This document shows, piece by piece, positions 1 to 64,000 of a DNA stretch of 64,000 nucleotides; positions within the stretch are counted from its first letter, which is position 1, and every line of letters begins with the position of its first letter. Below the pieces are notes generated by a model. It was not told where the DNA came from and did no database searches. It saw nothing but the letters and a program-made list of their open reading frames with translations. The stretch is from IMG/VR virus record IMGVR_UViG_3300042317_001497; one strand, 5' to 3'. Position numbers and translations under genes: made by a program. Source of the stretch: a virus.

Positions 1-3000
1 GGAATATCTATAGAAGATAATTGTTTAGTTAATGAATTTAAGCTAGAAACAAAGTCCCCCATTACCTTTTGTCCAAAATCAAATTTAATAGTTGATAATG
101 ATTTTACATTTCGACTAAAACTCTTACTAAAAGAGCTTAGAACTGTAGAGGAAACAGAATCTAATCCTAGTAGGCTAGATATACCAGCAGATACAGCATT
201 CCCTATGTTTAGTCCTCCTCTATCAAAGTACTTCGGCTGAACAACTACTCCTCCTGTACTATAATTACCACTATTAATACTTTTTAATAATGGAAGATTA
301 TTCTGAGTAGCTCGTCTATTAACAACAAACTCTCCAGGGGTTAACATAGCAGGAACAGTATCGGTACCACGAGGAGCAAAGTTTACAAGTGTTCCATTAC
401 TAGCATAAATAAGACCACCATTAGCTCTGGTCTGTGGTTTCTGAAATTCTGGCGCCTTTTGATCCCTGCTCTCTTTAGCTTTTTTCATCTCGTCTAATTT
501 AATACGACTTGGTAAGAGTCCAAAAAATCCAGCAGTTAAATTTTGTAAACTTGTATTAGCTGTATTATAATTATCATCAAGATATTTATTATCATCTGGT
601 GTAGGATCTTTTGATGATAAATATGAATCTTGAAAGAGATACCAATTTTTAAGTGCAGTTATATCAGTTTTAACTTTATCTAAATTTTTATTTTTATTAT
701 CAGCAGGGAAAAATGATAATAATTGATCTATAAGACTTTGTCTAGCTTGTACGGGAAAAAAGCTATAGGGATTTAGAGATAGTGCTCCTAGCTCTCTTAT
801 GCTTTTAGGAGTATCTTTATCTGTTAATTTTTTATATGTTATAATGCCAGTTTTGTTATCAACGGTGGCTGTTTCACCAGTGCCAACAGTATCTCGAATA
901 GCCTTATCTACTGCTTTCTGTTCTGCTTCTGGAATTTTCTTATCCGCAGCCACCCCTTTCTCATTAGTCTCTGCTAAAATCATTTCTGCAGCTATTTTGC
1001 TTTTTCCAGCATTTTTTAACATTTGACCATAGGATTTAATTTTTTCAAAAAGTGGTGTGACATTTTTCACTTTCTCTAAATCAAATTCTCCAGCCCCTAA
1101 TATAGATCCTAGTTCTTTGGAAGGATCTGATAGGGATAGGGCTCCAATAAATTTCGATACTGCCCCAACATTTCCCCAGGCTGATCCTAACTGGTCATTA
1201 AGAAAATCTCCTTTATTATTGGTTATTCTTTTTCCAAATTCTTTTTGTAGTTTATTTAAGCCTTCTGAGTATGATTTAAATTGATTAGAACTATCAAGTT
1301 TAGTTAAACCAAAATTAGGAATAAATTTTTTGAATACTCCTATAGATGGTAGAATAATATTTTTAATTGCTTCATTGGCATAATCAAGATAAGATTTTCT
1401 AAGCCATGAAGCTTTTGCTTTTTTTCCTTTTCTATCCACACTGGTAGCAAGTTTAGCAGAAGGCTGGAGTGTTGTTTCTCCTCTCTGTTCCATCATTCTA
1501 TTTTTGGCATCTTCTAATTGCTGGAATAAGAAAATCTCTGGTTTGGGATCGGGAATTAACGTATATGCTTTACTTATATCTGATGGGTCTATACCTCCCT
1601 GTATTCCTTCTTCTTGTGTAAGAAGTCTTACTAAGTCTATATTATCTAATTTTAAAGGTTCTTTTGTATTATAGGATCCTGATAATAACTGTGCTATTAA
1701 TGCGGGGTCTTGTGATGTAAATAGTTGCTGTTTAGCCTCTAAAAATGGATTTAGTAGAGGAGCTTCTTTGGATGAGGATAATAAGAATCCATCTAGAAAT
1801 TCATCTGTTGGCGGAATATATCCTTTTTCTTCTGTTAACTTGGGTATCTTTATTTTTTGAGTATTAAATTTGCCTTCATATTTTTCTGATCCTATAGCTA
1901 CTTCGAAAGCATGAGATGTTACTGCTTCATCCAATTGAAAAAGACTTTCTCTTTTCTTGTTTTTTTCTTCTATATCAGATACAATATCTTTGATACGATC
2001 AAGATCTATTGGCTTATTACTCCAATTAAAAGACTGCGCAGTACTATCCTTAACTATATTTAGCTTATTACTATCGCTAGAAAATACATGATCTTTATTA
2101 TCTTTATAAGAATCAACAATTCTATTCCACTTATCATTAAATTGTTTTCTATATATATAAGCAAAATCAGTAATTTTCCCGTAATCTCCCCAGCTTGATG
2201 ATAATTGATTTTTAGGAATAGAAACAAATAAACCACTTAAGTTATCGTCGTACAATGATTCTAATAAAGTATTCATTTTATTATTAGAAGCTTTACTGCT
2301 ATTAATAATAGTAAAATTATTAATATTTTCATATTGATTTTTTAACTCTTCGAAATATTTTAATCTTTCCTTTATATATTTTTGTTTACTCTCAACATCA
2401 GTACCTTTTGCTGTGTTCTCAAGAACACCAGGGCGCAAAATGTCTGTATTAGCTGCTCCTAATTGTTTTCTACCTTTTAGATCCGTTCCCATGAAAGAGG
2501 TAGTTTTTTGAACAGTTGTTAAAGCATTACCATTACCGGTAACTAATCCTTGAGGCTTGGAGTTTGTCCATTGTGCATTATAATATTTATCTTTTACTGG
2601 TTTGGTTGTAATAAATAGTGATCTTTCTAGTATTTTGTCCAGAGACTGTTTATTGCCGTTTTTATATTCTCTATCCCCTGTGTATTTGTCTTCTGCTGAA
2701 AGTATTTTTTTACCAAGTGTATCGTCATTATTTATCGTAGAGCCGGCCAATTTAGTTACTAAAGTATTCAATAGATCAAGCTGTGTTTGTTTAGATAGAA
2801 ATGAGCTATCTGGATCCTCAATCTTATAGTTTTTAAAATCTTTACCCCCTGTGGTATTATTACTTATTCTATACTTTTTACTATGAGTTTCTAATGCATT
2901 AGTCTGCTGTATTGCCTGATAAGGTAATAAAATATTAGCTAATTCTTCTTCTCTGCTCATACCAACGCCTGTAGTATTATATTTTTCAAATGTTGGCAGA

Positions 3001-6000
3001 TTACTTCCCTCCATAACGGTTCCCCAAAGGTATCCTTTTTTTTCTTCTCTATCAATACCGATAGCAATAGGATTAGATGCTCCTAACTCCCAATTGTCCG
3101 GTGTTAGATCAAAAGAGGTGTTAAAAGTCTTTAGATATCTTCTAATCTCATTAATGCCCAGACCATCAGTTTTGGCTTTAAATGCTTCTTTGTCTAATTT
3201 AGCAATAATAGGTCCTGTAAAATCTTGGTCAGTATTATATGATCCATAAACAGTTGCTGGAGTACCGTATAAACGAGAAACCTCATCTGTTTTGGTTAGA
3301 ATATTTTTAACTAAATTCTCCGATAAAACAGGATATTCTTCTTTGGTTAGTCGTACGTCATCAGTAGCAGTCGCTGATTCGGATAGGATACTTTTTCCGG
3401 CTGAAGCCCCAGACCCAGAATCTCTAACATCAACCATGCCTCCAGAAGCATAATATTTGACAGCTCCTCCTGAACTATAGCTATTGATACTCTTCAGTAA
3501 TGGCAGATTTCTTTGAGTAGCACTCCTATTAACAACAAATTCTCCAGGAGTCAACATTGCTGGTACAGTATCTGTTCCTTTTGGTTGAAAAATATTCCCC
3601 CCAACTGATTTATATACTACTCCTCCCGTAGCCATTGTTGGTACTTTATTTATACCCTTTTGTTCATCAGAAGTTTGCATCTGACTAAAATTAAGAGGAG
3701 TATTTTTTATAGCAGCAGCTACAGCGTCTGCCGTACTCCTTGCGATATTCCCGGCCAAATCAGTATTAATTTTAGCCAACTGAATATTAGCCTCTGATTG
3801 TGTTGTAATTGCTTCTCGATAAGTATCTGTAGCAGCTTTCATCTCAGGATCAGCTTCTGGATTTCTTAAAGAGCCTAGTACTTGATCAATAAAAGGATTG
3901 CTTTGTATACCAGATTCTTGTAATTGAGATTGTAAAATATTAGCTTTAACTCCTCCTTGTTTATCTCCTAAAAATGGCATAATCATATTAAGAACATCTA
4001 ATGATTCTTTTCTCTGATCAGCACTAGTGCCAAAATTAGCTTTTCCTTGCATATTATTGGTGAGTCTATTAAATGCTTGATTAAGATTATTAAGTTCACC
4101 AGGAGTGCTAGTCACCAATCTTTCAACAATAGATACTCCAGCTGCTTGCTTTGCTTGTATTTTACTAACTTGATCTAATGCAGCAGATGCTAAATCTCCA
4201 TTCTGTGCTAGTTGCTCTAATGCTGCGACGTTCTCTCTAATAGCGCTATTAGTTTTTACCAAACCATCACTGAAAGCTAGAACTCCTCCCATATCAGTAG
4301 AAGCTTTAGCCTGATCTAGTCCTGTTTGTTGTTGATTTCTTTGTGTTTCTAGATTTTGAATATTTCTTCTAATAGCAGAAGGGTCAGTGGCTCCGCCGGT
4401 GAAACTTCTTGTTTGATTATTGAAATCTGTTTTAGTATCAGATAATTTTATGTCTTTGCCTAATGCTCTATCTAAATTTCTTGTGCCTGTTACTAAAATA
4501 TTTTGAGCATTTCTAAGCCTACTATTGTTTTGTACTTGTATATCTGTTATCTGATTAGTAGCGTCAGATAGTTGATCAAAAGAATTCTTTATAAATTCTA
4601 AGGCCCTGATTGCTGAATCTGAGGCTCCTTTAAGACTCTCTATACTATTAGCTAGTGCTGGTATTTCCTCCATTAGCTGAGAAAAGTCAAGCTTCTCGTC
4701 TCCTCTAGTTCTCATCTTACTAACAGCGGCTTGTACTTGTCCTGTTAATTTATTGGCCAGATCTGGTGGAAAGTTCAAACTCTTTAATTTATCTTTAACA
4801 GCAGATTCTACTTTGGCTCCAATTTCTTCATTATTAGCTCCACCATTGGCTTGTAACGTACTATTAATAGTTGACATTAAAGTGTCTTCAATATTTGCTC
4901 CCAAATTCAACATTTTTTCCATATTACCAGATTGTGCTCCAAATACTGATGAGGCTCCCTTCATAGCAGTAGATCTTTGAGAGTCAGAATAACCTCTTGG
5001 ATTTTTTAATACATCTATCATACTCTGTATTTCACTAGATTTGCCAACTTTGGCATTGCCACTAGCAGAAGCGGCACTTAATTCTAGTTTTTCTGATAAA
5101 GATTGTAATGAATTAGATGATGCTGCTATAGCAATATCCATATTATTGAACATTCTTTTTAAACTAAAACTAAAGTTTCTAGCTGATTTACCAAGAGCTT
5201 CTATTGCCATTTGAGTCTCAGTTGTTTTAATAGCTTTCATGGCAGCAGCATTTCCATATGCAGCTATGATATTTTCTCTTCTGGCTCTTTTGTCCTGTTC
5301 ACTTAATCTTGTGTCTGCTTGTATAAGTTGTAATTGTTTTTCTGCTTCTGGATTTGATCTTGCTAAAATCTCTGCTTGTTTAGCAAATTCTGGTGATGAT
5401 GTTATACTCGCTGACGATTCTCCAGAACGAGTTCTTTGTTCAAAAGCTTTCTTAATATTATCAGCTGGTATAGCAAAGCTTTTAGATATATCGTTTGCCA
5501 TGTCAGGAATAAGATCACGAATATTTGATAGTTCTGTATCTTTATCTCCAGCAGATGCCAAATAGGCAAATATGCCTTTTTTGTCTAGAATTTGAGATCT
5601 ATTAATAGCTCCTTGAGCATCATTATTATCTGTAGCTCCTTCTAATGATCCTAGTAATGCTCCCAAATTACTATTTCCAACTATATCTTGTACAAAACTA
5701 CCTTTTTTGGTTCCGCTCTTTTCGGCAAATGTTAAAGCGGCTGAGGTGCTAGAATCTAGAGCCGTTTTAAGTTGCTCAAGGGCAGCTGGTGTTGCGGCGC
5801 CTGCGTTGCTAATTTCTGTTAAAATATTAGATATTTTTTCGCTACTCTGTTCCATTTGTTTTGCTGCTTTATTTTTTCCAAACTCATTAACAGCATTCTC
5901 AGCAGTTACAAAGGCTGTTGCTATACCAGCCGCAGCGGTTCCTAATCCTGCAATAATTCCTATTGGTCCTCCCATAGTAGCCATTGCTAAAGCTCCTCCA

Positions 6001-9000
6001 ACAGCGTTTGAAGATTGTTCAACAAAAGAATTATTAGAAGCTTGAGTCTCTGTTTGGGCTTCTTGAGTACCAAACATTTGAGCGGCCATAGGTATTCCCA
6101 TGCTTAGTCCATACATACCCATACCACCTCCCATACCTCCTCCTCCTCTACCCCCTCTTCCTCCTCCCCCTCCACCAAAACCTCTAGCTCTTCTACCGCT
6201 AGCATCTCTGGTAACACCATCTGCTCCCATAGTAGCAGCAGCACTTCTCCATCCTTGTTTACCCCCTCCAATATCTACTTTCTTTAATCCCATTAAACGA
6301 CCAGCAGCAGAATCTACTCCTTTGATTAATCCAAAAAAGGAGTTTTTAGTCAGAGAACCCACATCTGACATAACTTTCTTAAAACCTCCCATAAATGTTC
6401 CGGCATTTTTTATACTAGAACTCCATGAGGCTACTGCCATTCCTCCTTTATTAAGAGAAGAAGATAATTGTGAGGCTCCTAAATGCAATTTTGACATGCC
6501 ACTACTAACTTTAGCTGCTCCGGATACCAATGGAGACATAGCTTTATTAAATACTGATAGCAGAGCAGATCCGGATGTTCCTCCTTGAGCTAAATTACTA
6601 GCTCTGGCTTTAAGCTTGTCTGCTCCTGCTTCGTACTGCATAGATCTTATACGGTTGCCTCTTTCAGAGCCTGCTACGGCTCCTCCAACAGCTCCAATAA
6701 CTCCTCCTAGCGGAGCCCCAGCTAATCCACCGATAGCTCCACCAGCCGCAAAACCAGCCCACCCACCTATGGTGGCTCCTTGAAACATACCGAATCTATC
6801 ATCCGCTCTGTTCTGCTTTTTCCTGGCTAGTCTTTGCTCAGGAGTGGTAGATCTTTTCTCAGGAGTGGCAGCTTTCTCTATTGTCATACCAGAAACAGTA
6901 GCACCAACTCCCGTCCGACCTACCATAGTCATAGAATCCTTGCCGCTCTGAACAGCGGCTCTAAATGCTTGGTTTGCATCCCCGGTTTGTCTAACCTGTG
7001 TATTAAAAACTAGAAGTGCTTTTTCTGTAGCTTCAGTAGTAAAGCCTAATCTATTAAATCTAGCAGTAATTTTTGGGGCTATCCTATCTAAAGTAGCTTG
7101 AACATCACCGGGCCCATTGACTTTAAGCGGCTGGCCTTTACTGTTACTTAGTCCCGTTATTTGTTTAAAATCTCCTGTTCTACCAACCGTCCCGGCATTT
7201 CTAGTATCTGGTGTTCCTCCTAAAATATTTGGACCTCTAGCTTTGGATGGTTGTCTAGCAGCACTAGTAGTACCAGCAACCATGCTTTGTGCTAAAGCAT
7301 CTGCTTGAGACACACCTTTTTCTAAAGAGCGATCTAATCTTTTCATCGCCATTCCAACATCTTCAACTTTCCAGCCAGAAACTAATTTAGCTAATTGTTC
7401 AAAAGCTTGAGAGTTTTTTTGTATACTAGCTCTTAATCTAATAGCGTCTTTATTAGACATTCCAGATAATGCATTATCTATCTCTCCGCCAACAGCTAAT
7501 TTCTGTACGGATCCCCCTTTATTATATCTAACTATGCCTCCGGTATGATACTTTGGCAAGTTATCTAGTCCTACCCTGCCTCCAATATTTAGTTTATCTA
7601 GATTGTGGCGTCCTATCTGATTAGCCGATGTTCTATTTATAACATATTCACCCTCTTGGGCTAATATTGGTATGTCTCCACCTTTGGCTTTTTTGATAAA
7701 TTTTGTACCAACATTTTCTTGGTTCCATGTGGATATAGTAGGAGCCTCTTGTAGTTCTTTAAAAAAGCCGGAATATCTCCCGCTTTTTCTATTTTTCCTT
7801 ATCCTATTTAGTTGTTCTTCATTTAAATCATCAGCAACTATTCTACCATCTTCTACTAATTGGTATTTACCAGGATATACTTTGGAGCTACCCACATGAG
7901 TTGGTTTTTGATTAGGGCCGAGCTGTACTCTTTGACCTAGTGTTTTTGGTTTTACAGACCCCCCTACTGCATATCCCTTTAATAATTCTTCATAATTAGG
8001 CTTACTAATAGCTGATGAACTAGAATCTTTTAATCGTTCTGCTAAGTCTATTGCTTTATTGCTAGTTGGAGTTTGTGCTCCTAGAAAAGCTGCTAATTTT
8101 TTAGGATCAAATCGTTTATCTTTAGAAGATCTGCTAAGGTCCATAGGAGATGGAATTGATCCACCAAGTGCTTTTCTGGTTGCTTTTTTCTTTTTTGCTT
8201 GTTCTATATCTCTTTTATATCTTGTCGCTTGAATTAATTTTGATCTGGCAGTACTAGTATCACGAGTAGCATCAACCATAGCCCTGGGATCTATGCCTAC
8301 TAGCTTTGAGATTTCTGGACCCAAACCTTTTGGAAAGTCTAAGGCTTGTTTTTTAGGATTGTATGGTGCTCCTGCTGCTGCAAGCCCAGCTTCTAATCCA
8401 TATCCCTCAACATCTGGTAATATTTTTCCTACAATATCTCTAATACGTTTTTTATCTGTTACTGATTGACTGCCTGCTGATTTGCCTATTATTTTTCCTA
8501 GTCTAAGTGTAAGCTGTTCCATACTTCGTCTAATAACTGCTCTGACTCTTTTTGAATCTCTTTCAGGCAATACTCCTGTCTCTAATGTAGCAGGAAAGCC
8601 CTTAGTGGTTTTTTCTCCCCTTTTCTTTCTTCCTTTAACATCCGGAGTAACAACTTCTTCTGATGTTGGCTTATAATCGCCAGCGGAATTAAATAATCCA
8701 ACAACACCTATTTTTCTTTTCTTAGCTCTGGTTGAAGTTTTTTCTTCTTCAGCCTTTCTAATAATTCTTTGGTCTTCTAGTTCTTTTATGACTTTGGCTC
8801 TAATTTCTTCTGATCCTTTTGCTCTTTGGTCTAATAATCGACGAGAATCCATAGGAATAAAAACTCCTAATTTTTCCGCTTCTCTTAACAGGTCTGCTTT
8901 ACCCATATCGCTCAAAGACTTGATGGGTTTATCTGTGCCTTCGGCAAATCTTTGTCTTCGTTGCTCTAGTCTAGATAGCATCTTTGATGGAAATCTACCC

Positions 9001-12000
9001 AATTTAGTAGATAAAGAGTCTCTTTCTTTTCTTAAGAGACCTATCTTCTCTGCGTCCTCTAGTGGAGTAGTCTTGGTAACTCTAGCAGGAAGTTCTGATA
9101 GTTGTGCTTGAATTTTAGATAATCTTCCAGCAGTTCCTTTTCCAGATGAGCTATTAGCTTGAATCTTAGCCAAGATACTATCTAGTAGTTTTGGTCTTTT
9201 TTGTAGTGTGTCCATGTGTTTCTGAACATAGTCAAAACCTTCTGGGGTCAATAATTTTTTAAGTGATGCTGTGTCATTAGCCATTATAGCATCTCTGGCT
9301 TTGGTACCGCTAATTCCACCTAATCTGGGAGTAACAAAAGGAGCATATCCTGCTCTTGTATATTTATCTAAATCTTTTGGATTCTTCTCATCTCCGACTA
9401 TTGCAACATTACCTTTCGCTTTAGGTACAATATAGTCATCGTCTCCTACCTTAAAAGCAGAAGGGATGCTTCCAGGGCCACTACCGCTTGGCATAGCAGA
9501 CACATTGGTTCCTGTGGCTCCAAATACAGCTTTCGCCATACCCATTCTTGACGGTTTGTCGTCTGGACCTTTTAGTGGCATAAACGCAGATCTTTTATCG
9601 TGAGGATCTTTACTAAAAGGATCTATAGGAACATCACCACTAAGCAAGGCGACAGAATCTTTTGTTGGTATACCTGTCTTTTTTGATGCTGCTGAGATAG
9701 CTGCTGGATATCCGGCATGAACAGGTCCCATATTACCATAAAATAAAAGTGTTTTATCTGGCGTTCTAACATTGGGTTGATTAGTCCGAGTTTTCTTAAA
9801 GTTTTCTTCTAATTTAAGTGTTGCTACTTTTTTAGGGTCAACTCCAGATACCTCACTAGCAGCAATATACGCCTCGCCTACTCCACTATCTAAAGGAGCA
9901 CTCTTGGTGGCTCCGGCTTTTCTACCAAAAAGATTTTTACCAGTAGAGTCTCTAAGCTTTCTATTTTTCTTTAGAACCTCCTGAGACTCTTTAGTTCTAG
10001 AAGATAAAGCAATAACTCTATCAGCAGAGCTTAAAGCATTTCTTTGAGATGGTCCAGCAACAGAGGTGGTGTCTACTACCTGGTCAGATTTAAGAAGATC
10101 CGCTTCTGTTAATATAGGATATCTTGTAGTTTTTCTTAGTTTAGCATTATCTACTTCTTGTCCTCTAGCTCCTCCTTGAGCCATAGTACTTTTGGTAGAT
10201 CCTGCAACACCAAATATATTGGTTAATCTTTTTAGATCTCCTGATTGGCGACGAGATGCTGCAAGATTAGATAGGTGGTCTTTAAACTCTGCCACCCCTT
10301 TGATCCCTAGTCTTTTCATTTCTGCATCAATGATTGGGCCTTTAATAGGATCTTTTAGCAATCCAGATATCTCATCACTATCTATATATCCTACGCTTCT
10401 TGTTGCTGATCCTCCTTTGCCAAACTTTTGAACAATACCACCTATAGCATATGGCATCATGCTAATAGCGTTTTCTAAAGCATTATCATAGTATCTATCA
10501 GCTCTACGTTTAGCATTTCTCTTCTTTTTGTTTTTTTGTTCTTTTATTTTTAGTTTAGTTTTCAATAATCTATCTACTTCTACTCCTGAAATTTTAGAAA
10601 CTATAGCAGAATCCATTGGGGATAGTGATACTACTCCAACAGAAACGGGTTTCTTAGGAAGTCTATTAGAAGCCATGTCATTTGCTATTTTATTAGCAAT
10701 ATTGGATTTCAGAGCAGCATTTGCAGCTGCTGTTCTTTTAACATCAGTAGATATATCAGGTGGCATACCACTAAAAATAGGAGATAAAGCTGACCCTATA
10801 CCTCTTGGAAAATCAAAAGCTTGATTATTATCTTTTTTATCTTTTGACCGACCACTAATTTTTAATAAAGCTGTCTCGAATAATCCTCCATAAATACTTT
10901 CTTTATTTTGAATATTAATATTACCGGTTGGTATAGTTATATTTCCTTGTGTTTTATCAACAATAGCTTTAGAGAGATCGTTTACTCCTTGGTTTAGGTA
11001 CCCCTTTAATATTGCTTCTTCATTGATTTTTTGCTTCGTACCTTTTCTATTTAATCCTCTGATAATAAAAGGAAAATCCGTTTTAAATCTTCCTTTTCTA
11101 TCGTATGTTGTAGATTCTATTTTTTCTACAGCCTGTCCTACTGTACTCTTAGTTTTAGACGGTCTCCCTCTGCCAGATCGTACCTGTGCTCTCACCTCTC
11201 TCCACGAACCATTTTCAAATTTTTGTACATCTCCGCCAAATGCATGATTTCTAGCAGCATCCATTACTCCATCTGGTCCCCCAAGAGATCTTGTAGCATC
11301 TGTTCTTATAACAAAACTTCCTTCTGGTAATTGAGTATAAAAACTATCTGTGCGACCAGACCCAGGAACCTCAGCATATCCTCCTTTAGAAAATTTAGAG
11401 ACTCTTCCTCCTCTTCTTTTGCCCGCTATTCCATTTTTATCCGCATGATTTAATTGTCTTAATCTAGATACTCCAATCCTACTAACAGCATCAGGATATA
11501 CTACAGTTTCTCCCGGCATTAATGCAACATCCACATCCACAGGCCCGCCAGCAGCATATCTATTGATGGGTCCACCACTAGCTCGTCTTCTACCAGTAGA
11601 GCCTTGTCTCATAGCTCCTACGAATCCTAATCCAAATTGTGTAGCAGCCTGTGCTCCCTTAAATGCTAAAAGCATACCTAATACCGGCAACACACCCTTA
11701 GCACCATCGGCTAATTTAATAAGACCACTTGCAAGACCAAGCGCTCCTTTAGTTAAAAGCTGAAAACTATCAGAGCCCCCGATATCTCTAAATAAAGCTA
11801 AAAATTCTTCTCTTACTTTGGATATTTGATTTGCTAAAGATAATTGTGCTTTAATAGAATCCTCAGCCAAAGAACCTTGTCCTTGTTGAGCTACTGCTAA
11901 AGCTTCTTGTGCAGTGCCGAATTGCTGAATAAGGGGAATAACTTTGCCTATCTGACGAAAACCACCAAGCTCCTCAACGATCTGAGAAAACTTTAAATCT

Positions 12001-13145
12001 CTAGGATCTATGCTACTCAAACCTTTGGATAGTAGTTCAATAGCTTTGTAAGCTCCAACAAATTTACCCTGAGCATCAGTAAGATTAACATTGAACTCTT
12101 TCAACGCTTCAATAGTACTGCCTCTCTGGATACGAGTAAAGATAGTTCTTAAGCCAGTAGCAATAGTTTCTGCACTTTCACGAGTGGTGGCTCGAACACT
12201 AGTAAATACAGCAATAAATTCATTTAAAGCCTGTTTACCTTCACTTACTCCTCTACTAGCAGCAGCAAACACACCACCAGTACGCTGAATAGCAGCAATA
12301 ATATCACTAGATTCTACTGCAAATTTTGCTGCAACAGAATTTATAGAGCCTAATGAAGCCTCTAAATCTTTGGCACTAATATCAAACTGTCTCATTAAAG
12401 CAATAGAACCTTCTACCGTTCTATTCATATCATCAAAAGACGGAGCTAATGAGCTTAGAGCCAAAGCCTTAAGTGCTCTTTCAGTATCTCTAGCACTCAA
12501 TCCTGCCTGAGCCAAAGTAGACGAAATCTTTGTTAACTCTCCAGAAGAAACTCCTAAGTTTGTTGATAAGCCCGTAATCTCTTTTTCCAAACCCTTCAAA
12601 GATTCTGCGGATCCTCCGGTAACCTGTTGTAGTTTAACCAGTTCTTGATTATAATCTACATAAGCAGAAATACCTCCTTTAATAGCATTGGTTAATGCAA
12701 AAACACCTCCTGTTACTATACTAAATGCAGCAAATCTTCTAATAGCTAGATAAGATTGTCTACCGAACTCTGCCATTTCTGAATGAGCCATCTGAATTTG
12801 TCTAGAAGTATTAGAAGTGGCTCTAGATAAATTATTAGTAGTATTTACAGCAGCATTAAGCTGTTGTGTGGTTCTACCTACAGCATTGGTATTAAATGCT
12901 TGAGCAAAATTAGCAATTGCTGATGCTGCGGCATTTGCTGATGTTTGTGTCTGGGCTAATGTGGTATTTAATGTTACCAATGAAGCATTAAGTCTTCCAA
13001 CTCCGGTAACGGCGTTTGGATTAACTGTTAAATTAACAGTGCTATTGATAGTACCAAGCTGTCTACGAATATTAGAAACTATATTTCCAATATTAGATGG
13101 TCCTCTAAGATTTAGCTGTGCGGTTAAATTAAAAGCTGATGACAT
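1..13145 (-). CDS. Giant tape measure protein (>=4381 aa, runs off the window start) with inserted cargo domains
   Basis: Manual translation from ATG at 13145 (MSSAFNLTAQLNLRGPSNIG...) stays open to position 3. It has a TMP core (ELVKLQQVTGG...LSTNLGVSSGELTKISSTLAQAG...AKFAVESSDIIAAIQRTGG), GxxxG hydrophobic segments and repeated GTDTVPAMLTPGEFVV motifs. It lies downstream of the tail genes. Confidence 0.9.
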   Translation of the reverse strand, partial: MSSAFNLTAQLNLRGPSNIGNIVSNIRRQLGTINSTVNLTVNPNAVTGVGRLNASLVTLNTTLAQTQTSANAAASAIANFAQAFNTNAVGRTTQQLNAAVNTTNNLSRATSNTSRQIQMAHSEMAEFGRQSYLAIRRFAAFSIVTGGVFALTNAIKGGISAYVDYNQELVKLQQVTGGSAESLKGLEKEITGLSTNLGVSSGELTKISSTLAQAGLSARDTERALKALALSSLAPSFDDMNRTVEGSIALMRQFDISAKDLEASLGSINSVAAKFAVESSDIIAAIQRTGGVFAAASRGVSEGKQALNEFIAVFTSVRATTRESAETIATGLRTIFTRIQRGSTIEALKEFNVNLTDAQGKFVGAYKAIELLSKGLSSIDPRDLKFSQIVEELGGFRQIGKVIPLIQQFGTAQEALAVAQQGQGSLAEDSIKAQLSLANQISKVREEFLALFRDIGGSDSFQLLTKGALGLASGLIKLADGAKGVLPVLGMLLAFKGAQAATQFGLGFVGAMRQGSTGRRRASGGPINRYAAGGPVDVDVALMPGETVVYPDAVSRIGVSRLRQLNHADKNGIAGKRRGGRVSKFSKGGYAEVPGSGRTDSFYTQLPEGSFVIRTDATRSLGGPDGVMDAARNHAFGGDVQKFENGSWREVRAQVRSGRGRPSKTKSTVGQAVEKIESTTYDRKGRFKTDFPFIIRGLNRKGTKQKINEEAILKGYLNQGVNDLSKAIVDKTQGNITIPTGNINIQNKESIYGGLFETALLKISGRSKDKKDNNQAFDFPRGIGSALSPIFSGMPPDISTDVKRTAAANAALKSNIANKIANDMASNRLPKKPVSVGVVSLSPMDSAIVSKISGVEVDRLLKTKLKIKEQKNKKKRNAKRRADRYYDNALENAISMMPYAIGGIVQKFGKGGSATRSVGYIDSDEISGLLKDPIKGPIIDAEMKRLGIKGVAEFKDHLSNLAASRRQSGDLKRLTNIFGVAGSTKSTMAQGGARGQEVDNAKLRKTTRYPILTEADLLKSDQVVDTTSVAGPSQRNALSSADRVIALSSRTKESQEVLKKNRKLRDSTGKNLFGRKAGATKSAPLDSGVGEAYIAASEVSGVDPKKVATLKLEENFKKTRTNQPNVRTPDKTLLFYGNMGPVHAGYPAAISAASKKTGIPTKDSVALLSGDVPIDPFSKDPHDKRSAFMPLKGPDDKPSRMGMAKAVFGATGTNVSAMPSGSGPGSIPSAFKVGDDDYIVPKAKGNVAIVGDEKNPKDLDKYTRAGYAPFVTPRLGGISGTKARDAIMANDTASLKKLLTPEGFDYVQKHMDTLQKRPKLLDSILAKIQANSSSGKGTAGRLSKIQAQLSELPARVTKTTPLEDAEKIGLLRKERDSLSTKLGRFPSKMLSRLEQRRQRFAEGTDKPIKSLSDMGKADLLREAEKLGVFIPMDSRRLLDQRAKGSEEIRAKVIKELEDQRIIRKAEEEKTSTRAKKRKIGVVGLFNSAGDYKPTSEEVVTPDVKGRKKRGEKTTKGFPATLETGVLPERDSKRVRAVIRRSMEQLTLRLGKIIGKSAGSQSVTDKKRIRDIVGKILPDVEGYGLEAGLAAAGAPYNPKKQALDFPKGLGPEISKLVGIDPRAMVDATRDTSTARSKLIQATRYKRDIEQAKKKKATRKALGGSIPSPMDLSRSSKDKRFDPKKLAAFLGAQTPTSNKAIDLAERLKDSSSSAISKPNYEELLKGYAVGGSVKPKTLGQRVQLGPNQKPTHVGSSKVYPGKYQLVEDGRIVADDLNEEQLNRIRKNRKSGRYSGFFKELQEAPTISTWNQENVGTKFIKKAKGGDIPILAQEGEYVINRTSANQIGRHNLDKLNIGGRVGLDNLPKYHTGGIVRYNKGGSVQKLAVGGEIDNALSGMSNKDAIRLRASIQKNSQAFEQLAKLVSGWKVEDVGMAMKRLDRSLEKGVSQADALAQSMVAGTTSAARQPSKARGPNILGGTPDTRNAGTVGRTGDFKQITGLSNSKGQPLKVNGPGDVQATLDRIAPKITARFNRLGFTTEATEKALLVFNTQVRQTGDANQAFRAAVQSGKDSMTMVGRTGVGATVSGMTIEKAATPEKRSTTPEQRLARKKQNRADDRFGMFQGATIGGWAGFAAGGAIGGLAGAPLGGVIGAVGGAVAGSERGNRIRSMQYEAGADKLKARASNLAQGGTSGSALLSVFNKAMSPLVSGAAKVSSGMSKLHLGASQLSSSLNKGGMAVASWSSSIKNAGTFMGGFKKVMSDVGSLTKNSFFGLIKGVDSAAGRLMGLKKVDIGGGKQGWRSAAATMGADGVTRDASGRRARGFGGGGGGRGGRGGGGMGGGMGMYGLSMGIPMAAQMFGTQEAQTETQASNNSFVEQSSNAVGGALAMATMGGPIGIIAGLGTAAAGIATAFVTAENAVNEFGKNKAAKQMEQSSEKISNILTEISNAGAATPAALEQLKTALDSSTSAALTFAEKSGTKKGSFVQDIVGNSNLGALLGSLEGATDNNDAQGAINRSQILDKKGIFAYLASAGDKDTELSNIRDLIPDMANDISKSFAIPADNIKKAFEQRTRSGESSASITSSPEFAKQAEILARSNPEAEKQLQLIQADTRLSEQDKRARRENIIAAYGNAAAMKAIKTTETQMAIEALGKSARNFSFSLKRMFNNMDIAIAASSNSLQSLSEKLELSAASASGNAKVGKSSEIQSMIDVLKNPRGYSDSQRSTAMKGASSVFGAQSGNMEKMLNLGANIEDTLMSTINSTLQANGGANNEEIGAKVESAVKDKLKSLNFPPDLANKLTGQVQAAVSKMRTRGDEKLDFSQLMEEIPALANSIESLKGASDSAIRALEFIKNSFDQLSDATNQITDIQVQNNSRLRNAQNILVTGTRNLDRALGKDIKLSDTKTDFNNQTRSFTGGATDPSAIRRNIQNLETQRNQQQTGLDQAKASTDMGGVLAFSDGLVKTNSAIRENVAALEQLAQNGDLASAALDQVSKIQAKQAAGVSIVERLVTSTPGELNNLNQAFNRLTNNMQGKANFGTSADQRKESLDVLNMIMPFLGDKQGGVKANILQSQLQESGIQSNPFIDQVLGSLRNPEADPEMKAATDTYREAITTQSEANIQLAKINTDLAGNIARSTADAVAAAIKNTPLNFSQMQTSDEQKGINKVPTMATGGVVYKSVGGNIFQPKGTDTVPAMLTPGEFVVNRSATQRNLPLLKSINSYSSGGAVKYYASGGMVDVRDSGSGASAGKSILSESATATDDVRLTKEEYPVLSENLVKNILTKTDEVSRLYGTPATVYGSYNTDQDFTGPIIAKLDKEAFKAKTDGLGINEIRRYLKTFNTSFDLTPDNWELGASNPIAIGIDREEKKGYLWGTVMEGSNLPTFEKYNTTGVGMSREEELANILLPYQAIQQTNALETHSKKYRISNNTTGGKDFKNYKIEDPDSSFLSKQTQLDLLNTLVTKLAGSTINNDDTLGKKILSAEDKYTGDREYKNGNKQSLDKILERSLFITTKPVKDKYYNAQWTNSKPQGLVTGNGNALTTVQKTTSFMGTDLKGRKQLGAANTDILRPGVLENTAKGTDVESKQKYIKERLKYFEELKNQYENINNFTIINSSKASNNKMNTLLESLYDDNLSGLFVSIPKNQLSSSWGDYGKITDFAYIYRKQFNDKWNRIVDSYKDNKDHVFSSDSNKLNIVKDSTAQSFNWSNKPIDLDRIKDIVSDIEEKNKKRESLFQLDEAVTSHAFEVAIGSEKYEGKFNTQKIKIPKLTEEKGYIPPTDEFLDGFLLSSSKEAPLLNPFLEAKQQLFTSQDPALIAQLLSGSYNTKEPLKLDNIDLVRLLTQEEGIQGGIDPSDISKAYTLIPDPKPEIFLFQQLEDAKNRMMEQRGETTLQPSAKLATSVDRKGKKAKASWLRKSYLDYANEAIKNIILPSIGVFKKFIPNFGLTKLDSSNQFKSYSEGLNKLQKEFGKRITNNKGDFLNDQLGSAWGNVGAVSKFIGALSLSDPSKELGSILGAGEFDLEKVKNVTPLFEKIKSYGQMLKNAGKSKIAAEMILAETNEKGVAADKKIPEAEQKAVDKAIRDTVGTGETATVDNKTGIITYKKLTDKDTPKSIRELGALSLNPYSFFPVQARQSLIDQLLSFFPADNKNKNLDKVKTDITALKNWYLFQDSYLSSKDPTPDDNKYLDDNYNTANTSLQNLTAGFFGLLPSRIKLDEMKKAKESRDQKAPEFQKPQTRANGGLIYASNGTLVNFAPRGTDTVPAMLTPGEFVVNRRATQNNLPLLKSINSGNYSTGGVVVQPKYFDRGGLNIGNAVSAGISSLLGLDSVSSTVLSSFSKSFSRNVKSLSTIKFDFGQKVMGDFVSSLNSLTKQLSSIDI

Positions 13146-13248
13146 ATATAATTTCTCTTAAAATTTAAATGTATAAAAACAAATCCCTATGCACAATAAT
13201 AGCGCACAGGGATCTGTATATAATCGATATAATAAAAAATAAATATTA

Positions 13249-14115
13249 TCAGCCAGTCTTGTTTTCCTCTGAAGTATTTTCAGATACTGATTGATTTGAT
13301 TCTGGTTTATCACTAGTGTCTTCATCAATAATAGGCTTTCCATTTTCGTCTAAAAACGGTTGTGTCTCAACAATATACTCTCCGTCTGCATCTACTCTGT
13401 TACCAAACTTATCAATAAAATTACCCTGATCATCAATGAATCTACCATTTTCATCCACCAGTCTTCCTTCTGAATCAATCAGTCTTCCTTTTTTATCAAT
13501 CATTCTTAATTTGTCATCAATAAATTTATATTTCTTTAGAAACTTATTTTCAGGCAAATTACTTTCATAATCATTATCCAAACCGTAAAGCATATTAGCC
13601 AAATTCTGAGCTGCAAGTGCTGCTACTTGTTCTGAGCCCCTATTTAGATAATCTTCCATATTACTAAAAACTGGCTCTTTAGTATCGTTATACACCACAC
13701 AGGCTGATACTAAGTAGTTAAATCTAGCATTATCTGCTTGTCCTTCAGCACTATGATTATCCAAAGAAGTTTTGACACTAATAAGATCTCTAATTTGATC
13801 TCTAGTATCTTTCATCTCAATAGCCAAGTCTTTGGCCTCATTTAAACCAAAGCCTCCCTTTGCTAGTCTTTTTTCTCCGTCTAGTAGTTTTCTTTGTAGT
13901 TCAGAAAACTTAGCCTGTTTTTCATCATTCCATAGTCCCTGATCTTGTAGCAGATCATCTAGCTTGGCTCGTACAACGCTCTTTGATTTGATAGCGTCGG
14001 TAAAAGCCTGATTATATATCTTCTGGGCCTCTCTCTGATCATTTAAAGACGGAGATTTAACTAGTATCTCTCTTTCCTTGGTATCTACTTCTACTTTAAA
14101 AGTCTTAGTCTTCAT
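13249..14115 (-). CDS. Probable tail assembly chaperone with C-terminal 7-aa (L/F)(I/V)DxxG repeats
   Basis: 288-aa ORF immediately upstream of the TMP. The call rests on position only. Confidence 0.5.
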   Translation of the reverse strand: MKTKTFKVEVDTKEREILVKSPSLNDQREAQKIYNQAFTDAIKSKSVVRAKLDDLLQDQGLWNDEKQAKFSELQRKLLDGEKRLAKGGFGLNEAKDLAIEMKDTRDQIRDLISVKTSLDNHSAEGQADNARFNYLVSACVVYNDTKEPVFSNMEDYLNRGSEQVAALAAQNLANMLYGLDNDYESNLPENKFLKKYKFIDDKLRMIDKKGRLIDSEGRLVDENGRFIDDQGNFIDKFGNRVDADGEYIVETQPFLDENGKPIIDEDTSDKPESNQSVSENTSEENKTG

Positions 14116-14444
14116 TCTCTGTCTCCTTTATTATTTTTATGGTCCGGATTATTAAAAAACAACTTATAATGATACTTATTTTCAAATTTAGGCTTATTGT
14201 TAGGAACCCTCACATTATTATAAAGATAATCTGATAATTCATCAATGGCCGCTCTTAATTGATTATTGCCATTATTTAAAATATTATTTCTGGTTTGTTC
14301 CCATAAGTTATAATACATAGCAGCTTTTTCAGTATCTTCTTCCCATAAGTGATCAAAAGATTCTTCAAATCTAGCTAATGAACCTATCATAGTAGTTTTA
14401 ATTCTGGTCTCAATATTAGATAATAATCTTTCTATATTATTCAT
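14112..14444 (-). CDS. Hypothetical protein (tail module)
   Basis: 110-aa ORF overlapping the next gene by 4 nt. Confidence 0.7.
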   Translation of the reverse strand: MNNIERLLSNIETRIKTTMIGSLARFEESFDHLWEEDTEKAAMYYNLWEQTRNNILNNGNNQLRAAIDELSDYLYNNVRVPNNKPKFENKYHYKLFFNNPDHKNNKGDRE

Positions 14445-14447
14445 AAT

Positions 14448-15488
14448 TTATTTCCTATTTTTAAGCATATCATTTCGTTGTTGTAATAGTTCTCTTTGTA
14501 CGTCTGGGAGTTTGCTATCATCTACGGTTCCCGCTGTTTTAATATAATTCATCTTTTCCTTAAGTCTAGCGCTAGCTTCAGCACTATTCAAAGAAGTAAT
14601 TTCTTCATAAGACTCATTATTATTAGCAAATAAGAAAACCTCATTAGCGTTTTTAAGATTAGGATTAAGCTCATCTATGCTTTGCTGAGTCTTCTCTTTT
14701 TCTCTTTTTCTTCTTTGCAGAATCATCCAACCATCAAGCATATCATCGTCATTAATAATAGAATCTGGGGGACAATGTTCATTTTCATATATATTATCAT
14801 ACATTTTTGTAATATTAACTAAATTTCTTTGGTCATCTGTCCAATCTATAACCTGAGTACTAAAAACATTATTTTTATTAGCATTCCAGTAAGATCTCCA
14901 CATAGAACTGCGAGCCAAAAATTTAAGTTGATCCATATTAATAGTATTATGATTTATTTCATTAACTATATCATTAAAGTCTGTATAAGATGAAGTATTT
15001 CTATTGGTACTATCAAAAACTTTTTTATTATTTTTGAATATAGTATTACATATAATATATTCGTTCTTTATAGCCATTGCATATCCTTCTAAAGTATGAT
15101 TCATAAATTCATTCTTTTTTGATAGAATATTATTCATACTTTCTCTGGTTTCTGTCAGATTTTTCCTAATTTTCTTAAGATTATCTTTTTGTGTTGAATT
15201 CTTATATAGTTCCACTTTAGAGTCTTCTATTTTTTTTTCTAATTTAGTTATTAGCTTATCAGTATCCTTTTGCCACAATCCTAGGTTTATCATTACGGGA
15301 ATTAAATTTTCTTCTCTTATCCATTCGTTGTATTTTTCTTCATTGATAATATTATTATATATTAAACTTCCTTGATATTTGATATGATTAGGAGCCGATC
15401 TTAATTCATATTGTTCATTCTTAAAATAAAAATATAGAATTCCTGTAAAAATCCTGTTAAGATAAAGCTCCACATCTTGATCATTCAT
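14448..15488 (-). CDS. Hypothetical protein, possible tail chaperone
   Basis: 346-aa ORF between the major tail gene and the TMP. Confidence 0.7.
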   Translation of the reverse strand: MNDQDVELYLNRIFTGILYFYFKNEQYELRSAPNHIKYQGSLIYNNIINEEKYNEWIREENLIPVMINLGLWQKDTDKLITKLEKKIEDSKVELYKNSTQKDNLKKIRKNLTETRESMNNILSKKNEFMNHTLEGYAMAIKNEYIICNTIFKNNKKVFDSTNRNTSSYTDFNDIVNEINHNTINMDQLKFLARSSMWRSYWNANKNNVFSTQVIDWTDDQRNLVNITKMYDNIYENEHCPPDSIINDDDMLDGWMILQRRKREKEKTQQSIDELNPNLKNANEVFLFANNNESYEEITSLNSAEASARLKEKMNYIKTAGTVDDSKLPDVQRELLQQRNDMLKNRK

Positions 15489-15624
15489 CTTTTACTTTGG
15501 GCTTCTTAAGCTCCAGAATTTCCTGATTTTTGTCCCTGAGCTGCTGTTGTAGCATCTCTATATATTTTTGACTATTAGATAAATCAGTATATAATTTACC
15601 TATTACTATAAATAAATCGTCCAT
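15481..15624 (-). CDS. Small coiled-coil hypothetical protein (47 aa, not in ORF track)
   Basis: MDDLFIVIGKLYTDLSNSQKYIEMLQQQLRDKNQEILELKKPKVKDE; ATGAATGA overlap with the next gene. Confidence 0.6.
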   Translation of the reverse strand: MDDLFIVIGKLYTDLSNSQKYIEMLQQQLRDKNQEILELKKPKVKDE

Positions 15625-15665
15625 CCTTTTGTTCCTATATTATGTATCTACTTATTTAATAACTA

Positions 15666-16733
15666 TCAATTCTCTGGCCATACAAGATTTACATCGTCAA
15701 ACGAGCCAGCTCCGGTCATTACGAAGTGGTTAAATGTCTGGAAACTATAAGTAATAGTAGCATTAGCTCCTCCAGTATCACCACCACTATAGTTAACACT
15801 AGTTAGCTTGTTCTTGGCCCCAAGATCTAGTGTTAAATTATCTCCAGATTCACCACCACAAACCTGTACAATTACAGTTTTGTCTTGAACATTTTTGTAA
15901 ACATTACCACAACCTGTAAGACCATCGAAATCGCTAGCATTCATTTGATCGCCGTCGTTAGCAATAATTTCGAATTCTGATGTTACTTCAAGAGGGAACT
16001 TAACATAACGATGATAAGGAGCCATAGCACCTAGTTCGAATATAGCTTCACGACCAAGGTCAGCACTAATCTTAACACTCTGTAGATAAGGCTTAGTTCT
16101 ACCTGATGGTACTGGAATACCAGCTGTACCAGTTGGTAGGGTAGAGCCGCTATAATTTAGATTATATCTTCTAATTGTTTGAGAAGAAGATTGTTCGGTA
16201 TCGAACTGTGTTACACTCATGCTGGTGCCAGAGTTCCATACTTTATTATTACCTACTAAGGTGACATCTTCTGTAGCATTACCTTCTACTGGAATAGTAT
16301 AGCTAAAGTTAGATAGATACATACCGCTGCAATCAACATAATTTTGAACTGTGCCGCTAGCAGCGCCCTGATTATCGGGCCATATACCAAGTCTAAAATT
16401 AACTCTATTATTAGCTAGTTCTACAATATTTTTACCACTAGCATCAAGAGCAGATCCACCCATGCAAATTAAATATAGTGGCATTGTGCCATCTAATACT
16501 TTATTTAGTGTTACCTGAACTTCGGGAACATTCTCAATGTTATCATATAGTTCTAGTTGACCTAGTGTAAAAACTTGCTCTAAATTAAAGTTTGTGGTCA
16601 TACCAGCGCTCTGGATACCTAGTGGGGTAATCCAATCGCTTCCGCCTTGCCATTTTGTGCCGTCTCTGTCTTGGGGCTGTAATTGAATAGCTTGTGTGGC
16701 GTAAAAAATTCTGTTATTTGCTGTGGCTGGCAT
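15666..16733 (-). CDS. Major tail (tube) protein
   Basis: 355-aa beta-rich, Gly/Thr-rich protein (TTNFNLEQVFTLGQLELY, ISADLGREAIFELG) in the canonical position upstream of chaperones and TMP. Confidence 0.7.
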   Translation of the reverse strand: MPATANNRIFYATQAIQLQPQDRDGTKWQGGSDWITPLGIQSAGMTTNFNLEQVFTLGQLELYDNIENVPEVQVTLNKVLDGTMPLYLICMGGSALDASGKNIVELANNRVNFRLGIWPDNQGAASGTVQNYVDCSGMYLSNFSYTIPVEGNATEDVTLVGNNKVWNSGTSMSVTQFDTEQSSSQTIRRYNLNYSGSTLPTGTAGIPVPSGRTKPYLQSVKISADLGREAIFELGAMAPYHRYVKFPLEVTSEFEIIANDGDQMNASDFDGLTGCGNVYKNVQDKTVIVQVCGGESGDNLTLDLGAKNKLTSVNYSGGDTGGANATITYSFQTFNHFVMTGAGSFDDVNLVWPEN

Positions 16734-16829
16734 ATTAATTTCTCCTAGACATTGATTTTTTTAAAGAAATTTTAAGAGTCTTGATCAATCATATTGTAGA
16801 CTAATACTAGTTACACCATATATACGGAA

Positions 16830-17774
16830 TCATGGAAAAATTTCCAAACTCAGTCTTAAGATACCATTATATAAGCTAGAGGTTATAGTATTTAGCTCAG
16901 AAATAGAAATGTTTCTAATATTAAAATAATTAGCTCTATATAATATATCATTTATAAGTTGATCATAATTTAATCTATTAGGATTGGGTTGTCCCAGGTT
17001 ATCTACCGGATTAACTTTTGCTTTGACCACCTTATTAATATCATATAGTCTTAAAGACTTATCTTTTTGTAATAATAAAATACTAATAATATTATCTCTT
17101 TGTACAGGATTATTTGTAAAAATATGCAATAATACGTCCTGAGTAATAATATTAGCTCTTGTTCCAAGCTCATGAGGAGTAAGTACTACTCTAGGGGTAG
17201 ATTCTATCATTATAGCAGGCATTTCTATTCTATGAACAGATGTTATATCTTTTATATTGTTGGCTTTAGAATTAGATGGATTATAAAATATGTTCTCTAG
17301 AGTCTTCCACCAAACTGATTCATTAGATTTATATACTTGTATATATCTAGAAGAATAATTTAACTCAATTTGACTATTAGTATTAATATTGTTATTAAAA
17401 ATAATTCTACCAAGAGGATAATCTAAAGTATATGAATATTGACTATTTCCTGTGGGGGCCGGTAAAAATGTTTGATTAACATAAATACCAGAGATAGGAA
17501 TCGGGGAAATATTATTATGAACAACACCAGTTTCATAAACCCAATCTTTTCTTGCTGTTTCCCATACTCGACCAGGAGAGTATCCAGTTTCGGTAGATGG
17601 TCTTAGTTTATGCAGGCTTTGCTGGGTGGCGGGGGATCCGCTTGGTGGAATATTGATATTTATAAATCCTCCAATATTCAGAAAAGACCAGTCCAGAAAA
17701 CTTTTAAGATTATCTTCTAAATTAGCTGTTGGTCCTCTAGAACCAATATCTTCTACAAAATCAAAAGTACTCAT
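16830..17774 (-). CDS. Tail terminator/completion-like protein
   Basis: 314 aa; C-terminal EMPAIMIES...QDVLLHIF...QRDNIISIL pattern; synteny. Confidence 0.5.
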   Translation of the reverse strand: MSTFDFVEDIGSRGPTANLEDNLKSFLDWSFLNIGGFININIPPSGSPATQQSLHKLRPSTETGYSPGRVWETARKDWVYETGVVHNNISPIPISGIYVNQTFLPAPTGNSQYSYTLDYPLGRIIFNNNINTNSQIELNYSSRYIQVYKSNESVWWKTLENIFYNPSNSKANNIKDITSVHRIEMPAIMIESTPRVVLTPHELGTRANIITQDVLLHIFTNNPVQRDNIISILLLQKDKSLRLYDINKVVKAKVNPVDNLGQPNPNRLNYDQLINDILYRANYFNIRNISISELNTITSSLYNGILRLSLEIFP

Positions 17775-18415
17775 ATAATTTTTTCAACTTCCTTAAGTAT
17801 AATATTCTCTACTTCTTTTTGAATTCGTTGTATTGCTCTGGTTGTCCAGTTATTAGTTTTTGTACCAGCAAAAGAGGGAGGCACTCTCCAATTTCTATCA
17901 GACTCAACCATAATAGCCATGCCTGTTCTAGAATTTGGATTAGGACCAACCTTCATAGTATAGTCAGTAATAATGGTTTTATTTCCTTGCAACAATAACC
18001 AATCAAGCCACGGTAAAGAGTAACCTTTTTCTGTATCAACAACCACAGCGCTGTCGTCTGTTAACAAGCCATTAAAATTTTCTGAATGTATAGCTGTGAT
18101 CACAAATCCACCCAACAATCCATTTGAGCCAATTGTGATTGGTTTATTTTCTATACTAATAGTAGAAGCTAATTTTTCAATAATATCATCTACTTTAGAG
18201 CTATCTGCTATTCCCATCCCTAATCTTAGATCTCCGCCAACTAAAGACTGATATTCTGGTTCTTCTTTTAATCCTTTTATAATTAATGGATGGATTTTAT
18301 CTGTAGCCGCTTTAGAAGCTTTGGGTAGTTTAGATTCTATATGATTTTTTATAGCTACTAGTATCTGATCTTTAATATCAGCACTGCTTTCTAAGAGACT
18401 AACAGTGATATTCAT
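17771..18415 (-). CDS. Neck/tail-completion-like protein
   Basis: 214 aa; LPWLDWLL motif; synteny. Confidence 0.45.
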   Translation of the reverse strand: MNITVSLLESSADIKDQILVAIKNHIESKLPKASKAATDKIHPLIIKGLKEEPEYQSLVGGDLRLGMGIADSSKVDDIIEKLASTISIENKPITIGSNGLLGGFVITAIHSENFNGLLTDDSAVVVDTEKGYSLPWLDWLLLQGNKTIITDYTMKVGPNPNSRTGMAIMVESDRNWRVPPSFAGTKTNNWTTRAIQRIQKEVENIILKEVEKII

Positions 18416-18939
18416 TTATTTTTCCACATTGTTATAATATATCTATTATCTCCAAAACCACAAGGCTCTGGATGTCCTGCTCTTTCATAAGAAACATAAT
18501 TTATATTATTATTTGAATTATCAAAAATAATTTCATTAGCATCTAAAATTTTAGACATTAAATTAATATTACAAATAGTTTGAACTAGACCACTACTTAT
18601 CTGTACGGATTTAGATGACCAATTCATAAAATATTTACTATCAAAAATTACAGCCATATGCACTATTTCTGTAAAATCATTCTGAAATAATCCTGCTCCT
18701 AAACATATTGGACAAATAGTATTATCTGGAAAAGGTTGTGGGCCGGTATTATTATATAAATTAGAAGATAATTTAGAAATATTATCATAAAAACAATTAT
18801 TGCATAAATTATTATTAGTAGTATTGCTATAAACTAGTTTACACGGTATGGTCAATGCCCCTTGTTGCAGTAAGCTGTCTATGGCCTGATTAAACGTATT
18901 TTTAAGATGTTGAGATATGGTGTCAGAAAATGGATTCAT
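18412..18939 (-). CDS. Head-closure-like protein
   Basis: 175 aa with CxxC motifs; synteny in the neck region. Confidence 0.4.
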   Translation of the reverse strand: MNPFSDTISQHLKNTFNQAIDSLLQQGALTIPCKLVYSNTTNNNLCNNCFYDNISKLSSNLYNNTGPQPFPDNTICPICLGAGLFQNDFTEIVHMAVIFDSKYFMNWSSKSVQISSGLVQTICNINLMSKILDANEIIFDNSNNNINYVSYERAGHPEPCGFGDNRYIITMWKNK

Positions 18940-18941
18940 TA

Positions 18942-19142
18942 TTATCTCTCTTGAATTAATAGTATAATAGGCTGTTCTTTTTGTATAGATATTTTATTAT
19001 CAATAAGTAAATTAACAGATCCTGAACCTATATTCTTTTTTATTCTAATAGTATTAGTATCAGTATTAATACTATCAATACTCAAATAATATGTAGATGC
19101 CGATAATATATAAGATCTATTTAGTATTTGAATAATATTCAT
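18942..19142 (-). CDS. Hypothetical protein
   Basis: 66-aa ORF packed tightly between its neighbours. Confidence 0.55.
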   Translation of the reverse strand: MNIIQILNRSYILSASTYYLSIDSINTDTNTIRIKKNIGSGSVNLLIDNKISIQKEQPIILLIQER

Positions 19143-19145
19143 GTT

Positions 19146-20153
19146 TTACTCTGGTAAGTATGTAATAATAAGCTTCCATGAATCTATAGAACCAGAAACT
19201 CCAGGATCATCATCTTTTATATATAAAGTCCAATTTCCTGTTGTTGAAGACCCAAATAGATGATTAAATCCTGGTTCTAAAGAGCTATTCTGAAACTTAA
19301 TACTACTGGTTTTATCCAAAATAGAACAGACGCCACCAGAATATATGTTATTTAAATAATTCCCTGCTGTAGCTTTATTAGAAAACATAAAACTAAATCC
19401 AGGATTATAGTTTCCTATTTTATTATGAGAAGATAATAGAATTTTATTTCCATTGGGCGGGGCCAAAATAAATGTTAGATCTTGAGGAGAATTATGTCTT
19501 AAACCATTAATTGCTACTTCTACATTTTCTATACTTCTAGAATCCGAAGTACTAATAATACCGCTACAAATATTATTATCTGGTATATTCATAGACGATC
19601 CGGTATATACTACTGAATATACGTCTAAATCTATACACTCAGGAAAACACAGGTCCGTGGAATAAGCTGGTGTTGGTGTTGGAGTAGGAGATGATCCGGC
19701 TGGTGTAGGGGTAGGAGTAATATTTAATTCACCAGATGATATATCACATCCTATTATAGATGGAAAATATTTTTTAACAATTGTTATTGTGCCAGTCGCT
19801 ACCCTAGTATTACTAATTCTAGTTCCATTGATATCTGTTATGTCAAACTGTACATCTAAATCATAAACAGCATTATCAAAAGTATAAGTAGACGTAAGAG
19901 CAGAAGCTAGTCTTAATATAATAAATCCAGTATTAGTTGTGGTAAGTTCATAACCATTAGTGATAAGATTAGGACTAAGACCATCAACTAAACCATTCGT
20001 AAATATACCCCGTATTTGGTTGTTAGTCAAATATCTTAATTTAACACAACTATCTGTAAGATCTACCGAGACTCCGTTTTCATCGGTATACTGAAAAGTA
20101 ATAATAAAATCTGAACTTTGTTCAATTAAAAAATTATAATTCGCTGCTGGCAT
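19146..20153 (-). CDS. Virion protein with PT linker and C-terminal proprotein-convertase P-domain
   Basis: N-terminus MPAANYNFLIEQSSDF is paralogous to 25872-26276. C-terminus has VEVAINGLRHNSPQDLTFILAPPNG...GNWTLYIKDDDPGVSGSIDSWKL, typical of the P_proprotein domain. Confidence 0.7.
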   Translation of the reverse strand: MPAANYNFLIEQSSDFIITFQYTDENGVSVDLTDSCVKLRYLTNNQIRGIFTNGLVDGLSPNLITNGYELTTTNTGFIILRLASALTSTYTFDNAVYDLDVQFDITDINGTRISNTRVATGTITIVKKYFPSIIGCDISSGELNITPTPTPAGSSPTPTPTPAYSTDLCFPECIDLDVYSVVYTGSSMNIPDNNICSGIISTSDSRSIENVEVAINGLRHNSPQDLTFILAPPNGNKILLSSHNKIGNYNPGFSFMFSNKATAGNYLNNIYSGGVCSILDKTSSIKFQNSSLEPGFNHLFGSSTTGNWTLYIKDDDPGVSGSIDSWKLIITYLPE

Positions 20154-20181
20154 ATAATACTTTCTGATTAATTAAAATTTA

Positions 20182-20718
20182 CTAAGAGTAAATATCTCTG
20201 CTTCTAAAAGGATTGAGTTGAATAGCTCTGGGATCAAACTTGTTACCAACGAATGGGCTCATCATAGCCCTAATAGCGTTAGCGTTTCCAAACTCATATT
20301 GACTACGCAATTCTTGATATGTTGAGCATGGGCCTTGCTCAAGCAAAATCTGATAAGCTCTTATGTTTCCTGCAACACTAATAGCTGCTGGTCCTAAACT
20401 TGCTCTAATTCCTTCCATCAAAGCTTTTGTTCTTAGTGTGCTTTGATCTAATAAACAGGCCGATTTTAAAGCAATAAAACCGATATAATCATTGTCTCTA
20501 GCTAATGGATTACCAGGATCAGGATTTGTAGGATCAGGACTAATAATTTGATTAACAATATCTATATTATATGTTCTACCAAGATTAATTTCGCTCTTAA
20601 CATATTGAGCAGCTATAGTTACTAGCTGTATTATTCTTTCATCGCTATATTGTGGCTGATCTGATAAATCATTAATTAGAGTTCTAGTAATCAATGGAAT
20701 TTCTATTTGCCAAGACAT
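20182..20718 (-). CDS. Head-tail adaptor-like protein
   Basis: 178 aa; RTLINDLSDQPQYSDERIIQLV pattern; synteny. Confidence 0.5.
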   Translation of the reverse strand: MSWQIEIPLITRTLINDLSDQPQYSDERIIQLVTIAAQYVKSEINLGRTYNIDIVNQIISPDPTNPDPGNPLARDNDYIGFIALKSACLLDQSTLRTKALMEGIRASLGPAAISVAGNIRAYQILLEQGPCSTYQELRSQYEFGNANAIRAMMSPFVGNKFDPRAIQLNPFRSRDIYS

Positions 20719-20830
20719 TATTAATATTCCTAAAAAGTATAGGGATGGATAAAATTAAGACAATATATTAAAGAAATACACCTTATAGCAATATCTGTAA
20801 CATTATTGGTTATTAGCCGATATTCTAAAA

Positions 20831-20977
20831 TTATGATAAGATCCAAGTAAATGTGTTGGTATCTAGAGTAGCTGTTTCACTTGGTTTAGGTGGAATAAAA
20901 GCGTCTAAATTAGCATCATAATAATAACCTATTCCAGCATAATTACCCCTATAAGGAATTAAAATTCTATTGTATAA
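20831..20977 (-). pseudogene. Start-less 3' remnant of a small tail-associated gene
   Basis: Reads LYNRILIPYRGNYAGIGYYYDANLDAFIPPKP...W, a motif I recognise from the C-terminus of common small phage proteins. It has no start codon and directly follows the stop of the GC-rich insert. Confidence 0.55.
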
Positions 20978-21163
20978 TTATTCAATACTAAAAAAAGATC
21001 TACATTCTTCTTCGCTATCAAACCAATACCAGCCGTCTTGCGGATACTCATACTCGGCGTGGATTTCTTTCAGAAGCGTAAATGTCGGCGCATAGACGGC
21101 ATTTGGCGCGTATAGCAGTTCGTTACCGTCGTGGTCAAACTTGTAAAAGCCGCTTGTGTCCAT
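20978..21163 (-). CDS. Small protein co-transferred with the BspA-like gene
   Basis: 61 aa MDTSGFYKFD...YPQDGWYWFDSEEE. Confidence 0.65.
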   Translation of the reverse strand: MDTSGFYKFDHDGNELLYAPNAVYAPTFTLLKEIHAEYEYPQDGWYWFDSEEECRSFFSIE

Positions 21164-21170
21164 GCGTGTT

Positions 21171-22811
21171 TTAGACCGTTACGGTCCACCCCTTTGCTGT
21201 GGCGATTGATGGTGTATGCGATGCCGTTCCCCAGTTGCCGGTGACCGTGATGGTCTTCCCGCTGCCGGTCGCGGACAGTCCCGTATAGATGGCGTTGAGC
21301 GCGGCCGGAGACAACTTGCACGCTGCGTAGCTGATGTTCTGATTTGTTCCAGACAGCGGAGCAGCGGATAGCGACGAGCAGCCGCTGAACATTCCCGAGA
21401 AATTGCCCGAAGTAACAGCGGAAGTGTTCAAAGCCGGGGCGTTTACCAGAGAGATGCAACTGGAGAACATGCTCTGCATATTAGCGACGGCTGCTGTGTT
21501 GAAAAGCGGTACTGACTGAAGCGCGGTGCAACCCGTGAACATATTCACTGTACTTAGAGCCGCTGCTGTATTGAAAAGCGGAACCGTGGTAAGCGCGGTG
21601 CAACTAGAAAAAAAGTTCAGAAAAGTAGTAACGGCTGCTGTGTTGAAAAGAGGAACAGTGGTAAGGGCTTCGCAAAGCCGAAACATGGTACTCATGTTTG
21701 TGACCGACGCTGTGTTGAATAGCGGAACGCTGGTGAGTGCGCGGCACTCGTTAAACATATCGGACATATTTGTGACAAGAGCCGTATTGAAAAGAGGCAC
21801 AGTAGTTAACTGCGCACAAGCGAAAAACATACTGCTCATGTTTGTGGCCGCTGCCGTGTTGAAAAACGGCACTGACTGAAGCGCGGTGCAGCCGTTGAAC
21901 ATACTGCTCATGTTTTGGCAGGCCGCCATATTGAAAAGCGGCACTGACTGAAGCGAGCTACAGCCGCTGAACATTGAACTCATGTTCGTGACCGCTGCTG
22001 TATTGAGAAGCGGCACATACTGGAGACTTCTACAGCCCGAGAACATACTGAACATGGCCGTTGCCGATACTGTGTTGAAGAGAGGTATCGATCTCAGCGA
22101 GCGGCAATCAGCGAACATAGCGCCCATGCTTGTGACCGATGCCGTATTGAATTGTGGAACTATCTGAAGCGTGCGGCAGGCTTGGAACATATTGCTCATG
22201 TTCGTCACGCTGCCGGTTGAAAACAGCGGCACGGACTGAAGCACCAAGCAGTTTTGAAATTGGCTCGCCATACTGGTGAGGTTGTGCTGGCCGATTGTGA
22301 CTTGCTGGAGATACGGCATCGCAAGGCTGGCGCTGCCAATCGTGAGCGATGTCAGGCTTTGGCCGTTCACGGCAATGTCCAGCCATCCGGCGTAATAAGC
22401 GCTGTTGAGGCCGCTTTGGTTGTGGCGGGATTGCAAATTTAGCGATGTCAGGTTTGCCGCTCCTTGCGGATAGACCTGAATGACGACTTGGCGATATCCC
22501 AGCGTCGATTCGCCCGCGCTGCTAATCGTGGCGTAATCGTACTGCTTGTAGGCGGTCGTTCCGGTTGCGTGGTTCGTCGTGGTGCCGTCGCCCCAATCGA
22601 CCGTGTACGCGGCAGCCGCAGAGAGCGCGACGAAATTGCTTTCGGGGTCAATGCGATACAGACCCGCGAATCGCTGCTGGCCGGTAACGTCTGGCAGGGC
22701 GAGCCAATCGGCAGGTCGTACCCATGTTGTTAGGTTTGATGTGACAGCCGTGGCTGATCGCAAATTGCGATTGCTTGCCAACCGCGGCCGTGATTCAGTT
22801 GTAATAGCCAT
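21171..22811 (-). CDS. BspA/DUF285-like repeat protein (putative receptor-binding or fibre accessory)
   Basis: About 13 tandem ~23-aa repeats of the form FxxCxxLxSVPLFNTAAVTNMSSM. The gene is markedly more GC-rich than its flanks. Confidence 0.8.
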   Translation of the reverse strand: MAITTESRPRLASNRNLRSATAVTSNLTTWVRPADWLALPDVTGQQRFAGLYRIDPESNFVALSAAAAYTVDWGDGTTTNHATGTTAYKQYDYATISSAGESTLGYRQVVIQVYPQGAANLTSLNLQSRHNQSGLNSAYYAGWLDIAVNGQSLTSLTIGSASLAMPYLQQVTIGQHNLTSMASQFQNCLVLQSVPLFSTGSVTNMSNMFQACRTLQIVPQFNTASVTSMGAMFADCRSLRSIPLFNTVSATAMFSMFSGCRSLQYVPLLNTAAVTNMSSMFSGCSSLQSVPLFNMAACQNMSSMFNGCTALQSVPFFNTAAATNMSSMFFACAQLTTVPLFNTALVTNMSDMFNECRALTSVPLFNTASVTNMSTMFRLCEALTTVPLFNTAAVTTFLNFFSSCTALTTVPLFNTAAALSTVNMFTGCTALQSVPLFNTAAVANMQSMFSSCISLVNAPALNTSAVTSGNFSGMFSGCSSLSAAPLSGTNQNISYAACKLSPAALNAIYTGLSATGSGKTITVTGNWGTASHTPSIATAKGWTVTV

Positions 22812-23137
22812 TAGGTGATCTCCGCCCCGAACAAAGAAAACGCCACGTTGGCGGTCCCGGCGAATACCGACACAACGTCGGTTGCCGCCAGTGAGATTCC
22901 AAGCGTCAAATAAAACGAATCATTCGCGTTTACGGAAGTATCATAAACGATGTAATGTTTGTTGCTTATTGACTCACCGGCCGGACGGACCGCGATACGA
23001 AAAGTCGTTGACACGCCCAAATTGCAGATGCTTACGGTGCTGACTACGGCCTGCGTAGCTGATGGAACCGTGTAAAGCGTTGTCAGTGTGCTGGCAGCCG
23101 GATTGGATTGCCCGAGTACTTTGTATGTTTGCGGCAT
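22811..23137 (-). CDS. Small virion beta-protein
   Basis: 108 aa MPQTYKVLGQSNPAASTLTTLYTVP..., a type commonly adjacent to fibre genes. Confidence 0.7.
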   Translation of the reverse strand: MPQTYKVLGQSNPAASTLTTLYTVPSATQAVVSTVSICNLGVSTTFRIAVRPAGESISNKHYIVYDTSVNANDSFYLTLGISLAATDVVSVFAGTANVAFSLFGAEIT

Positions 23138-24166
23138 TTACATACCTCCTAAAAGAAATGGATGAATTATAATATTATTAACAGCATCAATGAAATCACT
23201 AATATTAGAACTAGTATGAAAATGACCACTAACACTAACATCAATATTATTAACTTTTAAACTAGTTCCATCAAAAGTTAAATTAGTCTCAGCATTTATT
23301 CCTGTTGATGTTCCATCAGATGTTAATATTCTATTATTAGCATAATTAGTTATGCTAACTCCACCGCCGCCACCTGTTCCACTACTACTAATAGTTAAAG
23401 TATTAGCACTATCATTATAATCAAGAGTTATTCCACTACCAGCAATTAAAAATCCAGAACCAACAACATCTTGAACACTCTCATCAAAATTATTAATATA
23501 TGAACTATCAAGAGTTTTATTCAACCAAAGCCCACTCGCACTATTATAAATTAATGTTTGATTATTACTAACTCCACTAATAGCTACATTATGTAATTCT
23601 TCTAACTCAAAACCATTTTGTACTTTGATATATACTTTACCATTATTAGATTGTTTTCTTAATACATATCCTATAAACACCATATGATTTGGTGCGGATG
23701 GTTTGTTTGATGTGCCGTACACTACACCGCCAGAAACCGTGGGAGACAACCAGATAGTATCTCCAGCTACTGCTGCAGAATTGGTGTCTATTCCTTCTAG
23801 CAGTCCTTCTACTGTAACATACCCAAATTCATTATTTGATAAATTCTGCTGTAATAATCCTAATGTTTTGCTAGAAGAACTTTCTCCAGAAGCTATAGCT
23901 AATTGTATTGTTGGATTATCTCCTTGGGCGCCATTGATATAAACAGCTTGACCCTTAGTCATCGGGGATCCTGTTGTATTTTTTACATATAAAGGGACAT
24001 TGGATGTTAGGGGGGTTAGAGATGACCAATTATTAACGCCATCTCCAATTTTTAAGATACTATGTGATATATCAAATCCCGGTTCTCCACTTCCTAGAAC
24101 TGAGTTGGTGCTAGACCATTCAGAGAATGATCCTTTTCTAATTTGTATTAAATTATTAACTGGCAT
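23138..24166 (-). CDS. Tail fibre-like protein with Mtd_N/hyaluronidase-type N-terminus
   Basis: IQIRKGSFSEWSSTNSVLGSGEPGFD...LKIGDG..WSSL motif. Confidence 0.75.
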   Translation of the reverse strand: MPVNNLIQIRKGSFSEWSSTNSVLGSGEPGFDISHSILKIGDGVNNWSSLTPLTSNVPLYVKNTTGSPMTKGQAVYINGAQGDNPTIQLAIASGESSSSKTLGLLQQNLSNNEFGYVTVEGLLEGIDTNSAAVAGDTIWLSPTVSGGVVYGTSNKPSAPNHMVFIGYVLRKQSNNGKVYIKVQNGFELEELHNVAISGVSNNQTLIYNSASGLWLNKTLDSSYINNFDESVQDVVGSGFLIAGSGITLDYNDSANTLTISSSGTGGGGGVSITNYANNRILTSDGTSTGINAETNLTFDGTSLKVNNIDVSVSGHFHTSSNISDFIDAVNNIIIHPFLLGGM

Positions 24167-24184
24167 AGCTCTAAATTCCTAATA

Positions 24185-25591
24185 TCAGGGAGTTCCACCA
24201 TCTATAGCACAATAGTAAAGAATTGTTGGACTACCAGCACTAACTCCACTTATACTAGTTAAACCATTAATACTTGTCAAAGTGTCACCCAATGAAACGG
24301 AACTTGAGCCAACTGTTATGCTACTATTAACCAATTGACTATTATCTACTCCACTAGCTTTAATAGTTACTGCTCCCGAACTTACACTAAAATCTCCACT
24401 ATCAAAAGATGCTATTCCTTTAACAGATGTTGAGGCGTCTTGAAAAACTCCTGATACTGAGCTTGTTACTCGACCATAAGAATCTGTGGTCACAGACTGT
24501 AGAAATGTGCTTCCTGCTGAACCGCTACTATCAGATCTACTTACTGTTGCTAAATCTATACTATCAGCATTAACAACAATTCTAGAAGAACTAGCGGTAC
24601 CAATATCTATTGTATTACCAGTTTTAGTTAAACCAGATCCGGCAGTAGTTTGACCAGCACCACTAAATTGAGCAAAGGTTAGGCTTGTGGATTCTAGTGT
24701 AATAGTATCGTTGGTTGTTAAAACCCAACCGCTATCACTATTTGTAGAACCCTCTGTTACGAAAGTAAACATGCCTGCGGTGACTTCAGTATCACTATCA
24801 GCATCAGATGAGCGACTCCAGCTTCCAACAGCAGCAGTATAAATACCATTTTGACTACCAACACTTTGATCTTTTACTAATACTCTATCACCAGACACAA
24901 TATTTACACCATCAATAGTTTGAGCGCCACTCAACGTTATATTCTCTGTGGTGGCCGCCCTAACGCTCTGTTTAACGTCTAATCCGCTACGAGCAGCATC
25001 AACATAAGCTTTAGTAGCAGCATCACTATCAGATGTTGGGGTAGCTAATGATGTAATTTTTTGACTATTTAAAGATACTGATCCTGATGGGGCAGCCATT
25101 TGATCCAAACGATTAGTTCTTACAACAGTGTTAAAATCATTAATATTACTAGCAAGTAAACCGCTACCACCAACGGTTAAATTACCAGTAACACTAATAT
25201 TAGCAGCATTTAGCGTAAAATTAGCAGCGCCAGTTCCGCTGCTCGTTATACTGTTGATTCCTGTGAGATCTCTATTAAGACCAACCATAAGCTGATCATT
25301 GAAAACATTATCGTCCTCATAGGAAAATACGATATTGCTATCATATGCTCCGTTTCCGGGAGCACCTGCCCCGGTTAGTAAGTTTGCTACTCTATCATCA
25401 ATAATTTCATTTAATTCTGTTGGTAATGTTGTGGCCCAATCTAAACTGCTCCATACTGTTGATCCGTCTCCAATTTTAAATTTCTTTAGTGTTGTATCAT
25501 ATCCTATTTCTCCTGCTGATAAAGCATCAGAAGATAAGGCCCATTGAACTGACGAACCTCTTCTTAATTGTACTTTTGTTTGAACTGGCAT
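24185..25591 (-). CDS. Tail fibre-like protein with Mtd_N-type N-terminus
   Basis: VQLRRGSSVQW...GEIGYDTTLKKFKIGDGSTVWSSL; DAATKAYVD and LSGAQTIDGV...GDRVLVKDQ...NGIY fibre motifs. Confidence 0.8.
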   Translation of the reverse strand: MPVQTKVQLRRGSSVQWALSSDALSAGEIGYDTTLKKFKIGDGSTVWSSLDWATTLPTELNEIIDDRVANLLTGAGAPGNGAYDSNIVFSYEDDNVFNDQLMVGLNRDLTGINSITSSGTGAANFTLNAANISVTGNLTVGGSGLLASNINDFNTVVRTNRLDQMAAPSGSVSLNSQKITSLATPTSDSDAATKAYVDAARSGLDVKQSVRAATTENITLSGAQTIDGVNIVSGDRVLVKDQSVGSQNGIYTAAVGSWSRSSDADSDTEVTAGMFTFVTEGSTNSDSGWVLTTNDTITLESTSLTFAQFSGAGQTTAGSGLTKTGNTIDIGTASSSRIVVNADSIDLATVSRSDSSGSAGSTFLQSVTTDSYGRVTSSVSGVFQDASTSVKGIASFDSGDFSVSSGAVTIKASGVDNSQLVNSSITVGSSSVSLGDTLTSINGLTSISGVSAGSPTILYYCAIDGGTP

Positions 25592-25614
25592 TTTATTTCT
25601 CCATTATTTCATAA

Positions 25615-25875
25615 TCAGGGCGAGCCACAATCAAAATGATAATTATCTAAATATTCTGCTAATCCACTAATTCTTGCTACTGGAAAATCACCAATTATTC
25701 TATTAACTGGATAGTCTGGTAAATCACTAGGAAGTATTCTTTCAACATTAATTACATCAATATTATATTGATCATATCTTTGTATTTCAATATTATTAAT
25801 ATTATCAACAAAACTAGTCTCAATATCTATTGTATACACTTGAGGATCAGTAATTTCAACTATAAAATTGCTCAT
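25615..25875 (-). CDS. Hypothetical virion protein
   Basis: 86 aa ending FDCGSP. Confidence 0.6.
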   Translation of the reverse strand: MSNFIVEITDPQVYTIDIETSFVDNINNIEIQRYDQYNIDVINVERILPSDLPDYPVNRIIGDFPVARISGLAEYLDNYHFDCGSP

Positions 25876-26276
25876 ATATTACAATCCATATTGGATGAAA
25901 TTTGACTAAATCTTTTTACAATAGTTATAACTCCATAAAGAATTCTAGTAGTATATTTCCCTCCTCCATTATATAGATCGTCTGGACTTTGTAGTTCAAG
26001 ATCGTATTTAGCTGTACTAAAATTAAAACTATTAGTAGTTGTTGAGGGGAATAAAAGTGTTAACTTTCCATTTGGTTCATCTATCTCGAATCTATAAACA
26101 TCATGATTATTATTATTAGATGAAAATATTTGAGTAGTAGTACTATTTGTTTTCCAAATAACTCTTGCACACCAACCAGTCAAATTCACAGGAGCTCCAC
26201 TAGCATCTTTATATATCAAAGATAGTCTAAAAGACGTACCTTGCTCTATAGCGAAATCATATTTGGCCGCTGCCAT
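25872..26276 (-). CDS. Virion structural protein (paralog of the 19146-20153 N-terminus)
   Basis: MAAAKYDFAIEQGTSF...VNLTGW...AKYDLEL...RILYGVITI. Confidence 0.65.
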   Translation of the reverse strand: MAAAKYDFAIEQGTSFRLSLIYKDASGAPVNLTGWCARVIWKTNSTTTQIFSSNNNNHDVYRFEIDEPNGKLTLLFPSTTTNSFNFSTAKYDLELQSPDDLYNGGGKYTTRILYGVITIVKRFSQISSNMDCNI

Positions 26277-26332
26277 AGTTGTCGCCCTATATTTAAAAAG
26301 TTATTTTGATCGATCTATAATAAGATACACCC

Positions 26333-26361
26333 AAAAAAAAAGGCCGGCGCAAAGCCAGCCT
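26333..26361 (-). terminator. Rho-independent terminator after the major capsid gene
   Basis: Minus strand AGGCTGGC-TTTGC-GCCGGCCT followed by 8 T. Confidence 0.8.
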
Positions 26362-26394
26362 TCTTTTATTTCGCTATTAATATAGCTAATTAAA

Positions 26395-27405
26395 TTATAG
26401 AGCGCCAAGAACAACTCTACGGTTGTCGAGAACAGCAAAACCGTGCTCTGACCAACCATAGAAACCGGCTCTCTTCTGACGATGTAGTGTATCATCTTCG
26501 AAGATTTGAACCTCTTGACGAACTGGCATAATAAATGTATCGTTCTTGCTCTGATCAAGACCAACAACGATTTCACTCTTAGTACCGGGTAGTGCGCCAG
26601 AAAGAATATTACTATAGAATAGCTGATATTCTTGACCAACGCCTAGTTCATCTAGATCATGAAGATTAACACCGAACACACGATTAAGAGTACCGTCAGC
26701 AGCTGTATAGATCTCACGACGAGTAATTTCGTCGATCTGATCGATACCCCAGTTACGAATATCTTCCATAGATTCTGGAGAAACGTAAAGGTCTGTTAGG
26801 ATAGCTCTGTTATTAGATGCTGAGTTACCACCACCGTTACGACGCATAACGGTCTTCATGAGGCTAACAAGTCTCTTTGTAAACTGATTTGTATTAGCAT
26901 CACTATCATAAACTACGATGTTACGATCAACACCAGCAGCTAGAACAGTATGCCAACCGTCATCGTTCATCTTCTTAACAAAGGAGCCTTCTAGAACCTC
27001 CATAGCACGACCCACAACGTCCCAGCGGGCATCTCTGGCATACTTTAAGAGATAGTCGATTGAAGAGCCAACGTCGTAGGTTGGTACCATGACGTAATCG
27101 CTCTCAACATGACGCTCTGGAATATAGCCATGATTAGGAACAGTATAGGCAACAAAGTCCTTTTCTGTACCTGGAGCTAGGAAGTCTAATGGAAATTCTG
27201 GAGTAGCATTTTGAGCTAATTGAATTGGCTCGAAAATACCATTTAAAATATCACCACTGAGTAGACCCTTTCTCAATGGAAGCTCTAGTGCTTTAGCAAT
27301 TTCTGCATTAGCAGCTAGGGCTACTTCTCTATTTGGTGAACCAGAACGAACTAAAAGTTCAGTTAATTCTGGAGCGGGCTGAAATTTTTGCGTTTTCGAT
27401 GACAT
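26395..27405 (-). CDS. Major capsid protein (HK97 fold)
   Basis: 336 aa; follows portal, protease and decoration genes and has its own terminator; typical MCP C-terminus (GFYGWSEHGFAVLDNRRV). Confidence 0.85.
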   Translation of the reverse strand: MSSKTQKFQPAPELTELLVRSGSPNREVALAANAEIAKALELPLRKGLLSGDILNGIFEPIQLAQNATPEFPLDFLAPGTEKDFVAYTVPNHGYIPERHVESDYVMVPTYDVGSSIDYLLKYARDARWDVVGRAMEVLEGSFVKKMNDDGWHTVLAAGVDRNIVVYDSDANTNQFTKRLVSLMKTVMRRNGGGNSASNNRAILTDLYVSPESMEDIRNWGIDQIDEITRREIYTAADGTLNRVFGVNLHDLDELGVGQEYQLFYSNILSGALPGTKSEIVVGLDQSKNDTFIMPVRQEVQIFEDDTLHRQKRAGFYGWSEHGFAVLDNRRVVLGAL

Positions 27406-27419
27406 TGCTTTCTCCCTTA

Positions 27420-27878
27420 TCAGGTAATGTTGATATCTACTTTAACGTAACCGTCTGCATCAAGGACACTAAGGAATCTACCGACCTTAACACTATTAGT
27501 GCTTGTGGTTGTTAAATAACCACTGCCATCATAGTAAGCGTCAGCCCCAGCAGTTGGAGTAACACCATTGGCAACAAGGTTAGTTGTTACTTGACCTTGA
27601 CGCAAGACTGTAGCTTTGCCACCAACTGGAACCTCGTCTCTGTACCAGTTAAGATGCTGTCTAGTTAGATCATAACTAACAACATCATTTAGTAGCAAGC
27701 CTGCTGGTTTTGTGCCACTAGGAGTGCCAGTAGGATATGCTACTAGACTTAGAGCATCATCTAGGGCTACGCCGCTACCAGAAGAAACGTGTACTACAAT
27801 ACCGCCTCTTTCTGATGCAGTGTTAATGAAATTGGATACGTCTGTGTATGATTCAACACGATGTGGTTTAAGAGCCAT
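27420..27878 (-). CDS. Capsid decoration/cement protein
   Basis: 152 aa; beta-tulip-like pattern (GLLLNDV...ATVLRQGQVTT...VGRFLS); position before the MCP. Confidence 0.65.
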   Translation of the reverse strand: MALKPHRVESYTDVSNFINTASERGGIVVHVSSGSGVALDDALSLVAYPTGTPSGTKPAGLLLNDVVSYDLTRQHLNWYRDEVPVGGKATVLRQGQVTTNLVANGVTPTAGADAYYDGSGYLTTTSTNSVKVGRFLSVLDADGYVKVDINIT

Positions 27879-27898
27879 TTGATTTCTCCCTATTAATT

Positions 27899-29434
27899 TT
27901 AGAGTTTTTTACCGAGTCTACTAGAAATAAATTCAACCAAGGCGGCGCGTGTTGTTTCAACGGCTGATTCAACCTGACCACCAATACTGAGACTAACGCT
28001 ATCTTCAACTTCAACAGTGTCGAGAGCTTCAATATCTACTGAGGATTTAGTGCTTTTACCTGAATCAGCATCTTCTTGATCTTTTGAATCTTCGTCTGCT
28101 GGTTTATCTTTTTTTGAAGCAGTCTTCTCTTCTTCTTTATCTTCTTCTTTATCTTTTTCTTTATCTTTTTTCTTAAGAAAAGGAGGAAGAGTTTTAGCAA
28201 AAACAGAGGTCATAGTAGCGAAAGTTTCGTCGTCTAATGACTCAAACTTATCAGCTGTTGATGTTGCTGTCTCAGAATCGATACCAAGTTCAACTAGAGC
28301 AGCAACTCTCTTCATTTTCTTTTCTTTCTTAGCCATCTCTTGTTCTTTGTTCTTATATGCTGTTATAATTTCTGAGGCACCTTCAAGATCTTGGCCTAAT
28401 TTTTCATTGGCCTGAATAAGATCTTCGTTTTGCTTTTTGAGATCTTCGAGACTGGCAAATGTTGTATTTGCTGATTCTGTTTTGGTATTAACTTCAGCTT
28501 CTAGAGCAACAACCTTGTTCTGTAGTTCTACAATTTGAGCGTGAGCTTCTGAACAATCTGATGCTTGTACTGTTGCTGTAGTATCTTCTGAATTCATAGT
28601 AATGTTCTCCGCATTAAGGTTGGACACTTTATTTGATACACCCATATCTTGTAAAACTGTATTTTTTTCGTTAGAAAAATTTTCATTAGCTTTAGTTACA
28701 AGATTATTCGATAAAATTATACTATCTGGATTAGCTGGTTTGTCAACAAATCCTTTACCAGAAAAATTAATATTTCTTAGAACTCTACCAATTTTATAGT
28801 CTTGATGTTCTCCTACTCCACCATATGCTCTAAGGTATTTTGTTAAAAATGCTGTTTCTTCATTTCTAGCTAAAACTTTATACTCTCCAGTACTTTTATT
28901 AACTAATCCATAATCAAAACCAGTAAATAAACACTCCATACTAACGTATTTAGTACCTTCTTCTATTTCTGATATTAGTTTATGTGTTCTTTCTTGTAGT
29001 TCTGGTATAGAAAACCCTTTATAGATAACGGATCCTGTTAAAATATGATATTTTGCAGGTAGTTCTGACGCTGGGGTTTCCTCACTGATGAGCTCTCCAT
29101 TTTCTGTTATTGGCCAATTTGATGTAATATGACCGATAATGGTACTCTCGTCGTGTTCTAGATTTGTTGGTTTGTCCTCTGGGCTATTTCTAGCCGCCCA
29201 GACCTCTTCTTTATCAAAAATATCATCATTTTTATTCCATGATGTAGTAACTAAAATAGATTGTAAATAGTATAAATCGCCATCATTAATAGATGCTAAA
29301 CTTTTATTCATATTTTTAATATGTTTTTTATCTATTATAGAAGAAGGAGAAACAGCAGAAGCATAACAAATTGATGCAGATGTTTGGAGTTTATGCTCAA
29401 GACCATCCGAAATTTCTTGCTGAAAAATTTTCAT
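27899..29434 (-). CDS. Prohead protease-scaffold fusion
   Basis: N-terminal NKNDDIF...NLEHD...VSMECLF...FSGKGFVDKPAN protease-like region followed by a long acidic coiled coil. Confidence 0.7.
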   Translation of the reverse strand: MKIFQQEISDGLEHKLQTSASICYASAVSPSSIIDKKHIKNMNKSLASINDGDLYYLQSILVTTSWNKNDDIFDKEEVWAARNSPEDKPTNLEHDESTIIGHITSNWPITENGELISEETPASELPAKYHILTGSVIYKGFSIPELQERTHKLISEIEEGTKYVSMECLFTGFDYGLVNKSTGEYKVLARNEETAFLTKYLRAYGGVGEHQDYKIGRVLRNINFSGKGFVDKPANPDSIILSNNLVTKANENFSNEKNTVLQDMGVSNKVSNLNAENITMNSEDTTATVQASDCSEAHAQIVELQNKVVALEAEVNTKTESANTTFASLEDLKKQNEDLIQANEKLGQDLEGASEIITAYKNKEQEMAKKEKKMKRVAALVELGIDSETATSTADKFESLDDETFATMTSVFAKTLPPFLKKKDKEKDKEEDKEEEKTASKKDKPADEDSKDQEDADSGKSTKSSVDIEALDTVEVEDSVSLSIGGQVESAVETTRAALVEFISSRLGKKL

Positions 29435-29458
29435 TATTTATACCTTATTTGATGATGT

Positions 29459-31666
29459 TTATGCGTTGCTAATATACACCGTAGAGTAAAATGATGCTTT
29501 AGCTTGTTTTTGTTCATCCACAGTTAAGCTATAGTTTAAATCATTTTCTATGTTTTTTAGCCATAATTTATAAGCAACTACTAGGTGTGTTTGGTTCTCA
29601 GAGTCTATCTTTGCAAAAGATTCAAAGATCGTGTCTTGACCAACTTTTGAAAATGGATCTAGTCCAAATAATACTTTTGTTTTTATATTTTCTATCTCTT
29701 GGGATTCTACTGAAGAAAGACTTCTTAAATTTTTCTTATTATAAAATTCTAATAAAATAGGATTAAGTATCTCGCTAACTTTATCTTGAGCTTTATTCGC
29801 CCAAATCATTAAACCTGCGCCTGTTTGAGGTTTGAAAACTTTAGTTTTTCGCTTTTCTTGATCTTTGCTAGTTTTTGGTCTTCCCTGTCCTGGTTGCCCA
29901 GGCAACGATTCAGGAGAATCGTTTGCCAACTTGGTTGGTGAACTTGGTACTTTCATTTGAAGAGCACTTTGTTCACCAGATTTCTTTTTCTCTAATTCAA
30001 GACCTACCTGACTAGGAGCCACTACCCCTGTCTGTAAAGCAATCTTTTTAAGACTATTTTCTGGAGTAGGATCGAACCAAGGACCGGCTTTTTGAACCAT
30101 TCTCTCGCTATCTCTTTCTCTGTTTTCTCTATTAAGTCTACTCTTCTCCATATCAGGATCCATGCCAAATTTAGTTTGTAATAATTCGTCGGATATAAGA
30201 TTTCTATCAGCTAGTTGTATTAGTAGTGCTTTTTCTGAATCTTCGTTAGATAAATCCATTCTATCAAATTCTATCTTAGCTGGATACTTAAAACCCATTG
30301 CTTTTTGTACTAACATAATTTCATTTTCCCAAAATTTTGTTAATACTTCTCTACCATATTGTAATCTTTGTGTTAATGTTTTTAATGAAATAAAATTATT
30401 CGTTGTACCACCGGAAGCAAAAGTTCCTGTTAATGTGGGAGGAATACCTAAGCCAGCATAAACATTATTCATATGGGGTATATATTTGGCTTCTCCTAAA
30501 AATTGATGAACAGTGGTCTTAGACTCTAACATTTCTATATCTGGACCCCAAATAATATCCATAGTACCACCACCAACATTATTTCCTAGTATTTGTGCTA
30601 ATTTAGATGTTGCTGCTTTAGTAGGAATAATTCTATGTTCTAGATTACCTAATTTAAAAATCCTAATATTAGAAATAGCTCCGTCAAGAGCCGCCATATC
30701 TGCTAATTTAAGTTTTTCTACAATAGTTATATCGTCCATAATGGAATATATCATAGGAAAAGCCCAAGACTGCCAATCGTCTTTTTTATAGTGGCAAACT
30801 ATAGTTTTATCAGGATCCAAAGGAAATGGTTTTTTAGTTTTTGCCGCGTCTATAATTTGCTGAGGTAATGATTCTACAACTAATTTTTCTTCTGGTGTTT
30901 TAGGAGTATTTATAGCCTTACTCAAAGACGCCGGTAGTTGTAAGACATAATTTTTCTTATTAGAAAATGACGATAAAGACCCTCCAGCAACATCAACAAA
31001 TACAGGATCTATAAAAGTATATTTCCAAGGAATTTCTCTTTTCTCAACAGAGGGAGAGTTCTGATCAATATCGCTAACGATAGTATCAGCAGTACCTAGA
31101 CTTTGATATAGTTGTACTCCAGATTTTAAAGTTAATTTTGCTGTTCTTCTATCTATAACAACATTACCAGATCTGTATAAATTATTTATTAGTCTTTCAG
31201 ATCTATCTTTTCCTTCTATTTTTTTAAACCAGCGACGATAAAATCTTTCTGTTCTTTTGTTCTTGTGAACTATTCTGATTCCTTGAGTAGCAAAATCTCC
31301 CATAAGATCAACCACGTTTTTGACTAAACCAACTCTTTGATAAATATCGTCAGCTCTTTTTAGAATTTCCTTTACTCTTTGTGGAACCGCTTCATCTGGT
31401 CTAAAATAATCATAGTCAGATTTGGTAAATCCGGGTCTGCTACCAGTAAGACCATCTAAATTAGAATAGTCCAATCCGTATCTTCTCATACTTACTGCTT
31501 TTTCTGAAGATGATGCTAAACCAACAAATTCTTCTAAAGATTCTCCAGATTTTTTAAAAGCTTCTTGTTTACTGGCTAAATCCTCTCCCCATGTAACATA
31601 AGCATCTGATTGGGGAATGGCCGCATTATTAATAGCATTTTGTTTAGAATTTTTTTTATTAGCCAT
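29459..31666 (-). CDS. Portal protein
   Basis: 735 aa directly downstream of the terminase; YQRVGLVKNVVDLMGDF and GLGIPPTLTG motifs. Confidence 0.75.
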   Translation of the reverse strand: MANKKNSKQNAINNAAIPQSDAYVTWGEDLASKQEAFKKSGESLEEFVGLASSSEKAVSMRRYGLDYSNLDGLTGSRPGFTKSDYDYFRPDEAVPQRVKEILKRADDIYQRVGLVKNVVDLMGDFATQGIRIVHKNKRTERFYRRWFKKIEGKDRSERLINNLYRSGNVVIDRRTAKLTLKSGVQLYQSLGTADTIVSDIDQNSPSVEKREIPWKYTFIDPVFVDVAGGSLSSFSNKKNYVLQLPASLSKAINTPKTPEEKLVVESLPQQIIDAAKTKKPFPLDPDKTIVCHYKKDDWQSWAFPMIYSIMDDITIVEKLKLADMAALDGAISNIRIFKLGNLEHRIIPTKAATSKLAQILGNNVGGGTMDIIWGPDIEMLESKTTVHQFLGEAKYIPHMNNVYAGLGIPPTLTGTFASGGTTNNFISLKTLTQRLQYGREVLTKFWENEIMLVQKAMGFKYPAKIEFDRMDLSNEDSEKALLIQLADRNLISDELLQTKFGMDPDMEKSRLNRENRERDSERMVQKAGPWFDPTPENSLKKIALQTGVVAPSQVGLELEKKKSGEQSALQMKVPSSPTKLANDSPESLPGQPGQGRPKTSKDQEKRKTKVFKPQTGAGLMIWANKAQDKVSEILNPILLEFYNKKNLRSLSSVESQEIENIKTKVLFGLDPFSKVGQDTIFESFAKIDSENQTHLVVAYKLWLKNIENDLNYSLTVDEQKQAKASFYSTVYISNA

Positions 31667-31737
31667 AATTATTTATAATTGTATTGTGATTAGATTATAT
31701 TTGAATCGAGAATACTGTAATATACACACTTTATTCT

Positions 31738-33771
31738 TTATTCTTTATATAGTCCTAAATAAATGTCAGAATTAGCATTGTTAGTGAACCATTCTGGTCC
31801 TCTATACATATTTCCGTCTGCTTTTATATTAGAATTTCGAGCATTATCTCCTATAATCTCATATTCTATATTTTTTAAACTTCTATTCATTTGTCTAGCC
31901 AGCATATTTGCTATTACTAATGAACTATAGCGGTCTTTTCTCAATCTTCCTTTTCTACCATTAGGTAATTTAATTTCAGGAGTATCCCATCGATCTCTAG
32001 CATTAGGACCAGTACTTGTTTGTGTCATAACAATTGTGGTCAATTCATTTTTTAATTCTTCTATTTCCAACAAACACTCGCTTAAATTATCATAAATAGG
32101 ATTCATTTCATCTTCTATAATATCTTTACCGTCTTTTTGCATTGTTAATCCTAAAGTTAAATTATCGAACCTAGGAAACAATAATACTTTATCTTCTAAG
32201 TCTTTTCTTAAACCGTGATTAGCTTGTGCTGTCCAGTCTGCTTTAGCAAATTGTACTAGTTCTATAATGTGTAATCCTGGTTGAGAATCTGTATCTTTAG
32301 TGGATGAGTCTTCTATAACTGGCCATATTAAATGCTCACCATCTTCGAGCTTGGCCGGGTCGTGTAGAGCCTCCTCTATTGCGACACCTCCTCCTTGAGC
32401 ATCTATGCCTAGTCTGGCACAAGGAAAAGTTTTCATAAGATTACGAATTTTACGACAGCAAAATCCATAAAAATCATGGTCTTGTGCCAATCCTTTTTTA
32501 AGTCTTTCTTTAAAATTATTTCTATTTGTTGTCCAGCAGTATACTAATCTATTATGATTTGGGTGAACTTCTATAATAGTAATACTAAAATTGTCCTGTT
32601 CTGAGGCAGGGTCTACTCCGTATACATACGAGCAATTAGTATTTCCTTTAGTCGAAGCTTCAAAAAGAATGGTTTTATTATCTATCAGAATAGGATTAGT
32701 ATCCGAAACAACACAGCTTTCTATCAAGCTTCGTCTAAAAAATCCCTCACTATCAGAAATAAAACAAGCAGCATACTCCATATTATATATTCCAGTATGT
32801 ATAGTAGCTTTAGCTCTAGATACTTGTTTGTCATCCATGAATCCTTTTGGTATTAATTCATAAGGAACACGAATGATAGAATAGTCTTTCCAATTAAAAT
32901 TATCCGGAATTTCTCCTTTAAAAATATCTTTTAGTTTCTGCTCGTCTCCTTTACTTTCTATAATACCTTTGTATCTTTTCCAATAATTGGCAAAGTGTTT
33001 AAAAGAGTAATCAGCTGTGCCAGAAATAATAGCCTGATTGCTCATTTTAATATTTAAAGATTCTAATTCATCATTCCATATTCCGGCATCTATCATCGCT
33101 TGTTTTTTTGCCTGATCTTTAACATTCTGAATAGGACTAGCAGATACAGCAGCGAATCCGGATACTACTGTTTCATAAATATCCGGACTAATAGAAGCAA
33201 ACTCATCAGCAATAATAATGTGCGCTCTTAATCCTCTAATTTTTGATCCATCTCCCAAAGGAATAGCAATCGTCCAACTATCTCCGAGTCTTATAGTACA
33301 TCTATCAACATCTCTTCGAGGTCCATCATCATTGCTATTAAAAATACTCCGTAAAATAGGGCTATTTCTCCATATTGTTTCCATATATTCAAATATAATT
33401 TTACTCTGTCTAAAAGCTGCACCAACTACTACTATTTTTGTACCGGGTACGAAAGTGCATTTAAGAACACAATATAAAGCCATCAGGAAAGACTTACCAA
33501 AACCACGGCTAGCTACGAACATAGGAAAAGATCTATGCCAAAACTCTTGCAATATTGCTATCTGGATAGGATGTAATTCTATATCGAAAAGAAGCTTAAC
33601 TGTACTTCCTATGTATTTTGTATTTCTCATAATCTTTAATAGATGAACATCAGGGTATGCTATATCCTGTTCAGATCTATTAATCATTAGATTATTAGGT
33701 ATTGCTAATGAATTAAGGTCTCCAAGACCTAGCCAAGCATTATCAAATATCTTTTTTTGTAAATCGCTCAA
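31738..33771 (-). CDS. terL: Terminase large subunit
   Basis: Walker A ASRGFGKS, Walker B IIIADE, RNase H-like YVYGVDPA and GIDAQGGG, C-terminal KDRYSS. Confidence 0.9.
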   Translation of the reverse strand: MSDLQKKIFDNAWLGLGDLNSLAIPNNLMINRSEQDIAYPDVHLLKIMRNTKYIGSTVKLLFDIELHPIQIAILQEFWHRSFPMFVASRGFGKSFLMALYCVLKCTFVPGTKIVVVGAAFRQSKIIFEYMETIWRNSPILRSIFNSNDDGPRRDVDRCTIRLGDSWTIAIPLGDGSKIRGLRAHIIIADEFASISPDIYETVVSGFAAVSASPIQNVKDQAKKQAMIDAGIWNDELESLNIKMSNQAIISGTADYSFKHFANYWKRYKGIIESKGDEQKLKDIFKGEIPDNFNWKDYSIIRVPYELIPKGFMDDKQVSRAKATIHTGIYNMEYAACFISDSEGFFRRSLIESCVVSDTNPILIDNKTILFEASTKGNTNCSYVYGVDPASEQDNFSITIIEVHPNHNRLVYCWTTNRNNFKERLKKGLAQDHDFYGFCCRKIRNLMKTFPCARLGIDAQGGGVAIEEALHDPAKLEDGEHLIWPVIEDSSTKDTDSQPGLHIIELVQFAKADWTAQANHGLRKDLEDKVLLFPRFDNLTLGLTMQKDGKDIIEDEMNPIYDNLSECLLEIEELKNELTTIVMTQTSTGPNARDRWDTPEIKLPNGRKGRLRKDRYSSLVIANMLARQMNRSLKNIEYEIIGDNARNSNIKADGNMYRGPEWFTNNANSDIYLGLYKE

Positions 33772-34231
33772 TGTAGTTCACCTTTTTAAGAATATGCTCT
33801 GCTATTTTTTGAGCATTAATTGCATTACCACAAAAAACAATTTTAATATTATGATTAATTTGTAATTCCAAAATGTGTTTGATAATAAATGCTGGAGATA
33901 TTTTAATTTTATCCCACATTCTTTTAGGCACTGTTGAGCCACGAGGATAGATTAATATGTCTTCTAAATCAAACTCTAATAATAAAAATGAATATTTAAG
34001 CTGGCTCATTCTTAATATTACATCTTTGAATCTACTTTCAACAATATTATTAGCAAATTCGCTGATACTTTTTTTTCTTTCAATGCCTAATAAATTCTCC
34101 AAGCCCTCTATGCTATAGTCTCCAGTATCTAGCTTTTTATTAGCAACAGAATATTCCGTAAATGTCCATGGTTGTTGTTCTCTTGTATCAACAATGATAG
34201 TAAAGTCATCATGTTTCGACATTAACCACAC
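33743..34231 (-). CDS. ERCC4-type nuclease
   Basis: IIVDTREQ...KLDTGDYS...IERKKS motif. Confidence 0.85.
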   Translation of the reverse strand: MWLMSKHDDFTIIVDTREQQPWTFTEYSVANKKLDTGDYSIEGLENLLGIERKKSISEFANNIVESRFKDVILRMSQLKYSFLLLEFDLEDILIYPRGSTVPKRMWDKIKISPAFIIKHILELQINHNIKIVFCGNAINAQKIAEHILKKVNYIERFTKKDI

Positions 34232-34799
34232 TTTCTTTGGCTAGTAATCTTCTGGAAGTTTTGATAGCTTTTTTTACCATAGCTCTAGCTACCATATCTA
34301 TAAAAGGCAGATTTCTTTTTGTTGATTCGTCTTTGAGCCAACCAATAATAGTATCCATATTTTGTTCACACCAATCTGGTCCTTTAATATTCATATTAAT
34401 AGCATTTTGCCTACAAGAGCAATTAGGAGTAGGATTAATACCAAGAGTTTTTAACATGCCCGATAAAACAGATCCTGGTCCGTTAGGATGTTGCTCCATA
34501 GTAACCGGAAACTTGTTTTGAAGATAAGTCTGGGGATCTTTACCCATCTGAATTTTAACTATAGCTTCTGCCTGTTCTTGGGTCCAGTCTCCAGCATCAT
34601 CATAGGATTGTGCAGAAAAAATTAGAAAATTTAGGGGTAAAGACTCTGAGTTTGCTACTACAGTTTTCCTTTGAGGATTATCAATATAAACCAAATCTAA
34701 TGAGGTTAGAACTTTGGGTTCTGGAGTTATAACCTTATTTGTTGTGGGGTTGGTATATGGGGGCTGCTTTATAGTGATTGGGGGGTCAAAAGTGATCAT
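34209..34799 (-). CDS. Hypothetical protein
   Basis: 196-aa ORF with CSC and WC residues. Confidence 0.7.
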   Translation of the reverse strand: MITFDPPITIKQPPYTNPTTNKVITPEPKVLTSLDLVYIDNPQRKTVVANSESLPLNFLIFSAQSYDDAGDWTQEQAEAIVKIQMGKDPQTYLQNKFPVTMEQHPNGPGSVLSGMLKTLGINPTPNCSCRQNAINMNIKGPDWCEQNMDTIIGWLKDESTKRNLPFIDMVARAMVKKAIKTSRRLLAKESVVNVET

Positions 34800-35062
34800 T
34801 TTTTATCCTTTAACAATATCATTAAAAATGAAAAACTATATTCTTCTTCCATACCTTTAATAAGGTCATGATGAGCTTTACACAAGGTTATACCATTATT
34901 TGGATCAAATCTTAATCCTGGAAAACCGGCCCAAGTTTTTATATGATGAGCATTTAATCTTTTTTTACTATTACAATTAGGCCATCTACACTGAAATTTA
35001 TCTCTAGTATAAACTTGTTTACGCCACTTCTTATATTGGGGATCATCAAAATTACGACGCAT
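34796..35062 (-). CDS. HNH endonuclease (packaging-associated)
   Basis: RDKFQC...C...AHHIK...NGITLCKAHH. Confidence 0.85.
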   Translation of the reverse strand: MRRNFDDPQYKKWRKQVYTRDKFQCRWPNCNSKKRLNAHHIKTWAGFPGLRFDPNNGITLCKAHHDLIKGMEEEYSFSFLMILLKDKK

Positions 35063-36053
35063 TTTTATATACTCTTATATCACTACTAACCATATCTTCT
35101 ACTAGAGCATCAAAAGAAATTGATGGTTGCCAATTAAGTTTATTTTTTGCTTTAGAAGAATCTCCTTTAAGGTAGTCTACTTCACAAGGACGATAAAAAG
35201 CAGGATCAATAGCTATATGGTCTAAATAATTTAAGTTGACTAAACTAAAAGCTTTATTTAAAAATTCTTCCACAGAATATGTGTGACCTGTTGATAATAT
35301 ATAATCATCCGGTTCTTGTTTTTGCAACATTAAATACATACCATAAACATAGTCTTTCGCATGGCCCCAGTCTCTTTTGGCTCTAATATTTCCTAGTTTT
35401 AATTTTTCGTTTTTATCAATTTTGTTATTTACTAATTGACCGATATACTTGGTAATTTTTCTAGTAACAAAGTTTTCGCCACGACGAGGACTTTCATGAT
35501 TAAAGAGTATACCCGAACAAGCATATAAACTATAAGATGTTCTATAAATATAAACCATATGATGAGAAGCTAGCTTAGATGCTCCATATGGACTTTGAGG
35601 TAGCATAGCCGTTAATTCATTTTGGAACTTGGTATGATTTTCATTTACTGAATAATTTCTCCCAAACATTTCGCTGGTGCTGGCCTGATAAAATTTAGTT
35701 GATGGAGATAATAATCTTATAGCTTCTAGTAGATTGGTAACTCCCAAAGTGTTGATACTAAAAGTTGTTAGGGGCTGACTAAAACTGGTACCAACATGGC
35801 TTTGTGCAGCAAGATTGTAAACTTCATCAGGTTTGTGCTGGTCTATAACTCTTGAGCATCCACTAGGATCTGTAATATCAAATTCTTCTAAAATAAAATT
35901 TGGTTTATCTATTAGATGATTAATACGACTAAAATTATTAGAACTACATCGTCTATGTAAGCCTACTACTATATAGTCTTTTTCTAATAGTAGATCGGCC
36001 AGATATGAACCGTCTTGTCCTGTGACTCCTGTTATTATAGCTTTTTTACTCAT
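35052..36053 (-). CDS. gmd: GDP-mannose 4,6-dehydratase
   Basis: ITGVTGQDGSYLA, YNLAAQSHV, YQASTSEMFG, SPYGASK, LFNHESPRRGENFVTRKI, RDWGHAKDYV. Confidence 0.95.
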   Translation of the reverse strand: MSKKAIITGVTGQDGSYLADLLLEKDYIVVGLHRRCSSNNFSRINHLIDKPNFILEEFDITDPSGCSRVIDQHKPDEVYNLAAQSHVGTSFSQPLTTFSINTLGVTNLLEAIRLLSPSTKFYQASTSEMFGRNYSVNENHTKFQNELTAMLPQSPYGASKLASHHMVYIYRTSYSLYACSGILFNHESPRRGENFVTRKITKYIGQLVNNKIDKNEKLKLGNIRAKRDWGHAKDYVYGMYLMLQKQEPDDYILSTGHTYSVEEFLNKAFSLVNLNYLDHIAIDPAFYRPCEVDYLKGDSSKAKNKLNWQPSISFDALVEDMVSSDIRVYKNAS

Positions 36054-36876
36054 TATTTTCCTCTAATACAGACTCTGGAGTTAAAAATGGCTTATCTATT
36101 ATATTATCTTCATAGGTATGGTATTCTTGTAGTTTGCTTTTACTTTTTTCAGTAGCTAATGACAAAATCTCCATTTCTCGTCCTTCTTTTTCTCTGATAG
36201 TTTCGTCTTCTAACATTCGTATTAAGCCTGTCCAGCTACTTTTCCCGTCCTCTATTCTTTTGATTCTTTGCTCTCTGGTAGCTTTTAAATCTTTACTAAT
36301 CTTCTGCTGCTCATTTAATAGTTTAGTATATTCATTAGTATAGTTAGCAATACTATTTCGTGCAAAACTTAATTGAGTTTCCATATTAGCAAGTTTGGGA
36401 ATGTCTCTGTCAGTTTCTACTTTTTCATATTCTTTGTCTACTAGTTTTTGTAATTTATCAGTTTCAGCAATATGTCTTTTTCTTTCTTTCATACTTCGAT
36501 TAATAAGAATATCTATAGTGATAAACTGTTTAATCTGAAGCTCTTCTGCTGGTAAAACGTCTTCACGAAACTGTTTAATAAGTCCAATCCAGGTATCTTC
36601 AAAATACGCTCTTTCTCCGTTATCATCATCAAACTGTCTGGTTATTTCGGGCCAAAATGTTTTGCTGTGTAATTTTTGTTTTAAAAATTCTTGGGTGCTT
36701 TTATCACTATCTGATATTAATAGTTTATTTTCTGTAATATATCTTTGAACAGGGGCGGTACTTCTATTTAGTGATGAAGCTATTTGTTCTACTGATAGCG
36801 AACCAAAATTTTCCCTTATATATTGTTCTTCATCTAAGCTTAATTGTCCTCTTTTTTTGGGGGCTGAATTTCCCAT
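36046..36876 (-). CDS. Hypothetical coiled-coil protein with N-terminal HTH (terminase small subunit candidate)
   Basis: 276 aa; LSVEQIASSLNRS N-terminus; located in the packaging module. Confidence 0.45.
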   Translation of the reverse strand: MGNSAPKKRGQLSLDEEQYIRENFGSLSVEQIASSLNRSTAPVQRYITENKLLISDSDKSTQEFLKQKLHSKTFWPEITRQFDDDNGERAYFEDTWIGLIKQFREDVLPAEELQIKQFITIDILINRSMKERKRHIAETDKLQKLVDKEYEKVETDRDIPKLANMETQLSFARNSIANYTNEYTKLLNEQQKISKDLKATREQRIKRIEDGKSSWTGLIRMLEDETIREKEGREMEILSLATEKSKSKLQEYHTYEDNIIDKPFLTPESVLEENNE

Positions 36877-37502
36877 TTTTTATTCTCCATTAATTGCGCA
36901 ATATGTTTTTGTAGTTTTATTAGTTGTTGTTTTGGAATATTGGAGCCGTGTTTTAATTTTAAATATGACTCTCTAAATTCTGACTGAATATTTTCATCTA
37001 AAAAAGATATAATTTCTTTATTCTGAATAAAATTGGTAGAATCAGATATTTGTAAATTAGGAATGGATAAATCTTGATCAATATGGGACGGTTGCATAAT
37101 GTTCTTTTTAGCTTCGTTTCTATTGGCCCATGCTGCATAAGGGGCACAATCATCTTTGTTTAAATATTTTGAACATTGATTGGTAGAACAAGCATAATTT
37201 TTATCAAATAGTGGACATGTTATGCAAGGTTTGTCGGGCCTTTGATAGTTATTTCTTTTGAAATTAAATAGTCTATTTCTCACATGGGTCCATAAAAAGT
37301 TTTCCAAGGGGCGACTACGATCATATTTTTGCAAACCTTCCATAGCAAATATGGCGGCTTGTTGTTTCATATCATCAAAATCATGGTATCCGAAACGAAA
37401 TTTATAACCCAATCTTTTGCTAATATTATCCAATACTATTAAAAATTCATCTTCAGTAACACCATTTGGTAAAATATCTTTATTCTTTTTCTTCTTGCTC
37501 AT
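36840..37502 (-). CDS. Sigma-70-family (region 2) phage sigma-like factor with Cys-rich insert
   Basis: DFDDMKQQAAIFAMEGLQKYD...LENFLWTHVRNRLFNFKR. Confidence 0.7.
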   Translation of the reverse strand: MSKKKKNKDILPNGVTEDEFLIVLDNISKRLGYKFRFGYHDFDDMKQQAAIFAMEGLQKYDRSRPLENFLWTHVRNRLFNFKRNNYQRPDKPCITCPLFDKNYACSTNQCSKYLNKDDCAPYAAWANRNEAKKNIMQPSHIDQDLSIPNLQISDSTNFIQNKEIISFLDENIQSEFRESYLKLKHGSNIPKQQLIKLQKHIAQLMENKKWEIQPPKKEDN

Positions 37503-37626
37503 TTATTAAACTGGCTATAGTTTTTCCTTCTGGTAATTTTAATTCTTCCTGAATATCTTCAGATAAAGATCCTGATGCTTTGACGATTAAAACGGAGTCT
37601 ATTAAATTAAATTCATCGTTTTTCAT
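37480..37626 (-). CDS. Small hypothetical protein (48 aa, not in ORF track)
   Basis: MKNDEFNLIDSVLIVKASGSLSEDIQEE...; GGAGA RBS upstream. Confidence 0.5.
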   Translation of the reverse strand: MKNDEFNLIDSVLIVKASGSLSEDIQEELKLPEGKTIASLINEQEEKE

Positions 37627-37715
37627 AAGATCTCCTTGCGCAAAACTTATCAATACACTAATATAGTAGTGTTGATGGCTTTTTAGTCAATATAAATTTA
37701 TATACTGGAGGAATT

Positions 37716-37937
37716 ATGGCTAATTATAAGAAGTGGACTAGTGCAGAAACCGACTTTATTGGTAAAAATCATAATCTAATTTGTGATGAGGTTTTAGCAT
37801 CTAAGTTAAGTGAGATGACAGGACAAACTATAACAACAGCTATGGTTCGTCGTCAAAGAAGAAAATTAAGTTTAAAGAAGCCTCGTGGTCGTCCTTCCAA
37901 AATTAAAACATTTGAAGCTAATGGAGAAAATCTATAA
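37716..37937 (+). CDS. Small HTH/AT-hook DNA-binding protein
   Basis: KKWTSAETDFI...LASKLSEM...RRKLSLKKPRGRP; GGAGG RBS. Confidence 0.65.
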   Translation: MANYKKWTSAETDFIGKNHNLICDEVLASKLSEMTGQTITTAMVRRQRRKLSLKKPRGRPSKIKTFEANGENL

Positions 37938-38248
37938 TGAATAAATTATTCAATAGTTTTTGTATTCTGTTGGTGGTATTTTGTAGTATGGGAGCTGGTC
38001 CATGTTGGATAAAGTATAATCATGCTACTATTCAACCAGTTCCAGTGGTAGTTTATCCACCATATTTTCTTTATGGAAATCAATATATTCCTGTTATTGT
38101 GCAGCAACAGAGGTTTGTTCCTGTGGTGGAGAATAGGATAGAGTATAGACCGGTGGTTGGCCAGTTTTTTATGAATTATTCTCATTACTATAGTTATCCA
38201 CAGAATTATGGTTATTACTATACTAATTGGAATGAATATAATTATTAA
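37937..38248 (+). CDS. Putative secreted small protein
   Basis: Signal-peptide-like N-terminus; Tyr/Pro/Val-rich. Confidence 0.55.
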   Translation: MNKLFNSFCILLVVFCSMGAGPCWIKYNHATIQPVPVVVYPPYFLYGNQYIPVIVQQQRFVPVVENRIEYRPVVGQFFMNYSHYYSYPQNYGYYYTNWNEYNY

Positions 38249-38280
38249 TCTATAACAATAAACTAGCACAATAAGAAAAG

Positions 38281-38311
38281 GAGACAAGCAGAAGTGTTTG
38301 TCTCTTTTTTT
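38281..38311 (+). terminator. Rho-independent terminator
   Basis: GAGACAAGCA-GAAG-TGTTTGTCTC followed by a T-tract. Confidence 0.75.
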
Positions 38312-38393
38312 ATACACACCCTTGATCTTGTGGCGACGCCGGGTATAAACCACTATATGTTGTGACTGGATTCTCAACCCGAAAGGACTCGAT

Positions 38394-39605
38394 ATGAAAC
38401 AACACGTTTTATCCTTAGAGAACCTAGAATCTAGAACTGTTTTGTCTAGTGTGGTAGCAATCGTTGATAGTGGTGCAGATATTAGTCATCCTTATCTGTC
38501 TGATAGATTGTGGACCAATCCTGGAGAGATTGCTGGCGATAATGTTGATAATGATAATAATGGATATGTTGATGATATTCATGGGTGGAATTTTGTAGAT
38601 AATAATAATAATGTGAGTGATGGGTATGGTCATGGTACAGCTGTAGCAGGATTAATTGTTTCAAATAATACTAGTAGTATCATGGTGTTGAGATTTCAAA
38701 ATAATCAGGGACTGGGATTTACTGGAGAAGCTATAAAAGCTATAGAATATGCGACATTAATGAAAAAAGAATATGGAGTTAATGTGAGTGCTATTAATGC
38801 TAGTTGGGGTGGGGGATTAGGATATTCTAGTTTATTGTATGCTGCTATCAATAATGCTGGAATTAATGATATAGCTTTTGTGGTTGCTGCTGGTAATAGT
38901 GGCTCTGATACTGATGCTGTTCCACGATATCCTGGATCTTATGATAGCTCTAATATTATTAATGTTGCGGCGGTGACTGATCAGAATTATTTGACCTCAT
39001 ATTCTAATTATGGAAAAAAGAGTGTAGATTTGGGGGCTCCTGCTAATGGGGTAAATACTACTTTTCCTAATAATACTTATAGATATTTTGCTGGTACTAG
39101 TGCTGCTGCTCCTAGAGTATCTAGTGCTGTGGGATATTTAAAATCTCAGAATCCTTCATGGAATATTGATGAAGTTAAAAGTTATATATTTAGTACTGTA
39201 GAAAAAAATAATAGTTTAGCAGATAGGTCGGTAAGTGGTGGGGTCTTGAATAAGAGTCTGGTTTTTAATGTTTCACAACCCATAAAGACTCCGGTTTCTA
39301 TTAGTATGCCGGTGATTAGTACTCCTATAGGAAATGTGGAAATTTTATCCTTAAAAAGAATTAAGGGATGGGCTTTTAGTGAAAATAGGGGAAACAAGTC
39401 TGTGGTGGTTAGTGTGGTTATAAATGATGTGGTGGTAAAAAGTGGTACTGCTAATGGTTATAGGGGGGATTTGAGAAAAGTTTTAGGTTCTAGTTACCAT
39501 GGATTTAATATGAAGCTAGCTCCTAGGTGGTTTAAGAGCGGGGAGAATAGTGTTAGGGTGGTTGTGGACGGTAACTCTATATGGAGTGGTAAAGTTTATA
39601 AATAG
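38394..39605 (+). CDS. S8 subtilase with Planctomycete-type extracellular N-terminal motif
   Basis: Catalytic triad AIVDSG / GHGTAVAG / GTSAAAP; N-terminus LSLENLESRTVLS; C-terminal Ig-like domain (KGWA...HGF). Confidence 0.9.
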   Translation: MKQHVLSLENLESRTVLSSVVAIVDSGADISHPYLSDRLWTNPGEIAGDNVDNDNNGYVDDIHGWNFVDNNNNVSDGYGHGTAVAGLIVSNNTSSIMVLRFQNNQGLGFTGEAIKAIEYATLMKKEYGVNVSAINASWGGGLGYSSLLYAAINNAGINDIAFVVAAGNSGSDTDAVPRYPGSYDSSNIINVAAVTDQNYLTSYSNYGKKSVDLGAPANGVNTTFPNNTYRYFAGTSAAAPRVSSAVGYLKSQNPSWNIDEVKSYIFSTVEKNNSLADRSVSGGVLNKSLVFNVSQPIKTPVSISMPVISTPIGNVEILSLKRIKGWAFSENRGNKSVVVSVVINDVVVKSGTANGYRGDLRKVLGSSYHGFNMKLAPRWFKSGENSVRVVVDGNSIWSGKVYK

Positions 39606-39716
39606 TGGCTATTAAACTGGCTAATTATTTTATAGGGCCTGGACTATGTATGGACCACCCCAGGATTTGCGGAAATTCTGATGATATGATAAGTAAAACA
39701 AAAAAACCCCCTCTTC

Positions 39717-39798
39717 CCTAAACCTATGTGGCATAACAACTTAGGATCATTATACTCCGCAAAATTTTATGTAACTCCTTATGCCACAAGGATTTATG
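39717..39798. repeat. Double-palindrome element A1
   Basis: cctaaac-c-tat-gtggcat-aac-a-acttagg + 24 bp + tgtaact-c-ctt-atgccac-aag-g-atttatg. Confidence 0.75.
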
Positions 39799-39947
39799 AT
39801 GATTTTTGACGCAAAGACCGTGCTGCAAAAATTTTTCTCATTTGGCATGAAATTATATTCGAAAAATTGCAAAGATTTCTCTTGAAAGCGTCGATAAATA
39901 CTGTATAATTAAAGCACAAAGAGAACGATAACGCAAAGGACAAGAAA

Positions 39948-40163
39948 ATGAACAACAACGAAATCAAGCTGGGAGATGTGGTGGTGTGGAACTTTGTGTT
40001 TGACGTTCCGGAAGAGGATGGTGTTGTTGTAGGGTTGGACGGGGATAAAGTTCAAGTTGAGTATGTTGGATACATAATTGGTGGTGGTTCTAAGGTATGT
40101 CGGGAATGGCTGAACGTTGACGAAATCATGCTGGAATCGGAATACAATTCGCAGGTTTTCTAA
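39948..40163 (+). CDS. Small SH3-like hypothetical protein
   Basis: IKLGDVVVW...GVVVGLDGDKVQVEY; has its own promoter and RBS. Confidence 0.7.
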   Translation: MNNNEIKLGDVVVWNFVFDVPEEDGVVVGLDGDKVQVEYVGYIIGGGSKVCREWLNVDEIMLESEYNSQVF

Positions 40164-40227
40164 GGTATTGACAAACACTTAGCCGATAAACTATAATAGA
40201 ATCAACACAAGAGAAAAAGGAAAAGAA

Positions 40228-40377
40228 ATGACCATTCAAGTACAACACACCATTCGCCGCCTAGTTGCACATCATGGATATTCCGCAACATTTGTTCAGC
40301 ATATGGGCGAAGGCATTAGCCTCTATAGCATTGGTGGAATTATGTATCGTATTCGTGGCGATGGTACGATTCTCTAA
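40228..40377 (+). CDS. Small hypothetical protein (49 aa)
   Basis: Promoter 40168-40197, AAGG RBS, stop just before A2. Confidence 0.6.
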   Translation: MTIQVQHTIRRLVAHHGYSATFVQHMGEGISLYSIGGIMYRIRGDGTIL

Positions 40378-40384
40378 AACTTGA

Positions 40385-40466
40385 CGTAAACTCTTACTGC
40401 TAAACGACTTACGACGAACGCGGCCGCAAAAATTTGCTGTAAGTACTTACCATATATAGACTTAGG
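40385..40466. repeat. Double-palindrome element A2
   Basis: cgtaaactcttactgctaaacgacttacg + 24 bp + tgtaagtacttaccatatatagacttagg. Confidence 0.9.
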
Positions 40467-40608
40467 GCTAATATAATGTTTAAGAGAAAATATTCTTTTG
40501 TTTTGGCATGAAATTATATTTGAAAAATTCCAAAAATTTCGCTTGCAACCTAAAGAATACTCTGTATAATGTCGATATAAGAGAAAAGGGAACGATAAAG
40601 AAAAGGGA

Positions 40609-40836
40609 ATGAAAATGATCACGCTGAACACTGTTGCTGAACTGACCAACTTCCTGAACAACAACGATATGCCCTCTCTGGTTGGAGAGGTTGTTTTCGC
40701 TGGTGATCTTCTCAGCCATGTTCGATCTCTCAACAATGCCATCAGTATCGACGAGGAAATCGGGTTTTGCGATGATGGTGGGGAGATTGTGATTGACGAT
40801 AACGGTAACGTTGTGAGCGATATGTATCTTCCGTAA
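40609..40836 (+). CDS. Small acidic hypothetical protein
   Basis: 75 aa; promoter and purine-rich leader. Confidence 0.7.
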   Translation: MKMITLNTVAELTNFLNNNDMPSLVGEVVFAGDLLSHVRSLNNAISIDEEIGFCDDGGEIVIDDNGNVVSDMYLP

Positions 40837-40894
40837 GGGTATTGACAAGCAAAAATTGATAGGTATAATAGGAAGAAAGAAAGAGAGAAAGAAA

Positions 40895-41044
40895 ATGCAG
40901 TTTGCTCTTGGTGATAAGGTGAAGGTTGACGGTAGGCTTGGACAGATCATTCTCTGGCATTTCGATGAGGGGAATATCTGGCACGTTGAGATTGACGGGG
41001 ATGAGTATGAGTGCTACGATGAGGATATGGAATTGATTTCCTAA
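40895..41044 (+). CDS. Small SH3-like acidic protein
   Basis: MQFALGDKVKVDGRLGQI...; has its own promoter. Confidence 0.65.
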   Translation: MQFALGDKVKVDGRLGQIILWHFDEGNIWHVEIDGDEYECYDEDMELIS

Positions 41045-41195
41045 AGAGGTAATAAGAATGTTTCTCACGTTTGACGATTTTTTGTTGTTGGGTGGTTTGC
41101 TCAGTTTTTGTGCTTTTATCACCTATACTGTGCATGAGGTGGGTAACGCTATCCGTTCTATGCTGGACATGGACAACTAAGCAAAGGAAAAGAAG

Positions 41196-41492
41196 ATGAA
41201 TCACTGTGAAGCTGTTAAGATGGTGAAGGGAAAGGGTAATAAGAATACCCGTAAGGTGGGCAACAATACCTATGCGGAAATTCTTCCTGATGGTAGCGTG
41301 GGCATTATGCTACATAGTACCTATGTTGTTAAAATTCATCCCGACAATAGTGCTACCCTCAATACTGGGGGATGGTATACTAGCACCACGAAGGATCGAA
41401 TCAACAAGTATTCGCCCGTGCGTGTGTATCAAAAAAGGGGTGAATGGTATCTGAACAACGGTACACCATATGAGGATGGTATGGTGGTGTGA
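41196..41492 (+). CDS. Hypothetical protein
   Basis: 98 aa; LHSTYVV...TLNTGGWYTSTTKDRIN pattern. Confidence 0.75.
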   Translation: MNHCEAVKMVKGKGNKNTRKVGNNTYAEILPDGSVGIMLHSTYVVKIHPDNSATLNTGGWYTSTTKDRINKYSPVRVYQKRGEWYLNNGTPYEDGMVV

Positions 41493-41522
41493 ACATCTGT
41501 ACGCTACTATACAAAAAATAGA

Positions 41523-41604
41523 CGTAAAGCCTTGACCCTAAACGACTTAGGGCGAGGCGGGCCGGCCCGGCTCGACGTAAGTACTTATGCCACAAGGGTT
41601 TATG
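41523..41604. repeat. Double-palindrome element A3
   Basis: cgtaaagccttgaccctaaacgacttagg + 24 bp + cgtaagtacttatgccacaagggtttatg. Confidence 0.9.
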
Positions 41605-41734
41605 GCAAGTTTTGACGCAAGTGCTGTGCCACAAAATATTTTCTCATTTGGCATGAAATTATATTTGAAATTTCTCAAGATTTTGCTTGAAAGCGTCGAA
41701 TATATCTGTATAATGAAAGCACAGGAGAAAAACG

Positions 41735-41908
41735 ATGGAAAAGATGATTGACGAAAACGGCGAAGAATGGGTCGTGGGTTATGGAGAGGATGACGTTATG
41801 GATTTCGACGATTATTCGTGGGATCCGATCATGGGTGATGCCGATGAGCACATCGAAACGGACGATGAGTGGCTGGACGATTTTCAGGGTGAAGAAGAAT
41901 TTGCTTGA
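41735..41908 (+). CDS. Very acidic mini-protein (57 aa)
   Basis: MEKMIDENGEEWVVGYGEDDVMDFDDYSWD...; GGAG RBS. Confidence 0.7.
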   Translation: MEKMIDENGEEWVVGYGEDDVMDFDDYSWDPIMGDADEHIETDDEWLDDFQGEEEFA

Positions 41909-42157
41909 AAGGAAAATGGTATGCTAGGGGCTATCCTGTTCGTGCTTTCATACATTGGACTTTTTTACGTTTGCGTGACTTGCAAGGAATAAAAAGGTAT
42001 AAGAATGAAAAACTGGATCTGCTACAATTTGTTTGGTGAGCATCCCGATGATGTGGACGCTTTCGGAATGATTAGTGGCTTGGGTATTCAAGCGTTTCTA
42101 ATCGGTTGGGCCGTCTATCTTTTTGTTTACGTTCCCTTCTTTTACTTTGGATGAAAA

Positions 42158-42334
42158 ATGAATATCTCTCAACTAAGCAAATGTACAGTACAAACCGCTT
42201 TAAGGATTGAGCAAATTCGTTTGCAATATGCTTTGAGCGAATCGGATAAAGAAAATATTAAAAATAGTATTAAGGAATTGTGTGCTGAACTACTGTATAG
42301 GTGGAAAAACGAGTTGCAAAACCTTAGCCCATAA
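42158..42334 (+). CDS. Small hypothetical protein (58 aa); stop lies inside A4
   Basis: MNISQLSKCTVQTALRIEQ...NELQNLSP. Confidence 0.5.
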   Translation: MNISQLSKCTVQTALRIEQIRLQYALSESDKENIKNSIKELCAELLYRWKNELQNLSP

Positions 42335-42396
42335 GGAGTTACGACAAATTTTCGCCGCAAAATTTTCCCTAAGTACTTATGTACCAATAACTTACG
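42315..42396. repeat. Double-palindrome element A4
   Basis: tgcaaaaccttagcccataaggagttacg + 24 bp + cctaagtacttatgtaccaataacttacg. Confidence 0.85.
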
Positions 42397-42559
42397 ATAA
42401 GTTTTGACGCATATCGTATGCCAAAGCAAAATATTCTTTTTTGGCACGATATTCGCTGTGAGAAACCTTACGACATTGTAAGGAAACTACCAAAGATTTC
42501 GCTTGAAACCCAAAGAAAACTCTGTATAATGTCGGTATAAGAAGAAAGAGAGAAAGAAA

Positions 42560-42889
42560 ATGAAAACCAAGTTCCCTATCGTCGAAAACGCCAAGCGTCA
42601 AGCCAGACTGTGCTTCCTCGGGATTGCGATTCCTCACCAACCGTCCCTTGCGGATGGGGTGTATGGCCCGATCCGTAGTGAGAAGGTGCTGAAGTTCAAT
42701 CGCAAAGCCCTAAAGAATCTGGGCAAGATTCGCAAGGAAAAGGCTGATCCCCGCCTTGTTGGGGGTGAGGATCGCATGATTGTAAAGGTTGGCAAGCCGG
42801 GTTCGGCCGAAAGGGTTGCTGCTCTGGAGTCGCAATATGCCGCGATTCTTGCTTGTGGAGAGGAAGTATCCCCCTTTTCGGAGGGGTGA
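42560..42889 (+). CDS. Hypothetical protein
   Basis: 109 aa; promoter and purine-rich leader. Confidence 0.75.
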   Translation: MKTKFPIVENAKRQARLCFLGIAIPHQPSLADGVYGPIRSEKVLKFNRKALKNLGKIRKEKADPRLVGGEDRMIVKVGKPGSAERVAALESQYAAILACGEEVSPFSEG

Positions 42890-42917
42890 TCTTCTGTACA
42901 CTGTACAAAAAACTCGA

Positions 42918-42999
42918 CGTAAAGCCTTGCAGCATAAGGACTTACGGCGAATTTTTGCGGCCGAGCTTGACGTAAGTACTTATATACCAACGACTTACG
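42918..42999. repeat. Double-palindrome element A5
   Basis: cgtaaagccttgcagcataaggacttacg + 24 bp + cgtaagtacttatataccaacgacttacg. Confidence 0.9.
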
Positions 43000-43173
43000 T
43001 TCAATGCTTATATATTAGGCGTTTCTGCCTATATTCTGATCACTAGCAAATCCTGTGCCAAACTTGCTTCTCCAACCTTACAGCATTGTAAGGAAACTTT
43101 TTCTGATCTAGGCTATTGACATTGGACGATAATACTGGTATAATGATAGCACAAGAAAGAAAGAGAGAGAAAG

Positions 43174-43380
43174 ATGAATAGCAATATGATTGCAAAAGAG
43201 TTGAAGAAGTTGGGCTATACGCTGAAGAAGACTTCGGACATCGAAGCCCGTTGGATGGTCAGTTCTGACGTTCTCACCTACCATTGGGATTTCAAGGATT
43301 TGAAGGGTGTTCAGCGGTTCATGACCGATGAGCGAGCGTTGTATCGATATGCCAAAGCGAACGGTGCGACCACCCGATAG
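43174..43380 (+). CDS. Hypothetical protein
   Basis: 68 aa; promoter and leader. Confidence 0.7.
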   Translation: MNSNMIAKELKKLGYTLKKTSDIEARWMVSSDVLTYHWDFKDLKGVQRFMTDERALYRYAKANGATTR

Positions 43381-43440
43381 TGGGGGTTGACGATCAGAAA
43401 AAACTTCGCTAGAATACCAACACAAGAAAGAGAGAACAGA

Positions 43441-43653
43441 ATGATTCAGATTGGTGATAGGGTTCAGGTTGGTTCAAGGATTGGTGTTGATCTGGCGTGG
43501 GCTGTGGTGGTGAACATCCTGCCAGCAATCGGGGACAGGGTAGCTATGTATTGTGTTCGGTTCGATGCCACTACCTCGAAACTGAATGAGTGCTGGGTGG
43601 ATGAGGGTATTGTGTATGGTCCGTTTCTTGATCAAAACTTTGGATGGAATTGA
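43441..43653 (+). CDS. Small SH3-like protein
   Basis: MIQIGDRVQV...VVVNIL...YCVRFD; start reassigned to ATG 43441. Confidence 0.65.
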   Translation: MIQIGDRVQVGSRIGVDLAWAVVVNILPAIGDRVAMYCVRFDATTSKLNECWVDEGIVYGPFLDQNFGWN

Positions 43654-43665
43654 AAGGCTATACAA

Positions 43666-43851
43666 ATGTTCTCACCGATGGAAAAAATTTGGATGAGCCT
43701 TGGCTTGCAAGGTGCTTTGGAAATGATGGACGCATCATGTTCTCTGGCCGAAAGGCTCACGGAAGAATGCGTGACTAATCCGGCAGTGAAAGATGCTCTA
43801 ATTCGAAGCATTGCTGCTGAAATTATAGGCAGTCGCCAAAGTATCTCCTAA
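43666..43851 (+). CDS. Hypothetical protein; TAA stop is part of A6
   Basis: 61 aa. Confidence 0.65.
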   Translation: MFSPMEKIWMSLGLQGALEMMDASCSLAERLTEECVTNPAVKDALIRSIAAEIIGSRQSIS

Positions 43852-43928
43852 GTGCTTGCTATATAAAGACTTACGACAAACGGGGCGCGCCGGGCTTGAT
43901 GTAAGTACTTACCCCATAAGACTTTACG
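43847..43928. repeat. Double-palindrome element A6
   Basis: cctaagtgcttgctatataaagacttacg + 24 bp + tgtaagtacttaccccataagactttacg. Confidence 0.9.
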
Positions 43929-44084
43929 ACAACTTAGCAAATGGTGTGCCAAACCTCCACGAAATTACGAAAAGTTTTGTCAAAATCTTTTGACAATAAA
44001 ATTTCTGGATTTCTCTTGAAAGCTCAAGATGAGCATGGTATAATGTCGATATAAGAAGAAAGAAGAAAAGAAAGAGAGAAAAAA

Positions 44085-44246
44085 ATGGAATATCTGGATT
44101 ACGATCTGATGTCCGATTGCTGCGGTTCTGGTGTGGGCTTTCAAACCGGTGAGGGTGAGGACCGAATCGGAATTTGTATGGAGTGTCAAGACTGGTGTGG
44201 TGTGGTGGAAGATATTCCGGAAGATGAGGCCGCTAGTCTCAGCTAA
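44085..44246 (+). CDS. Acidic Cys-containing mini-protein (53 aa); stop lies inside repeat B1
   Basis: MEYLDYDLMSDCCGSG...ICMECQDWC... Confidence 0.7.
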   Translation: MEYLDYDLMSDCCGSGVGFQTGEGEDRIGICMECQDWCGVVEDIPEDEAASLS

Positions 44247-44653
44247 TCCTGCGGATTTGGGCAAGCTGGGTATAGTCAGCAAGCTAGGGGAACCTTTCAA
44301 TATTGCAAGAAAATTTTCTAGTTGACAACTAAAGATTAGACTGTAGAATGTCGATATAAGAAGAAAGAGGAAAAAAGAAATGAAAACTTCACATCAAAAA
44401 GCTGTTGAAAGAATGGATCGGGAAACTAACCGTGCTATTAAACAGGTTAAGTTGTTGGAAAAACTCTATCTGGAAATGATGCAGAAGAAAGAGAAGGTTG
44501 GTAAATGACCACTATTATTATCATAAACGCTTGGATTTTTACCATCCTTGCTATGTATGCTTTTGCTAACGTGGCTTTCTGGTTGTTTGCTCAGGCTTTT
44601 GGTGTTGTTGATAATTATCTGCAAAATCAGTATTGGAAGAATAAGGAATAAAA

Positions 44654-44884
44654 ATGATTACTGTTGAACAAATTAGAGAATTGACCGATACTTACCTTGA
44701 GGGTTGTGAGGTTACTATTACCCGTTCGGGTTGTGGTTGGTCTACCCCTTGTGGTTGGCAAGTTTCTATTATTAGTGATATTCCCGGCGATCAGCATACA
44801 ATTTATTTGCGTGATGATAATACTGTGGATTCTGCTTGGTCTAAGATTACTACTCTTGCGGATAATGCTTTGAACCCCGCATAA
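44654..44884 (+). CDS. Hypothetical protein
   Basis: 76 aa with AAGGA RBS. Confidence 0.65.
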   Translation: MITVEQIRELTDTYLEGCEVTITRSGCGWSTPCGWQVSIISDIPGDQHTIYLRDDNTVDSAWSKITTLADNALNPA

Positions 44885-45090
44885 TTAAAGAAAGGCGACA
44901 CGGATGGTCGATATTAACTGGGTGCAAATAGGTGTGGGATTTATTGCTGGCGTGTTGTGTTCTTGGTTTGTTTCTGATTTGGTTTTTTATGTAAGGAATA
45001 GTGAGGATAGCCATGATTAATTCGGATTCTATTATTCTGACCATTTCTTTTGTGGCTGGTTGCTTGGTTGCTTGGATTGTAAATTCTTAA

Positions 45091-45172
45091 CGCAAACCCT
45101 TGCCCTATAAAGACTTAGGGCAAACCGGGGCGGCCCCGCGAATCGTAACTCCTTTGATAGCATAGACTTACG
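45091..45172. repeat. Double-palindrome element A7
   Basis: cgcaaacccttgccctataaagacttagg + 24 bp + cgtaactcctttgatagcatagacttacg. Confidence 0.9.
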
Positions 45173-45320
45173 ACAAGCATTGACGCAAAAGCTGTGCCAC
45201 AAAAATATTTCCCGTTTGGCACAGAATTATATTTGAAAAATTCCAAAGATTTCGCTTGCATTGGCCGATAAACACTGTAGAATGACAGCATCACAAGGGA
45301 AACCACTAAGGGAAATACCA

Positions 45321-45494
45321 ATGCTTCACGATTTTGATGAAATCAATCTGATTCTGGCCGGTATGGTGGACGAGGGAATTGTTGAGCCGATTGACGATCC
45401 TAGCGTGGAAGTTGATTTTTGGGATTGGGCCGACATTGTTGGGGTTGTGGACGAGTGTGTACCGGAAGAGTATTCGGACAACCTTTCAATCTAG
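45321..45494 (+). CDS. Acidic mini-protein
   Basis: MLHDFDEINLILAGMVDEGIVEPIDDPSVEVDFWDW...; start reassigned. Confidence 0.7.
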   Translation: MLHDFDEINLILAGMVDEGIVEPIDDPSVEVDFWDWADIVGVVDECVPEEYSDNLSI

Positions 45495-45566
45495 AAAGAT
45501 TCAAGAAAAGGTATTTGACAAGCCGATAATAGTAGTGTAGGATAGAGTGAAAGAAAGAGAAGGTGA

Positions 45567-45728
45567 ATGATGAGTCGATATGATAACTGGAATGATGATG
45601 ACGATTCGGATGACGGCTATGATGCTGCTCGTGACGCTTACCTGACCGGCGAAGGTCCGGCTGTTACTCGTAGCCAAAGGCAAGAGGAAGAGGATTTGCG
45701 AGAAGAGTATCGCCGGAATCGGTGGTAG
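45567..45728 (+). CDS. Acidic mini-protein (53 aa)
   Basis: MMSRYDNWNDDDDSDDGYDAARD...; has its own promoter. Confidence 0.65.
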   Translation: MMSRYDNWNDDDDSDDGYDAARDAYLTGEGPAVTRSQRQEEEDLREEYRRNRW

Positions 45729-45785
45729 TCTCTTGACAAGCTAAGTTTTTTTGATAGACTGTGACCATAAGAAAGGAAAAGAAAC

Positions 45786-46043
45786 ATGAGCCATCCTGAT
45801 CCCCTTTACGATTTTGATAATTCTTATGATGATGATGCTGTTTTCTATGGAGAAGATAGTTCAAGCTATCATCCCGATGCGGAACATGAGGTTGAAAGTA
45901 ATTTTGATGATGAAGAAGATTTGGAGGACGAGGAGTATGATTCTTACAATGATAGCATGGATGGGGATTTTGATTCAGCCATGCGTGATGCGGGATTCGG
46001 AACGGATGAAGATTACGGTTACTACGGTGGAGAAGACTACTAA
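45786..46043 (+). CDS. Extremely acidic, Tyr-rich mini-protein
   Basis: About 32 of 85 residues are D/E, with one R and no K. Confidence 0.75.
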   Translation: MSHPDPLYDFDNSYDDDAVFYGEDSSSYHPDAEHEVESNFDDEEDLEDEEYDSYNDSMDGDFDSAMRDAGFGTDEDYGYYGGEDY

Positions 46044-46891
46044 TGAAATGCCGATTCTTTGATATTGTTGTGGAAAATGAAAATGGTGAACAGCCGATTT
46101 CGAGCGAGTATGTTCTAGACTTGCCGGAACATAACATGACAGATGCTGTTGACCGACAAGAGTTTCTTGGTATCATGTTTGATACTGTTGTGGCCGCTAG
46201 TGGCTTGAATGTTTGTTCTTTTAGTTCAGAGGAGATTGGAATATGAAATGTGTTGTAACTCATACCGATACTTTCGGTGGTGAAGCTAATTATGGTTGGG
46301 TGAAGCGTTGGGAGTTTGTTCCCAAGAATGACTCTCAGCGTAGCGTAACATATCATGCTAAGAAACTGGCTGGCATGACGGGCGTTAAGAGTGATACTTA
46401 TGATTTTGGCGATGGCTTTACAATTAAGCCTAGGGGTTATGCTCAAGTTATATTTGTAGACTTTGAATAATAACAGAAAGGATATTGATATGTATTATCG
46501 TAAGATTGCTACTGGTATGATTGAGTCTACATATGAAAATTATAAGGATTGGAAAAAGAATCACGAACTTTTCCATGAACTTAATAAATATAATACTTTT
46601 ATTCCGGTATGGAGAGATCTGAGCGATAATACTAAGTGTGCTGCGATTGAATATGTATATAATAATCGTGATACTCTAGAGTTACATTCTGGGATTGTTG
46701 AATCTTGGGTTCAGGCAACAGCATACTTTATGTTATTTGATTTTACTGCTATGTTGTTGCATAATGACGAAGAGCCAGAATTGGAAATCTTTTTTGATGA
46801 TCTAGATTTTATGATGGATGAGGAAACTCTAGAAGATAGTGATGTGCAGGAGATTTTGGGTATTAGCCCAGATTTTACGGGCAAATTCTGA
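46043..46891 (+). CDS. Three coupled hypothetical ORFs (46043-46246, 46243-46470, 46463-46891)
   Basis: Overlapping stop/start junctions. Confidence 0.65.
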
Positions 46892-46899
46892 GAATCCGC

Positions 46900-46981
46900 T
46901 CTAAACCCTTGGTACATAAGTACTTAGGGCGAGCGGGGCCGCAAAAATTTGACGTAACTCTTTATGTATCAACACTTTACA
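46900..46981. repeat. Double-palindrome element A8
   Basis: tctaaacccttggtacataagtacttagg + 24 bp + cgtaactctttatgtatcaacactttaca. Confidence 0.9.
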
Positions 46982-47064
46982 TCTAAAAAAAATTTTCTCA
47001 AGATTCCCTCTTGCATTGGTCGATAATAGATGGTAGAATGACAATACGAAAGAAGGGGTGAAAC

Positions 47065-47328
47065 ATGAGTCCTGACGGAACCTATAACGGCTATGCGAAC
47101 TACCAAACGTGGAACGTATGCCTTTGGATTAGCAATGATGAAGGTCTGAACGAATTTGCGACCGTGTGTCAAAATTATAAAGATTTCATGGCTAGGCTTA
47201 GAGAAATGGATATAGACTCGCCTATTGCTTATGAAACGCCCGATGGTGTGTCGTGGAATGATAGTGCGGTCAACCTTGCGGAAATGCAAGAGTATTGGAA
47301 AGAAAATTTTGTTCAAGTTGGGGCTTGA
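47065..47328 (+). CDS. Hypothetical protein (TYNGYANYQTWNVCLWISNDEG type)
   Basis: 87 aa; promoter and GGGGTG RBS. Confidence 0.75.
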   Translation: MSPDGTYNGYANYQTWNVCLWISNDEGLNEFATVCQNYKDFMARLREMDIDSPIAYETPDGVSWNDSAVNLAEMQEYWKENFVQVGA

Positions 47329-47393
47329 CAAATGTCGATAATAGTTGTAGAATGCTGAGAGTTGAACGGTTGTTTTCTAACGAAAGGGTTGAT

Positions 47394-47795
47394 ATGGATA
47401 ATTTGTTTGTGATCGGCGGTCTTCTTACTGCTGCTGTTGTTGCTGGTTTTCTGTTCTATGCTGTCTATGGCGGTTCTAGAACTAGCCTTGCTAGTGCTGT
47501 TGAGGGTCAGGTTTTCAACTTTACCTACGAGCAGCCACTGCATGGAACTCATGAGCGATTCCTTGCTAAAGTGATCGGTAAGCAGACGCTTACTGCTGAT
47601 CAAATTCGCAAGCTGAATAGCAAGAGTCGGTATCGTGCTAATGATCCCAATTTCATTCGCACGAACCATCTGGTAACTTGTCGCACGTTCGACGGCAAGG
47701 TGCGTAACTTCTATGCAGAGCGTGTGACTAATTGTCGCAAGCCTCTGCTGGCTGGTACGCTGTTTACCAGCAAGGTTGCTAGCCTGCTGTTCTAG
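47394..47795 (+). CDS. Membrane-anchored hypothetical protein with possible WYL-like C-terminus
   Basis: N-terminal hydrophobic helix; DGKVRNFYAERV. Confidence 0.6.
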   Translation: MDNLFVIGGLLTAAVVAGFLFYAVYGGSRTSLASAVEGQVFNFTYEQPLHGTHERFLAKVIGKQTLTADQIRKLNSKSRYRANDPNFIRTNHLVTCRTFDGKVRNFYAERVTNCRKPLLAGTLFTSKVASLLF

Positions 47796-47825
47796 TAGCA
47801 GCTTCTGCCCAAAGAATGCCCAACT

Positions 47826-47907
47826 CCTAACCCTTTGACACCAAAGGACTTAGGACGCGGGCGGGCGGCCCGTTTCGTCGTAAGTCTTTATATATCAACA
47901 CTTTACG
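47826..47907. repeat. Double-palindrome element A9
   Basis: cctaaccctttgacaccaaaggacttagg + 24 bp + cgtaagtctttatatatcaacactttacg. Confidence 0.9.
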
Positions 47908-47988
47908 ACAATCTTTTTCGCTCAAGCTTTTCCTCTTGACAGGCCGATAATAGTAGTGTAGAATACAGGGAATCAAAAGGAGAAAAAG

Positions 47989-48401
47989 ATGCTGTTTACG
48001 CCATATGCTTTGACGGATAAGGTAACTCGCAAGGTTAGTGATGAGGGTATGATTGAGTTTAGTGGGCTGTCGGTTGGGGGTCGTCATTTTTCCATAGTCA
48101 CTCGACTTGACGATGCTAACCGCTGGGTCAACGGAGAGTTGATTCAAAATGCTTTCCCGTATCTTGGTGCGGATGATCGTGAGATTCTCAAAACGGGAAT
48201 TGATGCTCAGGGTTGGGAAGAAATGTTCCCAGAATCGGAGGAGGAGGAAGTATGAATACCGATACTTATATGGTTATGAGAGGATATAAACTTTTGGGTT
48301 ATGTTGAGGCCCAGAGTACCTATCATGCTATTAGATTAGCGGAAAAGTACTATGGGGATAATATCATCGTGGAAAGAATCACGCATAACTGTCCCGCCTA
48401 A
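47989..48401 (+). CDS. Two hypothetical ORFs (47989-48255, 48252-48401)
   Basis: LIQNAFPYLGADDREILKTGI motif in the first; the second stops inside repeat B2. Confidence 0.7.
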
Positions 48402-48496
48402 CCCTGCCGGGTTGGTTGAGTGGGTATAGTCAGCCAGTAGTCGGGGCTTGACAAAAGGTTTTTAATAGAGTATATTGAGCAGAAAGGGAGAGAATT

Positions 48497-48700
48497 ATGT
48501 TGACAACTGAAGAACGAGATGCTGTTTCTGATTGTGTGAGAAATTTTGCCATTTGTCTGATAAATGCTACCACTGTTGATGAGCAAGCTGTGCATACTGA
48601 AATGGATACTTTCTTTGAGTTCTTTTGTAAGGCTCTTGAGATTGCCAGAACTGATGGTATCGTTAGAGTTCGTGAGTCTATTGGGGCTAGTAATAACTAA
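48497..48700 (+). CDS. Hypothetical protein
   Basis: 67 aa; has its own promoter. Confidence 0.65.
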   Translation: MLTTEERDAVSDCVRNFAICLINATTVDEQAVHTEMDTFFEFFCKALEIARTDGIVRVRESIGASNN

Positions 48701-48709
48701 GGGGATACC

Positions 48710-48889
48710 ATGAGAGTTTGTCCATGTGGGTCTGGCAAGAAAAGTTGGTGGGAAAGTGATGCTAGGGGAATTCCACTGGGTAGGGTTTGTTTGGAGTGTT
48801 TAGATAAAAAGTTGAGTAAGTATCGACCGGAAGTGTTGACCAACTCCAACTACTACGCCGACGAGCCTATTGAGGCCGAGGACTATTAG
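48710..48889 (+). CDS. SEC-C-like zinc-binding mini-protein (59 aa)
   Basis: MRVCPCGSGKK...RVCLEC; stop 1 bp before A10. Confidence 0.7.
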   Translation: MRVCPCGSGKKSWWESDARGIPLGRVCLECLDKKLSKYRPEVLTNSNYYADEPIEAEDY

Positions 48890-48890
48890 T

Positions 48891-48972
48891 CGTAAGTCCT
48901 TATCCTTAAAGCACTTAGGGATAGGGCGAGCGGCCGAAATCGACGTAAGTCCTTACCTCTAAACGATTTGCG
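48891..48972. repeat. Double-palindrome element A10
   Basis: cgtaagtccttatccttaaagcacttagg + 24 bp + cgtaagtccttacctctaaacgatttgcg. Confidence 0.9.
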
Positions 48973-49339
48973 TCTAAAAAGATTTTTTCAAGAAATACTC
49001 TTGACAAGACGATAATAGATGGTAGAATGATTGAAGAACAAGTGAAAACTTGTTGGTTGTGTCGGGCCGAGCAGCCGGTAAAAACGGTAGTTGATGTCCT
49101 AGGAAACGTCTTCTACAATCGGTCCTAACAATACAAATCAGTCAGAAGTATAATCGTAAAGTAAGAGAGGCCCGTGTTGACACGGATAACCTAGCGTAGT
49201 ATACTCTGACTGACAAACATCCGTGGGTCCATGCTCAAGGGACTAGATAGGGATAAGCCATTACGATAAACCTACCGGCACATTGAAATAGAAATACCGG
49301 TGGGGTTGACAGCGGGCTTATACGCTGTATAGTAGTGCC

Positions 49340-56408: not shown

Positions 56409-57356
56409 ATGCCTGCTATGGTCGAAAAGATGATGTTTGTTGGTGCTACCCCTTGGCATGGTGAGGGTACGCAGCTCGATGAGAATCCCTCTATTTCTGA
56501 GGCGATTACCGCTGCTGGTCTGGATTGGGAAGTTGGTACGAAGCCGTTGTTTACGTCGGAAGGCGAGGAAGTCAACGCCAAGGCGACTTTCCGTAAGACC
56601 GATAATAGGGTGCTGGGAGTTGTGGGTCCGCGTTATACCCCTCTCCAGAATCAAGATGCTTTTGATTGGTTCCAGCCGTTTCTGGACGCTGGCGAGTGCC
56701 AACTGCACACCGCCGGTTCGCTCAGTGAGGGCGAGAAGGTTTGGGTGTTGGCTCAACTCAATCGTGCGAACAGCGAAATTGTTCCCGGCGATGAGGTGAG
56801 CAAGTTTATCCTGCTGAGTAACAGCCACGACGGTACAACGTCGATCCGCGTCGGATATACTCCGATCCGCGTGGTCTGCGTGAATACTCTCGCTGCTGCC
56901 CACTCCAACAAGGACAGCCAGTTGATTCGGATTCGTCACACACGCTCCAGCAAGACCAATCTGGATAACGTGCGAGACATCATGGATAATATCAACGTGC
57001 AGTTCGAGGCGACTGCGGAACAGTATAGGTTCCTCGCCTCTAAGGATTTCAATCAGAACGATATTCGTAAGTATGTCAAGATTCTGCTGGGGATTGATAA
57101 GACCCCGGACGAAGATATCAAGACTCGTACCCGCAATATCATGGATGAAATCTTGACGCTTGTGGAAGGCCCGAAGCAGAGTGCTACGAATGTTCGTGGA
57201 ACATGGTGGGCTGCCTATAATGGCTTCAATGAGTATCTGAACTATAGCAAGGGTCGCACGGTGAGCAATCGCCTCGACTCACTCTGGTTCGGACAGAATG
57301 GGGTTGATAACGTCAAGGCACTCAATACCGCAGTGGAGTTTGCGAACGCCGTCTGA
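56409..57356 (+). CDS. DUF932 / TIGR03299-like phage-plasmid protein
   Basis: PWHGEG...AGLDWEV...LGVVGPRYTPLQN...TAGSLSEG...NSHDG...TPIRVVCVNTL...IRHT; start reassigned to ATG 56409. Confidence 0.85.
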   Translation: MPAMVEKMMFVGATPWHGEGTQLDENPSISEAITAAGLDWEVGTKPLFTSEGEEVNAKATFRKTDNRVLGVVGPRYTPLQNQDAFDWFQPFLDAGECQLHTAGSLSEGEKVWVLAQLNRANSEIVPGDEVSKFILLSNSHDGTTSIRVGYTPIRVVCVNTLAAAHSNKDSQLIRIRHTRSSKTNLDNVRDIMDNINVQFEATAEQYRFLASKDFNQNDIRKYVKILLGIDKTPDEDIKTRTRNIMDEILTLVEGPKQSATNVRGTWWAAYNGFNEYLNYSKGRTVSNRLDSLWFGQNGVDNVKALNTAVEFANAV

Positions 57357-57381
57357 TCTTTTCGTGTCACGATGAAAAGGG

Positions 57382-57422
57382 GGAGGGCCGCGGCTGGGAA
57401 ACTGGCTGCGGCCTTCTCTTTT
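57382..57422 (+). terminator. Probable terminator after the DUF932 gene
   Basis: GAGGGCCGCGGC...GCTGCGGCCTTC stem followed by a T-rich tail. Confidence 0.6.
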
Positions 57423-57447
57423 GGTTGCTGCGAAACGGTTCACTAGA

Positions 57448-57529
57448 CGTAAGTACTTGCAACATAAGGACTTACGGCGAACCGGGCCGCGAAATTTTGT
57501 CGTAACTTTAGTATTCATAAGGACTTACG
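57448..57529. repeat. Double-palindrome element A17
   Basis: cgtaagtacttgcaacataaggacttacg + 24 bp + cgtaactttagtattcataaggacttacg. Confidence 0.9.
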
Positions 57530-58011
57530 TCAAAAAAACTGTAGACAAGCACGGCAAATTCCGATATACTGTAGGGGGAGTAGACGTAAGGTATTGGTAT
57601 GAAAGAAGTTAGGGTAAGATTATTAAAATAGATTGTATAAAATCATATTATGATTGTCTTATCTAATCCACCGGATTTGCTGGTCTTGTTGATAGTCAGC
57701 CAAAAGTTAGGATCATTAGATTCTTTGATGATTCTAAGTCTATGATACTAAACGAGTTGCGACGAGTCCTCTCGTATGGTATACTAGTGGTATGGGAGAG
57801 TATGAGTTATTCTAATAATAGTTTTGAGATAAAGTCTCAATATTAAATTATTGTTAGATAGTTATAATCTCTACTATTTTGATAAGCTTAAGTATAGTCT
57901 GGCTTTATATGGGGCCACTTTGTTTTGTCTCAGCTTATCTTACGGATTTGCGGTCTTGGCGATAGTCAGCACGAATTCTTGGTCTATTAATTATGCAGGA
58001 GAAAATGAAAT

Positions 58012-58536
58012 ATGTCCAGAAAAGATGATCTGATTAAAAGCATGAACTATTGTATAGAGTGTGCTAAGATGAGAATACAATGGTATATGGAGACTGGTAC
58101 TATGAGGTATCTTAATGAGGGAAGTGATTATTTGAGTGTTGCTAATCTTTATGTTAAAGAAATTAATAATGAGTTGAGTGGGAATTATCATATGAATCTT
58201 AGTAATGAGAAGGCTGGGGAATTTGTATGAATAAAATACTGTGCATTATAATGTTACTAATTTCCCTTGTTGTGAGTAGAAACTATAGGTATAAATGTAA
58301 TACTTGTTATCTTATTTTTGAATATGGTGAACAAGGTACTAAAATTTGTCCTAGGGATGGGTCTTTTATGGTTCCTGATTATGAGGTTAATTATGCAAAT
58401 AGATATAAGTAAACAAGAGGCATGGAAACTACTAGACGCTATAAAGAACTATGTTAGTGATTATACTGTTGCTAAACCTGTTACTAAACTTTTAGATAGT
58501 GTTACTAAAAAACTCGAGAAAATTGTTCATGAGTAA
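58012..58536 (+). CDS. Three small hypothetical ORFs (58012-58230; 58227-58412 with CxxC..CP zinc ribbon; 58393-58536)
   Basis: Coupled junctions. Confidence 0.55.
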
Positions 58537-58933
58537 AGATCAAAAAACCTCAACCGTGGCAGTTATAGATTCCTATAAAAAGTTATTAATTTTACGTCGT
58601 GGAAAATCTGCTCCATGGATGCCCGGCCGATATTGTTTGCCCGGTGGTCATGTTGAACCTAATGAAGATAACTCCTCTGCTGCTATTAGAGAATTAAATG
58701 AAGAAACTGGAATAAGTTATCCTATTGAAAATCTTAAGACTATTACTATTAACTACTCTAGTGGATATTCTAAAACTGTATGGATAGCAAATGTAGATAT
58801 CAACAATGTATCATTGAACTGGGAGCATGATCATTATCTTTGGGTATCGTCCATGGAATCCTTTCTGGTAAGCTTGGTGCCGGGTCTGGGGACTACTATT
58901 AAAACTCTTAGTGATTCCGGCCATCTGATCTAA
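58529..58933 (+). CDS. Nudix hydrolase
   Basis: Nudix box GGHVEPNEDNSSAAIRELNEETG; start reassigned to ATG 58529. Confidence 0.9.
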   Translation: MSKDQKTSTVAVIDSYKKLLILRRGKSAPWMPGRYCLPGGHVEPNEDNSSAAIRELNEETGISYPIENLKTITINYSSGYSKTVWIANVDINNVSLNWEHDHYLWVSSMESFLVSLVPGLGTTIKTLSDSGHLI

Positions 58934-58957
58934 ATCCTTTAAACTCAAGGGGTTGCG
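58929..58957. repeat. Solo degenerate A-type palindrome
   Basis: tctaaat-c-ctt-taaactc-aag-g-ggttgcg, immediately after the Nudix gene stop. Confidence 0.4.
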
Positions 58958-59465
58958 GCGACCGATAGGTATGGTATACTGGTAGAGTGGGAGGTTGGTT
59001 TTATTCTAACTTCCAAGTTTTCTTTTGTCAACCAATGAACGGAGGATTTTATTTTCTTTTCAATCGCTATCTGTTTTAGTATTGCTCTTGGTTGTGTTAG
59101 TGGTTTGCGTGGCTGATAAGTAGTTATTATAGAAGCTAAGAGTCTATAGGTCCAACATAGATAGACCAGATAAAGTATCTAATTAGTACTCTTAGTATAT
59201 AGTATAACCTCCACCCGCTGCATAATTATATTCTATTTCTATGTTTTGTCAAGCAACCAAATTTTTGTATTATCGACATATCCGTAGTCGGACAATTGAT
59301 GAGGTCTCTTTAAAAAATTGTTAAGATATTGATTTGTTTGTTATCTCACCATCTGGTATAATGATCTAGTCAACGGAGCCAAATGTTAAACGTCTTGTGA
59401 GCAAAGACGAAGAACAATTGGAATCATGGGCAAAAGTGTTTTTAACTTTAACCATGAGGTGATTT

Positions 59466-60018
59466 ATGCGTGCTAGATATATTAGTGAGGTTAATCGTAA
59501 GGAAATTCAAAGAAAGTATATTGATCAGATACTTGGCGAAATGGATTTCATGCAGATTAAAGACTCTTTACGAGATTATCTAAGTAAAGAAAAGGATAAG
59601 TCTGGAAACTATTCTTTGGAATGTGAGATAAGAAAAGAAATTCCAGAACTGTTAGTAGATAATTGGCAAGACTTTGATAAGCCTGCTACCTTAGCCAAAA
59701 GGAAAGATAAGCATTATCATCTAGACGATCCTTCAACACAGGAGGAACTACATCATGCCTAGAACTTTTAGAAGAATAATTTCTTTTGAAGTAGAGGGTG
59801 AAATTTATGATAACTCTACATCAGCAGAAGATATTCTATTAAACTATAACTGGAACTTTAAAGGATTCCACGATAATCATGAAGATAAATGTTTCTTAGA
59901 ATCATCTCATGATGATCGTCGTGGCCGTATTACTAAAGTTATTAGAAAAGATAAAATTAGTAAAACGCATAGAGCAGATACAGAAACTTTTACAGTTAAT
60001 ACATTAGGTGCTTTATGA
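59466..60018 (+). CDS. Two hypothetical ORFs (59466-59762, 59755-60018)
   Basis: GAGG RBS; overlapping junction. Confidence 0.65.
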
Positions 60019-60321
60019 TTACATTACCAGTAGAGTATTGGTTTGTTGGTATTTTCATATTGTTAAGTTTGTTAACATGGATTGGATATAAATATTTTTA
60101 TCTTACTCAAAATTTTAATCCATAATCCATAATTAACTATATTTAGTCTAACCGATCCGGGCATTAGTCTCAGCTAATGTGCCGGATTTGGTTTTTTTGG
60201 TTGTAGTCAGCGAGATTGTAGGCCCCTTAAGAAATTTGTAGTTGACCCTTGAAACTGTATTCCTACTATAGAACATAAATCGGTCGCATGGACGCGACAT
60301 ACTTTAACAGGAGAAAAGTTT

Positions 60322-60537
60322 ATGATGAAGTTTGCGCTTGTGATTGCTCTTATGTTACTTGGCTCGTCAACTTATGCTGGTGAGTGTGTTAATGGTAATT
60401 GTACACTTCGTAGTCGAACTGTCAATGTTACAAGAGAACTAGTCTCAGTTCCAGTAACAGTAACACGCCGAACTGTTGAGGCTACTCGTAATTTTGGTCG
60501 TAGAACTGTGGCCCGCGTTCGTAGTGTTGTTCGTTGA
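60322..60537 (+). CDS. Secreted Arg/Val/Thr-rich small protein (Planctomycete-style)
   Basis: Signal peptide, then GECVNGNC, then a basic tail. Confidence 0.7.
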   Translation: MMKFALVIALMLLGSSTYAGECVNGNCTLRSRTVNVTRELVSVPVTVTRRTVEATRNFGRRTVARVRSVVR

Positions 60538-60603
60538 TTAATAGAAAGAGATCCGGCCGGACTTTTTCTTATCTATAATTAATTTTTCAAGGAAGGAACT
60601 TTT

Positions 60604-60930
60604 ATGATTAGATTAGTACTATTGGTGGCATTATGCCTTTGTTCTTCAGTTGGTTATAGTCAGAATATAGTTTATAGTCAGGGTAAATATTACTCCTATT
60701 CCTCATATCAACCATCAACATCATCTGCTCAAGGTGTTGCCGAAATTCAGGCCCGCCGAAATAGCATGGGACATTGTGGTGGAAATAATGGATATGAAGG
60801 AGTTGGTTTTAGTAGTGTAAGTTCTGATGCTGCTATTAGAAACTGTTGTTACTGGGGACAAAAGACTCCAGTAGAAATAGGAGTAGCTAAAGGTAGGAGT
60901 GGATGGTATGCTTGTGTAAGATATAGGTGA
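60604..60930 (+). CDS. Secreted small protein, possible minimal CAP/SCP-like domain
   Basis: Signal peptide; MGHCGG..YEGVG...CCYWG...GVAKG..GWYACVRY. Confidence 0.65.
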   Translation: MIRLVLLVALCLCSSVGYSQNIVYSQGKYYSYSSYQPSTSSAQGVAEIQARRNSMGHCGGNNGYEGVGFSSVSSDAAIRNCCYWGQKTPVEIGVAKGRSGWYACVRYR

Positions 60931-61451
60931 TTGTTTTACCTGAACATTCAGGGTTGGATTTTATGGATACAGTCAGTCAAAAATACTTTATAAGACTAGA
61001 TAAACAAATATCATGTGATCTTATATGCTCTCAGGTACAAAATTTAGTGACTAAATTCCAGAAATCCTTTCCTGATGTATCAGATAGTTTTATTAGTTTA
61101 GAAATAAAAAAAGTTAATCATAGTGTAGATAATATTTTATTGTTAGAACATCATAGTCCCACCTAAACCAGCAGATTTGGTTTAAGTGGTTATAGTCAGC
61201 GAGAATTAAATATGAATAAAAAGAAACCCAAGTCTGATTCTTCTAAGCCTAAAAAGAAAACAACCCCCAAAAAGAGTTGTGGTAAGAAGTGTGGTAAGAA
61301 TAATTGTTTATCAAAAGATGAAGCTCAGAAAATTTGTAACAATAAACTACCCACCTTGAAAAGCGAAGAAATAATTCTACAACCAGAGAGCAAAGCCAAC
61401 TATCTTCTTGGACTAATTAAAAAGGCTTTTGGTTATGGTTCAGATACTTAA
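60927..61451 (+). CDS. Two hypothetical ORFs (60927-61166; 61212-61451, Lys-rich)
   Basis: ORF track; repeat B7 lies between them. Confidence 0.55.
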
Positions 61452-62485
61452 TCTTTTAGGTTTTCTAGTCTTGTCTGTAATATTAGTTGAAACAACAATA
61501 TATTTTTGTCATAAATTTTTTATAGACCATAATAATCCGCCCCCAAAATAAAATGACTATTATCGAAATTTTAGCCATAGCTGTTGGATGCTCAATAATA
61601 ATTAGCATTATTGCTTTTGCTCTTCTTATAAGCTATTATGATCCTAATGGATCAAGCTCCAGAGATATTAATGGATATAAGAAATGATAAGTTTATTTTT
61701 TCAGAATACAGTAGTAAGTAGACCACTACTACCAACATTCATTCATGATGACTTATCACGAATAGTAATAAGTATAATTGGAATTTTCTTGTTGGCCTAT
61801 ATTTTCAAAAGGATAGCGGACTATTATAATGCTTAATAATGATCCTCTTATATTATATGGCCCAGAGATTATTCTTTCCTGCACCATACTACATTGGGCA
61901 TTAGTTAGCTATTTACAAGATTATCTTTATGAGGACGATAATTATGACCAAAAGAAAAATTAATGAATTTCATGTGCCTTTTATCAAAGAACTAGTATTT
62001 GTGGGCCTAATTACAATAGTTTCTATGGTTTCTGTGCATTTTTTAATGAAAAAAGAGATATTTAATACATCAAATTCCACCATATATACCTCTCAAGAAT
62101 CCCAGATACTATCCAAGTAAGGGTTTATTAAGCTAATACGCTCTGTTTTATGGCTTAATCAATTAAAATTCACTTATTATCTTATCCGGTGGTGAAAAAT
62201 AGATTAAAGGCCACAATGGGAAATGGCCGATAAACCCTCTTGACAACCTCTATGGTTTCTGGTATACTAGCTACTACTGGTAATGGGAATATTTATAAGA
62301 GGTATAGTGAAAAATGTATAAGAATGTATTGTTGACCGATAAAGAAATAGCCCTTCTCAAGAGTGTTATTAATCAAACTCTACATGAGAAAATGAGCATT
62401 GACCGTAATAATTTGACCATTATTCTTAACCGTCTTAGAGGTATTCAACCCACAAAAACATATAATCAGAGTATCAATTAGGGAA

Positions 62486-63349
62486 ATGAACCCACAAATG
62501 AACACTAAATCAAACAAGCATCATAAATCTAATATCAAAAAGGGTCATCAATCCAAAAATCAATATCAAATTGATCATGATCTATCTTTAATCATAGATA
62601 AAATCTCTCTAAAGAATGGGGAGATGTTTAGGGTGGACTTTTGGGATAATGGTGATATTCTTAATGATTATATATTGGATATGAACAGGGAAACTCTAAA
62701 GGGAATGGCCGATTTTATTTATAAAATTCTTGAAGAAGAAAAGAAATGAGTAGCTATATACCTAAACAGAATATTTTTGATGGTGAATATTTTGATCTTG
62801 CTATAGAGCGTGATCGTTTCGGTGGATATTCTGATAACTTAACCAGTTATGAGTATGGTATGGTCTTTAGAACAAACAAGAAGCATAATGTAATCAATCC
62901 ACCAACCACAAAAGAAGAATTACTAGCACTAGCGGATTTTATATATGATACTGTTGGAGAATAAATAATGAGTAACGAACTTAAAGAGACTATACAAACT
63001 TTTTTGACCGTTTATGAACAGGCTAATGAAATGCCTATTCTTAGGCCAATGAGTCATAATCAACGTAGTTATCTTTTGAGTATTGCTGTTGATATTTTAA
63101 CAATCTTGGAGAAAAATAATGACCAAGTTTGAACTTTCATGGAAAAGCGAAAAGTATCAAAATAACTCAATCGTCAAAGAGAAGATTGATGCTTTGTGTT
63201 TTGAAGATGTTGCAGATGAGTGGTTTAAGCGATTGGCCGATATTGGTCTATCTGAAAACGATTGTTGGTGGAAAATTATCTCAGTTGTTACAAACCATGT
63301 ATGTGTTGAGATGAATCCCGGTATGAAATGTATTGTTCGTGGGTGGTAA
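62486..63349 (+). CDS. Run of small coupled hypothetical ORFs (62486-62749, 62746-62964, 63119-63349 and others)
   Basis: Repeated GGAGAA(T/A)AAATAATG junctions; the first two share a C-terminal ADFIY motif. Confidence 0.6.
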
Positions 63350-64000
63350 TTAAATAAGAGATGAACAATGAACATTAATCTTGATAAGCATGAAATTGGC
63401 CTAATTCTTGACTCTCTGGAAAGTTACCAACTTGATATTGAGCATGGTAATGATAATGGTTGTAAATATCTTTGGACTGAAACTGATGTGGAAAATTTGA
63501 CTAAATATCTGAATGGTATACTGGAGAATAAATAATGAACTCAAAGACAGAATCAGAAACTTTATTGTGAGTTGGGATAATACTATTAATGATGAGTCTA
63601 TGGGATTGGCCGATTATGATTTATTTTTAGAAACGGCAATTAGTCTTCTAGAAGAAACTATTGAGGAAAAATAAATGACTACTAAGTTAAGTTACGAAGA
63701 TTTTAAGAACCAATATATAGCAAAAATTCCTTATGAAACAATATCTCAAATAGAGAAACTACACTATATAAAAGATTTAACAAAAAAAATTATTGAAGAA
63801 GAGATATTGAATCAATACAATAATTACTTGAATGAATCTATTGGGGAAAAATAAATGAACAGACCACAAACTAAAATGGAACTTTATGGAGTTCCTCAAG
63901 GTAATGAACTTGTTTGGGGGCGATTAATTCTTAGACAAACTGAAACTCACAAGTTTAAAAAGATCGCCTATTTTGACAACTATCTTGATGCTAATAATGC

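Follow-up and report, generated by a model that had tools for sequence, protein, structure and literature searches.

Tape measure proteins (TMPs) are usually viewed as rulers that also form channels, and some, of the mycobacteriophage TM4 type, have cell-wall hydrolase motifs embedded in them. In one experimentally studied case, that of Thermus phage P23-45, a TMP also carries a working enzyme into the cell: gp96, of 5,002 residues, is a TMP joined to a virion RNA polymerase that is active in the host (Nat Commun 2024, PMC10770324). Sle1 is a TMP-related modular effector of contractile injection systems (PMC13277306). Furthermore, phages and conjugative elements encode polyvalent proteins, long virion-associated chains whose enzyme domains vary (ADP-ribosyltransferases, kinases and others) and which are proposed to be delivered together with the DNA (Iyer et al., 2017, PMC5512222). 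In that survey the only nucleotidyltransferases are of the Pol-beta type, phage polyvalent domains fused to MuF are mentioned, and the main text makes no mention of tape measure or HUP. Finally, a P-loop domain and a HIGH adenylyltransferase occur in a single phage-encoded chain in Bas30_86, the NadR-like enzyme of NARP3 (9X6F/9X6H), in which the NMNAT (residues 1-166) is followed by the RNK (167-351; PMC13464706).

Here, we describe a giant TMP with an internal module of two such domains, encoded in 64,000 nucleotides of viral DNA (IMG/VR record IMGVR_UViG_3300042317_001497; the whole stretch is referred to as the window). The TMP gene lies on the minus strand at 3..13145 and leaves the window at its left end, so that the first 4381 of its 4450 codons are seen in the ORF list and translation; this translation is identical to the start of a database protein of 4450 aa (P0005). 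A TMP had been proposed here from the sequence alone, and this assignment is now secure, because the product carries a PhageMin_Tail core domain at aa 188-393 (11967..12584, minus strand; PF10145, E 2.1e-22, 80.5 bits against a cut-off of 33.2) and because the gene lies downstream of genes for a terminase (31738-33771), a portal (29459-31666) and a major head protein (26395-27405), all on the minus strand, with ORFs without assignment between the last of these and the TMP gene. The product also matches TMP PHROGs 28, 4211 and 167. The family is very large, with at least 1364 giant members from lake and other metagenomes, and in the best 120 of these the N-terminal 560 aa of the TMP are at least 61% identical. 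Not one of the 4450 residues is a cysteine, and the median cysteine count among 166 giant TMPs is likewise 0. The source phage is uncultured and belongs to a family whose complete genomes are about 140-240 kb; DNA of relatives was obtained by pattern scans. Searches of GenBank phages and of one genome per prokaryote species found no relative and no cultured representative.

The module comprises about 520 residues (aa 900-1420; 8886..10448, minus strand), as defined by colinear alignment and profile search. Thirty giant TMPs align colinearly over this stretch, with identities of 30-72%, and a module profile is matched over its full length, both domains included, in about 85 cluster representatives, which with few exceptions are giant TMPs or fragments of such proteins. 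Similarly, when 1.84 billion representatives were scanned with a single sequence, 65 matches were returned, nearly all to proteins of 1.5-7.3 kaa or fragments of these; a related-locus search with the window's single protein as query gave no match. In the family profile, the most conserved columns include the Walker A, (T/H)xGH and ISGTxxR motifs. Embedded P-loop and nucleotidyltransferase motifs had been pointed out in the sequence-only reading and they are in frame in the TMP ORF; as the whole of aa 900-1420 aligns colinearly across giant TMPs, these motifs are more than chance strings. The span originally given to them (9220-10330, aa 939-1309) takes in both domain cores, but misses aa 910-938, with the first P-loop strand and helices, and, at its other end, the helices that follow the transferase core up to about aa 1400. 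The N-terminal border of the module is marked by a Gly-Gly 'joint' motif, GG.[IVL]..[FY]..G, found by motif scan at aa 902-911 (10413..10442, minus strand), and joints similar to it terminate the module in many relatives.

This module is an accessory, exchangeable cassette in the variable middle region of the TMP. A comparison of its presence and absence in orthologous TMPs, proposed at the outset, found it to be variable: among the closest TMPs (the best 120 of at least 1364) it is present in 62 and absent from 58, and in one relative (P0090) the homologous flanks are retained and the module is cleanly missing between them. The clearest case of exchange is a near-identical TMP (P0024), which over aa 1-900 is 100% identical to that of the window, save in two 50-aa windows (94% and 98%), and over aa 1804-4450 is 96% identical overall. 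Between these regions lies a block from aa 901 to about 1850 (7596..10445, minus strand), module included, across which identity is only about 33-72%, the module allele of P0024 being 45% identical; comparing P0005 with P0024, identity falls from 100% to about 45% exactly at the Gly-Gly joint. In the same region, one relative (P0112) carries an ADP-ribosyltransferase domain (32.7 bits against a cut-off of 23.4), and precomputed Pfam matches place EF-hands in the TMP of another (P0035). The 62/58 split, the allele swap, P0112 and P0035 together show a feature of polyvalent proteins, namely many variable catalytic domains in one chain that differ between close relatives. The resemblance to the proteins of Iyer et al. 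(PMC5512222) lies in these exchangeable domains, an ADP-ribosyltransferase in one relative among them; unlike in those proteins, the carrier here is the TMP itself.

The N-terminal half of the module (aa 914-1064; 9954..10406, minus strand) is, judging by sequence, a family-specific alpha/beta domain with a true Walker A that is strictly conserved in relatives, where the Gly before the Lys is found in 77/77 other representatives and the Lys in 78/78. The 'Walker-A-like motif' first noticed in the window (aa 977-987, 10185-10217, correctly placed) therefore marks a conserved domain with a canonical Walker A across its relatives. It had also been called a kinase, a label that stays putative. AAA_33 (PF13671) did not match the TMP ORF of one related complete genome at E values up to 0.001, and neither Zeta_toxin (PF06414) nor AAA_28 (PF13521) matched that of four related complete genomes at E values up to 1, although AAA_28 did find another gene, of 175 aa, in one of the four. 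Member-by-member Pfam and NCBIfam matches have E values of 0.005 or worse and are scattered over unrelated P-loop families; they include weak NCBIfam matches to the tRNA-modification ATPases TsaE and MnmH (E 0.005-0.03), which, by analogy with the PDB profile matches, probably reflect the Walker A only. There are no stand-alone relatives of the P-loop half, only four fragments, all from contigs no longer than 3 kb, and a search of the ESM Atlas with a canonical P-loop half gave no usable match. A conserved hhhD.D strand at aa 917-924 was considered as a putative, circularly permuted Walker B.

The C-terminal half contains the core of a HIGH-superfamily nucleotidyltransferase (aa 1129-1316; 9198..9761, minus strand), as had been suggested from the motifs and as profile, fold and motif evidence now agree. 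The suggestion had been staked on a Rossmann-like HUP fold, and a Rossmann-like alpha/beta class fold is what was found for this half. In a search with the family profile, the best PDB match is MJ0951 (UPF0348, 3GMI; E 6.4e-8), followed by 9X6F (E 0.019); it is the family profile only that reaches 3GMI, since phmmer with the window's module alone found no match in the PDB. Structure comparison places the fold as close to NadD, NMNAT and NadM as to other HIGH enzymes, at 10-17% identity to the solved structures. By its predicted model this half has the NadD/NMNAT/PPAT fold, whereas in its sequence signatures it is nearest to MJ0951/UPF0348 and the phage 'cytidyltransferase-like' group. The second signature, of the ISxTxxR type, is intact in the window as ISGTKAR (aa 1278-1284; 9294-9314, minus strand), and its Ser and Arg are invariant in 85/85 sequences. 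It aligns to the same motif in MJ0951, 9X6F and the FAD synthetase 3OP1, an ISGT-type signature is present in the archaeal NMNAT 1F9A too, and the ISGTKAR region is the part that matches PF16581. The string VAIVGDE, noticed earlier, lies at aa 1248-1254. At Pfam cut-offs the matches are marginal: the window's module scores 21.4 bits with PF16581 (cut-off 26.7) and is not listed for PF01467 (cut-off 21 bits), and its relatives score 20-27 bits with the former, one only passing the cut-off, and 17-20 bits with the latter, nearly the whole profile being covered in three of the four. The core is followed by a predicted helical extension (aa 1292-1401; 8943..9272, minus strand), made up of long helices with a pLDDT of about 86-93 (model residues 183-292). 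Compared with the known HIGH nucleotidyltransferases (NadD/NMNAT, PPAT (CoaD), MJ0951/UPF0348, TmcAL and the phage 'cytidyltransferase-like' proteins), the window's domain differs in being embedded in a TMP, in its fusion to a private P-loop domain and in reading HxGY.

In the window's copy both nucleotide signatures are changed. At the Walker A position (aa 979-987; 10185..10211, minus strand) the codons ggt gtt gca gga tct acc aaa agt act read G-V-A-G-S-T-K-S-T, so that Thr984 stands where Gly precedes the Lys of GxxxxGK[ST] and the canonical pattern is lost. At the (T/H)xGH position (aa 1137-1146; 9708..9737, minus strand) the chain ends in P-V-H-A-G-Y (codons cct gtt cat gcc gga tat), with Tyr1146 in place of His and His1143 in place of the usual Thr, and here too the signature is lost. 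This HIGH-like string had been placed at 9708-9754; it ends at aa 1146 and spans 9708-9752, so that the earlier coordinate was 2 nt off. At these two columns, His is found in 79/79 other representatives where the window has Tyr1146, and Thr in 75/79 where it has His1143, so the window's copy is a homologue with a broken signature. Indeed, it is the sole outlier with GSTKST and HAGY among about 80 representatives, and it keeps 38 of the 42 most conserved positions, three of its four deviations falling within the two signatures. Possible degeneracy had been suspected from HAGY alone and in fact extends further, both signatures being uniquely altered. As both exceptions are unique to the window, nucleotide handling in this copy is probably impaired or altered with the fold retained. 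The HxGY string might also not be dead but compensated, to judge from the His that appears at its first position.

Taken together, we consider it probable, at roughly 60%, that this is a real accessory two-domain enzyme cassette of a giant polyvalent TMP, that it is carried in the virion, and that it is impaired or altered in this phage. The cassette would ride in the virion within the TMP chain, leave the tail before the DNA and refold in or at the host cytoplasm, and in most relatives it would then, with NTP, phosphorylate and/or nucleotidylylate some target very early in infection. Delivery into the host is plausible by analogy with the TMP-fused RNA polymerase of P23-45. As with gp96 (PMC10770324), a giant TMP and a nucleotide-handling enzyme share one chain, the enzyme acting in the cytoplasm, an action that is here a prediction. 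Unlike the enzyme of gp96, an N-terminal, multisubunit-type RNA polymerase whose activity has been shown experimentally (PMC10770324), the present one is predicted from sequence; here it is the TMP core that lies at the N terminus, with the P-loop and HIGH-transferase cassette as a putative, optional cargo inside the chain. Sle1 and the TM4-type TMPs likewise use the tape-measure scaffold as a reconfigurable carrier of functional modules, but their modules are directed at membrane, ribosome or cell wall and none is a P-loop and nucleotidyltransferase pair. A more specific version, tentative and on balance rather unlikely to hold in full, is that this two-enzyme effector, delivered ahead of the DNA, acts on a nucleotide-derived target (NAD+ or its precursors, an immune signalling nucleotide, or tRNA) and that an arms race drives its exchange among near-identical phages, the GSTK/HxGY allele of the window being one of changed specificity or a ligand-binding decoy and not a dead remnant.

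The module might instead act in the producing cell, either as a late-expressed, TMP-tethered enzyme or as an NTP-dependent aid to folding or tail assembly, and be removed or inert in the virion. The confinement of the P-loop domain to these TMPs could mean a TMP-specific role, and the joint motifs that flank the module could be processing sites. However, the module is not needed for assembly, since about half of the closest TMPs are without it, and the exchange of alleles between near-identical phages, like the toxin-type ADP-ribosyltransferase domain that a relative has in this region, is what is usually seen in cargo directed at the host. A role in the producing cell or in assembly is unlikely.

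It is also doubtful, and a little more so, that the pair serves NAD+ salvage in the manner of NadR or NARP3, with the P-loop half as a nicotinamide riboside kinase and the transferase half as an NMN adenylyltransferase, injected to rebuild NAD+ against an NAD-depleting defence. The fold is no further from NadD, NMNAT and NadM than from other HIGH enzymes, the NARP3 enzyme Bas30_86 (9X6F) is the second-best profile match, 1F9A shares the ISGT-type signature, and the ADP-ribosyltransferase of P0112 is an NAD-using domain. Against this, the domain order is opposite to that of NadR and Bas30_86, the P-loop half coming first, and this half is not AAA_28-like, the riboside-kinase family having failed to find any TMP in four related genomes in one of which it found another gene. 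Moreover, a PnuC transporter (PF04973) is absent from those four genomes, which are 92-100% complete, and both signatures are altered in the window's copy. TMPs are present in few copies per virion, which limits any role in bulk metabolism, and we infer that so few injected enzymes could not plausibly refill a cellular NAD pool. The earlier proposal of a NadR-like pair acting on NAD pools is therefore not upheld; what remains in common is the phage-encoded single chain of a HIGH adenylyltransferase and a P-loop domain, and Bas30_86 is a soluble, expressed enzyme (PMC13464706), unlike the virion-type TMP described here.

Chemistry directed at RNA or tRNA, with the transferase half as an adenylate-forming ligase of the TmcAL/MJ0951/CitC type and the P-loop half as its partner on tRNA or another RNA, is improbable. 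MJ0951 is the best sequence relative, TmcAL is among the Foldseek matches, in which only TmcAL and 3GMI reach over the helical extension, the top viral match of the transferase half is annotated as a citrate lyase ligase, and TsaE and MnmH are the weak NCBIfam matches of the P-loop half. However, the alignments that span the extension are at high rmsd (12-15 A for TmcAL), no TmcAL is in the VIA top 50, and the TsaE and MnmH matches probably extend to the Walker A only. Finally, the reading that a long, repetitive structural protein without enzyme domains came to resemble these motifs by chance is almost certainly wrong: the window alone has both signatures imperfect and no Pfam match of its module at cut-off, but the signatures are conserved across the family, one relative passes the PF16581 cut-off, and for the transferase half the 3GMI profile match and the fold comparison refute such a reading.

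As an accessory cassette that would be carried in the virion, the module shows a very large uncultured family using its TMP scaffold for optional, exchangeable enzymes that are predicted to handle nucleotides, one of them a private P-loop domain without relatives outside these TMPs. If delivery holds, these would be pre-made effectors, active before any phage gene expression, and the exchange of alleles among near-identical phages would single out the module as a conflict locus. A natural experiment is offered by the copy in the window, in which the fold is conserved and both nucleotide signatures are changed. One idea, that the two signatures break together as parts of one pathway, fits the window and P0024/P0025 but is weakened by three other lineages (P0035, P0062 and P0078), in which several conserved residues are changed in the P-loop half only, and so the two domains need not always act together.

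The giant tape measure protein (TMP) of this phage carries a two-domain module, a P-loop half followed by a transferase half, at window 8886-10448 (-) (aa 900-1420 of the TMP), and 30 giant TMPs align colinearly with this stretch, showing 30-72% identity. The four motif strings on which the sequence-only reading had based an embedded P-loop and nucleotidyltransferase were all recovered in frame by translation and by reading of the DNA, at positions correct to within 2 nt. In an exhaustive single-sequence scan, the transferase half matched 65 proteins, nearly all of them 1.5-7.3 kaa in length or short fragments, and a profile of the whole module spanned both halves in about 85 representatives. 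No stand-alone relatives of the P-loop half were found, only four fragments on contigs no longer than 3 kb. Among family sequences, the Walker A Lys is present in 78/78 and the Gly preceding it in 77/78; the His of the G.F.P.T.GH signature is kept in 79/80, and the Ser and Arg of ISGTxxR in 85/85. Our literature searches found no account of a cassette joining a P-loop to a HIGH transferase, and no cultured relative was found among the phages of GenBank.

The transferase half has a HIGH nucleotidyltransferase as its core (aa 1129-1316), beyond which a helical extension reaches about aa 1400. An alignment of 20 sequences, comprising the window, loci from pattern scans and short database fragments, gave a profile that aligned both signatures with those of 3GMI (MJ0951, UPF0348) in the PDB (E 6.4e-8) and matched, more weakly, a NadR-like NMNAT (9X6F), PPAT, GCT, FAD synthetase and archaeal NMNAT. 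PF16581 matched all 20 aligned members and PF01467 matched 16 of them, every score being under the cut-off. Furthermore, in four related genomes (92-100% complete) PF01467 was found inside the TMP ORF at 17-20 bits, over nearly the full profile in three and over positions 1-66 only in the fourth, and PF16581 scored 20-27 bits in the TMP, once above the cut-off. All Foldseek matches at E <=0.001 were HIGH nucleotidyltransferases, TmcAL among them, and the best matches in the viral library were phage 'cytidyltransferase-like' proteins. Because the profile, Pfam, Foldseek and viral-library matches all point to HIGH nucleotidyltransferases, the HUP (Rossmann-like) fold, on which the earlier claim for this segment had been made to depend, is borne out.

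The P-loop half is less easily placed. The model, built from the window's degenerate sequence only, is an alpha/beta domain (pLDDT 73.8) in which a strand and a short helix flank the Walker A site. Pairing of the two halves in the manner of NadR, as was proposed at first, or of NARP3 (PMC13464706) is possible, but we do not favour it, because the domain order is reversed, no AAA_28-type kinase was found in the TMP and no PnuC in the genomes of four related phages, and PPAT and MJ0951 are equally close to the transferase half; moreover, a few injected copies would seem insufficient for a bulk pool. The proposal that the P-loop half is a kinase was not supported, as the AAA_33, Zeta_toxin and AAA_28 profiles had no match in the TMP of related genomes and sequence searches gave matches confined to the Walker A region. 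The P-loop half can instead be called a private P-loop NTPase-like domain, and its many invariant Arg and Asp residues would suit an enzyme. Separately, stand-alone AAA_28 (NadR-kinase-type, 175 aa) and CTP_transf_like (151 aa) proteins were seen outside the TMP in related phage genomes, at G001:C1:180224-180682 (-) and G003:C1:24058-24366 (+), respectively.

The TMP ORF (3..13145, -) has 4381 open codons, extends past the end of the window and is an exact prefix of P0005, a database protein of 4450 residues found on three contigs of up to 197 kb. Its N-terminal part holds the TMP core (PF10145, 80.5 bits vs a cut-off of 33.2), the same ORF is matched by TMP PHROGs, and the gene lies downstream of the terminase, portal and major head genes, all on one strand. 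P0005 contains no cysteine (0/4450 residues), and the median count among 166 giant TMPs is also 0; a cysteine-free chain would suit unfolded storage and envelope crossing. A unit whose core reads L-T-P-G-E-F-V-V-N-R occurs in two near-identical copies, one at window about 3500-3560 (-) (aa about 3200) and the other about 1070 residues away at 290-350 (-) (aa about 4270). A looser third copy is at aa 544, and the units resemble joints or anchors repeated along the TMP scaffold.

Within this scaffold the module is accessory and exchangeable. The N-terminal 560 residues retrieved at least 1364 giant TMPs, and among the closest 120 of these (>=61% identity) the module is present in 62 and absent in 58; in one related TMP, P0090, it is cleanly missing between homologous flanks. 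Another related TMP, P0024, matches that of the window over aa 1-900 at 100% identity, except in two 50-aa windows (94% and 98%), and over aa 1804-4450 at 96% overall; from aa 901 to about 1850 the identity is only about 45%, the break falling exactly at a Gly-Gly joint motif. In P0112, a close relative without the module, the same variable region holds an ADP-ribosyltransferase exoenzyme domain (PF03496, aa 1156-1370, 32.7 bits vs a cut-off of 23.4), and in the fragment P0186 this domain is joined to the P-loop half. EF-hand domains are annotated in P0035 (precomputed Pfam). The module is flanked on either side by a short repeat unit that includes D-F-P-x-G-[IL]-G, at window 10710-10823 (-) (aa 775-812) and 8235-8348 (-) (aa 1600-1637). 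In a local BLAST with a very small search space, the two units match each other at E 3e-4, and a Pfam search of both flanks gave no match.

The window's copy is an outlier: in the other sequences, 42 columns show conservation of 93% or more, and it deviates at four of these. The change at position 954 (Tyr to Phe) is conservative; the remainder are Gly to Thr at 984 in Walker A (Gly in 77/77 other sequences), Thr to His at 1143 (Thr in 75/79) and His to Tyr at 1146 (His in 79/79), and the signature changes were confirmed at the codon level. Elsewhere, both signatures are broken only in P0024/P0025, and changes in some other lineages affect the P-loop half alone. As fold-defining positions are kept and both nucleotide signatures are changed, the substitutions argue for impaired or altered nucleotide handling by the module in this phage, although, with His moved to the first position of the motif, the site could be compensated.

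The module would be carried in the tail within the TMP, exit before the DNA and then refold, after which it may use an NTP on some target. A precedent for an enzyme-bearing TMP is gp96 of P23-45, a 5,002-residue TMP fused to a virion RNA polymerase responsible for transcribing the pre-early genes (PMC10770324). Polyvalent virion proteins (PMC5512222) provide the general concept for such cargo; by term search, the main text of that article covers nucleotidyltransferases of the Pol-beta type only and contains neither 'tape measure' nor 'HUP'.

Nine consecutive ORFs that separate the head genes from the TMP (window 13249-20718, -) received no PHROGs function; eight had no PHROGs match at E <=0.001, and the other (19146-20153) matched only a family of unknown function. 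They presumably encode tail tube and tail assembly proteins, in a lineage that is poorly sampled. Just past the terminase lie a nucleotide-sugar epimerase homologue matching phrog_540 (E 3.7e-73; 35052-36053, -) and a protease-family gene matching phrog_3677 (E 3.5e-45; 38394-39605, +).

Follow-up and report, generated by a model that had tools for sequence, protein, structure and literature searches.

The TGGCAC-N5-TTGC motifs that lie in the early region of the phage analysed here are read as genuine -24/-12 elements of the sigma-54 (RpoN) class, forming a second promoter class beside the host sigma-70 early promoters, and we put the probability of this explanation as a whole at about 55%. 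The new observation behind it is that related phages carry the motif in sense orientation at the promoter position of early genes, with palindromic dyads upstream. Since these relatives carry both the motif and enhancer sites before genes, the motif is probably a real second promoter class, although the copies in the phage analysed here have no enhancers and mostly point backwards.

Distribution of the motif in the window

The window, i.e. the whole 64,000-nt stretch of DNA that was analysed, belongs to a large, uncultured and apparently lytic phage from a lake. It contains four exact matches to TGGCAC-N5-TTGC where 0.09 would be expected, and all four lie between 41.6 and 45.2 kb on the minus strand. 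Scoring against shuffled sequence, as the earlier note had proposed, was run with the exact pattern, and none of 100 shuffles reached four matches. With one mismatch allowed, five matches are found against 2.25 expected, which is not significant by itself. Besides the exact copies, with their GG-N10-GC spacing, there are two degenerate copies on the minus strand and one copy on the plus strand, and these three keep the GG or the GC. The earlier note had placed the four exact matches correctly, the 16-mers it gave being one base too long. The elements are as follows.

41617..41631, minus strand: exact -24/-12 element of unit A3, TGGCACagcacTTGC; predicted +1 at 41605, with a 12-nt gap to the palindrome ending at 41604
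43046..43060, minus strand: exact element of A5, TGGCACaggatTTGC(TA); predicted +1 at 43034, 35 nt from the palindrome
43937..43951, minus strand: exact element of A6, TGGCACaccatTTGC(TA); predicted +1 at 43925, within the palindrome arm
45185..45199, minus strand: exact element of A7, TGGCACagcttTTGC; predicted +1 at 45173
42409..42423, minus strand: degenerate antisense element of A4, TGGCATacgatATGC, with GG and GC kept; predicted +1 at 42397
42442..42456, plus strand: sense element of A4, TGGCACgatatTCGC; predicted +1 near 42468
39811..39825, minus strand: decayed copy of A1, CAGCACggtctTTGC, with the -24 GG broken
39842..39857, plus strand: partner element, TTGGCATgaaatTATA, -24-like and without the -12 GC
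40503-40518, 41648-41663 and 45216-45231, plus strand: further copies of the partner element

The copies are concentrated in a 5.4-kb stretch among the first early genes of the phage, where they are intergenic and lie beside a repeated boundary element. A search of the whole window found none outside units A1-A7, bearing out the confinement that had been described, and none was found in the 19 kb of the same phage past the window end; the late-gene region also lacks the motif. Only 7 of 17 units have any element, be it antisense, sense or partner. The partner and antisense elements stand back to back over a common AAAATATTTT tract, and the 24-mer of the partner element recurs exactly in 14 viral contigs, whether or not the antisense element accompanies it; A2 retains the partner alone.

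Several window copies have recognisable counterparts in related phages. The A1 copy is counted as decayed because its -24 GG is lost, and L006 (3308-3322, minus strand) has a class-I copy, TGGCACagtctTTGC, that is intact and agrees with it in the middle bases. The orthologue of the A4 antisense element in L006 reads TGGCATatgatATGC. The A4 sense element, which lies upstream of a sigma-70 promoter at 42503-42530, has orthologues with a perfect TTGC in L006 (6432) and L009 (6982), and a copy orthologous to that of A6 is found in L009 (9504-9518, minus strand). Orthologues of A7 in L003 and L006 keep both half-sites with changed middle bases (AGCTT in A7 versus AAGCT in L006).

Sense promoters and enhancer dyads in related phages

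Five related phage records contain 15 matches to TGGCAY-N5-TTGC, compared with 0 for the reversed control pattern. Across 42 distinct intergenic copies the GG-N10-GC spacing is invariant and the middle bases vary. Bacterial sigma-54 promoters have the consensus TGGCAC-N5-TTGCW (PMC12316311), and the phage copies conform to its extended form (purine at -20, T at -16, T or Y before TGG) at positions that were not used in their selection: all 42 copies have A or G at -20, 86% have T at -16 and 81% have T at -28. At -15, 90% have T, with G having already been barred there by the selection pattern.

At promoter distance from early genes there are 15 sense copies in 14 loci of the relatives, the copy in L175 being the same as that in L177. 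These copies are followed by ATnTATATA-GG and then by the usual early leader ATAAGAAAGAGAG...ATG, with neither a sigma-70 -35 nor a TAnnnT -10 between the motif and the leader, and by our reading their predicted +1 coincides with the point where the sigma-70 units start. The five antisense copies of the window instead point at the end of the cassette upstream. Among the relatives, copies occur in either orientation, in tandem arrangement and as convergent pairs with only 4-5 bp between them; tandem, closely convergent and mixed-orientation copies are odd for promoters. An identity of the motif as a sigma-70 promoter was considered and rejected: the window has only weak rightward overlaps with 9 of 12 matches, and the sense copies of the relatives have no TAnnnT hexamer and, by inspection, a gap of 13-15 bp between TTGGCA and TATATA.

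In the relatives, the sense motif is preceded by 17-bp dyads, TGTWGCAAAATGCTACA, two to three per promoter, with centres approximately 95-170 bp upstream of the predicted start. There are 18 such dyad-preceded sense promoters, including most of the 15 early-leader copies, and in them the dyad centres lie 70-144 nt upstream of TGGCAC. A blind scan for dyad pairs, in which motifs with at least 9 of 10 consensus bases were counted, found a motif 60-140 nt off and pointing away at 21 clusters, against 0 in the control orientation. Judged by sequence, dyads and -24/-12 elements together are arranged as is classical for enhancer-dependent sigma-54 promoters. In L229, L150 and L130 an antisense and a sense element stand on either side of one dyad cluster, so that in some relatives the antisense copy next to the palindrome has its enhancer in common with the sense copy. 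The A5 element of the window is homologous to the antisense member of these enhancer-sharing divergent pairs in L150 and L229, its sequence TAGCAAATCCTGTGCCAAA being identical to that in L150, and the A6 copy, TAGCAAATGGTGTGCCAAA, differs from the L150 antisense member in three middle bases only.

No dyad cluster is found in 83 kb of the window's phage (the 64-kb window plus 19 kb beyond), so that none of the window sites has an enhancer nearby and its copies are orphan sites. The RpoN interpretation of the earlier note is supported in part: the case for sigma-54 identity is now much stronger, through the dyad-preceded sense motifs of the relatives, and the enhancer is lacking in the window itself.

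Position of the elements relative to the palindromes

The antisense elements face the following palindromes.

41575..41604, no strand assigned: right palindrome of A3, faced by the antisense element
39769-39798, 42367-42396, 42970-42999, 43899-43928 and 45143-45172: equivalent right palindromes

In A1, A3, A4 and A7 the distance from the C of the GC to the end of the right palindrome is exactly 12 nt, and the starts previously predicted at 39799, 41605, 42397 and 45173 hold for these units. A single 146-nt module (family D4) is repeated in A1, A3 and A7, and A4 has the TTTTGACGCA junction in common with it, so the four do not represent independent events. The gap is 8 nt in A6 and 46 nt in A5, and 12-13, 8 or 4-5 nt in the relatives. 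A +1 at the palindrome edge is thus real in four units and is a property of one repeated module rather than a general rule; the 12-bp offset, whose conservation in related phages the earlier note had suggested checking, varies among them.

The full module of the relatives has two to three dyads, putative sites of an enhancer-binding activator, between two diverging -24/-12 elements. We propose that one of these drives the early gene and that the other fires backwards into the double palindrome at the close of the cassette upstream. In the window's phage, ordinary sigma-70 promoters appear to have taken the place of the enhancer and the sense element, leaving only orphan, enhancer-less elements, of which five are antisense. 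Host sigma-54 polymerase most likely still binds to these elements as a closed complex, and an activator reaching them would set off leftward transcription from at or just inside the right palindrome. The outcome would be antisense transcription, conditional on the activator, directed at the end of the cassette upstream. As a precedent, sigma-54 polymerase sits on promoters in an inactive state, and E. coli has many orphan, intragenic and antisense sites (PMC4591121). What is observed is the motif with its conservation and, in the relatives, its promoter position and enhancer layout; from these we infer binding by sigma-54 polymerase, firing and any effect on the upstream cassette. Folding of the putative antisense RNAs gave z values of -0.2 to -3.4 relative to shuffled sequence, not consistently better.

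Alternative explanations

The clues to the host conflict. In the relatives a tRNA(UAA) is interrupted by a cyanobacterial-type group I intron, which is matched in 24 of 301 Cyanobacteriota genomes versus 1 of 301 from Planctomycetota, and sigma-54 was found in 3 of 301 Cyanobacteriota genomes, in agreement with its near-complete absence from cyanobacteria (PMC12316311). The five related phage records, two of them complete, contain no sigma-54 domain and no enhancer-binding ATPase, and the cyanophage marker genes psbA, hli and nblA were not found in the relatives. The window's phage has a divergent sigma-70-family gene of its own at 36840-37502. Its GC content of 37% and very long tape-measure gene are reminiscent of long-tailed siphophages of filamentous cyanobacteria.

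The intron, the rarity of sigma-54 in Cyanobacteriota, the GC content and the tape-measure gene, together with the phage's own sigma gene, would fit a reader other than sigma-54, namely a DNA-binding protein of phage or host origin, or a host polymerase altered by the phage, that happens to recognise a -24/-12-like bipartite site, with the dyads as sites of its partner. This would apply if the host were a cyanobacterium or another bacterium without RpoN, and the tandem and convergent copies are more like operator arrays. We consider it unlikely, though worth keeping in view: ten consensus bases, the extended positions, the spacing and the enhancer geometry would very improbably coincide by chance, a 5-bp gap between elements is not known for sigma-70-family factors, the motif is missing from the late-gene region, where a phage sigma should act, and psbA, hli and nblA were not found. 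A long shot is that, in a cyanobacterium or another host without sigma-54, the phage brings or redirects an unrecognised factor that reads -24/-12-type promoters with an enhancer-like dyad-binding activator; if true, transcription in the style of sigma-54 would have arisen here independently, or its machinery would have diverged past recognition. It is also distinctly unlikely that the window copies are functionless relics of the divergent enhancer module, left after a swap to sigma-70 promoters. The absence of dyads in the window and the following 19 kb, the lost GG of A1, the degeneration of both A4 copies, the partner-only state of A2 and the restriction of any element to 7 of 17 units are in line with decay. 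However, four copies are perfect, and the orthologous copies in the enhancer-less relatives L003, L006 and G001 keep half-sites and spacing while middle bases and flanks change, which points to selection on the site itself.

Two further explanations involve features that overlap the elements on the plus strand.

41612..41640, plus strand: weak sigma-70-like site, TTGACG-17-AATATT, over the A3 element, 9/12 matches
42404-42432 (A4) and 45180-45209 (A7), plus strand: further weak sigma-70-like sites over elements

A sigma-54 polymerase that binds and never fires could block rightward transcription past the palindromes or, as phage DNA multiplies, act as a sponge that draws host sigma-54 off host genes. 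Closed complexes of sigma-54 polymerase remain stable when no activator is present, and overlapping promoters can be repressed by sigma-54 (PMC4591121); in most units the sites are found 4-13 nt beyond the right palindrome, in A3, A4 and A7 they overlap the weak rightward sites, and a function independent of orientation would suit the mixed orientations. We nonetheless hold it to be very unlikely. In E. coli, intragenic sites that are bound left expression of the overlapped genes unchanged (PMC4591121, section 11), which weakens the roadblock idea of the earlier note; moreover, only a minority of units have a site, and 5-10 sites per genome would make a weak sponge until late replication. Barely plausible is the proposal that the motif is incidental to a plus-strand feature, either the spacer of the weak sigma-70 site or the left half of a TGCCA-N17-TGGCA operator. 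The rightward 9/12 matches at 41612, 42404 and 45180 and the opposed TGCCA and TGGCA of A1, A3, A4 and A7 invite it, but a spacer ought not to be conserved, and the -35-like and -10-like parts differ among relatives. The inverted-repeat operator, which the earlier note had named as its refuting alternative, was rejected, as the gap between half-sites is 15, 17 or 18 nt and the halves occur singly: A5 and A6 lack the partner, which stands alone in A2, L002, L007, L009, L011, L012 and L013. Comparison with the relatives largely refutes the incidental explanation already.

Relation to known systems

Bacterial enhancer-dependent sigma-54 promoters such as glnAp2 with its NtrC sites are similar to the phage elements in the 10-bp GG-GC spacing and the extended consensus and, in the relatives, in having two to three 6-N5-6 dyads approximately 95-170 bp upstream and an A/T-rich tract before the promoter. 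Set against the NtrC consensus TGCACC-N5-GGTGCA, the phage dyad matches 4 of 6 bases per half-site; we know of no activator site that matches the dyad sequence. Unlike glnAp2, the phage elements belong to the early genes of a virus with no sigma-54 or activator of its own, and the copies in the window are enhancer-less and directed away from genes.

Sigma-54 sites of E. coli and Salmonella that are orphan, intragenic or antisense resemble the phage copies in their good consensus and inactive binding; many of them are antisense or far from gene starts, lack a known activator and are conserved across species (PMC4591121; PMC3844500). In contrast to these, the phage copies are intergenic, adjoin a repeated boundary element within 5.4 kb and derive from a recognisable divergent promoter module. 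In the searchable literature sigma-54 promoters are a feature of bacterial chromosomes, and we found no description there of a lytic phage that bases part of its early programme on them. If the sigma-54 reading holds, some early genes of a widespread group of lake phages would depend on a host signalling ATPase, infection would be coupled to the physiological state of the host, and the identical promoter class would also be used backwards at cassette borders. The enhancer dyad offers a tangible starting point in the search for the host and the activator, and the orphan copies a compact natural system for the question raised in E. coli of what enhancer-less sigma-54 sites are for.

Among phages, a functional model for the antisense copies is lambda paQ, a CII-activated antisense promoter inside gene Q that depends on its activator and damps the upstream gene. 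The two are unrelated in sequence, and paQ, which belongs to the lysogeny decision, differs in being a promoter for sigma-70 whose activator sites read TTGC-N6-TTGC. In T4, the phage proteins AsiA and MotA remodel sigma-70 for the use of the middle promoters, marked by the MotA box; the elements described here differ in their sigma-54 geometry and in that no phage factor was found, and resemble the T4 middle promoters in being a second class set among early promoters of host type, within an early region of cassette-like build.

Antisense elements of -24/-12 type in the early region

The phage of the window is uncultured, comes from lake water and has a GC content of 37%. The same phage is carried by a 189-kb metagenome contig, and the sequencing runs listed for it are all of lake or freshwater DNA (24/24), with no RNA run among them. 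Its structural genes are transcribed leftward from about 37.5 kb, and many small early genes run rightward from 38.4 kb, each with a near-consensus sigma-70 promoter ahead of it and set apart by seventeen double-palindrome elements, A1-A17. Among these elements lie copies of TGGCAC-N5-TTGC, a motif of the sigma-54 (RpoN) -24/-12 type.

Copies of the motif in the window
41617, minus strand, exact TGGCAC-N5-TTGC
43046, minus strand, exact TGGCAC-N5-TTGC
43937, minus strand, exact TGGCAC-N5-TTGC
45185, minus strand, exact TGGCAC-N5-TTGC
element A4, one degenerate antisense copy and one sense copy
element A1, one copy that has lost GG

The four exact copies, all antisense to the early genes, compare with 0.09 expected, so the minus-strand matches described in the earlier note are real. 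Their restriction to units A1-A7 is likewise upheld, as nothing similar was found elsewhere in the window or in the 19 kb that follow it in this phage. The proposal that the predicted start falls one base past the right palindrome is correct for A1, A3, A4 and A7, but not for A6 (gap of 8 nt) or A5 (gap of 46 nt). One module (family D4) is copied in A1, A3 and A7, and A4 has the same junction sequence. In related phages the 12-nt offset recurs only in part, with some gaps of 12-13 nt and others of 8 or 4-5 nt.

Conservation and orientation in related phages

Relatives of this phage are frequent in IMG/VR; two of them are complete genomes, 229 and 223 kb in length. In five related records the motif gave 15 matches, and the reversed control pattern none. 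The 42 distinct intergenic copies gathered from relatives have invariant half-sites and spacing, with freely variable middle bases. The extended sigma-54 consensus is also apparent at positions outside the search pattern: -20 is a purine in 42/42 copies, and T stands at -16 and -28 in 81-86%. Position -15 is T in 90% of copies, G there being already barred by the search pattern. Between A7 and its orthologue in the related locus L006 both boxes are kept and the middle bases have changed; such change between kept boxes is the footprint expected of a bipartite protein-binding site. We read the copies as sigma-54 promoter elements, a familiar class whose location and layout here are unusual.

Two other readings were rejected. 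The motif as one half of a TGCCA/TGGCA inverted-repeat operator, the alternative raised in the earlier note, is contradicted by the spacing and co-occurrence of the halves, and a plus-strand sigma-70 reading of the motif was discarded on spacing and co-occurrence as well.

Both orientations occur in relatives, which show, besides antisense copies, lone sense copies in the interval from palindrome to promoter, tandem arrangements with spacings of 26 and 35 bp, and convergent pairs separated by 4-5 bp; by a rough count, antisense copies make up about two thirds of those outside the class in promoter position. Locus L001 has three copies at 3950-4100 (also in L004 and L008), adjoining a run of AATCCTAAC-like repeats; one of the three points leftward, and the other two, 35 bp from each other, point rightward. 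At 9250-14400 of L018 (related genome G003), the boundary palindromes are CTGCCATTTTGGCAG rather than the CGTAAG...CTTACG type, and the motif still lies 4-5 nt away.

Probable enhancer-dependent promoters in relatives and a proposed origin of orphan copies

What is new here is the layout of the enhancers and the proposed origin of orphan copies, meaning motif copies that have no dyads. In 14 relative loci, 15 motif copies stand directly before a gene in sense orientation, in the order A/T tract, TGGCAC-N5-(G/C/T)TGC, ATnTATATA-GG, the usual early leader ATAAGAAAGAGAG and ATG. By inspection, no sigma-70 -35 box or TAnnnT -10 box fits between motif and leader, and the predicted start (taking the C of GC as -12) lies within a few bases of the start of the sigma-70 units. 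Upstream of eighteen sense promoters, most of the 15 copies included, there are two or three 17-bp dyads TGTWGCAAAATGCTACA at stereotyped distances, their centres 70-144 nt upstream of TGGCAC. When dyad pairs were sought blindly across the viral collection and the motif scored at 9 or more of 10 consensus bases, 21 clusters had it at 60-140 nt on the downstream side, directed away from the dyads, and none had it in the control orientation. The order of dyads at about -95 to -170, A/T tract and -24/-12 element is that of a typical enhancer-dependent sigma-54 promoter.

Three related loci (L229, L150 and L130) have an antisense copy beside the right palindrome, across the same dyad cluster from the sense copy, an arrangement that is, by its layout, a putative divergent pair with one common enhancer. 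The A5 copy of the window is identical in sequence to the antisense member in L150, and the A6 copy differs from that member only in three middle bases. No dyad cluster was found in the 83 kb of the window's phage examined. Two orphan copies are present in the complete relative G001, which lacks any dyad pair; thus orphan copies persist in enhancer-less genomes. Another relative, G002, has one enhancer.

Possible action of the window copies

The window copies would be enhancer-less antisense or insulating promoters, which would hold sigma-54 polymerase, if it binds, in the closed state. They resemble the many orphan and antisense sites of E. coli on which sigma-54 polymerase is inactive and which have no measurable roadblock action (PMC4591121). 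Because of the latter result, we consider conditional antisense firing more likely than action purely as a block or sponge, and place both above relics. The folds of the putative antisense RNAs were not consistently better than those of shuffled sequences, so that the antisense-RNA reading lacks consistent support from folding.

Candidate readers of the motif

No sigma-54 DNA-binding or core-binding domain was found in the phage family, as represented by five related records, two of them complete. The activator ATPase family (Sigma54_activat) gave a single weak match, in relatives, which was rejected as an enhancer-binding protein since by inspection its sequence motifs resemble RuvB. The phage does have a divergent gene of the sigma-70 family.

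36840-37502, minus strand, divergent sigma-70-family gene

Only region 2 is recognisable in this gene, which heads the leftward late genes; the G002 homologue is 60% identical and has a cysteine-rich middle part. The late region of the window, where this factor should act, is free of the motif, and sigma-70-family factors are not known to use -24/-12 geometry; on these two grounds the factor was dismissed as the reader. This leaves host sigma-54 polymerase, together with a host activator, or else some other factor.

Clues to the host

The clues to the host conflict. In relatives, a group I intron interrupts a tRNA of anticodon UAA after U34.

L109:1464-1740 (G001; same in G002), intron-split tRNA, anticodon UAA, Rfam 56.6 bits

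The intron core matches 24/301 Cyanobacteriota genomes and 1/301 Planctomycetota. From the sequence, the variable arm of the split tRNA reads as short, which sets this tRNA apart from normal tRNA-Leu. We found rpoN in 3/301 Cyanobacteriota genomes, and cyanobacteria are described as seldom having it (PMC12316311). The -10 consensus of sigma-28 (FliA), GCCGATAA, lies within the spacers of nine sigma-70-type early promoters of the window.

40182, 45264, 45522, 47943, 50967, 53027, 54144, 55094, 56345, plus strand, GCCGATAA in promoter spacers

The window holds 11 copies on the plus strand and 1 on the minus, where by our own estimate fewer than 1 per strand is expected, and T(A/C)AAG stands 16-17 nt upstream of most of them. 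These copies may form a nested second promoter within the sigma-70 spacers; they hint at a flagellated host, and suggest one that would have both FliA and RpoN. The presence of GCCGATAA in nine spacers speaks against a cyanobacterial host, as does the lack of cyanophage marker genes in relatives, where psbA, hli and nblA were not found.

Other searches gave no host. The phage collection held no DNA match to the window's phage; the terminase has at best only about 24% identity, to Microcystis phage MaeS and Bacillus phages, and the portal protein had no match. Among the matches listed for 20 kb of the window against 401 Cyanobacteriota genomes there were conserved enzyme stretches only and no spacer-like match, and the Atlas search returned viral clusters only. 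Pfam detected no planctomycete signal motif, and the dyad-pair pattern was at chance level in 301 Planctomycetota genomes.

Neighbouring sequence features

In A1, A3, A4 and A5, and in no other element, the left palindrome follows a run of 5-7 A.

39690-39719, 41497-41525, 42290-42317, 42893-42920, A-runs before the left palindrome

On the minus strand they would give a U-run after a hairpin, at which leftward transcripts might end; the lead is weak, because the flanks of these four elements are mutually homologous. A CCTTAC-N6-GTAAGG hairpin (42466-42483 and 43076-43093) separates the sigma-54-type element from the sigma-70 promoter that follows, and is kept for either orientation of the sigma-54-type element. 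About 30 bp upstream of the -35 box of the A6 promoter is a perfect dyad, TTGTCAAAA-TC-TTTTGACAA (43967-43986), which is conserved in relatives, adjoining convergent motif pairs.
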